The position numbers and the translations under genes are program-made. Below, piece after piece: positions 1 through 64,000 of a stretch of DNA of 64,000 nt. Under the pieces are notes generated by a model. The model saw only the letters and a program-made list of their open reading frames with translations. It was not told the origin of the DNA and made no database searches. The first letter of the stretch is position 1; every line of letters begins with the position of its first letter. Origin of the DNA: Sphagnum compactum (lineage: Eukaryota); the NCBI GenBank assembly GCA_965153455.1, contig OZ234493.1, positions 26,216,213 through 26,280,212 on the forward strand. The letters are read 5' to 3'.

Positions 1-169
1 TTCAATTCAATTAAATTTAAATTTGGTTTATGAGTTTCTTTTTAGCTTGAAAGTCCTTCAAAGCACTAAGGTTGTTGGAGGGGATGGTTTCTACTCAGTG
101 TTGGGGGATTACTAAAAATTGCACCAAACCCCAATTGGGTATCATGGTGGTTCTTTGGATTTGTAACTA

Positions 170-306
170 TGGTTCTCAAAAAATCAACTACCCAATTTTG
201 ATATATGATCACAATTTTTCAAACAAATCAAGTATCCAATTATGACATATAATCACAATTATCAAAAATCCAAGTACTCGATTTTGATATATAATCATGA
301 TTCTCA
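170..306. repeat. Degenerate ~40-bp tandem repeat, about 3 copies, probably subterminal repeats of a decayed transposon
   Basis: The motif tcaaaaaatcaa(c/g)tacccaattttgatatat(g/a)atcac recurs three times with mismatches. Confidence 0.5.
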
Positions 307-1282
307 ATTCTAGTTTGATTGGACCATCACCAACTTTTTTGAAGCATTGGGCACTCACCTAAAATAAAAGCACATCTGTGCTTCCCTTTGGCTCACCTTT
401 TATTTATCATCATCTTGGGGAACACATTGAGCTTGGGAAACCATTTGAGAAATTGATGGGAGGAACCAAAAAACAACAAAAAGTGTTTCCAAGGTAAATT
501 CCATTCATTTTGCTAATAGTTTGAAAAAAAATTAGCAAATTTTCAATACAAAAATAAATAAAAAATCCCTCAAACGAAGGGGGATTACCTAAGATAGTGA
601 TCACGGCATGAAAAATAGAATACAAATTCTTCATGCTTTAAGAATTGTGGTGATCCCCAAACTAAAACTTAACTCTTTCTCTTTTATGTTAGTGAAGGTA
701 ATATTTTTTTATTGTTACAATTTTTCCACTTGTGTTTTTAAGAGTTTGTTTATTTTGGTGGAGTAGGTTATACGTGCTTGTGTATTCTTGATGTGTGCAT
801 GATTGATCATTGATCAAAATATTGTATATTTAGCTTGGTTTATGGAATCATTAATTAATTTTGAAGATTTCACGTCAAAAAAAATTATTCCTGAATATTT
901 TAAAATATTTTCTATTTTCCTTCAAAAAATAATTTTCTTTGAAAAAAGTACTTTATGAAGATTTCTGCATTTTTTACATATAACATAACCTTTAATGGGA
1001 ATGGTTGACCTTTAATAGTCATAATGTCCAAAATGGACCTTGATATAACTTATTAAATCATCATCATGGGTTTGCAACTTTTAAAACAGGAAGGTGACTC
1101 GTTATATCATCATTTAAATTATTTATTGGAAGGATTTTGATTTGATTGATATTTATTTTAGGCCAACGATTCTACATGATGGGAGTTTGGGTTGAATAAT
1201 TTGAAAATAAAATAAAATAAGTATTTCCATTGGTCAACAAAGCAGAATTACTTGCCAAGTATATAGTTCCAAAAGTTGGAAC

Positions 1283-1826
1283 CAATGTTGTGTGTATAAG
1301 TGTAAATGGGTGTGTAAATGAGGTTTAAAACACTTGCACAACTTTGTATAAAATAAATTGGTCTTCTAAATGGAAAAGGGGGTAACCTTAGGATCTAGCT
1401 TTTTGTAGGATTTTTGAGATCATGTATAATGCATTGCCCACCATAGTCATTGCTATTGCAAGCTTAGGAGCTTGCTTTGCTTGTGAGTTTCACATTTTCT
1501 ATTTACACTCTTATTTACACTTACATAGCATAAAGCAACATAAATGTTGATGTAAATTAAAGTCTAAGTATAGAATAATTCAAAAAATTATAAATGAAAA
1601 ACAATGCAAAAAAAATGTAAGTGTAAAAAAAGTGTAAAATAATATAAGTTTAAGACTTGTAAATGTTTTACACTTACATTTATATGTCACTTCCTATACA
1701 TTTACACTTGCACTTACACTTTTCTAAACAAACTTTATACACTTACATGACATGTAAAAGATATTGCCAAATTGATTTACACTTACACATTGCGTAAATT
1801 TAAAATCATTTACACACACAACACTA
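1283..1826. mobile_element. Non-autonomous hAT-type element (MITE), ~544 bp
   Basis: Terminal inverted repeats are caatgttgtgtgt...gtgtaaatga (left) and tcatttacacacacaacacta (right). A perfect 8-bp target-site duplication GTTGGAAC flanks them at 1275-1282 and 1827-1834. An 8-bp TSD with CA(G/A)TGTT termini is typical of hAT. The interior is rich in tgtaaa/tttaca subrepeats. Confidence 0.8.
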
Positions 1827-3129
1827 GTTGGAACTCTCAAACTACACACATTCACACTATGTTATTGTACTTCTAATAGATCCATCACACATGTCAAAAT
1901 GATCTCCTCTCTCCAAATCCTTCCTCCTTTAGGTAATTAACCATTATGGAGATATTAAATGACAGTTGCTTGAGGCTTAGATCCTATTTTCTTTCTACTC
2001 TCTTTTCCTTACACTTATTTTCTAATTACTATAACAGTTTTTCCTTGATAATAAGGGGGTTAGGTAAGCAAAATCAACCTTACTTAGATAAGTCTTGTAA
2101 TTACCTACTACAACAATAACTACTATAACCCATTTTTTGCCCTTAACAACCAATTTTTACTCCAAGTCTTGGCATGAATACAACCATCAATGTGTACTCA
2201 TGGGATGTGGAGGACAATCCTTTCATGTAGGCAACCTAAATTGTGGGTAATTCACAAAATTTGAAGGATCATTTCTTGTTTCAGGAATAAGCCGATTTGT
2301 TAAAGTTCAATTTCGGTGCACAACCAATTGGACATGCCATAAATGTCATCCATATCCCTGGAAGGGATACTTTTTTTAAATTTTACAAAATAGTGAATAA
2401 AAAATATAAGGTCTCATATATTGATTATTGCATAAAAATTATAATTTAGTTAATTTCATAATAGAATTATGTTTAAACTAAAGACCAAAATATAATTAGT
2501 TTAGGGTATATGTTAATTCATGGTCTTATTAAGAATACATAAATATAAAATCTGTATTTTTAATTAATTAATTGTTAGTAGGTTCAATTAGTAAATTATG
2601 AAATCATAACTCATGAACTTTTATATGTTTTCCATTTGTCTATTAAATCTTGCATCCTTTGCCTATTATCAATGGAAGCCTTGTTTGATTATTGATTATT
2701 TCCTTAGAAACAAGTCTGTTCAACATTGTCGTAGGATAATAACTTTACTAAATGATTCATGTGCCTCCTTCTTTCATTTCCATCTATCATTCATAAATTA
2801 AATATGATTTATTGTTTAGTTTGACTATTAAAATCATAAATTTGTTTAGACCATTTTTTCCATTTTTTGAGAAAGTTTTCTCAAATTCACACTATTAAAA
2901 CGAAATTTCCCAGTTTCTTCGGAAAAACAACTTGTAGCCCCAGTGTGAAAATTCACCCAGAAAAATCACTGCTCTGTACAGGGGTTTTTTGCCACTCGGG
3001 ATTTATTTGCTACGACCGTACATGTAATTTTTCCTTCTGCCCCCAGGCTCCTCCGAGGATCATTGCCACTGGGCAGGGCAAACCAGCACCTAAACTGGTA
3101 CACTCACCTTCTTGAGTGAGGCCTCTGGA

Positions 3130-3157
3130 GTTTAGGGTTTAGGTTTAGGGTTTCAGG
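3130..3157. repeat. Short interstitial telomere-like repeat (TTTAGGG-like)
   Basis: The sequence reads gtttagggtttaggtttagggtttcagg. Confidence 0.6.
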
Positions 3158-3624
3158 TTGTAGTAGATTCAGAGGCCCTGATTTTGTCTAAGGACACTAC
3201 ATGTATCTATAATGTTTTGAAGCTGCCCCCAAAAACTTTGGGATTTTCACGTTGGTTCTAATGTAGGCCAGGTTCACCCAACCAAGGCAACTTGACCCCG
3301 CAAACAAAGCCCATTTAAATTGCTCGTAAATGTTCTAAGTATTTATAAATATCATTTCCCTAGACCGACTAAATTAGGGTCCCAAAGTCCTAATCTATAA
3401 ATTTTGGGGCCTAATATGGCCATTTGAATGGGTTTTGGGGATTTTTACAGTGATCCCAATGTGGAGGTCAATTCACCCTGGCCTGGCCGGTTCGCCCAAG
3501 GCCCAATGAATCATGCATTGCCTGCAACATGAGCTCTGGCAGAGCGCTTCAATAATGCACTGGCTGAAATCAGCCAGCCAACAGCAGGAAACGTGTGGAT
3601 CACTAATTTGTTGGGTCAGTTTTG

Positions 3625-3850
3625 AGATATAGCCCAAGTGGCTATCATCGGTAGGAAGATTTAGTCAGATTTGGCTATGAGCTAAATATGGCATTCGAAA
3701 TTTTTTAACATATTTCTCTTTTATTGGCTACCTACTTGAAACTCATGTGTGGAACTCTGACGATTTTTCTTTGAATTTGGTTGAATTTTGGCTATTGAGA
3801 ATCTCAAAAAGCATTTGATTTTAACACTTTTTAAATTGATGACTTAGCTT
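3625..3850. repeat. Dispersed repeat family member (probable non-autonomous DNA element), with related copies near 37700-37790 (reverse), 55900-56100 and 61700-61800 (reverse)
   Basis: The core tatagcc(c/a)a..gtggc(t/a)atcatc..taggaa(g/a)atttag(t/c)ca.a.ttg.ctat occurs at ~3628 and ~55901. Its reverse complement occurs at ~37725 and ~61770. Confidence 0.55.
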
Positions 3851-4294
3851 TTTTTCAGCTCTGGATTTTTAGTAAAAGAAAGGTTGGTGTGTGGATGTGA
3901 ACAAAAGTCATGATGATAATCATGGGCCAAGAAATCGGTAAAGCGCGTATGCTACAGTCTGAAGAGTCCCGGCAAAACCGTTCTAGAAGTTTCTGGGGGA
4001 GGAGAAAATGAAGAAGAAGAAGAAACATCCGGGAGAAAAGTCGAGAAAGGAGTAAGAAAAGAGAGTGGGAATTCCAGGGAGATCGTGAAGAGGAAAGGGG
4101 TTGATGTTTTTTGGGGAGATCTAGTGGAAAGATCAGCTTAGCTTGCGGGAATCTGTGATGTGAGGGACACCCATCATACCTTGTGTATGCTATTGGGATG
4201 GCAAAGGATTTGTAGCAGGTTTTATGAGAGCAAAAGGTTAAGAGAAAAACATTTATCACAGCAGTGAGCAAAAGGAATTTCAGTAGTGCGAAAT

Positions 4295-7200
4295 ATGGGA
4301 AATTCATATGGCCTCAAGGGAAAAGGAGTTGATCTTTCACAAGGGCCACCAAAAAGAAAGAGAGATGTTGGGCGGATCCCTGCTGCGACCGAGACACCTT
4401 CGGTCCCCGCTGAAAATCCTCCTTCAAGCTCTGGATGGCACAGCAATGTGATGCTTCTTCTTAATTTTATAATGAGCTTTCTTTGCACAGTTTTTTCTTG
4501 GGCTTTCCCATGGAAAGATGTTGTGCAGATACCTGCTGCGATTGAGACACCTTTGGTCCCTGCTGAAAATGCTCCTTCAAGCTTTGGAGGGCACGGCAAT
4601 GTGGTGCTTTTTCTTACTCTTATGATGAAGTTTCTTTGCACAATTTTTTCTTCGGCTTTCCCAAGTTACATGTTTAAGTTTGATTTTTCTTTGCTTTTTT
4701 AATTTTGTTTGGGTGTTGACAATTTTCCGTGACCCATACAACAACCATAGCTTATTGTCATGACAAAGCATCAAGAGAAGGAGGTCTAGTTCAGATTTGA
4801 ACTCCCAGCCAACAGCTTGGCAACCATACCCTTTAGCCACTAGGGTAACTGAATGTCCTCAATCATTTACAAGCTTCCTTGCCATACATTTTCACTTTGC
4901 CTACTTTCCAGTTTGTTTGTTTAGATAAAAACGATATGAAATGATGTTTTACACAGTAGGAAATGGAGTCATCATTATAGCCTCTTACATTAGGCCAGCG
5001 ACTCACTTGCTATAACAAGTAGGATCGGTGAAAGGGAAATTCGTCAATTGGCATTGACTAAGAATATATTGAACTTGTAAGGATTGGAACTTTCATTATA
5101 GATTATGAGTTAAGTTCAATGTGTAATCTTAATCCAACAACCAAAGGCAAATTATTAAACTGCTCTTGGACATTCTTATTGGGTTTGTGTCCCAATTCCT
5201 TAGGGGTCGGAGGCCTTAGTGGCCGAAATGTCGGGGAAAATGTCATGAAATACAAATGAACCAAACTAGATGGCTTAGTTAATCGACCCAAACTTGAAAG
5301 AATCCAATTCTGAGAATTAACCTTTATTGATGGACATATGTTCGATCTACTACGTAACAGTATTTACTTAATTGAACTATGTTTTGAAACTTTGACGCAT
5401 GTGAATGATCTTCATTTGTTAGTCCTGCAAGATACATTTGGCATTCTCCAATTCATCTATTATTGTCTTCTTGTTAGACTTAACATTTTCAATTAATTAT
5501 TTCTTTTATCTAACTACTATAATTTGTATATTGCATGTCTCCAATTTATTGTATAGTCAAATAATTTTCAAAAGATGTTTGAACAATTGTGTTGACTCTT
5601 TTTCATTTTCTTTGCAGAAATATGTAGTGCATGATTTAAATCCCACTTGTAATACCAATAATCCAAACTTGACCATCGTTTTTTTTCATGGGATTGCTTT
5701 TGGCACAAATGATGAATGGAAGGAAACATGGACAACATGCCCCACCAACAATAGAGAAGAGTGCATATGTTGGCCAGAAAAGTGGCTACCCGAAGACTTG
5801 AACAACAATGTTCGAATTTTATCATTGTCTTATGATTCTAAAATTGTGACAAGTGTTCACAATGATGTGATTGAAATTGGCAAAAACCTCATTCAAAGTT
5901 TGGTTACAAATTCAAGGTGTGACAATCTCTTCTATTTAAGGACACATTAATTACTTCTCCTTATGTATATTAAAGAAAATTGTTTAGATCTTTAGAATTT
6001 CTTAAATGTTGTGCAGGAGTTAATTGTTCATGTGTACTAGTATTGTGATACACACCAACAAGATTCAATTTATTTGAATTGTTAAATTCATGTAGGAGAA
6101 CATAAAATGGGGCTTATGTGCAAATGTTCTTGTTTGAAGATAATAACAAAGTCTATGTTCATATTATAAGTTCATGGTACAACTAGTTTGGTTTTGATGG
6201 CAAGTTTTAGGTCGAGCTTTTTGGAGTTTCATCTTTGGTAATGGAATTGAATTAAATTAAGTTCTATTAATACATGTGTAAAATTTGCATCCATTTCATT
6301 GCAAAAAAAAATTCCAAAAAGAATGTATCTTTTTTTTTTTAAAATTTTTTTTTGTTTTAACAATATTTCCAAGGTAACACAGAAGATGAATCGTGCATTA
6401 ACACAAGAATGTAAACGCCTACATACTTGAGCAATATAATTGTTTTACCAAAACATGGTTGTCACATTTTTTAGGTAAATTCATGGAATTGATAAATGAC
6501 AAATGACAAGCAAATCAATTACGGACTTATGGTTTAGGTCATGTGTGAATTGGAAAATTGTCCCCAAGTATAATAGGACAAATTTGTACATGTTAATACA
6601 ATGTTGATAATGGAATTTTATGCATTGTTGAATATTTTGTAGTTATCAATCGCTTTGGGATGGACCGGTGGCATTAATTGCTTATAGTTTTGGAGGTCTT
6701 ATACTCAAAAGCTTGGTGGTTGAAGCTCACAAACATGTACATCAAAGGTCAAAAAATACTTTGGATGATGAAGTCCACAAATGTTGTAAGACATTTTTGA
6801 ACAATGTGAAAGGTGTAATATTTTACGGTGTACCACATGTTGGCGGTACCCAATATTTATCAAATTATTTCATTTGGCAACATCAACAAATCAACACATT
6901 GAACAAGTGTGCAACCCAATCTGGTTTTTTAAAAAGTTTAAAATCTTTCAACCCACAAATGGAACACCTTTCAACAGATTTTAAAAATGCTATTCCTGAA
7001 GATGTCAACATTTATGCATTTGGTGAAGGATTACCACTCGACGAGAATTGGGTAAGATTTTCATTTCACCACATCGAAAGTTATCCAACTAAGTTCATTA
7101 ATTGAACATTTTTTGTATCGTCAAAATTTGTGTGGGATCATGTACTCAATACTTCTTAATACAATAATGTGGTGAATGGGTCATGTGTTTTATGAACTTT

Positions 7201-10200
7201 GTTTCATGAAATACTATTGATGGAAAGAAAATTTGATTGACTTCAAACATCATGAAATAGGTTTTAAATTTCGCCTTCATCAAATCAATTCCATACAAAT
7301 ATTTGTCATGAAAATCATATCATCATTAAAACATGTAAGATTAATGAGATCAAAAACCAATAACTTTGTGATTTGCTTGCCAAAAGGTTGAAGGAAATTA
7401 CTTTCACACAAAATATTTCATTGTTATTGAAACATCAATAGTTATTAAGCTATAGTTTCCACCACCATTTGGATTTACTGTGTTACTTATAAGTTCAAGC
7501 ATAGTTGAACAAACAAGTAAATGAGTTCCATTAACTTAATCTTTTGCTCATGCAGGGAATTTTAGTGCCATATGCCTCAGCTATTCAATTGTCAAACAAC
7601 AACCATTATAGAATCGAAGATGCTAATCATTTGACAATTTGCAAGCCACCAAACAAAAATCATCCAAGCTATTATTTATTGTTACAATGTTTGAGAATAT
7701 GTATGGAGGTAAAAACATCAAATCTAAGTCTTTTGACTTCATATATGTTCATGTTATTTTATACATTTTAGGTCATAGCACATTTGATGTGTATCGCATA
7801 TGCAATGTCATATATATTGATTATCAAATAAGAAAAATAACATATAAATGACCTTTGTTTTGTGAAATTTGACAGAAAAATATATTACTTCCACCTTTGC
7901 CATGTCATGAGGTGGCGTTGATTGATAAAGCAAAAGATATAAACATCTTGTTACAAAAGGAATCTATTGTTGGTTTGGTTGGAATGGGGGGAATTGGGAA
8001 AACCACTTTGAGCAAAAAATTCTATCATTTGTTCCACAACCAATATGACAAATCTAGTTTTTTGGAGGATGTGAATTCAAAGGACAATATCAATGATGTC
8101 ATAAAACAACTCCTACATGATTTGTGTGACAAAAAAATATCCAAGGATGAAAATGTGAACAAAGAAGACTTTGACAAAATTAGGCAATGTATGATATCAA
8201 AAAAAGTGTTAGTGGTGGTGGATGATGTTGGTAAAGTGGAGAACCTGTCCTTGCCAATTTTCATTGATAAGGCTGCTAGGAATGCAGCTTCTAAAAGTAG
8301 AATACTTGTGAATTGTCGAAATTGGCAAAATCTAAAATCTCACGTAAGTGAAGATGGAAAAATGATCATGAAATCTTTGGAGGAAGAGCAAGCAATGGAA
8401 CTTTTTATGTTCCATGCATTCGGTAATGCAAATCATGTTCCAACAAAATATTTCAAAGATATATGTAAGGAGATTATAAAAGCTTGTGGAGGGCTCCCTT
8501 TAAGTCTTAAAGTATTGGGTTCTTTTTTGTGCGATACTAAAGAATTGGAAATCTGGGAAGGCGCATTGAACAAATTGAAAAGTGGGCAAAGTTTCACGGG
8601 GGGCAATGATAATGAAAAACTTTGGAGTAAATTGAAGATATCTTATGAGTATTTGGATAAGGAACATCAAAGGATGTTTTTGGATATTGCTTGTTTCTTT
8701 GGTGGTTTGAAAATAAGGACAATTTGTCGAGCGTGGAATGGAGATTATTTACACCCAAAATTTGCATTGCAAAATTTACAACATAGATCTTTAATCCAAT
8801 GCGGAGAAGGTGGAATCTTGTACATACATGAACAATTACGAGACATGGGTCAAAATATTGCAATGGAACTTCCAATTATGAATCGATTTATATGGAAAGC
8901 AAATGAACCAAATTTTGTTTTACCAAACAATCAGGTTGTCACCATATTATTTCAATCTTATAATTTTATTTCGATTTTTTATGAATTTTTTTAATGTCCA
9001 AAAACAAATGTTTTAACTTTGAATCTTGATTTTATGAATAATGTTTTTTTAATAAAAATTAATAATAAGATGAAATGTTTTTTTTTATATTGATAATCCT
9101 TTTGTTTTCATTTCATGTGATAGGTGGTGGAAATTTTAGAAGGCATCTCATTGAAAAAATGTGTCAATTTGATTACATTGTCCCAAATCGGCTCCAAAGG
9201 ATTTCGTAACCTTAGGTTGGTTGACTTAACAGAAGCTTCACCAACTATTGTGGAAAATTGCATTCAAGGGCGAAATTTGAATAATGTTAAGTGGTTGTGC
9301 CTCAAAAATTGCATGATTCGAAAGTTGCCAAGTAATTTGTTTGATTGTTTACAATTACAAGTATTTGATTTGTCAGGGTGTTCCACCTTGAAAAAATTAC
9401 CTTCATCTATTGGCCGATTGAATACACTACAAGAGCTTGATTTGTCAAGGTGTTCCAATTTGAAGGAACTACCTTCATCTATTGGCCAATTGAATGCACT
9501 CCAAGAGCTCCATTTGTCAGGGTGGTCTAAGTTGAAAAAACTACCTTCATCTATTGGCCAATTGAATGCACTCCAAGGGCTTTATTTGTGGGGGTGTTCC
9601 AATTTGATAGAACTACCTTCATCTATTGGCCAATTGAATGCACTCAAAGAGCTTGATTTAAAAGGGTGTTCCAACTTGAAAGAACTACCTTCATCTATTG
9701 GCCAATTGAATGCACTCGAAAAGCTTGATTTAGAAAGGTGTTCGAACTTGAAAGAACTACCTTCATCTATTGGCCAATTGAATGCACTCCAAGAGCTTCA
9801 TTTGTGGGGGTGTTCCAATTTGAAAGAACTACCTTCATCTATTGGCCAATTGAATGCACTCCAAGAGCTTCATTTGTGGGGGTGTTCCAACTTGAAAGAA
9901 CTACCTTCATCTATTGGCCAATTGAATGCACTCCAAAAGCTTGATTTAGGAGGGTGTTTCAACTTGAAAGAACTACCTTCATCTATTGGCCAATTGAATG
10001 CACTCCAAAAGCTTTATTTAGGAGGGTGTTCCAACTTGAAAGAACTACCTTCATCTATTGGCCAGTTGAATGCACTTCAAAAGCTTTATTTGATAGGGTG
10101 TTCCAAGTTGAAAAAACTCCCTTCATCTATTGGCCAATTGAATGCACTTCAAAAGCTTGATTTAGAAGGGTGTTCCAACTTGAAAGAACTACCTTCATCT

Positions 10201-11103
10201 ATTGGTCAATTGAATGCACTCCAAGAGCTTCAGTTGTGGGGGTGTTCCAACTTGAAAGAACTACCTTCATCTATTGGCCAATTGAATGCACTCCAAGAGC
10301 TTTATTTAGAAGGGTGTTCCAACTTGAAAGAACTACCTTCATTTATTGGCCAATTGAATGCACTCCAAAAGCTTTATTTAGAAGGGTGTTCCAACTTGAA
10401 AGAACTACCTTCATCTATTGGCCAGTTGAATGCACTTCAAAAGCTTTATTTGGTAGGGTGTTCCAACTTGAAAGAACTACCTTCATCTATTGGCCAATTG
10501 AATGCACTCCAAGAGCTTTATTTAGAAGGGTGTTCCAACTTGAAAGAACTACCTTCATCTATTGGCCAATTGAATGCACTCAAAGAGCTTGATTTAAAAG
10601 GGTGTTCCAACTTGAAAGAACTACCTTCATCTATTGGCCAATTGAATGCACTCCAAAAGCTTGATTTAGAAAGGTGTTCGAACTTGAAAGAACTACCTTC
10701 ATCTATTGGCCAATTGAATGCACTCCAAGAGCTTCATTTGTGGGGGTGTTCCAACTTGAAAGAACTACCTTCATCTATTGGCCAATTGAATGCATTCCAA
10801 GAGCTTCATTTGTGGGGGTGTTCCAACTTGAAAGAACTACCTTCATCTATTGGCCAATTGAATGCACTCCAAAAGCTTTATTTAGATGGGTGTTCCAACT
10901 TGAAAGAACTACCTTCATCTATTGGCCAATTGAATGCACTCCAAAAGCTTTATTTAGATGGGTGTTCCAACTTGAAAGAACTACCTTCATCTATTGGCCA
11001 ATTGAATGCACTCGAAATGTTTGATGTAGAAGGGTGTTTCAACTTGAAAGAACTACCTTCATCTATTGGCCAATTGAATGCACTCCAAACGCTTAATTTG
11101 TAG
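4295..11103 (+). CDS. Alpha/beta-hydrolase-NB-ARC-LRR (HNL-type) NLR immune receptor, copy 1, ~1374 aa. Proposed exons: 4295-4447, 4529-4600, 5618-5916, 6643-7051, 7556-7708, 7876-8934, 9124-11103
   Basis: All joins are GT..AG and phase-consistent. SERAC1-like hydrolase motifs: VFFHG, WPEKWLPEDL..VRILSLSYDS, nucleophile elbow AYSFGG (Ser 6686), IFYGVPHVG, ANHLTICKP (His 7628). NB-ARC motifs: P-loop GMGGIGKTT, Walker B VVVDDV, CGGLPL, FLDIACFF, IHEQLRDMG. These are followed by 24 complete 24-aa LRRs. The first two exons are less certain; an alternative is a short MDICSIYY exon at 5330-5353. Confidence 0.9.
4363..4663 (+). repeat. 153-bp direct tandem duplication spanning the end of exon 1 and the start of the following intron of HNL copy 1
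   Basis: 4363-4510 aligns to 4516-4663 without gaps, encoding DVGRIPAATETPSVPAENPPSSSGWHSN vs DVVQIPAAIETPLVPAENAPSSFGGHGN. Confidence 0.9.
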
Positions 11104-11257
11104 GGGTGTTCCAACTTGAAAGAACTACCTTCATCTGCTGCTAATTGAATGCACTCCAAGAGCTTTATTGAAAAGGGTGTTCCAATTTGAAAGAACTACC
11201 TTCATCTATTGGCAATCAAATGCACTCCGAAAGCTTTATTTATGAAAGTGTTCCAAT
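9355..11257 (+). repeat. 72-bp coding tandem repeat (LRR array of HNL copy 1), ~27 units including 2-3 degenerate terminal units
   Basis: A near-invariant ~54-nt segment GGGTGTTCCAACTTGAAAGAACTACCTTCATCTATTGGCCAATTGAATGCACTC alternates with an ~18-nt variable segment. Confidence 0.97.
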
Positions 11258-14200
11258 TACTATATTGGTATAGAGTCGAAAACATTTTTTAACTAGTTGG
11301 TCAATTACTGAATATTCTCAACATCAACAATGTCTCTCCAAGTTGAACACTCAACTATGTTGATAAACAATGTGAAACATGTTTTCACAAAAGTGCCATT
11401 TTAAAAATATTTTTGGCATCTAAGGTTCTTTAATTGGCATATAGTCAAAACATTGATGAATGTTCAATTATTTTAATGACACCAACAACACACATATATG
11501 GATGATAAAATGTATTAAAGGACAAATCAAATGTAGTCTTGTTTGTAACTATTTATTTCAACTAGGTTAAACAATTAGTATGCAACTTTGATTTTAATAT
11601 TTATTTAAAATTATAATAACATTAACTTTCATGTAAATTTTATTTGTATAAATGAATGGTTTTTTTCTTGCATATAAATATTAAAATTTAATTTCAAAAT
11701 AAAGTTTTGGAAATTCTAAATATATGTTAGTAATAATGTTTATGTTCAATACACATGTAATTTATTATTTTTATGTACATCATTAAAACATATTAAGTAC
11801 TGACACATGACTAATAATATTGTGCAACTCTAATGTTTATTCATTTTTATATACATGATATCTTAATATTTGTTTAAAATTATGATAAAAACTCATTAAA
11901 CACTAATGTACCTTATGTCATTGGCCCAAGTTTGAATGCATTCAATTGAATTTTCCTTCGTAACCCCTTTTTGTAATTTGTTTGAATTTATAACAACAAT
12001 ACCCACTAATATTTCAATAATATAGTTCCCATTTTAGGTCTCAAAATTATGGAATCAACATTATTAAATCAAACTTGGTGAGGGCTTTCCAATAATAGCA
12101 AGAATGCCCCCATATTCCAACATAGTTTTCAATATTGGTTTTTTTAATAAATTCAATGAAAACATGCTTGAATAATCGATAAATTCTACACCATAACTCC
12201 AAACATTTTAAACCAAGTTGGTGCACCCCTACTCATTGAGAACTTTATGATGATATGTCCCATAGCATAACGTAAAATGCTATGGTTTGGGAGATTTCAT
12301 TGTGACAAAACAAAACAAACTACCTTCCTTCATGAACGAATAATGTAACATGTGTTGATGGCCCCAAGTGTGAACACACTCAAAGCATTTTCCATTCTAA
12401 ACCCATTTTTTAAAAAAATGGATTGAATTTTCAAAAACAAGATTCATTCAAAATTCAATATCTTCCGCACCTTAAATATGAAAATACTAAATAAACTTCA
12501 TTAAATTTGGCTCATCAATTATTTTCCAACGGCACCAAGTAAACCCTTAGATTCAAATACACTTTTTATGTATGATTTTATTAAGGTTTACCAAGAAAAT
12601 GATTCAATAATCAATAACCTTTGCATTGTAGCTCCAAAAATTCTCAAACCAAGTCAATGCACCCTACTCATTGTTAGGTTTTCAAATATATTAATAGCAT
12701 TGCATGAAGCAATTTAGTTCAAAAAATCTAAACATAATAAAACAAAACAAAACAAATTATCTACCTTCGTAAATAGATTAAATTACATGTAAGTTTTTTT
12801 TGTATCAAATGAATGGTTATGTATGATGCAAATAATTTTGTGCATATAAATATGTAATTTCAAAATAAAATTTAAAGAATTTATGAAATATGAGTTTGTA
12901 ATAATGAATGTTCAATATATGTAATTTATTATTTTTTTGTAATCAAGTTTTAATATACAAAAAATCAAGAAATGATACATAATTAATAATTTTGTGGAAC
13001 TGTAATGTTCATTCATTTTTATACATATGATGTCTTAATATATATTTAAAATAAAATGTAAATTCATTAATTATTAAGATCCATGTAAATGTTTTTTGTA
13101 TACATGAATGGTTCATTGGTTATGTAACAGGAAATTTTTTGTGCATATAAATATTACACTTTAATTTGAAAATAAAATATAAGCAATTTTGGAAATATAA
13201 GTCAATTTAATAATGTGTATGTTCAATACATGCATAATATATTATTTCAATGTAGATTCAATTTTAATTTACAACATCTCAAGTAATGAGGCTTAATTAA
13301 TATTTTTTGGGAATATGTTCAATACATTTGTAATTTATTATTTCCATGTAGATCAATTTTAGTTTACAACATATCATGTAATGATACATTATTAATATTT
13401 TTTATAAATTCAATATTTTTTCTAGTGTTGGTTATTAGTTCCAATAAAATTTTCATGTTTTCATTTTATTACCAATTATTTTATTATTTATTTATGATTA
13501 AATTATAAAAATTATTGAAATAATTAGAAATATATATTTGATAAATTATTATATAATTGAAGAGATTATTTTCATTTAACATTACTATGTTTTAAGATCT
13601 ATTTTTGTTATATTTTTCTTACTTAACCTCTATTATATTAATTCATCATAGTTCCAATAAGGTAGAGAAATATATGAATAATAGTTAAATAATTAACTAG
13701 CCTAGCCTAACTATTAGCTACAATAGTATTATTAATGTTTTTTTGGTTATTATAGCCAATTAGTATTTATCATTATATTTTAATAATCAATTTAATTAAA
13801 ATTTCATTTAAAATATATTATTGAATATTTATATTTGAGTTAATTCCTTGTTTTATGAAATATTGAAAACCCTATGGATTTGGAATTTTAAAAATATTCA
13901 ATAATAGTAATACTTATTTTTTAAAGACAATTACATTTAATTGCTGATTTTTTTTTAAACTAACTAATCACCATATTATTTAATATGATGGAAATATGTA
14001 TAATTGTTTACTTATACAACTATACAATTAAAAATAATTGATAAATAATTACTACAAGTAATTAGAGTAACTAACTAAACTTAGGCTAGGTAGATTATTA
14101 CTTTAAACTAGGCCTAATTAAGCTTAAACTAACTTATATAACTAGATTACAACTATTTGAGTTGCAATTAGGTTGTAACTGGATTACAATTAGGTTATAA

Positions 14201-14959
14201 CTAAATTTTTTATCCCAATTATTTGGCTTCCATTCCATGAATCCAAACTATTTAAAGGAGTGCATTAAGATTGTTGGAAAACATGATAAATATGAAAATG
14301 TAATAGTCATTTGGGATGATCCAATTAAAAAGGTTCAACCCTAAAGGTTCAACCAAATGAAATATAATTTCATTTATAATTACCACATGGCCTAAGTCTA
14401 GGTCTAGCATAGGTGTCTAGGTCCAACCCTAATTTAATCCTAAGTTGAACGGCCTATGTATAGGTTTAGCCTAGAGACATAGGTTTAAACCTAACCTATG
14501 ATTAAGCACCATGCGGCTTAACCTATTGATGTGGATGTGCCAAGTGTCATTTAACTATTTGTTGACCTTAACATTGTGACTATACCAAACAACTAGCCAA
14601 GTGTTCAGTTTACATAGTTGCAACATAGTTAAAATTGTAATTTTATTTTTGGGTGACGTCACGCCCAGTTAGCAGATGAAGTTCATTCAATAGTCGAATC
14701 TAGTTGAATCATCCCTCAACTAAATTGGTACAACAACTTTCAACTAAATTGGCAAACAATGGCATGTAGTAGCTATTGTTATGGTGTTGACACGTGGCAT
14801 ACACTTTTGACTAAATTTCATTCTCGACTTGTACTTGTTGACATTATTGGTTACCGATTGCAAAAAACAAGTTACAATTATATGTGTAGTTTTCGACTTG
14901 GTTTGTAATTGAATGCTAGTTGAAAACATAGTTACAAAATGGGGGAGTTTTTATTAGTG
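11258..14959. mobile_element. ~3.7-kb AT-rich insertion interrupting the LRR array of copy 1, probably a decayed, nested DNA transposon (CACTA-like ends)
   Basis: LRR sequence stops at tgttccaat (11257) and resumes at aactaccttcatct (14960). The ends read TACTA... and ...TAGTG and share inverted subterminal motifs (agtcgaaaac; tttt.aactag...caattac). Internal repeats include two ~430-bp copies (~11925-12340, ~12360-12780) and three copies of a catgtaa..gaatggtt..tgcatataaatat unit. There is no clean TSD. Confidence 0.5.
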
Positions 14960-15300
14960 AACTACCTTCATCTACTGGCCAATTGAATGCACTCTAGATC
15001 TTTACTTATAAGACTTCTCCAACTCGAGAGCGTCGTGAGAGAAATATTCATCTATTGGCAAATTGAATGCACTCAAAGTCCTTCATTTGTCAAGGTGTCC
15101 AATTTGAAATAACTATTTCAACTATTGGCCAATTGAGTACATTCCAAAAGCTTCATTTGTTAAGGTGTTCCAGTTTCAAAACATTATTTTCATCTATTGG
15201 TCATTGAATGCACTTAAAAATCTTGATTTGTGTGAATGTTTCAACTTGCAAGAATTACTTGCATGTACATTGGCAAATTAAATGCACTCCAAAAGTTTTA
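14960..15300 (+). pseudogene. Orphaned degenerate LRR units (~5) of the HNL family
   Basis: Repeated catcta(c/t)tggc(c/a)aatt(g/a)aatgcact... units with frameshifts and stops. They are more diverged than the coding arrays and are absent from the ORF track. Confidence 0.85.
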
Positions 15301-15960
15301 ATTGTTTTAAACAGTAGGAAATAGAGTCATCATTAGGCCAGCGACTCACTTGCTATAACAAGTAGAATCGGTGAAAGGGAAATTCGTCAATTGGCATTGA
15401 CTAAGAATATATTGAACTTGTAAGGATTGGAACCTTCATTATAGATTATGAGTTAAGTTCAATGTGTAATCTTAATCCAACAACCAAAGGCAAATTATTA
15501 AACTCCTCTTGGACATTCTTATTAGGTTTGTGTCCCAATTCCTTAGGGGTCGGAGGCCTTAGTGGCCGAAATGTCGGGGAAAATGTCATGAAATACAAAT
15601 GAACCAAACTAGATGGCTTAGTTAATCGACCCAAACTTGAAAGAATCCAATTCTGAGAATTAACCTTTATTGATGGACATATGTTCGACCTACTATGTAA
15701 CAGTATTTACTTAATTGAACTATGTTTTGAAACTTTGACGCATGTGAATGATCTTCATTTGTTAGTCATGCAAGATACATTTGGCATTCTCCAATTCATC
15801 TATTATTGTCTTCTTGTTAGACTTAACATTTTCAATTAATTATTTCTTTTATCTAACTACTATAATTTGTATATTGCATGTCTCCAATTTATTGTATAGT
15901 CAAATAATTTTCAAAAGATGTTTGAACAATTGTGTTGACTCTTTTTCATTTTCTTTGCAG

Positions 15961-18900
15961 AAATATGTAGTGCATGATTTAAATCCCACTTGTAATACCA
16001 ATAATCCAAACTTGACCATCGTTTTTTTTCATGGGATTGCTTTTGGCACAAATGATGAATGGAAGGAAACATGGACAACATGCCCCACCAACAATAGAGA
16101 AGAGTGCATATGTTGGCCAGAAAAGTGGCTACCCGAAGACTTGAACAACAATGTTCGAATTTTATCATTGTCTTATGATTCTAAAATTGTGACAAGTGTT
16201 CACAATGATGTGATTGAAATTGGCAAAAACCTCATTCAAAGTTTGGTTACAAATTCAAGGTGTGACAATCTCTTCTATTTAAGGACACATTAATTACTTC
16301 TCCTTATGTATATTAAAGAAAATTGTTTAGATCTTTAGAATTTCTTAAATGTTGTGCAGGAGTTAATTGTTCATGTGTACTAGTATTGTGATACACACCA
16401 ACAAGATTCAATTTATTTGAATTGTTAAATTCATGTAGGAGAACATAAAATGGGGCTTATGTGCAAATGTTCTTGTTTGAAGATAATAACAAAGTCTATG
16501 TTCATATTATAAGTTCATGGTACAACTAGTTTGGTTTTGATGGCAAGTTTTAGGTCGAGCTTTTTGGAGTTTTATCTTTGGTAATGGAATTCAATTAAAT
16601 TAAATTCTATTAATACTTGTGTAGAAAATTTGCATCCATTTCATTGCAAAAAAAATTTTCAAAAAGAATGTATCTTTTTTTTTTTTTTAAATTTCTTTTT
16701 GTTTCAACAATATTTCCAAGGTAACACAGAAGATGAATCGTGCATTAACACAAGAATGTAAACGCCTACATACTTGTACATTATAATTGTTTTACCAAAA
16801 CATGGTTGTCACATTTTTTAGGTAAATTAATGGAATTAATAAATGACAAATGACAAGCAAATCAATTACGAACTTATGGTTTAGGTCATGTGTGAATTGG
16901 AAAATTGTCCCCAAGTATAATAGGACAAATTTGTACATGTTAATACAATGTAGATAATGGAATTTTATGCATTGTTGAATATTTTGTAGTTATCAATCGC
17001 TTTGGGATGGACCGGTGGCATTAATTGCTTATAGTTTTGGAGGTCTTATACTCAAAAGCTTGGTGGTTGAAGCTCACAAACATGTACATCAAAGGTCAAA
17101 ATATAGTTTGGATGATGAAGTCCACAAATGTTGTAAGACATTTTTGAACAATGTTAAAGGTGTAATATTTTACGGTGTACCACATGTTGGCGATACCCAA
17201 TATTTATCAAATTATTTCATTTGGCAACATCAACAAATCAACACATTGAACAAGTGTGCAACCCAATCTGGTTTTTTAAAAAGCTTAAAATCTTTCAACC
17301 GACAAATGGAACACCTTTCAACAGATTTTAAAAATGTTATTCCTGAAGATGTCAACATTTATGCATTTGGTGAAGGATTACCACTCGACGAGAATTGGGT
17401 AAGATTTTCATTTCACCACATCGAAAGTTATCCAACTAAGTTCATTAATTGAACATTTTTTGTATCGTCAAAATTTGTGTGGGATCATGTACTCCATACT
17501 TCTTAATACAATAATGTGGTGAATGGGTCATGTGTTTTATGAACTTTGTTTCATGAAATATTATTGATGGAAAGAAAATTTGATTGACTTCAAACATCAT
17601 GAAATAGGTTTTAAATTTTCCCTTCATCAAATCAATTCCATACAAATATTTGTCGTGAAAATCATATCATGATTAAAACATGTAAGATTAATGAAATTAA
17701 AAGCCAATAACCTTGTGATTTGCTTGCCAAAGGGTTGAAGGAAATTACTTTCACACCAAATATTTCATTGTTATTCAAACATCAATAGTTATTAAGCTAT
17801 AGTTTCCACCACCATTTGGATTTACTGTGTTATTTATAAGTTCAAGCATAGTTGAACAAACAAGTCAATGAGTTCCATTAACTTAATCTTTTGCTCATGC
17901 AGGGAATTTTAGTGCCATATGCCTCAGCTATTCAATTGTCAAACAACAACCATTATAGAATCGAAGATGCTAATCACTTGACAATTTGCAAGCCACCAAA
18001 CAAAAATCATCCAAGCTATTATTTATTGTTACAATGTTTGAGAATATGTATGGAGGTAAAAAAATCAAATCTAAGTCTTTTGACTTCATATATGTTCATG
18101 TTATTTTATACATTTTAGGTCATAGCACACTTGATGTGTATCGCATATGTAATGTCATATATATTGGTTATCAAATAAAAAAGATAACATATAAATGACC
18201 TTTGTTTTGTGAAATTTGACAGAAAAATATATTACTTCCACCTTTGCCATGTCATGAGGTGGCGTTGATTGACAAAGCAAAAGATATAAACATCTTGTTA
18301 CAAAAGGAATCTATTGTTGGTTTGGTTGGAATGGGGGGAATTGGGAAAACCACTTTGAGCAAAAAATTCTATCATTTGTTCCACAACCAATATGACAAAT
18401 CTAGTTTTTTGGAGGATGTGAATTCAAAGGACAATATCAATGATGTCATAAAACAACTCCTACATGATTTGTGTGACAAAAAAATATCCAAGGATGAAAA
18501 TGTGAACAAAGAAGACTTTGACAAAATTAGGCAATGTATGATATCAAAGAAAGTGTTAGTGGTGGTGGATGATGTTGGTAAAGTGGAAAACCTTACGTCC
18601 TTGCCAATTTTCATTGATAAGGCTGCTAGGAATGCAGCTTCTAAAAGTAGAATACTTGTGAATTGTCGAAATTGGCAAAATCTAAAATCTCACGTAAGTG
18701 AAGATGGAAAATGATCATGAATTTTTTGGAGGAAGAGCAAGCAATGGAACTTTTTATGTTCCATGCATTCGGTAATGCAAATCATGTTCCAACAAAATAT
18801 TTCAAAGATATATGTAAGGAGATTATAAAAGCTTGTGGAGGGCTCCCTTTAAGTATTAAAGTATTGGGTTCTTTTTTGTGCGATACTAAAGAATTGGATA

Positions 18901-21900
18901 TCTGGGAAGGCGCATTGAACAAATTGAAAAGTGGGCAAAGTTTCACCGGGGGCAATGATAATGAAAAACTTTGGAGTAAATTGAAGATTTCTTATGAGTA
19001 TTTGGATAAGGAACATCAAAGCATGTTTTTGGATATTGCTTGTTTCTTTGGTGGTTTGAAAATAAGGACAATTTGTCGAGCGTGGAATGGAGATCATTTA
19101 CACCCAAAATTTGCATTGCAAAATTTACAACATAGATCTTTAATCCAAGGCAGAGAAGGTGGAATCTTGTACATACATGAACAATTACGAGACATGGGTC
19201 AAAATATTGCAATGGAACTTCCAATTATGAATCGATTTATATGGAAAGCAAATGAATCAAATTTCGTTTTACCAAACAATGAGGTTGTCACCATATTATT
19301 TCAATCTTATAATTTTATTTCGATTTCCTATGAATTTTTTTAATGTCCAAAAACAAATGTTTTAACTTTGAATCTTGATTTTATGAATAACGTTTTTCTA
19401 ATAAGAATTAATAATAAGATGAAATGTTTTTTTTATATTGATAATCCTTTTGTTTTCATTTCATGTGATAGGTGGTGGAAATTTTAAAAGGCATCTCATT
19501 GAAAAAATGTGTCAATTTGGCTACATTGTCCCAAATCGGCTCCAAGGGATTTCGCAACCTTAGGTTGGTTGACTTAACAGAAGCTTCACCAACTAATGTG
19601 GAAAATTGCATTCAAGGGCGAAATTTGAATAATGTTAAGTGGATGTGCCTCAAAAATTGCATGATTCGAAATTTGCCAAGTAATTTGTTTGATTGTTTAC
19701 AATTACAAGTATTTGATTTGTCAGGGTGTTCCACCTTGAAAAAATTACCTTCATCTATTGGCCGATTGAATGCACTGCAAGAGCTTGATTTGTCAAGGTG
19801 TTCTAATTTGAAGGAACTACCTTCATCTATTGGCCAATTGAATGCACTCCAAGAGCTTCATTTGTCAGGGTGGTCTAAGTTGAAAAAACTACCTTCATCT
19901 ATTGGCTAATTGAATGCACTCCAAGGGCTTTATTTGTGGGGGTGTTCCAATTTGAAAGAACTACCTTCATCTATTGGCCAATTGAATGCACTCGAAAAGC
20001 TTGATTTAGGAAGGTGTTCCAACTTGAAAGAACTACCTTCATCTATTGGCCAATTGAATGCACTCCAAAAGCTTTATTTGACAGGGTGTTCGAACTTGAA
20101 AGAACTACCTTCATCTATTGGCCAATTGAATGCACTCCAAGAGCTTTATTTAGAAGGGTGTTCCAACTTGAAAGAACTACCTTCATCTATTGGCCAATTG
20201 AATGCACTCCAAGAGCTGGATTTGTGGGGGTGTTCCAACGTGAAAGAACTACCTTCATCTATTGGCCAATTGAATGCACTCCAATGGCTTAATTTGGGCG
20301 GGTGTTCCAACTTGAAAGAACTACCTTCATCTATTGGCCAATTGAATGCACTCCAAGGGCTTTATTTGTGGGGGTGTTCCAATTTGAAAGAACTACCTTC
20401 ATCTATTGGCCAATTGAATGCACTCGAAAAGCTTGATTTGGGAAGGTGTTCCAACTTGAAAGATCTACCTTCATCTATTGGCCAATTGAATGCACTCGAA
20501 ATGTTTGATTTAAAAGGGTGTTCGAACTTGAGAGAACTACCTTCATCCATTGGCCAATTGAATGCACTCCAAAAGCTTTATTTGTGGGGGTGTTCAAATT
20601 TGAAAGAACTACCCTCATCTATGGGCCAATTGAATGCACTCCAAAAGCTTTATTTGATAGGGTGTTTGAATTTGAAAGAACTACCCTCATCTATTAGCCA
20701 ATTGAATGCACTGCAAGAGCTTCATTTAAAAGAGTGTTGCAACTTGAAAGAACTACCTTCATCTATTGGCCAATTGAATGCACTCGAAATGTTTGATTTA
20801 GAAGGGTGTTCCAACTTGAAAGAACTACCTTCATCTATTGGCCAATTGAATGCACTCCAAGAGCTTAATTTGTGCGGGTGTTCCAATTTGAAAGACCTAC
20901 CTTCATCTATTGGCCAATTGAATGCACTCGAAATGTTTGATTTAAAAGGGTGTTCCAACTTGAAAGAACTACCTTCATCTATTGGCCAATTGAATGCACT
21001 CGAAAAGCTTGATTTAGAAAGGTGTTTCAACTTGAAAGAACTACCTTCATCTATTGGCCAATTGAATGCACTCCAACAGCTTGATCTGTCGGGGTGTTGC
21101 AACTTGAAAGAACTACTTTCATCTATCGGCCAATTGAATGCACTTGAAAAGCTTGATTTAGGAAGGTGTTCCAACTTGAAAGAACTACCTTCATCTATTG
21201 GCCAATTGAATGCACTCGAAAAGCTTGATTTAAAAGGGTGTTCCAACTTGAAAGAACTACCTTCATCTATTGGCCAATTGAATGCACTCCAACAGCTTGA
21301 TTTGTCGGGGTGTTGCAACTTGAAAGAACTACCTTCATCTATTGGCCAATTGAATGCACTCCAAGAACTTGATTTGTGGGGGTGTTCCAATTTGAAAGAA
21401 CTACCTTCATCTATTGGCCAATTGAATGCACTCGAAATGTTTGATGTAGAAGGGTGTTTCAACTTGAAAGAACTACCTTCATCTATTGGCCAATTGAATG
21501 CACTCCAAGAGCTTAATTTGTGCGGGTGTTCCAACTTGAAAAAACTACCTTCATCTATTGGCCAATTGAATGCACTCCAAGGGTTTTATTTGTGGGGGTG
21601 TTCCAATTTGAAAGAACTACCTTCATCTATTGGCTAATTGAATGCACTTCAAGAGCTTTATTTAAAAGGGTGTTAAAACTTGAAAGAACTACCTTCATCT
21701 ATTGGCCAATTGAATGCACTCGAAAAGCTTGATTTAGGAAGGTGTTCCAACTTGAAAGAACTACCTTTATCTATTGGCCAATTGAATGCACTCGAAGAGC
21801 TTGATTTAGAAGGGTGTTCGAACTTGAAAGAACTACCTTCATCTATTGGCCAATTGAATGCATTCCAAGAGCTTGATTTAAAAGGGTGTTCGAACTTGAA

Positions 21901-22181
21901 AGAACTACCTTCATCTATTGGCCAATTGAATGCACTCCAAGAGCTTTATTTAAAAGGGTGTTGCAACTTGAAAGAATTACCTTCATCTATTGCCAATTGA
22001 ATGCACTCCAAGAGCTTTATTTGTGAGAATGTTCCAACTTGAAAGAATTACCTTCATCTATTGGCCAATTGAATGCACTCCAAGAGCTTTATTTAGAAGG
22101 GTGTTCGAACTTGAAAGAATTACCTTCATCTATTGACAATCAAATGCACTCCGAAAACTTTATTTATGAAAGTGTTCCAAT
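15961..22181 (+). pseudogene. HNL copy 2, 5'-truncated and disrupted. Exon homologs: 15961-16259, 16990-17398, 17903-18055, 18223-19283, 19472-~22181
   Basis: It has the same splice sites as copy 1. A 1-bp loss in an A-run (18708-18711) gives TGA at 18712-18714 within NB-ARC. In-frame TAA codons occur at 19907-19909, 21635-21637 and 21674-21676, and there is a frameshift near 21993. There is no homolog of the 4295-4600 exons. Confidence 0.85.
19703..22181 (+). repeat. 72-bp LRR tandem array of HNL copy 2, ~35 units
   Basis: It has the same constant segment as copy 1 but a different series of variable segments. Confidence 0.97.
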
Positions 22182-24516
22182 TTACTATATTGGTATATAG
22201 TCGTTGTAGCCCTATGCATTTTTCCTTTCGTGGGTATCAAATCCAAATCATAATTACTAAACTTCTATGTTGTTCAACATGAGATAATTGTTGAAACTTC
22301 TAGGGTCATTTATTTTCACTACATTTGGAGTTGTATTTCCTAACAAACCTCCAAATAGGATCCTTGGTCCTAAATTGTGTTAAACACATTGCCTTCAATT
22401 TGTTGATCCATTCATACTTTTTAGCCCATGTTGTACACAATGAATTGGATGTGGTATACCCTTGATGTGGTATACCATTGTCACAAAGACTCATAGGAAA
22501 ATGGTCTATTCTTTGCTTTTCCAAAATTCGTATGTTAATATCAAATTGACTTTTCACAAAATATGTTTCTAATTCAAAATTTACAATCTAGAAAAGGAAA
22601 GCAAATAATTTCAAAAGTCAAAACATTCATTAAACAAAAGAAAATTTTGTTACACCTTTTTGTGCCATAAGAAGGTTCCAATCCTTTGTCTTTAATGAAC
22701 ACAATTAAGGATCATAAGTTTTTCCCACAAACATTTTGTAAGTATGTTGGAGGAGATCTAAGAACTCATATATAAAATTTTAGAAAAATTAGGTCACAAC
22801 ACTTTGAAATACTTAAAATGAGGATGATTATGGTCATAACCTTGCAAGTGTGGTTCACAAAATGGTAGATCATTGTTTTCATCACAAAAAACTGTTAAAA
22901 ACTACTTAATTGCAAAAATGTTTAAATTTTTTAACTCAATTGCATGTTCAAATCATGATTGCTTTGTGTTTATTTCTTTGTTGACTTTTTGGGATTCTTT
23001 TCACCTTTTTTTAGTAGGTTGAGGGTTCAAAATACAATTTGAAAGATGTAAACTAACTTTGATGTAAAATTCAGTTTTATTCAAAACACAAGTATGATAG
23101 GTCGAATGTGTACACTTGATACCTTGTGTTGGAAATTGAACCATGTTGAGATCTTGAAGGCTCCTAGTTTTAATGTTTCAAAATGTTTAATTTCAACACA
23201 CTTTCATATGTGTGCAGGCTTAGGATAATGAGTGAAGGGAAAAAACAAAATAAATGTGCATAGTTGGGTGTGCAAGCTTTGGTCGGTGGGCAAATGGAAA
23301 CCTCCATTGAAACTTTTTAAAATTAAGTCCCCAAAGGAGTATAAATATAGATAGGACCTTCATTATTTTTAATTTGTCAACAATAGTTTGAGGTATAATC
23401 TTGTCCCATAGCCTTGTTATGTTCCTTTTGTGTTTATGTTTTCATGTTTTATCACAATAAAGTTTTGTTTACACACTTCATGTTCTTAGTTTTAATTTTA
23501 AATATGATTTTAAAAAAAACATAATCTTTTGTGTTTAAATTTATACTTATGTTTGTCTTTTCATCACTCATAATTTTTGTGCATGTGCACAACAATTGCA
23601 TTTGATGCTTATGTTAACTCTATCTAGTAACCTTAATAATAAAGATCCATTATTTAAATAATATTTAATTCTTATTTGTATTACATTGAGGAGCTCCACT
23701 TTCAATGCAAAAAATTTGACTTTAGATGATCAAGATTTGCATCTTAATTTTAAAATAATTACAAATTATTTTTATCATGGGCATTTGATGTTAAGGACAT
23801 CTCCATGAATTGGGTTGGTATCAAATTTTATTACATCCACCATAGAGATATTAAATGTTGGTTAAATGTTCTCACACCCCACCCATAAACATGATTTTTA
23901 AACAATATTTTATTGAAACACCATTTAAATGTCAACACCTAAGCCAATCATTGTAATCGACCAATTACAGGTAATCATTTTGATGATACCACCCTAGATA
24001 AAAATATATTATCATGTGCAAAAATGTAATGCCATAGTCAATTTTCACATTATTGTATTGTTATTCCTCATCCATTTTAATGATACAATCCATCAATGAA
24101 GACATCTTAATAGAAAAAAATAGAAACTACACCATGAACTTGTGAAGATGATGTTAATGGAAAGACAAATGTACCTCCTTTTACTAATTGTTCCTAAAGC
24201 TCAATGGGGGAGGGGATGGGGGGTTGTTTTGTGCATAAAAGAATAAGTTGATTATCAAGCATGACACCTAATTTTCCACATGTAAAGCATCATCTTTTTT
24301 TTTCATTTGTATATTTTGATCCCTCACCAAATTGAAAAAATCATGTTTACTAATGTCGTAATGATGCTAAATAAATAATAATTTACACAATCTGAAAGGT
24401 ACTTTCTAGTTTGTCAAAATAATTTTTATCGAATGAAATTACCCACCAACTTGTCCTTTCTATGTCACATTGTCCTTTTGCAATGTCACTGTCATGATGA
24501 TGCTTTATATAGGAGA

Positions 24517-25244
24517 CTAGTGGGTACCCGTGACCTTGGGGCACTGCGAAGTCCCTCAGTTTTTTTAAACTTGGTTCATGTTTTAGTTTTTTTTAGAAAC
24601 TTTGAACTTTTGTGTTTTTGTTTGATTAGATGCAGGTTTGAAGTTTGGAAAAAGAAGACAAACCTCATTTTATTTTTTTTCAAGTATGGTTTTTTTTCTC
24701 TTTCTTTTTAAATTATTTTATTGTATTTTCCTTTTTTGTTTCATGTTTAAATATATTTATTTTATATGTTTTCATTTTGTTTCTATTTTTAAGTGTTTTA
24801 AAAAAGTTTCTATTTTTTAAAGTGTTTTTTTGTTTTTATTTTTTTTCTAGTTTTTTCCCTTTTAAAAATGTATATTTGTTCCGTTTTTTTCCTTTTTGTT
24901 ACAACTTTGTTTCATTTTATTTATTTATTAATAACTTGTTTTCTTCTTTTTTAATTTGAGATTTCTTGTGTTGTTTTAAAAAGATTTCTTCTCTTGTTTC
25001 TCTTTTTTTTTCCAACAATTTTTAGTTTTTAAAAATTAGTTTGTAGCTTTTGGCAAATTGTAAGACTACAAGAGTTTTTCATAAACTACAGGATTAGATT
25101 TCATAAACATTTGGATAAACTGCTGCTGCCGCCATTCGTCCTCCTCCTCTTCCGGGATGAGGAACTTGGATGGATGGATGACGAGACAAATGACGAGACG
25201 AATGGATGAAAAGGACGACCACCCAAGGATATTATATAAGTAGA
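24517..25244 (-). mobile_element. Non-autonomous Helitron-like element
   Basis: On the minus strand it starts TCTACTTATATAAT... and ends ...GCAGTGCCCCAAGGTCACGGGTACCCACTAG|T, i.e. a GC-rich imperfect hairpin followed by CTAG-T. There are no TIRs and the interior is A/T-skewed. The 5' flank is T rather than the canonical A. Confidence 0.6.
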
Positions 25245-25426
25245 AAGGTCTTGTGGATAGACCTTTTTCCTATACTTGATGCCTAGTTTGTCACACACGA
25301 TCCCCATGTACTAGTCATGAAACCCTAAAATGATCACAATCATAACTTAGACCTCTTCTTCCCAAAAGAATTTTGAGAAATTTTGAGAATCCCATTATGA
25401 GAAAAAAATGCACGATCCATTGTTCA

Positions 25427-25739
25427 GGTGACTTTAGACAAAGGTCAAGGTCCAGGGACCAATGAATTCAAGCGATGTTATTGGTCGAAAGCTTTAAATT
25501 GGTCCCAAGGCTTTCAGTTGAGGGTCCAAGACCAAAAAGTGGCAAATTGAGGCTAAACTCACCTGACACCTGTTTTGGAGGGAAAATCAATTGGTTTAGA
25601 CCAAAAAACAGTGCTAAAAGGAGAGCTCCTGATTTGAAGAACCAAGAATCATGCCAGGGACCAAGGTAGAGTCCTTCAATTTGCTTCAAATCAGTCCAAA
25701 TTGCTTCCAAGGAAATTGGACCCTGGTCTAAAGTGGGCC
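25427..25739. mobile_element. Small MITE-like element with imperfect terminal inverted repeats
   Basis: The left end is actttagacaaaggtcaa and the reverse complement of the right end is actttagaccagggtcca. Internal ggacca/tggtcc motifs recur. Confidence 0.45.
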
Positions 25740-26715
25740 TTAGATAGGGTTAAAATTCCCGTTAAAATCCTTTTCACTTTTGTTTTTCTTTTTTTTTACA
25801 TTCCCCCCTTTCACTTTCTGGCCAAGTTCGCGAACTACTTTTGAACAATGGTGCAAAGTTCAAACACGTTTTCTAGAACGTGATGAGAACATTGTAGATG
25901 CTCATGGGGAACGATTGTGACAGGGGAACGTAAAGTTGTGGGAACGTAAGGTCGTGGATCTCCGAACTCCCATCTCTTGTGAGCAGCATGTCTTGTGCAT
26001 AGCGGGCTAATCTTTCGCCTTGTGAAGAAGAGGAAGAAGAAGAGGAGTGAGCTTTTTTAGGGTTTGCAAATTGCCGTCCATCTCGATTGCGCAATTCTTT
26101 TTCATAGCATCCGATGACAAGAGAATAATCTTCGGTGTGATCGAAATGCGCCAGCTTGTTCTGCAGTGGCCAAGATTTTAAAAAAAAAAATTCCCTGTTT
26201 TTGGGTAGTGTTTGAAGGGGTTTTTTCTTTGCTTTTTCTCTGTTTGGTGGAGGTCGGGGAGAGGGGCGTGGCTGATGGGTTGGTAGAGATTTCGCTCAGA
26301 AGCGAATAGCAAGAATGGCTTGAAGGAAGAGGAGGAGAAGATTGGTGCTAATGGCACAAATCAATCTGCTCTGGAATGAGAATTTTGTGACTGACAGATT
26401 TAAGGGTTTTCATTGAGAGCAAGAGAAAAAGAGAGGACTCTAAGGTCGTTGGCTTAGAAACTCTGAAAGGAACTACCTAAGTGATTAGAGAGTCTTAGCA
26501 TTGGAGAATACCACTGAGGAATGTAAGATAGGAAGCAGCAGCTCCGGAGGAGCCCAAATGGTAGCCGGTTTCTTAGTTTGTAGAAATATCAGTCGAAGGG
26601 AGTAGTTTCCTGCAGCCAGCCATGCTGCTCACTTTATTAGGTTCAGAAGCTCTTATAACTCTTGCTGGAGTGAGAGTTTCTTTTATGTGTAGATTGTTTT
26701 AAAAGTGGGGTTTGG

Positions 26716-28989
26716 ATGTCTCAGTCAGCTATGGCAGGATCTGTTCAGAATTTGGCAGTAAGACCTAGCAATTCTACACTCAGACCTCATCACATTGAGA
26801 ATCAACAAGCAGCAGCAGCAAATGGAACTGACAATGGCAACCCCCCCGGTGGTGGTGGTGATGGGACATCATCAGAAGTGAAGAAGAATGGAGCAACTGC
26901 AAATGGAACTGACAATGGCACTCACCATCTCCTTCATGATGTTGGCTTGTCTCTTGTTTGGAGCCCTGCTGAGCAATCAAGTCTGGAGGAAGGCCTATTG
27001 AAGTAAACCTCCTCATTCATTGCCTTTTCTCGGAATGCCTTGACAGAGATACTTTCATTTGCATGCAGGAGGAGCCCCTTGAGCACTTTGAAGGTCTTGT
27101 TGTGAATCACCTTCTTGAGAATCACCTTCGAGGGTTTTGTAGTACAGACGAGACTTGGAGTTCATGATTGATAAATAGACTTAGTTACGAGCTTTCTGAC
27201 ATAGCTCCAGGAGTTTTGTGGGCAGATATGCAGACCAAAAAAACAGTCTTGTCAAGTATATCAAGCTCGCTGCACTTCTGCCAGAGAAGACTGTGAGGGA
27301 TGTTGCCCTGCGTTGTGTTTGGATAACAGTGAGTGTTTCCCTGTGCTCATGATAGCCTTATCTATCCTCCTTCCCTTGTTCCAGTCAATGAACCCAGATA
27401 TGTACCAATGGACACCTGCTTCGTTTACCATTTTTCCTGGGTAGGCTTTGTAAATTGTCAACTGGGGATGTCATATGCACAGAAGAAGGAGAATGGGAAA
27501 AGGCGAAAAGTTGAAGAGCAGAATGCATTGAAGAAAACCAAGGACAAGGTCTCCTGTTCTTCTAGTTGGATCCATCATTGTAAAATACAGATTGATTGGT
27601 TTTGGTATAGGGGAACAAATGTAATGTTAATGTCACAGGTTGTGGATGTAGACAAAACATTAGACATCTGAGGGGAGGGTGCTCAGTTTGTGGCATTGTG
27701 TTTTTAAGTCTTGGTTTTGTTCTAAACAAACTTGTAAATTTAATTTCTGTAGCAGGACAAGGTAGAAGCACCCACAAGACCAGTGGTAGCAGTAGCAGCA
27801 AGGGTTTCAATGCCTTTGTACACTCCACCTCCATCCCCCATAGACAATGATGATGGAATCTCTAATGATGGTATGTTTCAATTCTGGATTAGTTATTCTG
27901 TGTCCTGATGAAAAATTCTACCTCTGGAAGGCAAGGAGGGGCTTTTGTTGGAAAAGGGTTTTCATGTGTCATCTGTTGCATGTTTTCTCATTTGAATTGT
28001 GAAAGCTTTGAGGCCAGTTCTCTTTGTATTCTAATTGCAACCAACCATGAGATAGCTGGGATTGATGCAGCTATTGGAGGACCAACAGGTCATTTGCTTG
28101 AGCATAATGTACAAGTGATTGGACAAATTCGAGCCAATCTTGCCGCCTGCAAGGTAGTCTACACATAAGCATCTACAAATTTGTCTCTTGAGTGAATGAG
28201 CCAACATTGTGACTGAGTCTTCCTGTTGCTTCCAGAAGTGCAATGAAAAGAAGCATGTGGATTTTGTAGAGTTTTTTGCCCAGTTTGGACTGATTATTAT
28301 ATACTATCTACACCCATCCATCAAGATCTGATGAACTCAGGGTGTAATCAGGGCAGCTTGTCACTGCTATTCATGATGAAAGTGTTCTTTTGACAATTTG
28401 TGAGTTTCTCTCATAAGGTTATGATGGCACTCATTGTCATATTACCTTCAAATTGATATTGTTGAGATTTCTCTGCAATTTCATAGATATAAGTATCTGC
28501 AATTGTGGCTGAGTGTGACAGTTACAAGAACAACCAAAATTGGTTCTTGATCCTGTAAAGGGATACATCCCATTGTAATGTATTGGGGTTGAGGAAATGA
28601 CTATTGCAGAAGTATAGCTGTGGCTGACATGCTCACGGTTGAGTCCTTGTGTGGGTGGCAGCTGCAGGAGAATACGAAATTGCTGGTGCAGTTCCGGGAC
28701 AACATTTTTGCAATCTTGAATGGGTAGTCCAAAACTGTGTTTTTTCTCGCACTCTTTTCCTTTCGCAGTGTGACTGACTTAAGGATTAGACTGGAGAGTC
28801 ACCTTTCCTCTGATAGTGGCTTGTAATTTCGTGATTTGTTGACATGGAAGTCGTTTCTCTGGTTGACGCAGGATGACCAACATGCCAGGCACTATGAGCC
28901 AAATGCCTCCATTGCCAGTGAAGCTGAACTCAGAGCTGGCTGATAGGATTTTGCTAATGCCACAATCCTCAACTCCCCTACATCAATAG
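26716..28989 (+). CDS. DRIF: DRIF-like protein (atypical MYB/SANT domain + DUF3755). Exons: 26716-27002, 27226-27328, 27483-27548, 27753(or 27756)-27870, 28071-28153, 28662-28723, 28872-28989
   Basis: The spliced translation gives WSPAEQSSLEEGLLKYAD..KYIKLAALLPEKTVRDVALRCVWITKKENGKRRK (MYB-like). It also gives IGGPTGHLLEHNVQVIGQIRANL..LQENTKLLVQFRDNIFAILNGMTNMPGTMSQMPPLPVKLN (DUF3755). All joins are GT..AG and phase-consistent. Confidence 0.88.
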
Positions 28990-29923
28990 TTAGTTGCTAA
29001 TGAACCAAATGGGCATCACCATTGAAGCCTGGTGTTCTACTGTATATTACCCTGTTAGGTAAGCCTGTGCAGAACCAAATGATCAAGGTTTGCATGAAGG
29101 TGATTTTTCAATCTTGAGACCTCTGGCCCTTTGAAGTGAAGAGTGTAGTATTCTAACTCCTCACAATGGAGGTACAAAAGATGGTAGTCAAGGCTGTTGC
29201 TTTTGGTGTCAGGAGTTACTGTTGATCAAATAGAGATGATATCGATTTATTGATTTCCCCCTCTTGTAGAAGAAAGGGGTTGCAGGTGGAAAACAGTTAA
29301 TGAGTGATGGGTGTAGGGTTCATCATGAAGTCTGTAAGAAGGGATAGTTGTGGCTCCTACCAACTAATGAGATTCAGTTAGATGTCAACCAGTGTTGGGT
29401 GGTTACCAGAAATAGGAACACAGCCCATGGCAGTTAGCAGGGTGATTCTTAGGGTTCATAATGTCAATCTGATATATAAGCATGGCTCTTATAGCAATTG
29501 AAAAAATCAAATAACTGCCTTTATTATAGATGCTGGGTCTTAACTAGGTTTTTCATGGAAACCGCCATTTGTCTGATGTTTTTGAAATAACCAGAACCAA
29601 TGCTTCTCTGATTCTGTAAACCTAACCTCCCTCCTGCCTCCACCCCCAAACTTGGAACTGGCGGTCCCCTGATTGTGGGAATATTTGAAAATCTGGAGCA
29701 GGCAGTTCTTTATAAGTTCAAATAATTGCACAACACTGGTCTCAAGTTTGTTGTTATGCAAGCCATTGATGGGTGCAAAAATTATATATGTGTCGTCATA
29801 CAGCTTCAGTTTGGCATTTGTAACTGACGATCTTATGAGTTGATTGCGACACAAATTAAGTCTAGGGTCATGGGTTTAGTTGAAGAGCACAAAGACAAAC
29901 CTGAATTCTATAAATGTAAATAA

Positions 29924-29924
<1 letters not shown>

Positions 29925-29960
<36 letters not shown>

Positions 29961-29990
29961 CATTCCTCTCACAGACTCTGTGTGTGTGTG
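29925..29990. repeat. Compound microsatellite, (TA)15 followed by (TG)6
   Basis: Read directly from the sequence. Confidence 0.9.
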
Positions 29991-32332
29991 CATACATACA
30001 TAAGTATAAATGTATATGTGTTGTGCCATTGTATAGCTGATTTATTACAACAAATCTTCTAAGTTCCCATGAAATCTATTACATACCCAAAGTGGAACCA
30101 GTGTTGGGTGGGTCTTAGGTTTTTAGAGACCCGTCAGGTCCAGGTTTCAGAAGCTTTTCTGATACCCGTCTTGGTTCTTTATTTTAATATTTTTTTAATT
30201 AAAAAAGCAGACCCAGGAAGGGTTTCCAAAAAAAAAAAATTAAAAAATTTCCTGAGTTTCAAAGTCCCTGTTCTTAAACACTTCGTACCAGTTGGTTTTC
30301 AAAGGTGGTTCTTAGACAAAGGGTATTAAAAGTTTTGTTATTTTGAACATTGAATTTTTTAATTATTTTTTTAAAAAATTAAAAAACATCAAAATCAAAT
30401 AAATTCTGCTTACATTTTATATGTCCAAATGTTCATCCCACTCAAAAGAACCTTCAAATCCTTAAAAAATTTCTAACTCCTCTTCAAAATTTAAATCCTT
30501 TTCAATCAGCTCTAGCAAATTGGAAGGTGGCTTACACTCAATTCTAGAATCATTTGACCAGTTTTTGCTCACAAATATCAACCTCTTTAAATTTTCTAAT
30601 TATAAATGACATTTCCTCAACTTTGTAAGTATCATTGCTAAAAAAAATTTCCTTTCAATTTCAATTTGTGACTCAAGAAGCCTTAAGATTTGCCAAGCCA
30701 AAAAACCAACAATAGAAAACATGGCTTCATATTTTGCCCACCATTGAAGAAAGCACTTGATTTCCTTGGAATCCAATTGATTATCTTCGTGACAAGTTCT
30801 ATGGTTGGCTCACTTGTGCTTAGATGTTAAAAACTATTTAAACCAAATTTTGCATCTCCTGTTTGATTTGCACATTCAACTTTAGATTCTACCATTGGGT
30901 GTAGATAATGATAACATTTTAAAAGCATAGGATATAATGATCATCTATTATATTCTTCAATAATATTCACCCCTTCTTCATGACAAATAAAAGAAAACAC
31001 AAGATGAAGGGTTTAGCATTAAAAATAACATGTGATAGGATTTTTTCTCATGTTTTTAAAAAAAGAAGGGGAATGATTCTAGAACATCACAAACCTTCTT
31101 CTTGATATTGATAGCACACAAAAATAATTCAAAAACAATTTCAAAATCATCATTAATCAAATTAATTGGGGGCATGTGAATTTGTAATTTTTTTCCTACC
31201 TTTTGAGCACATGCATTAGCATTTTACAATGCATCAAACAATAACCAATGGTTATTAGATTGGTTCAAAACACATGCACTCAATTCAAAAAAGAAAAACA
31301 AGAAAAATAATTTGTAAAAGATCAAATTTTCACCTTGTCTTCACTAGAATATTCAATTTTCAAAGAAATGTTTGAATTTAAACATGTTTTGTTCCATTCA
31401 TATCTGCCCTTCTTTGACATTTTAGGCCAAGTAATACATTTATGCAAATTTAATTGCAAGTACTTGATTGAATTAAATCAAAGGTTTTTGTAAGCCTTTT
31501 CATCAATTGTAGCATAATCACATGCCTTTAAAAAAACATGGCCAAAACAAGTGCTTTGAAAACTTTTATCTAAACCTAAAACTTCACAATTGATCGTAGT
31601 TAAATTTGACCCATCGTTTTTCACATATGCAATTATTATTTTTCTATTCCATATTGATCAAATAGTTTTGTCAGATTGGTGGCTTGACCAATAGTTTTTA
31701 TTGCTTCAAACAGCCCAATAGTCACTTGTTTAGGTTGCTAATCAAATCCCAAGGAGTTAATCATAAGAGCAAAAGTATCTACCCCCTTGGACATCCATAA
31801 ATCAAAACTCAATGTTGTATATATTATACAATCTCTCAAATTTGGCAAAAATATGCTTATCTTGTTTTCTCCACCGATTTAGGTAATATTTCATGAGAAT
31901 TTTATTTTTTAAAAGGAGGTTTTGTATTCTTGCACAAATTTGGGTGTAATATTTTGCTAAATTGGTATAAGTAAGCCACACATATAATTTGTACAACTTA
32001 ACACAATTTGCTTGTATATGAACATGATTAATTCCTACGATGTGAACATGATAATGATTTGGTGTAAAATATATTTTATATGGTTAAAAGAACATGGTTA
32101 TGAAGGTCATTTTGAAGTTCATATGGGAAGGGGACATTGTAGCAATGGGATGAAAACTATGATGAATATGAAAGTAATGACCACTTTTGAACAAAAAGGT
32201 GATTAGTTTATAATCGTGATTTGTGTTATTTGTGAATAACATAGATGCAACTTAATGCATCAATATTTTTTTGAATTCAAATCTTGTACATGAATAACAA
32301 AGGTGATACCAAACTATCAATGATATGATTAT

Positions 32333-33825
32333 CATTATGAGAAAAAGGAGTGTTTTGCAATTGGCCTTGCAACACAAATTTTGAATTGCAAAGGACACTT
32401 ACAATTCAATTTTTGAGTTACCAAGGACACTTGCAATTCACTGTATTTATACACTGTAAGTGCTAACGAACAAGTTGCATGAATTGTAGAGTTGCAACTC
32501 ACCCGTATATACAGTGCAACTCATTGTAACTCAATTGCACCTTAGCCAAAACAATTTGATTTCAACTATTATGTAATTCCATTAGAACTGCACACATGAT
32601 GTCATGCTAATGTCATTAATTGCCATCCATTTATTAAAATTTGACACGTGGCATTATGAAGATTTTTGGACATAATTTTTGTGTTCAAAATATTGATCTC
32701 CATCATCCATTATGATTGTTAAGGATGGTCCAAGATTATGACATGTGGCACATAAAAAATTGCCACATGGCATATTAATTATATTTTGAAAATCTTTAAA
32801 AAAAAAATTTAGTAGTTAGGTAGGTCGTACGTAACCATAGGTAGGTAGGTTGGTAGGTCTTAAGACCTACATACCTACATATTTATTTAGGACCTACCTA
32901 CCTACTTACATAGGTAGGTAGGTAGAAAATTAGGACCTATTTACTTACCTAGTTAGGTAAATAAGTAGGAAAACACAAGATTAAGTCCATTAAATAATAA
33001 CCATGAAGTTTTATTTTTTATTTTATGTTTTGCCTTTAGGTTAAACTTTTTTATTAAATTAATCCCAAAATGGCACATGTATTTTAATGTGCTTGAACGT
33101 AAGAGAACAAAATTTCTTTATATAGTTTGTAACATGGGATTCAAAGATAAAGCATATGGTTTAAATCTTTTAGTTGTTCATTAGTTGCAAACTCAATTGC
33201 AACTATAACATTTAAGTGTTCAAAGTACGCCACATCAAAGGGGAGGGCTCCATTCTTTTTGGTGTTTAAAAAAAACTTGAACCCCTGCTATTAGTGCATA
33301 TGGTGCATTAAAAATCATTAAAAACAAAATCGATTGAGAAAGTTATGGCCCCTCAAAGTAGAAGGGGTCAAATTCAAAAAAAAAACCACCAAATGCTACA
33401 AAGACTGGTTCCCAAACAACATCAAAATTCTTTGTATGTTGCTCTATTGCTATTAGAGTTGAAAGATGAATTGTAGAACTTTAGGTGGCACTATTACAAC
33501 ACTTCAAATCATTTCAAATGAATAAGAAATAAGAAAATTATGAGGTTTGAAAGTAGGAGGGGTCCAAAGAGAAAAAATGGAAAAAAAAACGTTTTTTGTA
33601 AGTTGGAATTTTTTTTTTTCTTGTGATTTTTTCATAATTCATTTTCATTTGCACTTCAAAGATGATTTTTAGAACTTGTGGTAGCACTCCCATAGTATTT
33701 TAAATTGCTCAAAATGAAACACATATGATGAAAATATACATAATTGTATGACTATGTATCCTTACTAAGTTATAAATAATTGTATTATAGTCATAACATA
33801 GTTGAACAATAGTATTTTAGTAGTG
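32333..33825. mobile_element. Decayed DNA-transposon-derived sequence (CACTA-like), boundaries uncertain
   Basis: It starts cattatgagaaaaagg followed by dense ttgcaa/gcaact subrepeats. A (TAGG)n/(CCTA)n-rich inverted block lies at ~32815-32965, and a tagtagtg end at 33825. There is no ORF. Confidence 0.35.
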
Positions 33826-36800
33826 GCGCAACTAATTTTCGATTATGATTCCCACTGATACAATTTGTTGCAAATGTATCCCATAATGGGTGGTGGAAAT
33901 GTGGACATGTGGCATGATCGCATGTATGTACATTGTACATTAGTTGCAACATAGTTGTTGCTTTAGTGACACATTTATAATAGTTCTAAAGTAGTTGGCA
34001 CATGCAATTACAATGTAACTCCTAAAAAAATCAAACATGGTTGACTACATATGTATGTACGATGTATATTATATTATTGTATAGAAGACCCATTTTCAAC
34101 TCACTTGCAACTATAATACAATTAATTAATTTTTTGACATGATAATTTATTTATTAATACACCATATTTTTAAGGAGATAATTGTATAGTAGTTGTAATA
34201 CCCAATGGATAATTGCATAACAGTTGTATATGAGTTGTTTTTTGAGTTTTAGTTGGAAGGTAGTGTGGTTTTGGTGGACATGATTTCTATATGTGGATTG
34301 ATAGATTGAATAATATATGTGAGAATGGATGATCTTTTGTGGGGAAGGACAATGGAAGAACTCTTATTGTGCCCAAAAACTTGAAAGAGTAACACAAAGT
34401 ACAATAATATGTTCCCTTTATGTCATTCAAAATACTAGTTTCAAGAAACATTGGATATCTTTAGTTCACTTACTAATATTGCATCAAATGTTCAAAAACC
34501 TTCATGCATACGTTTTCAATCCAATACGTTGTTTTCAACCAATCATGAATAACCATTTGATTCAACTAAACCTAAATTTCAAATGTTTAACAAAAACAAA
34601 CCCTAGCTTTGAGTCAAAATGTAGACATGAACAGTGTTTCATTTTTCAATAGGATGGAAGTTGAACCTTTCATGTTAATTTCCAACCTAAGTAGAAAATG
34701 CTATTTGAGAATAACCACATTTAGTTGTTGAAATTCTCATGATTTATTTAGTCATTTTAATTCTTAACTTTTGATTAAGAATTATTAAGTAGCATTATAC
34801 ATTGAATGAATGTTTTGAACAATTTAAAACAAATAATTTCCATCAAATTTCAACTACATTAATCATCCAAATCATACATTTTGTGTAATCTATTATAGGG
34901 AAAATCTGATATACATATGAACTAAATGGTCTTTAAATTTGAAAAATATTTATTTGAATTATAATTTTTTGGTTCGTAAAATATGATCTACAAGATCAAG
35001 TTTTGGAAAAACCTTGATTTTTTGTGTAATGCAATTATGGCAAAAGTAATAACAATTGGACCTTGAAAATACACCATGTTCATTGGACCTAATAAAGGTA
35101 CTACCATGGGTTGCCTACAAGGCTTTATATGCAAAATATTTAAGGAAAACATGATTTAAATCTTTCATTCATTTATGATGAATTGATTGTTGAAGTCATA
35201 TAAACATTTCATTTAATGCAACTAATTTGATATTTCATTCCTCAAGGCATATAAGGTCATACTTGGATGAATACTATGTCATATTTTGATGCAATTTAAT
35301 GTTCATTATCATGATCATGTGAACTTCATTGACTATTGAGGAATATAATATACTTGAGAATTTAATGTAAGACATACCAAAACACTTTAATAAGTCAAAA
35401 TGTTCATGACATATGGTCATTCAATTTTGATGGAGTTAATATGAGTTTGTGATGACCTTATTTGTGTTAATGCTTCAGAAATAAAACAATATTGTTATTT
35501 CAATTTGTTTACCTGATTAAATCCAACCCAAAATGTTCATTTTCAAATTGAATTGAAATATGTAAAGTACTACCAATAATTAGTGAGAAATATAACAACT
35601 ATTTGTTATATTCTAGAAATCATACTAACATGCTTGGTTGGTTGCAATAGAAACATTTAAAAATATGTATTGCAATTTTTTTCAACTTGAATAACCAATT
35701 ATCAACCTGATGATTTATTAACTATAAATTTGAATTTATATCATATTGACTTCTTATTCAAAATTGCAACATAAAGTCACATAATTTAATGTATTACGTT
35801 CCATGCCTTAAATTATTATGTGACCATGCATAAAAATTTATTTATCATTGGTACCAAAATTTTCATCAAAATGTCACCACATAACATGACTGTTATTCAA
35901 GCAACACAAAATTGTGTAATATAAAATGACCTTCATTATTCATTGATTTTTTGTTATCATGATTAACATGAAAAATCTTCATAACAATTAGTCATGTTCA
36001 CGTGGAAGAAGAATCATGCAACATTATTTAATAATATGTAATTTTGGAAATGAATTCAAAACAATACTTTGACAATTGAATAAATCAGTAAAGATGAATT
36101 TTGACAAATAAAGCTTTCAATTTTACATTTGCCATCGCCTTCTATTATGTCATAACCACACTTGAAGTTACTGGTTACCATATAACTATTTACCTATACC
36201 CACAAGCACAACTCTAAAAGAAAAACCAAAATGAAGTTTTAAAAAAGTGAGCAAAAAAGTAGTCTTTGAGAAATCCAATTTTATGTTTATAATGAAAGTG
36301 CAAGATAATAAATATTTGAAACCTTTTCAAATATAATTATGAAACCATCATGCTTTTCATTGAATTTATGGTAACTTAATTATAAAGTTTCAAAGACTCT
36401 AATATAATAAAGATAAACAAAAATTAGGTTTGAAGTTAGGTGAACATCATATATTTCAAACATATTTTTAAATAATATATTTGATAGATTATGATTAATC
36501 AAAATTTAAAAATAAATAAATATATTCTAAATTTTCATCAAGTTGAAACTTTTATCCCAAATCCAATTAAATAATGAACACCTATTTTATAAGACACCAA
36601 GAAATCATTAAATTTCATGTTCCACTATCCACTAGCTTGTTTAAGCCCATAAAAACTCTTGTGTGGAATAAATATAATTTTCTTCATTTCCTAGTAACAA
36701 TTAACCCTTTACAGTGGCACATGTACTATATCTCTTCATGCAAATCAACATAGAGGAAAATGGTTTTAATGTCAAATGTGAATGATGTCAATATCCTCAG

Positions 36801-39800
36801 TAATGTCTATGGCTAAGACACATACTTGACCATTAGTGAGAAAATATAATCCTAGTCAATATACCATATGTTTGGAAGTAGCCTTGAGCTACAACCCTAG
36901 CCTTGGAGATCTCTCTTTATGCAAGAGTCTTCATTTGAAATACCCATTGATTACCTTTTGATTTCTTGGCGTATCTATCAAAGTCCAAGTTTTGTTTTGC
37001 AACAAAGATTTATATTCATTTTGCATTGCTACCTTTCATTGTTTTTGTTTTGGGCTAGTGTCATGTTTAGTACAAGTGTTTGGTTCAACATGTATGTCTT
37101 TAGTTTCAATGAGGCATGCAAAAGATGGTGCACCTTGAATATAATAATCGGCAAGCTTGTGGAGTAGCCCTTTAACTCATTAGTTATGAAAACCATCATC
37201 AAGATGTGCATTATGTTTGATTTTTGCATATAGTTCAAGATGAATATCTTGGAAATTATCAATGATCAGAGGATCAAATGATACCTCTTCAACATCATAT
37301 TTGGTTGAGTTGATACCACTTCTACAACCCAGATATAACTGAAAACTACCATTAGATTGGGTTGATACCTCCTTTACAATCATATATGGGTTGTTTTATG
37401 GTGCTTGTGTCGGTTGTAATAGTAATATTGTTGCATGAGGATCATATTGTAAAGCAACATGTAAATGTTCAATAGACTTAGGTATGTTGTTTGCATGCAT
37501 GTTTAGGTGTCTCTTCTTCTTGAAACAAAACAACATGGCATATGATCCTTTGGTTCTTGAGTGGATGCCGCAATTAGTGATTTTTTGGGGTTTTTTTTGT
37601 AATTTTGAGAAAAAATATTAAAAATTTTTTTAATCACAAATTTCCTGTTTTTAAAAAAACATTTCCCAAAATTAACAATTACACAATTACCCAAAAGATT
37701 TTATATTTTTGTATTTCTAATACCACCAAAATTGGCTAAATATACTTGTGGACTACTGCCACTCAAGAGCACATTACAAAATTGAAAAAGAAAAATATTA
37801 ACCACAACATGTAAGCATTAGAAATAAAGCTATATCCAACAAAGATAGTTTTCACCAACATTCTGCAATTATCAAATTTGAGGAGAGAAGCAGTGAAGTT
37901 TTCAAGCTAATTCTCACCATGAAAACCGAAGGATTGAAAATTGCCCCTTGAGTTCCCATTCAAGTGAGAACTAGCCGTTTGAGAATTGCCTTATTTAAAG
38001 AAATTCAAAAAATTGAAAATTGCTTAATGCAATAAAAGCAACCCAATGGTAGTTCTCAACTAAATAGGTCTAAATCTAAGGGGTATTCTAGGGGTGAAAA
38101 TTAATACTTAGCTTGAAAGTAATTACTAATAATTTTCAAGCTAGGATTCTAAGTCCTAGTTTCAACTTTGAATTCAAAATTTGGAGGGTAGTAATTCAAG
38201 GTAACAAATTCTAAAGGGCTAATCGATGAGTAGGACTAAGTTTATAGGATTTTAAAGTTTCAAGCTAGATTTTCAGGCTAAGTTGCTTCTTCTAAAAGCT
38301 TCTTAGGTTGTTTAAAAAAAAATTAAAATTAAAAATTAAAATTATGGTAATGAGGTTGAAATAACCACCTAAGAAAACAATGATTATCAAATTTGTGAAA
38401 GCCATCTATTTGAGAACCAACTTAAAAAATAATAATTGAAAATGTGCATAATGTTTTATATGCAAGATGGTTTTTATGTGCTTCGATCATTTTCCAAAAT
38501 CTGAATTGACAAAAAAGAAAACAAGACAATTCTCAAAGTGATGAGAAGAATTGAAATTAGTGGTTCTAAAAAAATGCAAAAACCATCCAACACTTTTTAT
38601 TCTTTCCTTTTTCTCATCTGCTACAAAGGTTTAGTTAAAATTTATGTAATATTTTCTTAGAATCCTTTGCTTTTCCTTGTGAATTGTAGGTTTTTGATTG
38701 TTATGCAATCTAAGCAAGTTATGTGAAGGTTGTGGATATTAGAGGCTTTGTGGAAATACTTGCAAAAATCAATTTCATATGGTATATTATAATATGCCAT
38801 TCCTTTGCACATGAAGTGTTAATGATATATTTGATTTAGCTCCTGTGATCTTTCTTTTATTCTTACCATGTTCCAGACCACCAACTTTGAATTGGATTGC
38901 AGTTGAATTTTTAATAGAACTCTAGGCAAATTTATGTACTTTCTTTGTAATGCAATCTTCATGTGTTAAATGACTTGAATCCATTTAAGGTTTAGGATTT
39001 TAGTCTGTTTAATTTCTTTGGAACTATTAACAAATTTTGCTAATTATTCACATATTATTTGAACCGTTATCCAATTAATTTTGTTGGTTTATCTTGACCT
39101 TGTGTTCTGAAAGAAAATTATGTCTTTATGCAATTATAATCCCCAATGCCAAGTGTGTGTAATCACCAATTACTTTCTTCTATAATTGTTGAAATTAATC
39201 CTCATCATCAACTGTTTTTCTAGAATGACAATTTTAAACAAGTGCCTTGGGTGGTGAGTCTTATGACAAGTTCTATTGAGGCTTTGTTGAACAAGCTCCT
39301 TAAATAGGTGTAAATAAAAGTAACCGCATCCAATTTTTCATGTTCTGAATTAGAATCCCATTGAGTATTCCTTCACATGTTTCAGATTTTGTTCAGGAAC
39401 ATTTGTCATGAATGAGTGGAATTCTATCTATGCTTGTTTTGTCATAATTTGTCATGGTGCTCATGTCCATTGTTAATTCATTGGCTCATTTAGATCAGGT
39501 GTAGGGTGTTCTTCAACATGCTTTCAAATGCAGGTTTTCAAAATGTGCATTCTCAAGACCTCCCTGTAAGAATGGTGATATGTCTCCTCTTAAATGTGTG
39601 TTGCATCCTTTTCCTTGTTCCATGCATAGGCTTCAGGTCACAAATTGACGGTCATGCTGGATATTATCTCATTATGATTTCTGGCTTCTTGACCTGGGCA
39701 TGTTAAATTCAAGGTTGGCAGTTTTTCAGTGCAGGCTTGGGGTTCAGAACAAGTTTCTGAATAGCTTTGTGTATGTGGTTTCCACTTGGAAGTTCTAATG

Positions 39801-39853
39801 GCATGCTTGCAAACTGGCAAGGTATCTCTTCAACCTAATGATGTTGCTTCAAT

Positions 39854-41615
39854 TCAATCTTGTGAGCTTCTGGCAGGAACATCAATCTGTTCCTGCCAGT
39901 AGAGCATAGAGAAGGTGGTTTGTGACACTGAAATCTGCTCTTCTGAGAAGTGCTCTGTGAAGTACCAAGCACTGGGCGTATCAGTTGTAAGTTCCTGAAT
40001 CTAAACTACACAACTCAAATACTATGGTTTGCATGGCTGTAGTTTGCTCATCTTGCCTAATCACTCTGCAAGTTATCAAGTCTAGCTATAAGAGATAAGT
40101 TGAATTGATGTCTTTTGTTATGTGTCTGTACCTTGTCTTGCAGATTGGAGCTTAGTGGGGTCTTTGTGTTCTTGCTGTTGGCCTGGCTTTTCGAGAGGAT
40201 CTTTCCCAGGTACTCATAGGACTCATGTAAGCATATGGCCACCACTTTGGCGTTGCTGGAATGTAAGACCAAAATGTAGATATTATTATACTCATTTGTA
40301 AAAGTGCCTGAAAATTCAAACATGACACTGTTAGTATGATCATTGAGCCAGTTACCATCTTCCTGGTCTGCATTCCCTCAATGTCCTTGGTTCAATTTCA
40401 GAGCTGCTACAGAACACTAGTGGGATTAGAGTTTTACAGACTTGATGCCGACCTATGAAAAGTATTGGATGTCCTCATTGCTTCCTTCAAAGTTTCTATG
40501 CTCAGCTACTTGCAGTGAGCTTTCTGGCTTCTGGTATAGGACCCATCAAGCACACTTTGGGTGACACAATGTAGCTTTTCAAACAATTGGTTATTTAAAA
40601 GACAACTGAGAGCATAGACTCTTCATCTTCAATAAACTTATTGTCATATTCAGTACACTTAACACTAATATCACAAGTTACAAATTAAACTGGAACAAAT
40701 AGATAGTTGAGCTCGAAACTCCAAAATCCTATGATGTTAAGTAATTCAAAACATTATCTACATAAAGTTCTAGACCTGAAAGGAATGTGTCTATACCTCC
40801 AAAGTCTGAAGTCCCAAAAGGTTCAAGCTCAAAACCTACTTTTAAGCATGGAACCCCAAAGGCATCATCTAAAAAAGGGCACACTTGGAAGCAAATTTTT
40901 TGGTAATCATTGAAATGGGGAACCATTTCACATGAACACTCTTATCTCAAGATTGGACATTTTACACTTGCTAGTCATTATTTTACAAAGTGGACAAGGA
41001 AAGAAGAACAAAGTAAGTGAGAGCAGATCCATCAGCAAGAAGGGATAATTGCAACAAGGGATTCAAAAGAAAAAAGGATGAAGACAAGAAGCCATGATCA
41101 AAGGGAAAAGACAAACAAAACAAGACAAGGAAGAGCATAGAATGAGAAATGTGTGAAGAAAAAGAGAGAGAAGTGAGAATGTGATAGAAGAAAGATCCCA
41201 AAGAAAATTTGATTATATATCTGTGGGTTATCAGAGGTACTTAACTCTGTAACCATCCAATGAGCCATTAGTGAAATATGCCATCTCTCCCTATAGGGTC
41301 CCATGAACACTTATCTGACCTCTTGTTGGGTGAGTTGATATAATGACATTACCTCTTGATCAGTATCTGCTGTCACTATTTGCCTATTTAGATGGGAAAC
41401 TCATTCTTTGCTGGCAGAACAAAACATCCATGAGATTACAGAGAAGACTCCACAAAAAACATTGATGTAACTGTTGTGTTAGTTTCAACCCCAAAGAATA
41501 AAAAACATGACAAGATTGAGTCTGGCTATCACCTCATCACGAGTGGCAGACCAAAAACTGACAAAATATCTTGATAAGTACTGAGAACTTCTCCATACTT
41601 ATGATTTAAGTCAAC
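39854..41615 (-). CDS. Possible unrecognised multi-exon ORF with no start found. Candidate exons: 41615-41533, 41383-41353, 41290-41241, 40406-40356, 40255-40132, 39994-39854
   Basis: Six GT..AG-bounded segments join in phase into ~159 stop-free codons (VDLNHKYGEVLSTYQDIL...DVPARSSQD*). No family is recognisable, and one intron is only 62 nt. Confidence 0.25.
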
Positions 41616-43233
41616 CTGAATAGAAAGAAATCACCTGATATACAGGATTGTAGAGATTTCGGATCTGACAATATGTCATCAACAAATCAGCAAACATGAA
41701 GAAAGAGGAAATGAAAACCTAAAAGGGCGCAGAAAACGAAAGCCAAAATAAAACCAAAAACTGGGGAGGAGGTTGAACAAAGCAACCCATATGCATGTTC
41801 AGAGATCTTCAACAGCAATATGTATGCCCAACAGCTTCATCAGCTCCCTTGGCAGTGGGTGGAGGCCAATGTAAAACATTCTATAAAACCAGCAGAAATA
41901 GGAAAACTCAGCCATGACGTTTGGCTAGGTCAAAAAAACCTAAAAGAGATAGAGAGTAACCAAAAACCCAAGAAGAAAGAGGAAGTGACGAAAAAAGAGA
42001 AAGAGAAAAAACAAAACCCAAACAAGAAAAGAGTAAGAAAGCAGAGAGAAAAAAAAAAGAGGTTTAAGAGCATGATCTCCTAAAGGTTTAGATTAACACA
42101 CTATTTGACATCTGCTATTGTGCGCATTTGCATTGAGTTCTCTGACGAGGAACTCATGCTTGGCACTCCCCAAAAACAATTTCTAGTCAGGAATTGAAAT
42201 CATTGGAATCACCCTAGTATTTAAACTATTCCTTGAAAAGCCTCACAATTTGACACAATCGTTTAGATAGATGTGGGCACAAACCATGAGCACGATACTT
42301 AACAACACAGCTCCTATATAGTACATGGAATTCCATGTCACTTCCAAATGTGCCCCACCATCATTTTTAATGCAGTTGTAGAGTGCTTGCTCGATACCGA
42401 CACAAACTTGAGCACAATGCCTTGAACAGAGGACATGATTACTCCATCAAACCTAGACTCACAGGGAAATGAAAATAGTATTACTCCCTTTACATTGGGA
42501 GTCAAACAAGAAGGGCTGCTCTTGACCATCAAGAAGAACCCATTGCACTAGTCACATCAAATTTGAGTTCTATCAAATTTAGCCAATCATAATGATTGGT
42601 CCAGGTGGTTTGCTATTAGTAGTCTCCCGGCTATTTGCAGTCAACGTGGATGTGAGAAATATTTCTATAGCGTCACATACTGAGCACCGCTGGAGATGCT
42701 CTAAGTCTCAACATAGAGTTTTCCAATAACCTTCACAAGCATCTTGCCATAAGTCCCGCACCTGAATTCGTCACCAAAAAATTCCATTCAATACAGCACA
42801 ACAAACTGCTAATTTTTCCGCCCGTCCGATTCAGTGGCTTTAGTTGGCCGCTCATGGGTGCAATTGTGTATGGGGTTTCCCTCTTTCTCGTGAGCTGCGA
42901 ATGTAGTTGTGGATGTTGTGATTCTCAGGTGTATGTGTTTTCTTTTCCCCGCAGAGACTCGCGGAGTGCGTTTCTAGTTCTCTTTAGCATTATAAGTTAG
43001 CGCAGCAGCAGAATCATTGTCATCGCCGTCATACACTTAAGTTTTAGCAAAGGATAGGGTTTAACAGGCGCAATGTGACGCAAAGAAACAGAGCCCGGAA
43101 ATACCAATGAAACTGAAACTTTGGTCGAGGAGGAATAGAAGCGGGGGCGAGAAACAACAGGGAATAGACTCCGCTTGAGAGTTCAGTTGCACAGGAAGGA
43201 AAGAAAGGAGGAAGAAGAGGACGACCCAAGAAA

Positions 43234-46200
43234 ATGGCGATGTCAATTAGCCAAGAGAGTGAGCTAGCGCCCCCAGTGCGTCTAGCTAATGCCTTGGAGG
43301 GGTTAGGACGGGCTGTCCGCCACATTGCCGATGTGAGGGCAGGTGCAGATCTTCTTCTGGAAGCGCTTGACGCAGCTGCATCGATGCGAGGTCGTGAAAC
43401 CGGAAACAAAAAGGCCAGCGATGGTATCCAAAAAGTCGCCGACTTTATGAAAAAGGCTCTTGACGAGCTTCAATCTACAGGTAAAAACCATTGCTACCAG
43501 TGCAGCAGGTGGATAGTGGGCATCCATCCCCACTTCAGTAGAAAAGAAAGGATTCAGATCCAATTTTCTCGAAGACAAACTCATGTCTAGAACTGGAGAC
43601 TGCTCCACACTTGTCCTCTGGCGAGTCAAGTGATGTCGCTCTGATGATTTCGTAGAGTTTCAGTAGTTCTGGTTCTACTGTCATACGATCACAGGTGGTG
43701 TGACGTAGTAGCAGGGTCTAGGGTTTAGGGTTACAGTTAGGGTTCCAAGATCTTTCTTTATTAGGTCAATGGTTGTGAGCAAGTAAGAGCTCAGTGTTTT
43801 GTATTGGTGTGTGTGCATTGTGATGTTGTCACTTGGAAGCTCTTGATTCGGAATGGTGTAGCATGTCTCAGATTGGTGTTCAGTGTGACGAAATCTGGAA
43901 TAGGTCTTGTCTGATTGTAATATGGTGGTGTTGGTGATGTTGCACAAGTCTGGTCTTTTTGAGGTTTGGCTTTTTGTCTCTACAGGGCGGGAGCTGGAGG
44001 CTGCTGGAGTATTAAATGGGGCACAACAACGGTTTGAAGAAAATCAACCTTGGAATCTTCAAGTTCCTCTCGTCTCTCATGATGGAGCTCTTGTTCCTTA
44101 TGCTTGGAAACGACAAATTGCTGGACAAGCGGCAGCCTCTGCCTTTGACAGGGCCAGGTCCTTTCCACTTCTCCAGACCTGTTATTGCACCTCATTTGCA
44201 CATGCAAAGAAGCCTGTCTATGCTTCGACAAACTCTCTTTCTATGTAGCGATATTTGTGCTTTGGCTGATGCATTATTAGTTCTGCATTCATATGCTTGT
44301 GCCTGGACACATATGGGCTCAGAAGAGATAGTATAGGTGTTTGGCTGCAACTCTAGTTTTATGTAATGGATCAAAAGATATAAGAATTGTAGTGCAGAGT
44401 TGAGAAGGTGTCTCATTTGTAGATTCAAGGCAATCATTGCAACCTATGTGTCTCTAACCTTTCATTGCACACATTGGATTTTTGTGTTGCATGAGGTGTT
44501 CATAGTACCTAATTCAGGCAGTAATATTCATGTTAATGTCATCACTCAGGAAGGTGCAAATAGTGAAACACTGTGTAAAATCTGAAGTGTGGCAGGCTGG
44601 CTCTGAAGGCATTTGCAGAGCAAAAGAGAAGGTTTTTTCCAGGGCTAGGCCCTGATGTGGTGACTGAAAGTAATTCAAATCCTGCATCAGAAACACCAAA
44701 GACTGATGGATCAAACCAAGCGGCAACCTCAAGCCCAGTTCTATCTGATGTCTTACGACGAATTCAGTCAGAAATGCCTGGAATGGTTGTCACCCAATAT
44801 GCTCGATTAGCCTGGATGAATAACAGATTGGGTTCAAATTCCAGGTTTGATTCAAGTGCTGGTGTTCTAAGTCTTTCAGTGAATTCATCGCTCTCACTAA
44901 GAAAGGGAATGGCTCTGACATCACAGTTGGCTGGAGGTGAAGCCCCCCCTTCCTTGAGGTCTAGTGAAAAAGTAGCTGTCTTGGAGGTTACTATACCTGG
45001 AATTCTCAGAGCTATCATCTCATTGCTTCCTCCGGGTTCCGTGTACCCAGACGCAATTGCAGTATTCTCGTCAGATGAGGTGGGTTTCTAAGATTTTTAT
45101 GTTGTTGTGCACTTCCTTGTAAAGAGTTCAATAACCACCGTGTTTGGACTGAACAGTTTTGTCTAGAGTCTATGAATGTTGCTGTCATTCATGTTTCTCC
45201 TCACTTCTGTCTTGTGGTCTTGTTTTCTCCTTTTTTAAGGGGGTGGATTTTTCCTTTTAGTGCTTGCTGATTGGTTGTTGTTATGGTTTCAGATCTGAAG
45301 TATCCATAATGTTTTAGTTAGGTCATCTCTCAATTCTTTTCAGGGTTAATTAAATTGGAAGTAAGAGAATTATGCAGTAGTTATAAAGATATCTCATTTC
45401 CTTTTCTTTGTCCTGAGTCATTGTTCTCATCTTTGTTTTGATTTGGCCACAACTCACACAAAAGTAATTTCAATACATAAAATGCTAGTGTGGAGTTTCT
45501 GTCTGCCATGACAATGATGTTTCCTCTCTGTCCTGTCAATGTTTGAGTCTCAAGTAATGAAGAGGTTGAAATCTTCTTTCATGGTAATGGTACAGTGCTC
45601 ATATGTATAGAACTTCTGGTAAAGATGGTATAGATTTTGAGGTTAGTTTTATGTTTACTCACATAGGTTTTCTATTGTCCTTTCTCTGCATGGACTCATT
45701 CTTGTTCTGTTTGTTTGTTTGGCTGAAACCAACAGTACCTTGGTTGTCTTACATGCTTTTGTGGAGTTTCTGTCTGCAACAACATTGATATTTCCTCTCT
45801 TTGCCCTGCCAAAGTAGAGTCAAAAGTGAGGAAAAGACTGAAATCTTGTCTTGTGGTGATGGTAGAGGGGAGGCCACATTCAAGCATGGGGTGTATCCCA
45901 ACACAAATTGCATCAACAACTCTCGGTTTGTGCTCATATAGTCTGCTTACCATTTTTCCATTGAAGATCTTTCTGCATTTGTCAGCTGCTTAAAGCCTAG
46001 TGGTGCCTCACAATTTAGTTGCATGCAGGAATTTAGATTCTGTCACCAGAATGTTAACATTTGATTGCAGCCAGGAAATGGCTGGGAAATGGATGGGATG
46101 TTGCAGTGGAAAGTGTGTGCAACTAACTGTTGAGTCACAAACTGTTGGGACACTAAGATTATCTTGGATGTGGCTGCAACAAGAATTTTGTTACTAGCAG

Positions 46201-47191
46201 AATCCTTCTCGCATTTGTGTGATCATATGGCTTTTGTGGCAGGAACAAGCAGTGATGGTGCTATATCAACTTTTGCAACAAGATCGATCATCAACCCTTG
46301 AGCTCCTTTTGGTATGACAATATAACTATTTTCATCAAGTTTTCACGTTGGATGGTCAATATTTTGTGTTGTATTTGTTTGCTGGTGTTAAATGTATTCC
46401 TCTTATTCCATTTTTCCATTTGTCCGTGTTTTCCTGTATGACCATCATTGTTCCCTGTGCCATTGTGTGTTGACACTCCAAACCTAGAACTCATGTTTCC
46501 ACATATTCTTGGAGCTTCCATTGTCTGCTTAAGAGCTAGTATGGGCTACCCAACCAAATGATTTGGGGTTTGACAATACAAGATTTATGAGAGCTCATAT
46601 AGTTTCTTATTTGACTTTGAAGAATAATGTCCCTGCTGTGCAAGCATTTGTATTTGTGATGCTTTTGTAATCCATTGGGGTGTTGGTATCAAATGTTTCG
46701 GGTGGTGCAGCAATGGCTTTACTCATACCGGTTGCTCTTCACAAAGCAATGCACGTGAGTTTTTTTTTCCCCTAAACCCAACTCCTCGAGAAGTCAGTTG
46801 CTTCATCATGTATCAGCACCTGCTTATACATGCAGAATTATGTTACATGTCAAAAACAGTTTACGATTTGTTCATACAGCACTAGTTGTGAACAGGACAG
46901 TGTAAATTATTGTTCTTATTCATCCCAAGTGAATTGTGTGGTAGTTCAGTACTCACATCTATCATAATGTCTGGTGTGGAATGTTGGTGTGCTGGATTTT
47001 GCAGTGAATGTAAGCATGTGATGGCATATGATGCACCATCTGGCCTTTTGTTTCCTCCCTTAGTAAGGCCTGCTCGCATCCCCAGTGCAGCACAAAATTC
47101 AAAGGAATCACAAAACAAGAAAACAGATGAAACTAATACTGACAATGAAGTCCTTGCATACCACTTAGGGTGTGCCCCCAAGGATTTGTAA
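43234..47191 (+). CDS. MED27: Mediator of RNA polymerase II transcription subunit 27. Exons: 43234-43480, 43986-44157, 44596-45079, 45866-45925, 46243-46311, 46711-46754, 47005-47191
   Basis: Plant MED27 motifs are present: LGRAVRHIADVRAGADLLLEAL and DGALVPYAWKRQIAGQAAASAFDRARLALKAFAEQKRRFFP. The C-terminal Zn-type motif reads WLYSYRLLFTKQCTECKHVM..LLFPP..AYHLGC. Splicing is phase-consistent. Confidence 0.9.
43718..43744. promoter_or_regulatory. Telo-box-like (AAACCCTA on the minus strand) cluster in MED27 intron 1
   Basis: The sequence reads ctagggtttagggttacagttagggtt. Single telo-boxes also occur near 43054 and 26058, upstream of the MED27 and DRIF start codons. Confidence 0.35.
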
Positions 47192-49310
47192 TTCTCTTCA
47201 TAAATTCTGCTGTTTCTAGTAGTGGTGTTGCTAGTCACTTCAGGTTTAGCAGCTTCCTGCTCAATTCCTCCAAGGATAGGCAGGTATTATACTGGGATAG
47301 TGTAAGAATTCAATCTCTTGGAAATTCTCATGAGATGAAGTTTGTTTTTTTGGGTGCACTCCATACTGATTGTGACCCTGTAGTCTACACCCAAGGTCAG
47401 CAAGAATCACATGAAAGTAGGTGATTATTAGCCCTCACAAAATGCACTACTCTCAAGCTACCATGTCTGGCAAAACATACCTTTATGCTCTCCTATGTAC
47501 TATTTCTTGCACTAAATGGCTGTGCCTTTTTTGGATCCAGAAGTGACAATTGCATACACAAACTTGTGCATAGTTTAGTCCTGTGCTGACAAAATCTGAT
47601 TGTGGCCTGTTTGTTCCACAATATGCCAGAGCTCTTAGAGAGAAGATCATTGTGAACCTTGCATGGCTGCAGCTTGCCCTACAGCTCATGGTTTACATTA
47701 AGCTGGGATCATCTGACTGAGCTCACAGTGTGTGAGAGTTTGTGACTTTGCAGATGATTGTGATCTCTCATCAAAATGGAAGACTGGCTTGAAAGATCCA
47801 TTGATGTTTTTGGTATTCTGTAACCAGTGATCTTCATGTTTTCCAGGAGGAGCATTTTTGGAGGTAGTAGAGAGGTAAGGGAGACAAGGGAAGGAATCAA
47901 TTACACAGCTATCCTTCAGCTGTCTTGCATGATTCTTTGTTATGCGTTGATGAAGTAGGATTCTGCCTCTTGACAGGAAAAAGGAAGATCGTGGGTTAGT
48001 GTGTTGCAAATGTCAGCAAGCAGCATTGCAAGCTGCATCACTAGGAGCTTAAATGCCTCAGGAATCACACTTAACAATGTTCACAAGGAGCCATTAGCCT
48101 TTTAAAGTTTTCACAGCAGTTTCTTGGATGCCGTGCATTGTGCTATGGTGCAACGTCTGTTCTCAATGCTATAAACTGCTCCCAAACCTATCTGGCAATG
48201 GCTTCGCCAAGAGACAGGACTGATCATGGACATTCAAACAAATGATTCAAACATTTGGTGGATGGTCAGCACTGCTGGCAGTAGGAGAAATACAGAACAA
48301 AGCAAGGAAAACATACCAATGCAAGAACTAGTATTGGTAGTATGATGCAAGCATGACAGTTGGTTCCAATTGAACAGATTCTGGTAGGTGCAGAGCATCA
48401 CTACCCTTTGAGTTTCTTTGGTCTGATACCTTGGCATGAAATTGATTAATCATGTAATTATTTTTGATCCTTCGCAATTTTCAACTTCATCATACAATCT
48501 TGAATCCACATTATAAGAAGTTCACACATGATCCATATAACAAAAATTCAGCAGGATTTTTATTCCCATAATACAGTTTTTCTTGCAATCATGTAGACTG
48601 CCACTCAAATCATCCTAGAAGTACTTTCACCAGCCTTATTTCTGTTTTCTTCATGCAGCAGCACATGATGTCTGTCTGTCTGTCCATCTGTGCAGCTTCA
48701 AGGGTTCTCTAGTCTCCATCACACTAGTGTGAGGAGAATTGAAGGAGCAATGGAGGAGCAGCAGCTTCTTGTGCATGCTGCCACATGAGGGGCTGCCTAC
48801 AGTACAAAAACTACACAGGTTCAAGTTTCTGTCACATGAGTACCTGCAAGGCAGCTTTTTCTACTTGGTTCAAGAAGCAATGAGAAAATTCAATGCTGCC
48901 CAGAACCATGTAGATTCTGCCATTTTTATTGCAAGCTCATAATCTCAGCAAATTGTGAAATTGTTGAGCAGGCTGAACTAAGGATTTGTCGAAAAATCAA
49001 ATTGAACTAGTTGGGGGCAATGGAGTGGTGTACATAATCTTCTTCACACATGTCCCATTTGAGGAGGCATTGAACAAAAGCATGACCATGTATGTCCCAT
49101 CCATCTTCGAAAGACCTCAGCCCACCTTCTTGTTGCCTGAATCATATTAACCTCCACAAATGCGAACTCACGTGCTCAGTTGAGTATTGAGCAGCTTATG
49201 ACAAACCTGGGAACAAACTTGAGAATTGAAGGCAAAGAGCATGATCCTGCTGGTAATTGATCTAGTCTCTAGAATTTTTTTGTCTTGCCCTCAAATTCCA
49301 CCCAATTAGG

Positions 49311-52095
49311 TTAACCTACATGAACCCACTGGGCCTGGCTTGGAATGCCATTTGACACAGCAAATAGCATGTAATAAGCTGAAGGTGCAATCACAGAACT
49401 CGGTGGCGCTGTAGTAGCCACTGTATATGTACCCCCTCCCGCAGCAGCTGGGGCTGCAGTCTCAAGCTGTAACAGCCTTTGCCCCTGCACAAAAACACCA
49501 ATTTCCAATTAACAAGAATGGATTTGTACAAGCATTGATCAGCCCAAGGACGATCTCGATGCAGTATCAGGAGACCTAGAGCTTTTTGAAGACCATGATG
49601 GAAACTTTGCAAGAAAAATTTCACGTAACATGAGACTCAATGGGATTTAGTGAACTTAGGGTGCAGGATCTTCTCTGCAGATGTGTAGAAGATCAGTACC
49701 TGGGAGAAGGAGTGAGTCGAATACGGAGCGCTGAGCAGATTCAAATCAATAAATTTGGGGTTACCATTGTTGATTGTGGCTGTGAAGGCTGCACCATAGG
49801 CCAATTCTCCCGGAGCGTTGGCGATCGCCGGCCCAGCACCGCCGAGGTAAGGTGGTGAGAATCTCTCGATTCTCAACTCCGTTGGCAGATATCCAGTCAA
49901 AGTGTAGAATTGGTGTGTGTTACTGCCGGCAACCAGCACACTGGCATCGGGCAAGACGTTAGCGGTAGAGTGGTACACGCGAGGAATGTCGGTCCCCGTC
50001 AAGGTTTGGAAGCGAGCACCGGCGGCGCCATTGGGATTGTATAACACTGGTGTTGTCACGGGGTTCTGCGCATTTCCCCATCCTTGTGCACCATTGGCAG
50101 CTCCGTTGAGGATGAGCACGTTGCGGTCAGGTAAGAGCAACATGTCGCCCATGTTGCGTCTCATGGGCATGTTCTCAAGCGCCCAGCCCGGATTCGCGTC
50201 CAGAGGTGCAATTCGTCCGCATGATTGAGTCGCGGGGATGGCAGCTCCAGGGTTGAGGAATGCACCGTACGTGGCTCCGCCACAAACGAGAACCTCTGGA
50301 CCTGTCCAGCCGTTGAACCCGGACAACGGCAGCAGGACCGAGCTCCCGGCGGACGGATAATTTCTCGGCCCACCTTGTAAGGTAGGGAGGTTGGCGGCGA
50401 CGGTGTTAGTTTGCCAGTCGTAGAGAATGGAATCCTGATTAGCAAAGATGAAGAGCTGGTTGTTGGGCAGCAAATGCACGTAAGGGTACAAGTTGTCGTT
50501 TTGAGCATCGTTTGCCTGCAGTCAGCCACACCCCCATGAATATATGAACAATTACACAATCAATTCATTGTGAATACTCATCAGTATCTTAACTTTTGTG
50601 ATTATATCTTATGGATATTTCGCCGTAGGCTTTCATAACTAGCCTCGGATGTTCGAATGTATTCAAGAAACTTCAGGAAAAACAGGGGTACTTACTGAGA
50701 CGAATCTCTCAATTGCAGAAACGAGGAACAGGAGTTCAAGAGGAATGTGCGGGATCAGAGAGTGCTAGAGATTATTACATTTGCAATTAGAGGAATATAA
50801 GTGGTGCCTCGGCCGTTCGCTGGCACATACTCCACGGTCGCAATACCGCGTCCACCGACGACGGCTTGGGTACCGTCCGGCAGTTGTGCGTTGGTGGCGT
50901 ACCACCGTCCGTTCTGCAATGGGACGTCGGTCTCTACCCAGTTGCAATCACCATCTCCTCCGCATGGAGCGAATGTTCTAATCTGCAGGCGCGGATGCAA
51001 CACAAGCACGAATTGGCAGACCTTCACAGTGAACAAAACTGTTCTCGGGACCAATTCATGGCCCTGTAATTCGCATGGGTTGCTGAAGGATGTCTAGTGC
51101 AAGAATTTCAAGGCTAGAATCTCGGATTATTACAAATTTTCTTCTTTAAGCCACAGTGAGTCTTGATCTTATTTCTTGATTGAAGCAACGAATATTCCCT
51201 AGTGAAGCCTATAGAGAGAAAATCGGAGATCAGACAGGGAGGGAGCTCCCTCGAGTCTCCAGCTCGCTACTCAACAATTGAATTTTTTAAATATATGTTA
51301 CCTTGGAAAATCCATCGTTGTCTCCACCGGTCTGCACGAGTGTGCCGTCGCCATTGAACTGTCCCGAGGAGCACCAGGTGTCGGTTTGAACGAAAAGAGG
51401 CCTAATAGTGTTGGTACCAAGGTCGAGGACAGCAGAGTGAGCTGTGCAGTCGTGTGTGGAGCTCTGCTTTCATGACAAACGAGACACATCCAGACATTTT
51501 CGGGAAGTTAGAATTGTCTTAGTCTCAAGCTGATATTTATATGAGATCCGATCGTTGATCAGTCGCTTATAATTCCAATTACTGAACCTTGAAATTAGGA
51601 CTGACTGCACAACCCAGATGGACTAAATCAGAGAAAGAATGTGTAGCTAGCTATGTGTGTTATTCCAGCTGCAGCCCAATAGGGATAAAATACAAGTTCC
51701 AGCTACAGCTTCTTCCGAACTCGCCCGGCAAGTTTTGCTTAGGAACATCTGAATCTTACTCAACGGAAGCTTTCAGAATCAATGATCACCTCGTCATTGG
51801 GATCGTTGCGACAAACTCCATCCGGTAAGTTAAGCTGCGAAGGTCCAATGTCCGTCCTGTCCAACAACACAGCAGTATTGTAATGGGTAACCGCGGTGTG
51901 CATAGACGCAATGCCCGCATTGTTGACAATAACCTCCCATCCTCCTTGTGCCGCCACTTGCATCATCAGACTCGACATCAACGCCGCGAGCTGAAACACC
52001 AAGAACAGCGTGAAGCTGCGGAGCAGCGCTGTAGAGCTCCTTCTCGAATGATTACCCATCGACATCTCTTTGACAACCGTGTCCATATTCATCAC
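49311..52095 (-). CDS. GLOX: Secreted glyoxal oxidase / galactose-oxidase-like copper radical oxidase (CAZy AA5-type). Exons: 52095-51790, 51463-51302, 50982-50779, 50515-49700, 49484-49311
   Basis: A hydrophobic signal-like segment is followed by WEVIVNNAGIASMH. Catalytic motifs are TDTWCSSG (Cys), GRWYA (Tyr), PRVYHS (Tyr/His) and STHSFSQGQRL (His). The C-terminal Ig-like domain contains APSAYYMLF. Introns are phase-0 GT..AG. Which upstream ATG is used is uncertain. Confidence 0.92.
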
Positions 52096-55000
52096 AACTT
52101 GTTTGAAATTTGCAACGTTGTTATAACAATACTAGTACGTCGACAGCAGCTCACGATCACAATTGCAGCAGCAATACTGAATTTTCAATTCTTAGATCTC
52201 TCATCAACTTTCAACAAGATTTGACAAGTACTTTGGAAAAGAGTTGTCCACACTAGTCCTCATAGGAGAGTTGCAAGCAGAGCCTGCGCTCTCTCACGTC
52301 CCGATGATGTCCAAGTACTTCTAGAGATGGTGAACTGGTATATTGCTTCTGCTTCTGCTGCTGCTCCCAGTGGCCGTGAGACTGCTATGAGACTGATGGA
52401 TTTGGCAACCTACAAGTACTGGAACCAGAAAGGAAGTGGGTTACCACCATAGACACTGAGACAGACCCACATGTGTGCTGGTTGCTTTGTTGCAAGACTT
52501 TCCAAAGATCAGTGAGTTCAGCAAAAGGCCAAAAAGAACTCAATGAAGTTTGTTGCTCATTGTGGCCACTGTACAATGATTATTCCTCTATTCCACCAAA
52601 CAATAGAAACCAGCAGCTCTGGAGTTGCTTAGTATACTCATTTCAATTGAGTAGTTTACTGCCATATCATTCTCACCCAACAATAAACACAAGATGGCCC
52701 ATGATATATACAATATGGCCCATGGACTACATGATGCTGCCAATGATCACTGGGTGTTTACTTTTTGTGTACACCAAATCGAACTGCATGCACATTGTTA
52801 ATCTTGTGCAAAGCTGTACAAACCAAATTTTGCACAAGCCAATTTTTTTTTGGCTTTCATGTTGGTGTGGGATATATGTTACTCATGGACTCATCATCTG
52901 CAAGATAAAGTCATCGTTTGCTTTTGAACCTCCTTATTTTGGAAGGACTATAAGTGGAGACTTGTACTAGGATTGAATGAAAATACAAATTTGGAAGCAT
53001 GATTTCAATCATCTATGATATTGATTTCAATCCTAGGAATGAAATGAAAATTAAAGCATAATCCTAAATTAGCAAAGATGAATTTAAATAATTACTTATG
53101 GCCTTATGAAGATGAGCCATTCCCTCCGTCTTTTAGGTGGAATGACAAGATGATTAGTGGAGGAGATTTAGTGTGTAATTCAAATTACATAGTGTTTTGG
53201 ATTCACAAGTTTGATTTCAACTACAGCAATGAAATTCAACTCGGCATGATTAGGTTTGTTTTGATACCATCTAGTGCCTAACCTCTGCTTTTGTGTTATT
53301 GAATTTTTCAAATTGGAATGAGGTTGCGCCAAAGTAAAGACTAGTAGTAGGAACTATGGGATGAAAGACATACAAGTCAACAGGCTTCGGCTGTTTACAA
53401 AGGGGAACTCAATTGTGGGCGGGCTTGTAGACCCTTCAAGGGGGCAACAATAATTGTGGTAGTCTTTGAAATTAATTTTTCATATTGATTGGGGCCATGA
53501 AGATATTCTAGCCGTACACGAAATCTCTTAGATGAGTATGCATTAGAAGCAATGAAAAGCCTTGTGGCTATCTAAAACCTAAAAGCCACAATTATGAGAA
53601 ATTCTAGTATGATTCTCTATGCATCTCAACTTAATATATATAACTATTTTTTGGATAGCCGTCAAACAATCGGTACTAAGTTATAGTTGTGTTTTGGTTA
53701 TCACACTTCATGATTGGTCCACCCATTGCAACACTTGGCACCAATTTTGTTTGGCAATCGAATGATTGGGACAAATTCTATTGCAGTGAACAATAATTTA
53801 ACTAGCTTCAAGTACAACTACCCCATTTCATCTCTCTTTTGCTCATGTGCTTCTAACGAAACATTCTTCGTGTCTCAGTTTACTATTTTATCTTCATTCT
53901 CTCGTTTGGAGAGCTCACCCTGCATTCCAATTTTTAGTATCAGATTATAGTATGTGTGGAGTGATTGAAGTTGTTGAGATGTTACATAGTTAATTACACA
54001 TGAGATTACATATGAGGGTATCTTACATAGTTTGTTGAAGATGGAATTTCATATATGGAAGTTCCCTTGGATGTAAGTAATGAACTACATTACATTTTCG
54101 TTACTTGGCCACGCTGTAAGGGAGTGCACATTATGTTCCTATTTTTCTTTCTATGTACATACATCATAAGTTACACATGTGTGCACAACAATTTATATGT
54201 ATCCTCCGTTTTCAATACACAAAACCTAAGTAAAATTTGGCCAAGAAGGTTAAGATTCTTCTATTCTGTAGGTCAATTCTTATAACTAAATAGTTGATTA
54301 GATCGTGGTTTTATATAGGTGCTTGAAATTGTCACTTTTTAAGGCTCTACTTCTTAGTTTCACTGATTGGCCTTAGTCACCATTGGGGTACCCACCATTG
54401 AGGTAGCCTACGCAAAAAAAAATCACATCATGTAACTCTTCAATTTACAAAATTCAACTATAGATTGTGTTTTGTTTTCGTATTATATTTTCAATTTAAT
54501 TTGAAATGATCAATGAATGTTATAAGTTGCAAAAAACACAATGCTGATCCAATTTTTAAACTTGATGTAAATGTTTTGAAAATTCTTCATTTAGATAAAT
54601 TTTAGTCTTTGTCACAACTTGAATATAACATGATATATTATTAATTATCAATATATAGGACCAATAAAATTATGTCAAGTTGCACCAAATTTGTACCATA
54701 AAAAATTTATTCAATATTGAATGCCATATAAGAATTATATCATAAATTTTTCAACATTTTAAGAAAATATTTTTAAAATGGCAATTCCAAAGATGACATT
54801 AAGTTTCGAGCATAAGGACCAGTTGTAAAATTTCAGATACAAAATTTAACGTATTGTCTCTTCTAATCGTAAATCCAAATGTCCCAATATGTACATAAGA
54901 ATGTCGTCTGTTAATAACATAGGTGTTTCAAAAACTTTCTATTCAAATGAACAAACTTAATGCAGCTTCTAGATGTTAATATTCTTTTTTATATTTAATA

Positions 55001-58000
55001 GTTGAAACTCTAATTCAACAATTTCCAATTCCTAAATGGAATAGCATAAACAAATAATGTTTGCAACACACTAGTATATTAGGGAATGGCAACAATATTT
55101 TATAATGTACATACAATTTGATCTCATCATGTGATAAAGAGAAGTTGCTCTATGATGGAGACAAAATAACTATTGCCTTTAAACTACCTAGCCTATATGC
55201 CATTCCAAACAGAGAAGACTCACTTGTTTTGCTCACAGCTCACATATATGGATCATAAAAAGTTGTTCAACAAATCTCCAAGTTCTTCATCTCATGCGAA
55301 ATTCTATATATGTTTGCAGTTGGATCTTCTCAAAGCTCCGGAGGGCAAGCGACAAAGTCAGTTCAGTACATTCATTTTGGGAAGTCATGACTTTGAAAAC
55401 AATAGTGCTAGTTTTGCACATGTTGCTGCATTCGTCCGCCAATGTGGGCAGCTGTAAGGCCTCCACGTCGGAGATTCTGTACATCCCAAACAAGAGACAA
55501 ATGAAGCAACCAAAAGACAGAATGAGCTTCACCGTACAAGTTAAGATTATTGCCTGCTCAGCAATAGTAAATAATAGCCCTTTTTCACCCTGCAGCTGCC
55601 GCTTCCTGGCAACAAGGGTGGGCTCTATACAAGTTAGCAAATCCTCTGTATGAGTAGCACTGATTTTGTTTTTGTTGCCAAGTGGTGAAAATCTGCTCCC
55701 AAAAAAAAAAAACAATGCAAGTCTCTGGTTCCAAGACTACTTAGAACACTTTTTCCTTCATTTTTTCCTTGAGAGTTGGATTAATCACTTGGATTCATTT
55801 TTCCTTCATTGTCTCATCATCAAAACTTGGCTCTGGCTTTTATACATTTTCCTTCATTTCTCATGCAATGGGTCTGCCCAATATTTTTACACTTTTGTCA
55901 TATAGCCAATTTAGTGGCAATCATCCATAGGAAAATTTAGCCAAACTGACTATACATGAATATGAAAGGAAAGGAAGTTAACTATCGTTCTATATTTTTG
56001 GCTAGCTACTAGAACCAACTATATATATTTGGCTATTTTTATAAATTATTTCTCAAATTTTGGCAATTGATAACCCCAAAATTCACCTCATTTTTTCATT
56101 TAAAATTTTCAATTCATATAGAGATAAGATTTACTTTACAAAAAATAAGATGGCTCTAGCCTTTCTGGCATCTTAAACATAATGAAAAATTTGTGTCATG
56201 GTTAGGAGATTTGAATGCAAAATGAATTTGTTTATGAGTTGTCCAAAAAATCTTTGTTGTTTTTAATGTACATTTTTTAAACAAATTATTTAATCACATG
56301 TGGTCAGTTGTAACTTGTAAACCAGGCCAGGCCTGGGTTGACCATATGATAAGACTAAGATATCTGTCAAGCCCACACAGTGATTTTTTTGTGGTGACCT
56401 TTTGTTATATTGTGAAATATTTTGAGAAAAAATAGGACTTTTTCCAATATGAATTGTCTGTTACCGGAAAAAAATTGGCAGTTTTGAGAAATGTTCTCTG
56501 AGAAAAACACTTAACCCCCTTGGTTAAATTGCCTTCCATTGCAAGCCGGCTTTATTAGTTGAGAGTTAGACTCATCACATAATCCAATTCATTTGCAACA
56601 ACAAGCTTCACTCAAAACAAGTCATGGAGTGTAACTCATCTGCCCCAGACAAGTTGAGGGAGGGATGGGATTCCTTGAGAGAACTAACAAAAGAAATTCT
56701 ATGGAGAGAACTGACCCGATATCTACTAGCTTATCTACCTAATCTTTGTGAAAGGTACCAAGAAAATTTATCATGCTTCTAACTTTGCATCCTAGTTACA
56801 AGTTTTAGAAATCTTTACTTTCATTATTTTATCTACCAAGCAGGCTCACCAACTGAGTCAACCCAGGCCAGTCTCACCAGCAATATTTGAATCTTGCATA
56901 GGAGCTTATCCACCTGTCACTTCACTTGAATTTTTTCTATTTTGCTTGGTGCTTCTCCTTTTCATATATTTTTATAGTCAATTTTCACAACTTTCTTTTG
57001 CTTGTTTTGTTTATTTGCAAGCAAATTCATTCACTTCATTTTGTTGCTGCCTACCCATTTGATCCTGTGTATGAGTTAGGTTCAAATTCTTTCACATGAT
57101 CAGTTCCCGATGTTTTTGTTCTATTTGTGTGACAAATTTACTTGCTTAATAGTTAGTACCCATCTGTTGGATGTATTTATCTTTTTTTTTAAATATTTAA
57201 TCTAGAGTCGACATTCACCATTTTATGAGTTCAATTCACTTGCTTCACTTGATGCAGTCCCAAATTAACTTGCTTATTTCTTTTCAAATTGTGTGCATTT
57301 TATACGCAAATTCCTTAATGTTTTTGCTAGCCTATTGGTTAGGTTCACACAATTTGTTGTTTTTGCCGACAACTTTGCCTTATAGTTGAGACCTTTGTAT
57401 TTCGGATGGTTTGTGGGGTTTTCTTTAAGTTATCAAATTACAATATTAAAGTAGGTTGGCTACCCTTTGGGTTGTTGCTTTGAGCACATATAGCTTAGCA
57501 TTTATTTTCTACTATTATTTTTGGAACCTTTTAAATGCATTCTTTGGGAGTTTTCAGTTTTCATGGGGGGCAATTATTTCAACCTAAATCTTGTTGACAA
57601 AGCTTGGTAAAGAAGCTTTTGGATGGTTGAATGGATACACTTTTTAAGGAGGAACAAACTAGAAAGGTGTGGAATGTGTGTGAGAGAAGGCATTAGGATG
57701 TGGTAATTTTGGAGACTTGAGAAAAGAACAACTTGAGGATTTTGCTAAAATTTTGGGCACATTGTAGTTGGTTTTAGTTTGAGTAGCAATGCTATAATTT
57801 GCGAGGTGTGTTGTTCTTTTGGAAGTTTTGACTTTTGAGAAGGATGGGGTGATAACCAAGAGAGTAATGAGATGAAAGCTTAGGTAATAAGAAGGCAATG
57901 GACTGGTTTTTTGGGGGATTGACATATTTGGTGGACATATTGATTTTGGGGAAGGCATACAAGTGGTTAGCAAGAAGGTGATAGAGACAAGAGAGAATTT

Positions 58001-61000
58001 ACATTTGCAATTAAAGTATTATGGTGTCATTTTTGCGGAGTTCATCTCAATGGTATTATGAATGTAATGTGAGATTATTGGTGTTGGCAATTAGATTATT
58101 TTATTTACTAGATCTTGAAATTCACCTCAAGCTGTTAGTTGGAAACAATTGAATGTGGTTAGTCATTTTTTTCCTCAATTGCATAGTGCTAGACTCATGA
58201 TGGATAGAACATTGGTTAAAGGGCAATTGTATGAGAGTCTGGATGCACCAATAGATGAGGATTTAGAGTTCAAGAAGGTTTGTATTTCATGTTGAGTCAA
58301 ATGTAATTTCTTAATGAGGATGAGAGAAGCATTTGCATGTATACATTTGAGTGTCAATTAGTAGTTAGTAGATGTCCTAAATGAAGTACATACTATGTAT
58401 GGGGGTTATAGTCAGAGAAGGGATGTGAATATTTGAAAGTGAAAAATGTGGCATTGAAAATCTCTAAGGCAAGAGCTCAACAATATTGGTGGTGAAAGAA
58501 CAATCTTGAAATTGATCTCTAAACCTCCCTTTTTTTTGAGTCACAAAACCTTATGTTGAACGAGATTTCTCACTTGAACTTGACCATGTATAATGGAATA
58601 CATTAATTTCAAACTTTAGTTTGGTGACGTTTCAAACAATGTTTGTTGAACATGTATCCATGCAATGCTTTAATTGAGTTCATTGTGTATAATATTCATT
58701 TATTATAGCCATTTAAAATGTATTATAAGTCTATTTAGGCAAAACTTCAAGATCCTATTTTTAAACAAAAATTGATATTTCTACTAATGTTGGATGGTTG
58801 TTTCTTTTTACATGGAACCTTTGGTTTAGGTTTTCTCAAATCTAGGTGATAAAAAAATCACCAAGCACAAGTATTTCAAAGTTTGGAAAGTAATAGACTT
58901 TGTAGTCATGGGTATTTGTAAACATTTTCAAATGTTATTAAATCAAGTATTTGATTTTTCATTTAAACTTCATAAGTTTGTTCACAAGACTCATATGGTA
59001 TGGAATTATAAATAATATATTTTGAGCATGATTTGAATGGTGACTTTCAAACTAGACATTCATTTATCATGGTAATAGACTCATTTGAGATTGACAAAAA
59101 AAATCATATTCCAACATTAATGAACTAGTCATTGTGTTGTCTTTTTTCAAAACCCAATGTAATGATGTTTTAATAATGTTCATTTAAGTTGAGATGTCCA
59201 TCAATGATATTACATATTATAATTACTTGCTAATTTTAATTACATTTGTCACTCTACTCATTCTTCAAAGGAGTTTTACCCCGCAATATCATGAATTTAT
59301 ATTTTTCTACTCAACCCCTATTCGACCTAATCACTTTAATGTAAAACTTTCAATCGATTTCTTTACAACCTAATACCAACAACACCCAAAGTTTAGTTCG
59401 CACTTCCATTACACTTAATTATAATATGACATAAGTTTGATTCATTTATGGTGTTTAATGATTAAAAAGCTATCTAGTCATGTTCTTGATATCAATCATT
59501 TTTTAAAAGGGAAAAAAAGAGTAAATTATCAAAATAAATCCTTACAATTTTTACCCATAATATAAATACAAAAACTTCAATTAATGATTAGTTAAATCTA
59601 TTTATCCATTGATTATGAACTAATAACCAACATCATGTACTCCAATTACACATAAACACCAATTCTATAAGTAGACCAGGTCAAAATTTGTCGACCCTAC
59701 TAGATGACTTTTGGCTCATATTTGGATTTCGCCATATCTACTTCACCGTTGATTTTCAACCTATTATCTACAAAAAGGTGCATGTCACAGAACTTTTGGG
59801 CAGCTACTTGTAACCAACCACCAAGAGCAGATCTCACAATACTTGTGACCCTGAATGGTACACCCAAAACTACTTTCCCAGAAGGCTGCAAAAACTGAAC
59901 ATTGGTATGGAGCAGTTCAAAGATGAAGAAAAGTTCAACTACAACATCAAAGACAAAAAGGGTATGGTATATGGAAAGTTGGAATCATGAATTCATCACT
60001 TCATCGCGTGTCAGCCTCACTCTCATAAGTGGCCATATTGTGCACCACCAGCTAAGTACACATTTGAAAATTGTTTGCGACATTTTCCATCTTCACAAAC
60101 TGGCAACAACAATTGAGCAGTTACTGACTAGAGGGTCAAGCAACTCATTGTACCTACTAGTTTTGGTCCAACATCAATACAATGAGAAGGGCGGGTGGTG
60201 GAAAACACAGAAAATGCATCATTCTTTTTGCCTATAATAATAAGTTGCAGCTCCTCTGCTGGGGTTCTCTCCAGCTTCTGTCCTGCAATTTTTTCCACAG
60301 TAAAACTTTACCCAGTTGGATGATTGGGACTGTCTGGCTGCAGCAAAGGTTTATCCCACGTGGTCATGTCTTCTTGTAAGATCTGATGGGATCTAAAAGG
60401 CCCACCACACATGGATTGGTTGATTTGGGTTGAGTGTTGGGATTCACTTTTTCTATTTGTTAGTTAGAGTTCTTGTGTCCCCACCTTTCCAACAATGAGT
60501 TTCTAATATATTTTTGCAACTGTCTTATTTTTGTCTCTGCCTCATTTTTAGATATTGGTTTTGGTGTTTAGTGCATAGGAATCAATAAGGAAAATAAGAA
60601 TTTCAGAGACAATTTATCTAACTGTAGTAGACTCATTCTAAATTTGATTGGGAATAAAAATATCTGAAAATAAAAACACACTTAACAACATTGTTACCTT
60701 TATGCTTTAACATTGTGCTTATTCACATTCCAAAAGAAATATTAATATGGTGCACTAGCGACAATATTGTGTCTACTAAATTTGTTTTACATTTGAAACA
60801 TGGAAAGGATGTCAATAGGTTGGATATAATTTAACAAAATCCAAAGTGATAACAAACTGAAAACTGCACAAACAAAAAAAAAAAAGTTTGTTGAAGACTC
60901 AAATGATGAGTTAGCACATTGGCAGGCTGATGACTTCTTGTTATCACTCTTTCTAAGGAGTGGGAAACTTACTTATGTACAACATGCTCAAAACCAGCAA

Positions 61001-62551
61001 TCTGCATTCATTTTGCAATAAGACATCAAATGAATGCAAAATGTTTTATTGCAAAATGAATGCAATCTGCATTCAATTATTTGAGCATTCATTTGAGCAT
61101 GTTTTCATTTTGCATTCTCCTAAAAAAGAACCAGCTACTCGTTTTACAGTCTATGGGTCCTTTCCCAATTATACAGTTTTTTCCCCAAAGAAACCAACCA
61201 ATCAAGGTAGATGTGTGATGAGCCATTCCTATGCACCTTCCACATGTGGATATATAATTTTTCACAATGCATGGCTGTGAACACTCGTGTTTCATCTAAC
61301 AGAAAGTTAATAGATTGAATGGAATTGGGATCACCTCAGATAGAACTGATCTTTTTAAGTTCAACAATACCGAACCTTTTTTTCCTTTCAATTTGCGTTC
61401 ATAACAACCTTAAGAATGCATACCATAGCCTGTACTCAACTTTTGGATCTCTGCCAACTTTAATGAGTCTTTGCTGGTGGAGGTAGGGGTTCCACGTGTT
61501 CTAGTTTATTATCTTTTACTGTGTTTTGATCTGTTATAGCCTTATAGGGGGCCCATTAGCTTTAAAAATTTGTTATGGGCAAAATATTGCTGAATAGTGA
61601 AATTAAAGAGCAAAACTTTGAAAATGAAGTGATTTTGAAGGTTTTCAATTGCCAGAAGTGAGAGGTATATATAATAATAATAAACAGCCAATTCTTATAC
61701 TTGGGTTTCATGGTGTAGCCAAAAATTTAAAAGGATGATTAAAGATTTATACCTCATATCTGGTCTATAGCCAGACCAGATAAATCTTCCTAAGGATTAG
61801 GGCCTCAACATGTTCCTATCCTATGATCTACGCTTCCCATGCATTAAAATTTTTTCCTAAAAAGAAAACACTAGATCCTAGTCAATCATTGTCTAAAAAT
61901 AAGAGATCATCTCTAATGGATAAACCTTGAGGTTGGGTCCACACTCCACACAGTATTATTATGTACTCAACTTTCAAACAGAGTCTTTCTTGGGGGAAGT
62001 TAATTCTTTGATAGTTATTATTGCTAGCATTCCTAATGCTGTTGTCAATTTCAGCACCCAAGCATAGAAACCATCAATTTTGGGGTGTCAAGGCATTTCA
62101 ACATCTCTCTTTTTGTCTTATAAGATTTCAGCACAGGAGCCTAAAATTTCTAGGCAAATTTCAATCCAGGCCCTAAGTTGGTGTCAAGTGCTCTGTCTTT
62201 GCCAATACATGTGACACATGTGAACATAGTAATGAGGATGAAACGAGATTTAAGGGATTAATTTGTGGATGTCGAGATTATGGAAATGATGGCCAAGTGC
62301 CTAAGTGAAGGAGTTTGTAGATGGATATCATTATATCTATAGCTTGTACTCTTCAAATAACCTTTTAAAAGGTTTCATTATATTTCAACTGTTTACATAT
62401 TCAATTGAAATATAACTTATTGAATTTTTCAGAAAATTTCATTATTTCGCAAAATAAATGCAGAATTATTCTGAAAATTCAACATATCAAGAGAAAATTC
62501 CCAATTTTTTCAAAAATTAAAATTTGAATTAATATGGGTTGAATTTAACAT

Positions 62552-62913
62552 CAATGTCGGGTATGATAAGGGTGGAAAAACGTACAACATGTGGAATCCT
62601 AGACCCTAGGGCCTTCTCCAACAGACTTGTAGGACCACAATAAACATTGGAAAAGAATAAAGAAAAGACATAGCAACTAAGGTAGATGTGCAAATAATTG
62701 TCAAAAATAAACAAATTGATTACATCGAAGTCCAAACTAGGGTATATACAATATAGTACATACATTTGCATTTACACGCCCCAAAACATTTACATGAGGC
62801 CATGTAAATGTAAGCATTAAAAAAAATTATACATGACAATAATAGAAGTGGTGTAAAAAGTTTGGATTTACACACCATACATATGGCTATTGACATTTAC
62901 ACACACAACATTG
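62552..62913. mobile_element. Fragment related to the hAT MITE at 1283-1826
   Basis: It ends in catttacacacacaacattg, matching the right TIR of the 1283-1826 element, and carries tgtaaa/tttaca motifs. The left end is degenerate and no matching TSD was found. Confidence 0.45.
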
Positions 62914-64000
62914 GCCTAGACAATTGATTTCACATGGATTTATTTTTCTTTGAATGAAATAAGGTTTTGGAACACTAAGCAAAATGTTCAAGAAATGTGT
63001 ATTTTCTCACAAAACCTAAAAACTCCAAAGAAATTGAACCCTCATCCATTTAGCCATAAACCAAGTCTTAATTAATTAACATACCTTCAATTTATGATAA
63101 TTTAGAACAGTTCATTTCTTGTGCTGATGGTGGGGAATGGATTGCATCCCACGATAGTACATTGTTCAAGATGCTTTCATCTCCATTGCAAGAGATGTGA
63201 GGTTTTATGTTTCTTGTGAACAAACTCATGTCCTTTTATCACCCTCCTTTCAATCTTCTCATTGACATGTTGAGATCATGTTATTGACTAATGGCATTTG
63301 CATTTTCATCAATATTTTGCCATTATTAATCCCACTTGAACAAATTTGGTTTCTTGTGTTGCTTCATTTTGTAAAGTGATTACGATGGTGCTAGGTAATG
63401 CAAAGGAAGGACTTTTTCACGGTCGGCACCCAATAAATTTTTTCCTCCCCTTGCCATAAAGGTTTTTGGTTTCCTACAACAAGTGGATAATGTTTTTTCA
63501 CTAATGTGATAATATGGCATGGTTAGCAAAGGGCATTGGTGGCCTTCTTCTAGTTGTTTTGCACAATTTTTATAGTTATAGAGTGTTGATAGCGTTGTAG
63601 GAAGCACATGACACCTCTATTTTGAGGCATGTTCTCCTTGTGAATGAAGGTTCTTTCTAGGCTTACTTATTTTTTAAACTTTTCATCCCATTTTTTTCTA
63701 ATATGTTCCTTATAATTGGTAGGGGGCTTTGGAACATGATTTATTCTATGCCCCATTGTGACCCACTTTGGGGCTTGCTTTTTTGTTCTAACTTGGGTCC
63801 TTTCTCTTTGTTCCTTCTATTCCCCCTTTGTTGGGTGTAAATTTCTTTAACGAAATTTGCCAAGGTTTCATCAATTTTAATCATGCATTTGTGTTTTTTC
63901 AAATTTTCATGCAATTTGTATTCCCTTAGTTGATTGGTGGATCAATTGCAAGTTAACAAAATGGTATCAACTTTTTTGAATACTTGTTGAACCTTATTTT

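Follow-up and report, generated by a model that had tools for sequence, protein, structure and literature searches.

Introduction

NLR proteins whose repeat domains are built of nearly identical units have been studied mainly in fungi. In Podospora, the WD40, ANK and TPR repeats of HET-E/HET-D and of the NWD family are 80–100% identical and differ at a few hypervariable surface positions; repeat number varies, units are reshuffled, pseudogene copies exist, and unequal crossing-over has been proposed as the mechanism (PMC4986451, PMC13449251). By one definition, high internal conservation means repeats that share more than 85% of positions across 100 residues or more (Dyrka 2014); by another, identity is 80–100% (PMC13449251). 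LRR repeats are absent from fungal NLRs according to PMC4986451, and section 12 of a 2026 survey states, in general terms only, that NLRs with near-identical repeats occur in plants too (PMC13449251).

In bryophytes, the HNL (Xue et al. 2012, PMC3352924) and Hyd-NLR (Chia et al. 2024, PMC11218826) proteins combine an alpha/beta-hydrolase-like N-terminus with an NB-ARC domain and LRRs, an architecture that the gene described here may share. Hydrolase-NLRs of Sphagnum are mentioned in the second of these articles (PMC11218826), and the passages compared from the two are about phylogeny and the N-terminal domain and do not deal with how alike the units of an LRR array are. In rice, Xa1/Xo1 carry near-identical central tandem repeats whose number differs among alleles (10.1101/675678, PMC7748011), a likeness to the array reported below. 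These proteins have a BED-domain N-terminus and belong to an angiosperm, whereas the Sphagnum units are single 24-residue LRRs, of which an array has from 24 to more than 60. In Xa1 the unit has about 93 residues and is present in few copies. A literature search, limited to main texts, found no paper describing these Sphagnum arrays.

An expressed NLR gene with an internally conserved LRR array

The window, by which the whole 64,000-nt stretch of Sphagnum compactum DNA is meant, contains an NLR gene (gene 1) with the following features.

4295..11103, + strand: gene 1 (putatively hydrolase-like N-terminus, NB-ARC, LRR), a spliced open frame of 1402 codons
4295-4603, 5618-5916, 6643-7051, 7556-7708, 7876-8934 and 9124-11103, + strand: exons of gene 1, from RNA joints
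7876..8934, + strand: NB-ARC and winged-helix exon of gene 1 (Pfam; relatives Roq1, 7jlv, and RPP1, 7crb)
9355..11082, + strand: array 1, 24 in-frame 72-nt units as assembled, the LRR-domain coding part of gene 1
11083..11257, + strand: unit 25 and decayed tail, with TAG at 11101-11103, unit position 7

Five GT..AG joints of gene 1 are present in polyA RNA run X22 with 10–37 reads each, and the depth of this run is about 60–97 over exons, about 1–3 over introns and 23–56 over the array; short RNA and DNA reads were matched at 97% identity, and paralogue reads may be included in these figures. Public model P0002 agrees with the gene 1 frame except for one residue and for 263 array residues that P0002 splices out; automatic gene models can wrongly remove such arrays by splicing. 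Non-canonical RNA joints within the array, 9415>10124 (9 reads, with a 21-nt side) and 10225>11187 (6 reads), were taken as paralogue reads and not as introns. ORFs on the reverse strand and in other frames through the arrays were likewise set aside as by-products of a stop-free repeat.

The NB-ARC domain of gene 1 was matched by PF00931 (E 6.8e-35, 121 bits against a cut-off of 23.5), and the translation includes the P-loop motif GMGGIGKTT. The LRR region was matched by PF23598 (LRR_14, E 2e-151). Matches to the WHD_ROQ1 and RPS4B-like LRR Pfam families liken gene 1 to the angiosperm TIR-NLRs Roq1 (E 2e-93) and RPP1 (E 4e-72), which are the closest solved relatives over NB-ARC, winged helix and LRR. 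Unlike TIR-NLRs, gene 1 lacks a Pfam match to TIR or to the post-LRR C-JID domain (P0002 was scanned up to E = 1, with neither family appearing), its protein ends inside the array, and its N-terminus appears hydrolase-like and not of the angiosperm type. The likeness to hydrolases is suggested by a sub-threshold match of P0002 residues 169-290 to the DUF676 serine esterase family (18.6 bits, E 0.0014, under the 20.3 cut-off), alongside precomputed PF05057 annotations on the relatives P0011, P0060, P0062 and P0120 and a nucleophile-elbow-like AYSFGG in the translation; single exon ORFs of gene 1 gave no Pfam match to a hydrolase domain. The closest named protein match, at 99% identity, is from Sphagnum compactum itself and belongs to a large Sphagnum family. 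Gene 1 presumably has an immune function. Elsewhere in the window, a Pfam scan of seven other ORFs gave a glyoxal oxidase N-terminal domain as the sole match.

Array 1 sits in the last exon, and the end of the protein falls inside it. The sequence-only reading had placed the in-frame start of the 72-nt units at 9355, which proved exact, and every LxxLxLxx motif that it had named was located in the arrays. Each unit encodes one 24-residue LRR with the consensus LQELDLEGCSNLKELPSSIGQLNA. After the stop follow about 2.4 decayed units, in which the frame is broken by 1-nt deletions, to about 11257; the decayed array end is also present in the paralogue (gene 2, below), and the decay is therefore older than the gene duplication. 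Tandem Repeats Finder reported a 72-nt period over 9375-11256, with 26.2 copies and 90% matches. Mean pairwise identity in array 1 is 0.90 for nucleotides and 0.83 for amino acids, with 0.855 between neighbouring units at the amino-acid level.

In an AlphaFold2 model of the array (pLDDT 90.0, pTM 0.83), each unit forms one 5-residue strand (positions 3-7) and a helix (positions 17-21), and the closest solved folds by Foldseek are LRR solenoids. The x residues of the LxxLxLxx motif had been assigned to the beta-strand, and mapping on the predicted solenoid agrees with this, the predicted strand being unit positions 3-7. Ligand binding would probably take place on the concave face.

This gene is of a known kind, the NLRs with highly conserved internal repeats. 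At period 24, the best 120-residue window of P0002 has a self-identity of 0.91, above both published thresholds, and the whole-array value of 0.83 (amino acids) is borderline for the stricter one. The proposed likeness to fungal NLRs holds in that a NOD is joined to near-identical repeats with a few hypervariable surface positions, and in the varying repeat number, the reshuffling and the pseudogene copies (PMC4986451, PMC13449251). It differs in the repeat type, which is LRR, in the land-plant host and in lacking the context of repeat-induced point mutation; moreover, positive selection at the variable positions has been reported for the fungal genes, whereas at the Sphagnum x sites the excess of dN/dS over 1 is non-significant and change in recent pairs is almost neutral. 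The expectation that LRRs of seed-plant NLRs are more degenerate was also borne out: among 31 relatives from seed plants, the best 120-residue self-identity is 0.20 at the median and 0.29 at most, as against 0.75 and 0.93 among 78 Sphagnum proteins.

Variation within the repeat unit

Changes had been said to cluster at the x codons, and splitting the arrays into 72-mers with per-codon entropy supports this. In array 1 the amino-acid entropy is highest at codon 7 (2.67 bits, 8 residues), followed by codon 5 (1.72) and codon 3 (1.62), and positions 3, 5, 7 and 8, which are hypervariable by entropy in the window, in Sphagnum proteins and in family units, lie in or beside the predicted strand. The even spread of variation that the sequence-only reading had named as telling against it was not found. 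Nucleotides 1-33, which make up 45.8% of the unit length, hold 85.6% of nucleotide diversity in array 1 and 85.5% in array 2, the array of the paralogue, a share matched by only 0 and 1, respectively, of 100,000 site shuffles. Segregating sites in array 1 number 21 of 33 in nt 1-33 vs 10 of 39 in nt 34-72, and eight of the latter ten are singletons.

The near-identity of units, synonymous sites included, holds for codons 12-24, which are almost without variation; codons 12, 16, 17, 19, 22 and 23 are represented by one codon in all 24 units of array 1. The division into a 54-nt scaffold and an 18-nt recognition segment had to be redrawn, as the variable part comprises codons 1-8 and 10-11 (nt 1-24 and 28-33) and the near-invariant part codon 9 and codons 12-24 (about 39-42 nt). 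The same variability profile is seen in 302 units from Sphagnum proteins and in 1527 in-frame units of the wider family.

Turnover of units between paralogues and among Sphagnum loci

Downstream of gene 1 lies gene 2, a tandem duplicate and a pseudogene. That array 2 belongs to a pseudogene had escaped the sequence-only reading, as had the moss origin of the DNA and the apparently hydrolase-like N-terminus of gene 1.

15047..15231, + strand: decayed LRR-unit fragment (period 70, 2.6 copies, 76% matches), immediately 5' of the duplicate gene 2
15331..19702, + strand: gene 2 body, duplicate of 4988-9354 in which 81 of 4365 aligned bases (1.86%) are substituted
19703..21934, + strand: array 2, 31 units in register, with in-frame TAA at 19907-19909, 21635-21637 and 21674-21676

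Exon 1 is missing from gene 2, and the NB-ARC exon there has lost 1 nt at the equivalent of gene 1 position 8358. From 21935 to about 22200 the units that follow array 2 have decayed and lost the frame, and Tandem Repeats Finder reported 34.3 copies over 19713-22180 with 88% matches. Seven of the 18 listed alternative letters fit gene 2, five of these in RNA, as would be expected if the pseudogene, or another close copy, is transcribed.

Duplication and reshuffling of units are evident from the comparison of the two arrays, as had been proposed: the flanks of the paralogues differ by 1.86%, yet colinearity of the arrays is confined to units 1-4 and a single late unit, their interiors are non-colinear, and their unit numbers are 24 and 31. 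Within array 1, a 334-nt block at 9609-9942 recurs 936 nt downstream with 3 mismatches, and for 71% of units the nearest unit is in the same array. Breakpoints of duplications in the scaffold were sought, and the search gave one long internal block per array with ends set by single mismatches; one end of an internal duplicated block falls in the variable segment.

Arrays of 72-nt units were found in 67 of 80 related metagenome loci, with up to 64 units. The near-identical loci L003 and L004, from different samples, have 56 and 57 units and so differ by a whole unit, and an alignment of L003 with L009 has several gaps of unit size. Turnover is also seen in an S17P variant that has spread to 71-83% of the units in 3 family arrays. 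In 34 of 61 family arrays, at least 25% of units lie beyond the first stop.

Origin of the diversity

The account that we favour, with a probability of roughly 0.78, is that the window holds the LRR exon of an expressed peat-moss NLR gene whose high-internal-conservation array has been reshuffled by unit duplication and loss, the x residues being free to change. Arrays would grow and be reshuffled as whole units and blocks of units are duplicated and lost, probably when long identical stretches undergo unequal crossing-over or slip during replication. Solenoid-forming residues, namely the core Leu residues, the position-9 Cys and the LKELPSSIGQLNA segment, which includes the short helix, would be held by purifying selection together with the recency of the duplications. 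The outward beta-strand residues (positions 2, 3, 5, 7 and 8) would be free to change, so that nearly all differences between units would fall there and each repeat would carry its own patch of a concave, presumably ligand-binding, surface. Ratios of dN/dS are 0.13-0.17 at core Leu codons and 0.1-0.2 at codons 9-11, and the scaffold value is 0.37 in array 1 vs 0.64 in the pseudogene array. Among 127 recent coding unit pairs of the family, x-codon changes number 77 nonsynonymous to 15 synonymous, which is close to neutral (dN/dS about 1), and the x-codon rate per 100 sites per pair is 5.83 in coding vs 5.56 in untranslated post-stop units (90 pairs).

Recent duplication and neutral x sites alone do not account for the extent of x-site divergence, which is 0.28-0.32 at nonsynonymous sites as against 0.04-0.05 at synonymous sites of the scaffold, a 6- to 7-fold difference. 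Between an nt 1-24 module and its nearest counterpart in the other array there is a median of 2 differences, despite flanks that differ by 1.86%, and an extra process is therefore called for, either faster change at x sites or homogenisation of the scaffold only.

A possible, though on balance improbable, alternative is a purely mechanical one, in which conversion or crossover tracts are bounded in the 39-48 nt of identical scaffold and halted by mismatches in the variable segment, where older neutral divergence would be kept without selection for diversity. Rejection of mismatched heteroduplex is an established process. Consistent with such tracts, synonymous diversity is also raised in codons 1-11 (0.28-0.39 vs 0.04-0.05 in codons 12-24 of the window), and the variable segment exceeds the scaffold in all 36 of 36 family arrays, but the window evidence comes from few sites, mainly L6 (TTG/TTA) and N11 (AAC/AAT), and is weak (Mann-Whitney P = 0.12 and 0.063). 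The near-neutral change in recent pairs, equal in coding and untranslated units, points the same way, as does the recurrence at other loci of 11 of the window's 20 scaffold variants, covering 46 of 55 units. However, the only block duplication found has an end within the variable segment, and old segments should be mostly common to arrays with such similar flanks, whereas 8 of 34 are. In the family, median scaffold synonymous divergence is just slightly lower within arrays (0.123) than between them (0.137), and scaffold divergence does not follow NB-ARC divergence (r = -0.18); the within/between-array statistic does not separate the models. Array-wide private variants occur in just 6 of 55 arrays.

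The sequence-only reading had gone further, combining concerted evolution of the scaffold with positive selection on x codons and a few interchangeable modules into a combinatorial receptor code, which we regard as unlikely. The 6- to 7-fold excess of x-site divergence and a local dN/dS of 1.6-1.7 speak for it, but they do not demonstrate diversifying selection, as this ratio rests on 2.4 synonymous sites and is non-significant (23 nonsynonymous to 3 synonymous distinct x-site variants, P = 0.38 against neutrality). Likewise, of the single-step links that join modules by an x-codon change, 10 are nonsynonymous and 0 synonymous, but the expectation is already 5.25 : 1. All four bases occur at appreciable frequency at nt 13 (GAT 27, TAT 17, CAT 7, AAT 3), and x positions 2, 3, 5 and 7 are statistically associated (z about 4-5), such that partial haplotypes exist; both would suit a code, as would the synonymous excess of the variable segment in every family array compared. 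Against it stand the near-neutrality of recent family pairs, at a rate like that of untranslated units, and the even distribution of differences between the colinear orthologues L003 and L009 (28, 20 and 42 in nt 1-24, 25-33 and 34-72). The supposed small alphabet turned out not to be small, with 34 distinct 8-residue modules in 55 units and only 8 common to both arrays; of 41 nucleotide modules only 6 were met again among 1701 family units, against a chance expectation of 2.9 +/- 1.3. One of the two arrays, moreover, is in a pseudogene.

A bolder and still less probable proposal is that hydrolase-type NLRs of Sphagnum form a germline diversity-generating system, with the scaffold (39-48 nt) as recombination handle, the beta-strand segments as exchanged cargo and the post-stop units as a silent reserve, comparable to the cassette-based receptor diversification of fungi and jawless vertebrates. 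Cargo may then be swapped among units, tandem paralogues, pseudogenes and untranslated trailing units. If this were true, a clonal, haploid-dominant moss could gain lineage-level receptor variation much faster than by point mutation.

An assembly artefact, or a satellite-like expansion in a decaying gene without receptor function, is very improbable: although array length is known here from the assembly (Logan contigs of DNA runs X1 and X3, of about 100-170 nt, include none that spans), the paralogue and many family arrays carry stops as described and the public model splices out part of the array, gene 1 is open over 1402 codons, spliced and transcribed over the entire array, its scaffold is more constrained than that of the pseudogene, independent assemblies agree (L027 and L028 have identical 33-unit arrays, and those of L005 and L007, with 36 units, are 5 bases apart), and Hi-C depth of about 5-15 over the array vs about 2-9 over flanks, at most about 2-fold, weakly suggests no large collapse (this depth being shallow, with about 2% of the run read, and liable to include reads from paralogues).

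Implications

Returning to the favoured account, of an expressed NLR gene with a reshuffled array and freely changing x residues, the Sphagnum family provides a land-plant example, at scale, of a type of NLR known mainly from fungi. With one LRR per unit and 4-5 exposed positions in each, the arrays amount to a natural experiment on the composition of LRR surfaces, and they offer a tractable case in which to ask whether the reshuffling of repeats, and not point mutation, makes new recognition surfaces in plants.

Gene 1 and Its Repeat Exon

Gene 1 is an expressed moss NLR gene with a tandem array of high uniformity as its LRR domain. Tandem Repeats Finder delimits a 72-nt array in the window at 9375-11256 (26.2 copies, 90% matches) and a second at 19713-22180 (34.3 copies, 88% matches), which in codon register comprise the following units.

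9355-11082, + strand: array 1, 24 clean 24-codon units, in frame with the long ORF 9124-11103
from 19703, + strand: array 2, 31 units in register that include TAA stops in frame at three places (19907, 21635, 21674), with frameshifted units beyond

The array start proposed in the sequence-only reading, 9355, is the exact first in-frame unit start of array 1. Unit 25 contains a TAG at its position 7 (11101-11103), and past this stop 1-nt deletions disrupt the units, to about 11257.

Array 1 is the last exon of the gene. The ORFs upstream of it carry an NB-ARC domain (Pfam, E 6.8e-35) with a Roq1-type winged helix, and the sole Pfam match in the N-terminal region is to DUF676, a serine esterase family, at 18.6 bits, slightly below the cut-off of 20.3; DUF676 is precomputed on several relatives. 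A Pfam scan of P0002, the public gene model matching gene 1, found no TIR or C-JID domain. A 1138-residue protein named Sphagnum compactum matches the NB-ARC ORF at 99% identity; six other Sphagnum species supply dozens of further relatives at 60-87% identity, and after these come seed-plant TIR-NLRs and Ceratodon (moss) proteins. The best solved relatives are Roq1 and RPP1. Exon 1 contains an in-frame 153-bp tandem duplication at 4363-4663 (2.0 copies, 86% matches), which doubles a Pro/Ser-rich stretch preceding the hydrolase-like domain and is also present in P0002 and in P0007, a public model from another species.

In a polyA RNA run of the same species label, in which reads at 97% identity may include paralogues, depth is about 60-97x over exons, about 1-3x over introns and 23-56x over array 1. 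Five GT..AG joints are seen, and joining the exons at these leaves a reading frame of 1402 open codons that runs from ATG 4295 to TAG 11101. P0002 agrees with this structure except at two points, namely one residue at the first junction and 263 residues of the array (9379-10167) that are taken out as an intron. The RNA run contains no canonical GT..AG joint for this intron and read depth across 9379-10167 resembles that elsewhere in the array; the repeat has probably led to an annotation artefact. An unrelated neighbour at 49637-50518, on the minus strand, is an ORF with a glyoxal oxidase N-terminal domain (PF07250, E 5.5e-32).

The Downstream Duplicate

Gene 2 arose by duplication of 4988-11258, copied at 15331-22200, and outside the arrays it differs from gene 1 at 81 of 4365 aligned bases (1.86%), with introns differing by 2.2-3.1%. 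It is a pseudogene. The copy begins within intron 1 and so lacks exon 1, carries a 1-nt deletion in the NB-ARC exon and has three stops in its array. Scaffold dN/dS is higher in the pseudogene array (0.64) than in that of gene 1 (0.37). Several of the alternative letters in the reads match gene 2, and about 30-70% of RNA reads carry the gene 2 letter at exon sites 6759, 6808, 7926, 8640 and 9173; apparently the pseudogene, or a further copy very close to it, is transcribed.

One exon is identical between the copies (5620-5940 and 15963-16283, 0 differences in 321 bases) between introns that differ by 1.1-2.8%, which may reflect recent conversion between the paralogues, or chance. Just upstream of the duplicate start lies a decayed fragment of the same LRR unit (15047-15231, period 70, 2.6 copies, 76% matches) that may be what is left of an older array at the boundary of the duplication.

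Variation Within the Unit and the Predicted Solenoid

Variation is strongly clustered within the unit, as had been read from the sequence. Nucleotides 1-33 hold 85.6% of nucleotide diversity in array 1 and 85.5% in array 2, shares reached by 0 and 1 of 100,000 site shuffles, respectively. Amino-acid entropy is highest at codons 7, 5 and 3, followed by 2 and 8, with a minor peak at codons 10-11, and several scaffold codons are represented by one codon only in 24/24 units of array 1. The proposed division into 18 variable and 54 invariant nucleotides holds as an approximation, the variable part being nt 1-24 and nt 28-33. Intermediate frequencies prevail among the variants of nt 1-33, and singletons among those of the scaffold (Fisher P = 0.018 and 0.012).

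The 659-residue LRR exon, modelled with AlphaFold2 without an alignment, forms a regular solenoid (pLDDT 90.0, pTM 0.83), in which unit n starts at residue 78 + 24(n-1), with positions 3-7 of every unit forming a strand and positions 17-21 a short helix. Its Foldseek matches are LRR solenoids, namely Leptospira LIC11098, SHOC2 and plant receptor ectodomains. The hypervariable positions 3, 5 and 7 lie in the predicted strand, where the earlier interpretation had placed them, and alternate there with core Leu 4 and Leu 6. In LRRs, strand residues that alternate with core leucines face the concave side; positions 3, 5 and 7 are therefore predicted to lie on the concave face, and it is on this predicted concave strand that the variation of array 1 would sit.

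Array Uniformity and Turnover Across the Family

Scanning metagenome contigs with the NB-ARC ORF yielded 80 loci at 75-87% identity, 67 of which carry 72-nt arrays of up to 64 units, often reaching the contig end. Units were called at no more than 9 mismatches in 39 to the window scaffold consensus, which favours conserved scaffolds, and two-unit gaps inside family arrays are rare despite this consensus-based detection. Stop-free units number 1527 of the 1701 in register, and both these and 302 units from 29 Sphagnum proteins have the variability profile seen in the window. Array 1 ranks first in uniformity among 55 arrays (nucleotide identity 0.899). The contrast drawn with angiosperm NLRs is borne out by the best 120-residue self-identity at period 20-30, which has a median of 0.75 in 78 Sphagnum proteins (42 at 0.7 or above), and is 0.37-0.55 in six Ceratodon proteins and at most 0.29 in 31 seed-plant relatives.

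Arrays 1 and 2 are colinear only at units 1-4 (1, 2, 2 and 1 differences) and at the late unit LEMFDVEG, their interiors not being so. They have 8 of 34 distinct modules (the variable 8-residue segments) in common, and module distance is smaller within an array than between arrays. For 71% of array 1 units the nearest unit is in array 1 itself, against about 1600 units elsewhere, and a 334-nt block of array 1 is repeated 13 units downstream with 3 mismatches. Among relatives, the arrays of near-identical loci differ by whole units (56 versus 57) and in the position of the first stop (15 units in locus L005, 24 in L007), a scaffold variant, S17P, occupies 71-83% of the units of three arrays, and at least 25% of units lie past the first in-frame stop in 34 of 61 arrays; these counts are indicative, as errors can occur when repeats are assembled from metagenomes. 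The C-terminus of the family proteins appears to be set by the earliest nonsense or frameshift change in the array.

Repeat shuffling on a uniform scaffold is thus upheld as unit duplication and reshuffling, evident in the non-colinear interiors and the 334-nt block, but not as use of a small alphabet of interchangeable modules. Over the 55 units there are 41 different modules at the nucleotide level and 34 at the amino-acid level. Of the 41, only 6 reappear among the 1701 family units, where codon-shuffled pools give 2.9 +/- 1.3, whereas 11 of the 20 scaffold variants reappear there, and these account for 46 of the 55 units. The x positions (2, 3, 5, 7 and 8) are partly associated (z about 4-5 for 2, 3, 5 and 7), with haplotypes such as LEMFD and LEKLDL.R, and every combination of the common residues at positions 3, 5 and 7 is also found.

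Selection on the Variable Sites

By the Nei-Gojobori method, the x sites of the window arrays show pN 0.28-0.32, pS 0.19-0.22 and dN/dS 1.6-1.7, on only 2.4 synonymous sites, with dN/dS 0.13-0.17 at core Leu codons and 0.1-0.2 at codons 9-11; in scaffold codons 12-24, pS is 0.04-0.05 and pN about 0.02. Divergence at the x sites is 6-7 times the scaffold synonymous divergence. Within- and between-array comparisons used the 36 of 81 arrays (80 loci plus array 1) in which the NB-ARC segment is intact and 10 or more units are in frame, up to 12 units per array being sampled between arrays. Between loci, NB-ARC pS has a median of 0.188; scaffold pS amounts to 0.123 inside arrays and 0.137 between them, and variable-segment pS to 0.33 and 0.36, respectively. 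No other array among the 36 has a scaffold pN as low as that of array 1. In 36/36 family arrays, codons 1-11 exceed codons 12-24 in synonymous diversity, and in the window this excess lies mainly at L6 (TTG/TTA) and N11 (AAC/AAT) (Mann-Whitney P = 0.12, 0.063). These data fit faster change at the x sites as well as they fit homogenisation confined to the scaffold.

Recent changes were compared in mutual-nearest units within arrays, after nine near-identical duplicate loci and arrays of fewer than 8 units were dropped. The 127 coding unit pairs show 5.83, 3.67 and 2.44 differences per 100 sites per pair in x codons, the rest of nt 1-33 and the scaffold, respectively, and the 90 pairs past the first stop show 5.56, 4.01 and 3.28. 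Nonsynonymous to synonymous counts in the coding pairs are 77:15 at x codons, where neutrality predicts about 5.25:1, and 64:52 in the scaffold. On this evidence, the rates and ratios put change at the x sites at roughly the neutral rate, with the scaffold under constraint. Colinear orthologous arrays at loci L003 and L009 (NB-ARC pS 0.053) point in the same direction, with 28, 20 and 42 differences in nt 1-24, 25-33 and 34-72, roughly even per site. Diversifying selection at the x sites, as proposed in the sequence-only reading, is not borne out by these pairs, nor by the distinct x-site variants of the window (23 nonsynonymous to 3 synonymous, no departure from neutral, P = 0.38), nor by single-step module links at x codons (10:0, not significant against an expected 5.25:1). 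The evolutionary part of that reading is half right: duplication and reshuffling on a conserved scaffold are supported, and diversifying selection and a small modular code are not shown.

Relationship to Known NLRs

Hydrolase-type NLRs are already known from bryophytes (PMC3352924) and are mentioned for Sphagnum in the available text of PMC11218826; no description of the Sphagnum LRR arrays was found in the literature searched. The available parts of PMC4986451 describe fungal WD40, ANK and TPR NLRs with high internal repeat conservation, few hypervariable positions and repeat-number polymorphism, for which unequal crossing-over is proposed, and give no LRR among fungal NLRs; the repeats of gene 1, in contrast, are LRRs. 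Central tandem repeats in rice Xa1/Xo1 alleles are reported as nearly identical (10.1101/675678, PMC7748011), and a 2026 survey of ANK, TPR, WD40 and LRR proteins across life, in the portion available, records NLRs with highly conserved repeats also in animals, plants and bacteria (PMC13449251). Gene 1 adds to these known NLRs with highly internally conserved repeats.

Follow-up and report, generated by a model that had tools for sequence, protein, structure and literature searches.

Can an immune receptor gene rewrite nearly all repeats of its sensor while the remainder of the gene hardly changes, and would it need a dedicated machinery to do so? This question is raised by a locus in Sphagnum compactum (GCA_965153455.1, OZ234493.1:26216213-26280212), where two neighbouring gene copies carry very different LRR arrays. 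The window analyzed here, i.e., the whole stretch of 64,000 nucleotides, had originally been predicted to hold a repeat-shuffling diversification system with a pseudogene as module reservoir. The underlying observation, near-identical copies with rewritten LRR arrays, is confirmed. The candidate new diversification machinery, on the other hand, does not hold up on present evidence. The arrays probably diverged by ordinary in-register unequal exchange, slippage, and short conversion, as a plant NLR array with "high internal conservation" (HIC) and no special diversification machine. Coordinates are those of the window, and all features discussed lie on its plus strand, except for one conversion tract to which no strand applies.

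Self-BLAST of the window yields one duplicated segment (4988-11258 versus 15331-21608), with a short extension to 4945 and 15303, respectively. As predicted, introns, hydrolase, and NB-ARC regions are near-identical in both copies: outside the arrays, 81 substitutions and five indels separate them over 4988-9343 (4356 bp), corresponding to 1.86% divergence and 98.1% identity. Between the copies lie 3.7 kb of unique AT-rich sequence and a decayed LRR remnant of about five units (14959-15305), which has a period of 70-80 and no ORF, shares 75-80% identity with the array units, and abuts the 5' homology boundary of copy 2. Beyond this remnant, tblastn detected no other gene remnants between the copies, and inverted repeats in 11200-15400, sought as possible transposon ends around copy 2, amount to one weak AT-rich pair.

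Copy 1 (4295-11103) is an intact hydrolase-NB-ARC-LRR (Hyd-NLR) gene. Its six exons (4295-4600, 5618-5916, 6643-7051, 7556-7708, 7876-8934, and 9124-11103) form an ORF of 1401 aa with a single stop, at the ORF end, and all five introns are of the GT-AG type. Four of these introns (all but intron 1) were set by spliced polyA RNA reads of a close relative, which belongs to another lineage than the window's; the four GT-AG joints are covered by 193, 58, 106, and 32 reads and were transferred from copy-2 coordinates. Exon 1, and hence intron 1, was placed by the annotated protein P0002, which equals the copy 1 translation save for 263 aa skipped within the array. The exon region 7873-8994 matches the NB-ARC domain (Pfam PF00931, E 6.8e-35) and a Roq1-like winged helix (PF23282, E 1.4e-12), and the C-terminal LRRs match LRR_14 (PF23598, E 2.1e-151 on 9124-11100) with 24 in-frame units of 24 residues. 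For the N-terminal hydrolase, the match is to DUF676 (putative serine esterase) at E 0.0014 and 18.6 bits, under the cut-off of 20.3; the hydrolase exons taken singly gave no Pfam match, a PDB sequence match was not found either, and NCBIfam gave no confirmation. PF05057 is precomputed for the family members P0011, P0060, P0062, and P0120. A nucleophile-elbow-like YSFGG motif is visible in the copy 1 translation. Judged by its predicted domains, copy 1 encodes an immune receptor that would act inside the cell and belongs to the hydrolase-NB-ARC-LRR class of bryophytes, with the hydrolase domain being putative. The family is large: an NB-ARC search returned 4305 proteins at E <= 0.001, and the best 70 of these are nearly all Sphagnum paralogues, most with 60-85% identity.

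Copy 2 (15303-22203), which spans from within intron 1 to the array end, is a pseudogene: a 5'-truncated, frameshifted, and stop-bearing duplicate of copy 1. It had been described as promoterless, and it indeed lacks the upstream region together with exon 1 and the start codon, while the splice sites of exons 2-6 are retained; tblastn located no second exon 1 in the rest of the window. Comparison of the copies also uncovered a 1-bp deletion in the NB-ARC exon (at 18707, relative to copy 1 position 8358) that shifts the frame and a 3-bp insertion at 18594-18596. In the fixed 72-bp register of the array, in-frame stops occur at 19907-19909 (unit B03), 21635-21637 (B27), and 21674-21676 (B28). 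A collection of 5.8 billion proteins holds no copy-2 protein.

Sequencing reads have little to say on whether copy 2 is silent. At the exonic diagnostic sites listed, the RNA reads of the relative carry the copy-1 letter throughout (70/70, 79/79, 72/72, 74/74, 71/71, 76/76, and 100/100, and at further sites 103/103, 99/99, 82/82, 76/76, 73/73, 70/70, and 33/33). This is uninformative on silencing because DNA reads of the same species label lack the copy-2 letters too, with the copy-1 letter in 143 of 163 Hi-C read observations over the 24 diagnostic sites listed. The comparison covers 40 of 259 difference rows, with rows agreeing with copy 2 not among them, and reads were mapped on 15250-19960 only (copy 2 minus most of its array) to sidestep the long repeat. 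All four read runs have a T at 15369, where both window copies have a C, and they thus stem from a different lineage.

Could the two copies be products of the assembly, either collapsed or expanded versions of one gene or two haplotypes or strains set in tandem? The best public run contains 0.45 of the sampled words of copy 2, where a genome with copy 1 only would have 0.51, and most diagnostic sites listed carry the copy-1 letter in the four runs, as just described for Hi-C. However, the fixed difference at 15369 places these runs in another lineage, and they are no test of this assembly. Over 16627-16718, moreover, contigs from two independent studies equal copy 2 letter for letter, against five substitutions and one indel in copy 1. 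The window contains no N, the copies are set apart by the unique spacer and LRR remnant, copy 2 begins inside intron 1, and a functional gene's allele would not be expected to carry disabling changes like those of copy 2. Mosses have a haploid gametophyte, which also counts against two haplotypes. All in all, we consider an assembly artefact extremely unlikely.

Turning to the arrays themselves, TRF reports a period of 72 with 0% indels in both, with 26.2 copies at 9375-11256 in copy 1 and 34.3 copies at 19713-22180 in copy 2, in agreement with the ~27 and ~35 units counted originally. Such a strict period is expected because the exchange would be in-register. In a fixed 72-bp register starting at 9379 (A01) and 19727 (B01), the copy-1 array comprises 24 in-frame units (A01-A24, 9379-11106) with a mean unit identity of 90.2% (nucleotide) and 83% (amino acid). 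Its stop codon (TAG, 11101-11103) is the hypervariable codon 23 of A24, and the frameshifted, decayed terminal units and the 3' end of homology follow at 11107-11278, as defined by alignment with copy 2. The copy-2 array holds 31 in-register units (B01-B31, 19727-21958; mean identity 88.3% and 79%), followed by the frameshifted terminal units B32-B34 and the 3' end of homology (21959-22203, by alignment with copy 1).

Collinearity had been claimed only for units 1-4 and the last degenerate unit, which corresponds to the degenerate unit preceding A01 together with A01-A03, plus the tails. A01-A03 differ from B01-B03 by two, two, and one bases, and the tails (A24-A26 and B32-B34) align at ~89-94%. 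Past units 1-3, no three-unit block is common to both arrays, the best pair having 10 differences in 216 bp; the best two-unit blocks have five differences in 144 bp. A handful of large unequal crossovers would have left coarser blocks, a point against the recombination account preferred here. The seven modules named as exclusive to copy 2 (QWLNLGG, QELNLCG, QQLDLSG, EMFDLKG, QKLYLTG, EKLDLGR, and QELHLKE) all proved to be so, and the distinctive EMFDVEGCFN unit is nucleotide-identical in both copies, within an exact match of 117 bp (10972-11088 and 21392-21508).

Within copy 1, the six-unit block A04-A09 (9609-10021) recurs 936 bp (13 units) downstream as A17-A22 (10545-10957), with seven mismatches in 413 bp and exact runs of 109, 100, and 111 bp. 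This duplication probably marks an in-register unequal exchange inside copy 1. Single units are identical as well (A06 and A19, A13 and A16, A21 and A22), and copy 2 has a two-unit recurrence of its own (B15-16 and B24-25, four differences in 144 bp). Most units find their nearest neighbour in their own array and not in the other one. Out-of-register identities between the arrays concern single units, namely A05 and B18 (no differences) and A23 and B24 (one base), and these likenesses are explained equally by shared ancestry or by exchange between the paralogues.

The stretch 5426-6229, identical to 15769-16572 in copy 2, is the longest difference-free interval (805 bp) and comprises exon 2, for which identical translations had correctly been noted (5618-5916), and 505 bp of intron. 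When the 86 differences were placed at random, none of 100,000 simulations gave 805 bp, the simulated maximum being 724. To judge from this pattern, the tract probably reflects a recent gene conversion between the copies, of the ordinary kind.

How old, then, are the two copies? While keeping the ordinary mechanism, one may suppose that the true age of the duplication exceeds severalfold what 1.86% would imply, that at least one later gene conversion homogenised the 5' 4.4 kb (intron 1 to LRR unit 3), and that the arrays, with much more time to diverge, did not turn over exceptionally fast. The flank divergence is a mosaic, from 0% over 805 bp to peaks of 4-5% per 300 bp (variance/mean 1.5), and the switch from collinear to scrambled is sharp, at the A03/A04 boundary. 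In addition, the final 100 bp of orthologous sequence, made up of a distinctive decayed unit and 3' flank, show six mismatches and one indel, i.e., 6-7% (binomial P 0.003 versus 1.86%), and the two tail units before them differ by 8.5% and 11.3%. Critically speaking, however, tail units are unconstrained repeat DNA, which may have a higher mutation rate or have other units copied over it, and the divergence of the arrays in private states is just ~1.8%. Moreover, an old full copy would be expected to leave a diverged intron 1 and exon 1 ahead of the 5' boundary of copy 2, but an LRR remnant lies there instead. We give this older date somewhat less than an even chance. The original statement that array turnover far outpaces point mutation can therefore be kept in part only: the arrays are scrambled at the grain of single units next to flanks of 98.1% identity, but the contrast is partly overstated, given the 6-7% divergence at the 3' end.

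The variation among units is concentrated in codons 18, 19, 21, 23, and 24. At these five x codons pN/pS reaches 2.2 in copy 1 and 2.0 in copy 2, versus 0.23 and 0.31 elsewhere. Synonymous diversity (pS) is equal at hypervariable and other codons (0.129 and 0.131 in copy 1, 0.162 and 0.148 in copy 2), and mutation is therefore not targeted. Nucleotide states private to one copy number 23 in copy 2 (2232 bp) and 12 in copy 1 (1728 bp), a total of 35 or ~1.8% against 1.86% in the flanks, so there is no excess of novel states, with the count underestimating divergence since homogenisation erases mutations. In copy 2, 16 of them fall in scaffold codons and seven in hypervariable ones, where a uniform spread expects ~16 and 7; this uniformity resembles neutral decay. 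Three of the seven modules listed above (EMFDLKG, QKLYLTG, and EKLDLGR) contain no private state at all. Selection on amino-acid change would thus hold variety at the five solvent-exposed x positions of LxxLxLxx, while the scaffold codons would be homogenised.

Did other loci contribute modules, as was originally thought probable? The private states (at the level of flank divergence) and a small family sample of proteins speak against it. Two database searches provided 219 proteins, of which 51, mostly from other species, have at least three close units (455 units), although their annotations may skip units as P0002 does. Of the 15 copy-2-only heptads, 13 are absent from these 51 proteins and two are present, and "EMFD" occurs in none of the 51. 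Seven heptads are common to copy 1 and copy 2, whereas each copy shares only three with any of the 51 others. At heptad position 6, the residues are E/W/K/G here and S/N/R in the remaining family. Among the family proteins sampled, the modules hence appear locus-specific, and an outside donor would not be needed.

Part of the copy-2 array (e.g., B12-B14, B08, and B19-B20) could still stem from family members at other genomic loci and have arrived by ectopic conversion. The size of the family and its many Sphagnum paralogues would allow for this, the scaffold CSNLKELPSSIGQLNAL is common to paralogues, and scaffold variants of orphan units recur there (SSISQLNAL in five proteins, NLRELPSS in seven, and GCCNLKEL in one), but these variants are single substitutions that are able to recur. 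The depth of contig words over B01-B03 in a relative, ~50x that of the gene body, is a weak hint of very many closely similar units. An imported tract would also fit the divergence of B12-B14: B14 has seven differences to its nearest own-array unit and nine to the nearest copy-1 unit (five and six for B13), and the three adjacent units B12-B14 carry nine private-state occurrences. By rough Poisson arithmetic that allows for the number of three-unit windows, this cluster is not significant, nor are private states in excess overall. Besides the 13 absent heptads, it counts against an import that family members largely have heptads of their own, with a median share of 17% recurring in another protein. 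We therefore consider such an import unlikely.

More far-reaching was the original suggestion that the promoterless neighbour could serve as a donor library. Templated conversion would transfer its modules into the expressed copy 1, and the pair would together make up a functional diversification system of two parts. The 805-bp tract illustrates that the copies do undergo conversion with each other, and pseudogene reservoirs are an accepted idea for NLR clusters (PMC3645687). Unit types are shared as well: EMFD-type units occur four times in copy 2 and once in copy 1 (with A23 and B24 one base apart and the 117-bp exact run), and E-K-L-D-L-type units occur six times in copy 2, with A05 equal to B18. 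However, the direction of transfer is unreadable from two sequences, and identical pairs fit plain orthology, as 1.3 differences per unit are expected at 1.86%. Each exact run between the arrays covers one heptad only, and 117 bp is near the ~123-bp ceiling of a one-module match.

The makeup of the locus likewise speaks against a donor system. Copy 1 is a complete gene with a complete ORF, and the 64 kb hold just one neighbour array and the five-unit decayed remnant instead of a cassette library. Copy 2 is decaying, with its three stops and uniformly spread private states, and shows no sign of maintenance; targeted variation is not seen. Among the window ORFs outside the copies, 10 were scanned with Pfam (two at 26.7-27.7 kb and eight of the 26 ORFs listed for 31-64 kb that reach 100 aa or more); no recombinase or deaminase turned up in these, the sole match being a glyoxal-oxidase domain. 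The likeness drawn to pseudogene-templated conversion and lamprey VLR is thus not borne out, and we judge a functional donor library to be quite improbable. It seems very improbable that, be it in germ-line cells or in the long-lived clonal gametophyte, single 72-bp modules of the copy-2 array are repeatedly copied into the expressed receptor. If true, a peat moss would renew the sensor surface of an NLR by a two-part, pseudogene-templated route, which would be the plant equivalent of diversifying antibodies from pseudogene templates.

The preferred explanation, ordinary recombination among the units, can be sketched as follows. Units that are 88-100% alike would misalign freely. Both within and between the arrays, slippage during replication, in-register unequal exchange, and gene conversion over short tracts would then duplicate, delete, or overwrite single units and small blocks, with such unit-level events being far more frequent than base substitutions. 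The unique-sequence flanks, meanwhile, would be kept alike by ordinary gene conversion, exaggerating the impression of identical flanks next to rewritten arrays.

The locus offers a clean, fully resolved plant NLR with a near-perfect tandem-repeat sensor, an architecture that has so far mainly been worked out in fungi. It illustrates that copies 98% alike elsewhere can differ at almost every repeat position and that annotation fails on such arrays, 11 units being left out of the deposited protein. For the immunity of mosses, the implication is that unit-level recombination may let Hyd-NLR specificities change quickly.

Compared with known systems, the locus resembles programmed templated diversification in concept only. 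Pseudogene conversion in chicken immunoglobulin genes and the assembly of lamprey VLRs are somatic, rely on a dedicated deaminase, and supply an incomplete or single germline gene from many donor cassettes. Here, too, a presumably silent neighbour with related modules lies beside a presumably expressed receptor gene, but the neighbour is a single, decaying one and the receptor gene is complete. Another parallel may be tomato Cf-2/Cf-5 (Hcr2), for which Dixon and colleagues in 1998 reportedly described near-identical 24-residue LRRs whose copy number varies between alleles and differs strongly between close homologues, ascribing this to unequal exchange within the repeat-coding DNA; these are said to be extracellular receptor-like proteins of an angiosperm and not NLRs.

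The bryophyte alpha/beta-hydrolase NLRs (Hyd-NLR or HNL) share the order of hydrolase-like domain, NB-ARC, and LRR, and the class is reported from bryophytes, Sphagnum among them (PMC11218826). The accessible text of that paper treats N-terminal domains and phylogeny, with no mention there of near-identical LRR arrays or their turnover. Our literature search found no paper on near-identical LRR arrays in Sphagnum NLRs, although such genes might be listed in the supplements of PMC11218826 or PMC13449251. In plant clusters of NLR and R genes, evolution proceeds through tandem duplication, gene conversion, and unequal crossing-over, with diversifying selection acting on the solvent-exposed LRR residues (PMC3645687, PMC12118082), and reviews of NLR clusters describe the processes invoked here, with pseudogenes discussed as passive reservoirs (PMC3645687). 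The locus fits in by its tandem pair of a truncated pseudogene beside a complete gene, its conversion between copies, and its raised nonsynonymous change at xxLxLxx. The LRRs of angiosperm NLRs are typically irregular, whereas here they are minisatellite-like with a strict 72-bp period and ~90% unit identity, and change therefore goes unit by unit.

This brings us to the fungal HIC NLRs, in which such repeat behaviour is known and which are stated to have counterparts in plants (PMC13449251). We assign the present arrays to the HIC type by the mean pairwise unit identities given above and not by Psim. Fungal HIC NLRs, represented by the HET-E/D/R-NWD family of Podospora, differ in several respects: the repeats here are LRRs instead of WD40, ANK, or TPR, the receptor encoded here is of the plant NB-ARC type and begins with a putative hydrolase domain, RIP-like mutation would not be expected in a moss, and array change is known here between paralogues, not individuals. 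In the Podospora family, sensor repeats are 80-100% identical, diversifying selection acts on a small set of hypervariable positions, and repeats come and go or change places, with unequal crossing-over of misaligned repeats proposed as the cause; repeat exchange among paralogues, pseudogenised ones included, is reported there as well (PMC13449251). The Sphagnum locus displays a comparable change in repeat number and order, seen between these two paralogues only, with 24 versus 31 in-frame units and the order lost past unit 3.

At this locus, a putative Hyd-NLR gene whose LRR sensor resembles a minisatellite lies beside a dead, headless copy of itself. The DNA is AT-rich, plant, and intron-bearing, and in a protein database search the NB-ARC exon of the intact gene (copy 1, 4295-11103) matched a large Sphagnum protein family, with P0002, a database protein labelled Sphagnum compactum, as the top match. 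Its introns were mapped from RNA joints of a close relative, whose spliced polyA reads reveal four GT-AG introns (193, 58, 106, and 32 reads), and exon 1 was taken from P0002, yielding forward-strand exons at 4295-4600, 5618-5916, 6643-7051, 7556-7708, 7876-8934, and 9124-11103. Every splice site is canonical, and the ORF of 1401 amino acids runs without interruption. The model agrees with P0002 at 1137 of its 1138 residues, apart from 263 array residues that P0002 skips: in the deposited protein (1138 amino acids), about 11 LRR units (9379-10170, units A01-A11) were modelled as an intron, probably because the repeat misled the annotation. Pfam recognises the NB-ARC, the LRRs, and a winged helix of the Roq1 type. 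For the N-terminal hydrolase-like domain the sole match, to DUF676, is below threshold; that Pfam family is present in relatives. Bryophytes, Sphagnum among them, have been described to possess alpha/beta-hydrolase NLRs (PMC11218826). Exon 1 contains a 153-bp tandem duplication at 4363-4663 (2.0 copies, 86% matches), due to which the annotated exon (102 amino acids) has roughly double the length seen in paralogues, for example P0003 and P0039, two other proteins of the family. The real donor site may lie at the equivalent position in the first 153-bp repeat.

Self-comparison of the window shows a single duplicated segment (approximately 4945-11278 and 15303-22203), the second part of which, copy 2, starts within intron 1. 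For exon 1 and all sequence preceding 4945, the window contains no second counterpart. The splice sites of exons 2-6 are retained, yet the NB-ARC exon has a 1-bp deletion at 18707, and the array contains in-frame stops in units B03 (at 19907), B27 (at 21635), and B28 (at 21674). No counterpart of the copy-2 protein was found in a collection of 5.8 billion proteins. Copy 2 is a promoterless pseudogene; it is taken to be the promoterless neighbour of the original prediction.

Besides a decayed LRR remnant at 14959-15305 (about five units, 75-80% identity, irregular period of 70-80), self-comparison of the 64 kb found no further sequence of this gene, and no other gene remnant was found around it. 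This remnant directly adjoins the 5' homology boundary of copy 2, and the 3.7-kb spacer between the copies shares no sequence with the DNA that follows copy 2 or with that preceding 4945; for both reasons, the layout is not that of a simple tandem duplication. The spacer is strongly AT-rich (22% GC at 12-14 kb) and contains direct repeats, degenerate and some 95-300 bp long (11621-13403, 73-86% identity). Further along, a glyoxal oxidase N-terminal domain (PF07250, E 4e-32) is encoded by an ORF at 49637-50521 (reverse strand), which belongs to an unrelated gene in a GC-richer region at 40-53 kb.

Four public runs were mapped to 15250-19960. At 15369 all four show T, in contrast to the C of both window copies, and therefore represent another lineage. 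The best public run holds 0.45 of the sampled words of copy 2, where a genome with copy 1 only would give 0.51. RNA reads of the other lineage carry the copy-1 letter at all listed exonic diagnostic sites; 66 of 71 reads retain the A at 18707, and 33 of 33 have CAA where B03 has its stop. Since copy-1 letters also appear in DNA reads filed under the same species (143 of 163 observations at 24 listed sites), this RNA result is uninformative on the silencing of copy 2. Contigs of two independent studies are identical to copy 2 over 16627-16718, where copy 1 differs by five substitutions and an indel, and copy-2-type sequence therefore exists beyond this assembly. Both RNA and DNA of the other lineage show a second variant at 16173, 17024, and 18423 (at 40-68%), positions where the window copies agree, and a 3-bp indel at 18594-18596 is split as well (26 of 67 RNA reads lack the 3 bp), which indicates that this lineage expresses one or more additional close paralogues or alleles. 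PolyA RNA of a related lineage also covers the junction of the LRR remnant and intron 1 (15250-15407; approximately 22 reads deep, in the orientation of the gene), all reads having C at 15275 and T at 15369. The covered stretch may be an unannotated exon, the 3' UTR of something upstream, or the result of LRR-like cross-mapping.

The arrays themselves were accurately described in the original prediction. Outside them the copies are indeed nearly identical, with a divergence of 1.86% (81 substitutions and 5 indels in 4356 bp). In both arrays TRF finds a period of 72 with 0% indels, at 26.2 copies in copy 1 and 34.3 in copy 2; in a fixed register this corresponds to 24 in-frame units in copy 1 (A01-A24, from 9379) and 31 in copy 2 (B01-B31, from 19727), followed by frameshifted units. 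A01-A03 differ from B01-B03 at 2, 2, and 1 positions, and collinearity is lost thereafter. Past unit 3, the best common three-unit block has 10 differences in 216 bp, against 4.0 expected for an orthologous block at flank divergence, and the best common two-unit blocks have 5 in 144 bp (2.7 expected). All seven variable 7-residue strings (heptads, or modules) quoted as specific to copy 2 are restricted to it, and the shared unit EMFDVEGCFN is nucleotide-identical in both copies, sitting inside an exact match of 117 bp.

Variation across the 55 units clusters at codons 18, 19, 21, 23, and 24, the x positions of LxxLxLxx, which in LRR structures face the solvent on the concave side, and codons 4-17 are near-invariant, synonymous sites included. 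Among units, pN/pS at the five x codons is 2.2 in copy 1 and 2.0 in copy 2, compared with 0.23 and 0.31 at the remaining codons. As pS is equal in both partitions (0.13-0.16), the variety at the x positions reflects amino-acid changes that were kept and not a locally raised mutation input. Long opposite-strand and other-frame open frames occur in both arrays (e.g., 20722-21585, reverse strand, 287 amino acids); these are a by-product of a stop-free 72-bp repeat, not genes.

The modules of copy 2 had been thought to come probably from other loci. Counting private states, i.e., nucleotides that only one of the two arrays has at the unit position in question, gives 23 in copy 2 (2232 bp) and 12 in copy 1 (1728 bp), and those of both arrays together make up about 1.8% of array length, equal to the flank divergence. 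In copy 2, scaffold codons contain 16 of them and hypervariable codons 7; a uniform spread predicts about 16 and 7, so that the pattern is consistent with neutral decay. Among the seven quoted modules, three are free of private states, being new combinations of copy-1 states, and the other four require one or two substitutions. Private states do cluster in B12-B14, and it is possible that a tract was imported there from elsewhere. In a small, annotation-dependent sample of 51 other family proteins with at least three close units (455 units), 13 of 15 copy-2-only heptads and 9 of 11 copy-1-only heptads were not found, and EMFD occurs in none of these proteins. The two copies have seven heptads in common, and each shares only three with any other protein; at heptad position 6 both have E, W, K, and G, as opposed to the family norm of S, N, and R. 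Across the family, heptads are mostly protein-private (median 17% shared). The private states and the heptads of this protein sample point to local evolution of the arrays, and they do not support an origin of the copy-2 modules in other loci.

Signs of such local copying can be found within the arrays. In copy 1, A06 equals A19, A13 equals A16, and A21 equals A22, and a six-unit block (9609-10021) recurs 13 units further on, the two stretches being mismatched at 7 of 413 bp; copy 2 holds older, two-unit duplicates. Most units have their nearest relative in their own array, not in the other. Unit identities, block duplications, and own-array similarity are the marks that in-register unequal exchange and concerted evolution would leave.

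Flank differences are mosaic: there are none over 805 bp (5426-6229, exon 2 and 505 bp of intron), a length reached by 0 of 100,000 random placements, and divergence peaks of 4-5% lie near this tract. The tract represents conversion, and copies 1 and 2 therefore exchange sequence. At the 3' end, the divergence of the final 100 bp that are clearly orthologous is about 6-7% (6 mismatches and one indel; binomial P = 0.003 versus 1.86%), preceded by two tail units that differ by 8.5% and 11.3%. Considering this 3' divergence against the 1.86% of the 5' flanks, together with the conversion tract and the mosaic, the duplication may be several times older than its 5' part implies, the latter having been homogenised later; the apparent speed of array turnover would then be lower. 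Alternatively, the duplication may be recent. Under either history the mechanism is an ordinary one.

The "rewriting" of the arrays is best explained by unit-level unequal exchange and conversion of the ordinary kind, which would reshuffle near-identical repeats, accompanied by diversifying selection at five of the codon positions. The pseudogene may occasionally have been copied into the gene; neither import from other loci nor a dedicated mechanism finds support. The proposed repeat-shuffling diversification system was likened to programmed systems (pseudogene-templated conversion, lamprey VLR cassettes), which are defined by an incomplete acceptor gene, a cassette library, targeted change, a dedicated enzyme, and somatic variants; here the gene is complete, neither a cassette library nor targeted change is seen, and Pfam scans of ten window ORFs outside the two copies gave no recombinase or deaminase. 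LRR copy-number change of the kind seen between the two copies is reportedly known from tomato Cf-2/Cf-5. Plant NLR reviews name gene conversion and unequal crossing-over, as well as truncated pseudogenes next to genes, and regard pseudogenes as potential reservoirs (PMC3645687; PMC12118082). The closest described system is that of the fungal NLRs with high internal conservation (HIC) repeats, which are 80-100% identical with a few hypervariable positions under diversifying selection, and undergo loss, gain, shuffling, and exchange between paralogues, with unequal crossing-over as the proposed cause (PMC13449251). The same paper states that HIC NLRs occur in plants too (PMC13449251), and the locus is of interest mainly as a clean plant example of such HIC-type NLR dynamics.
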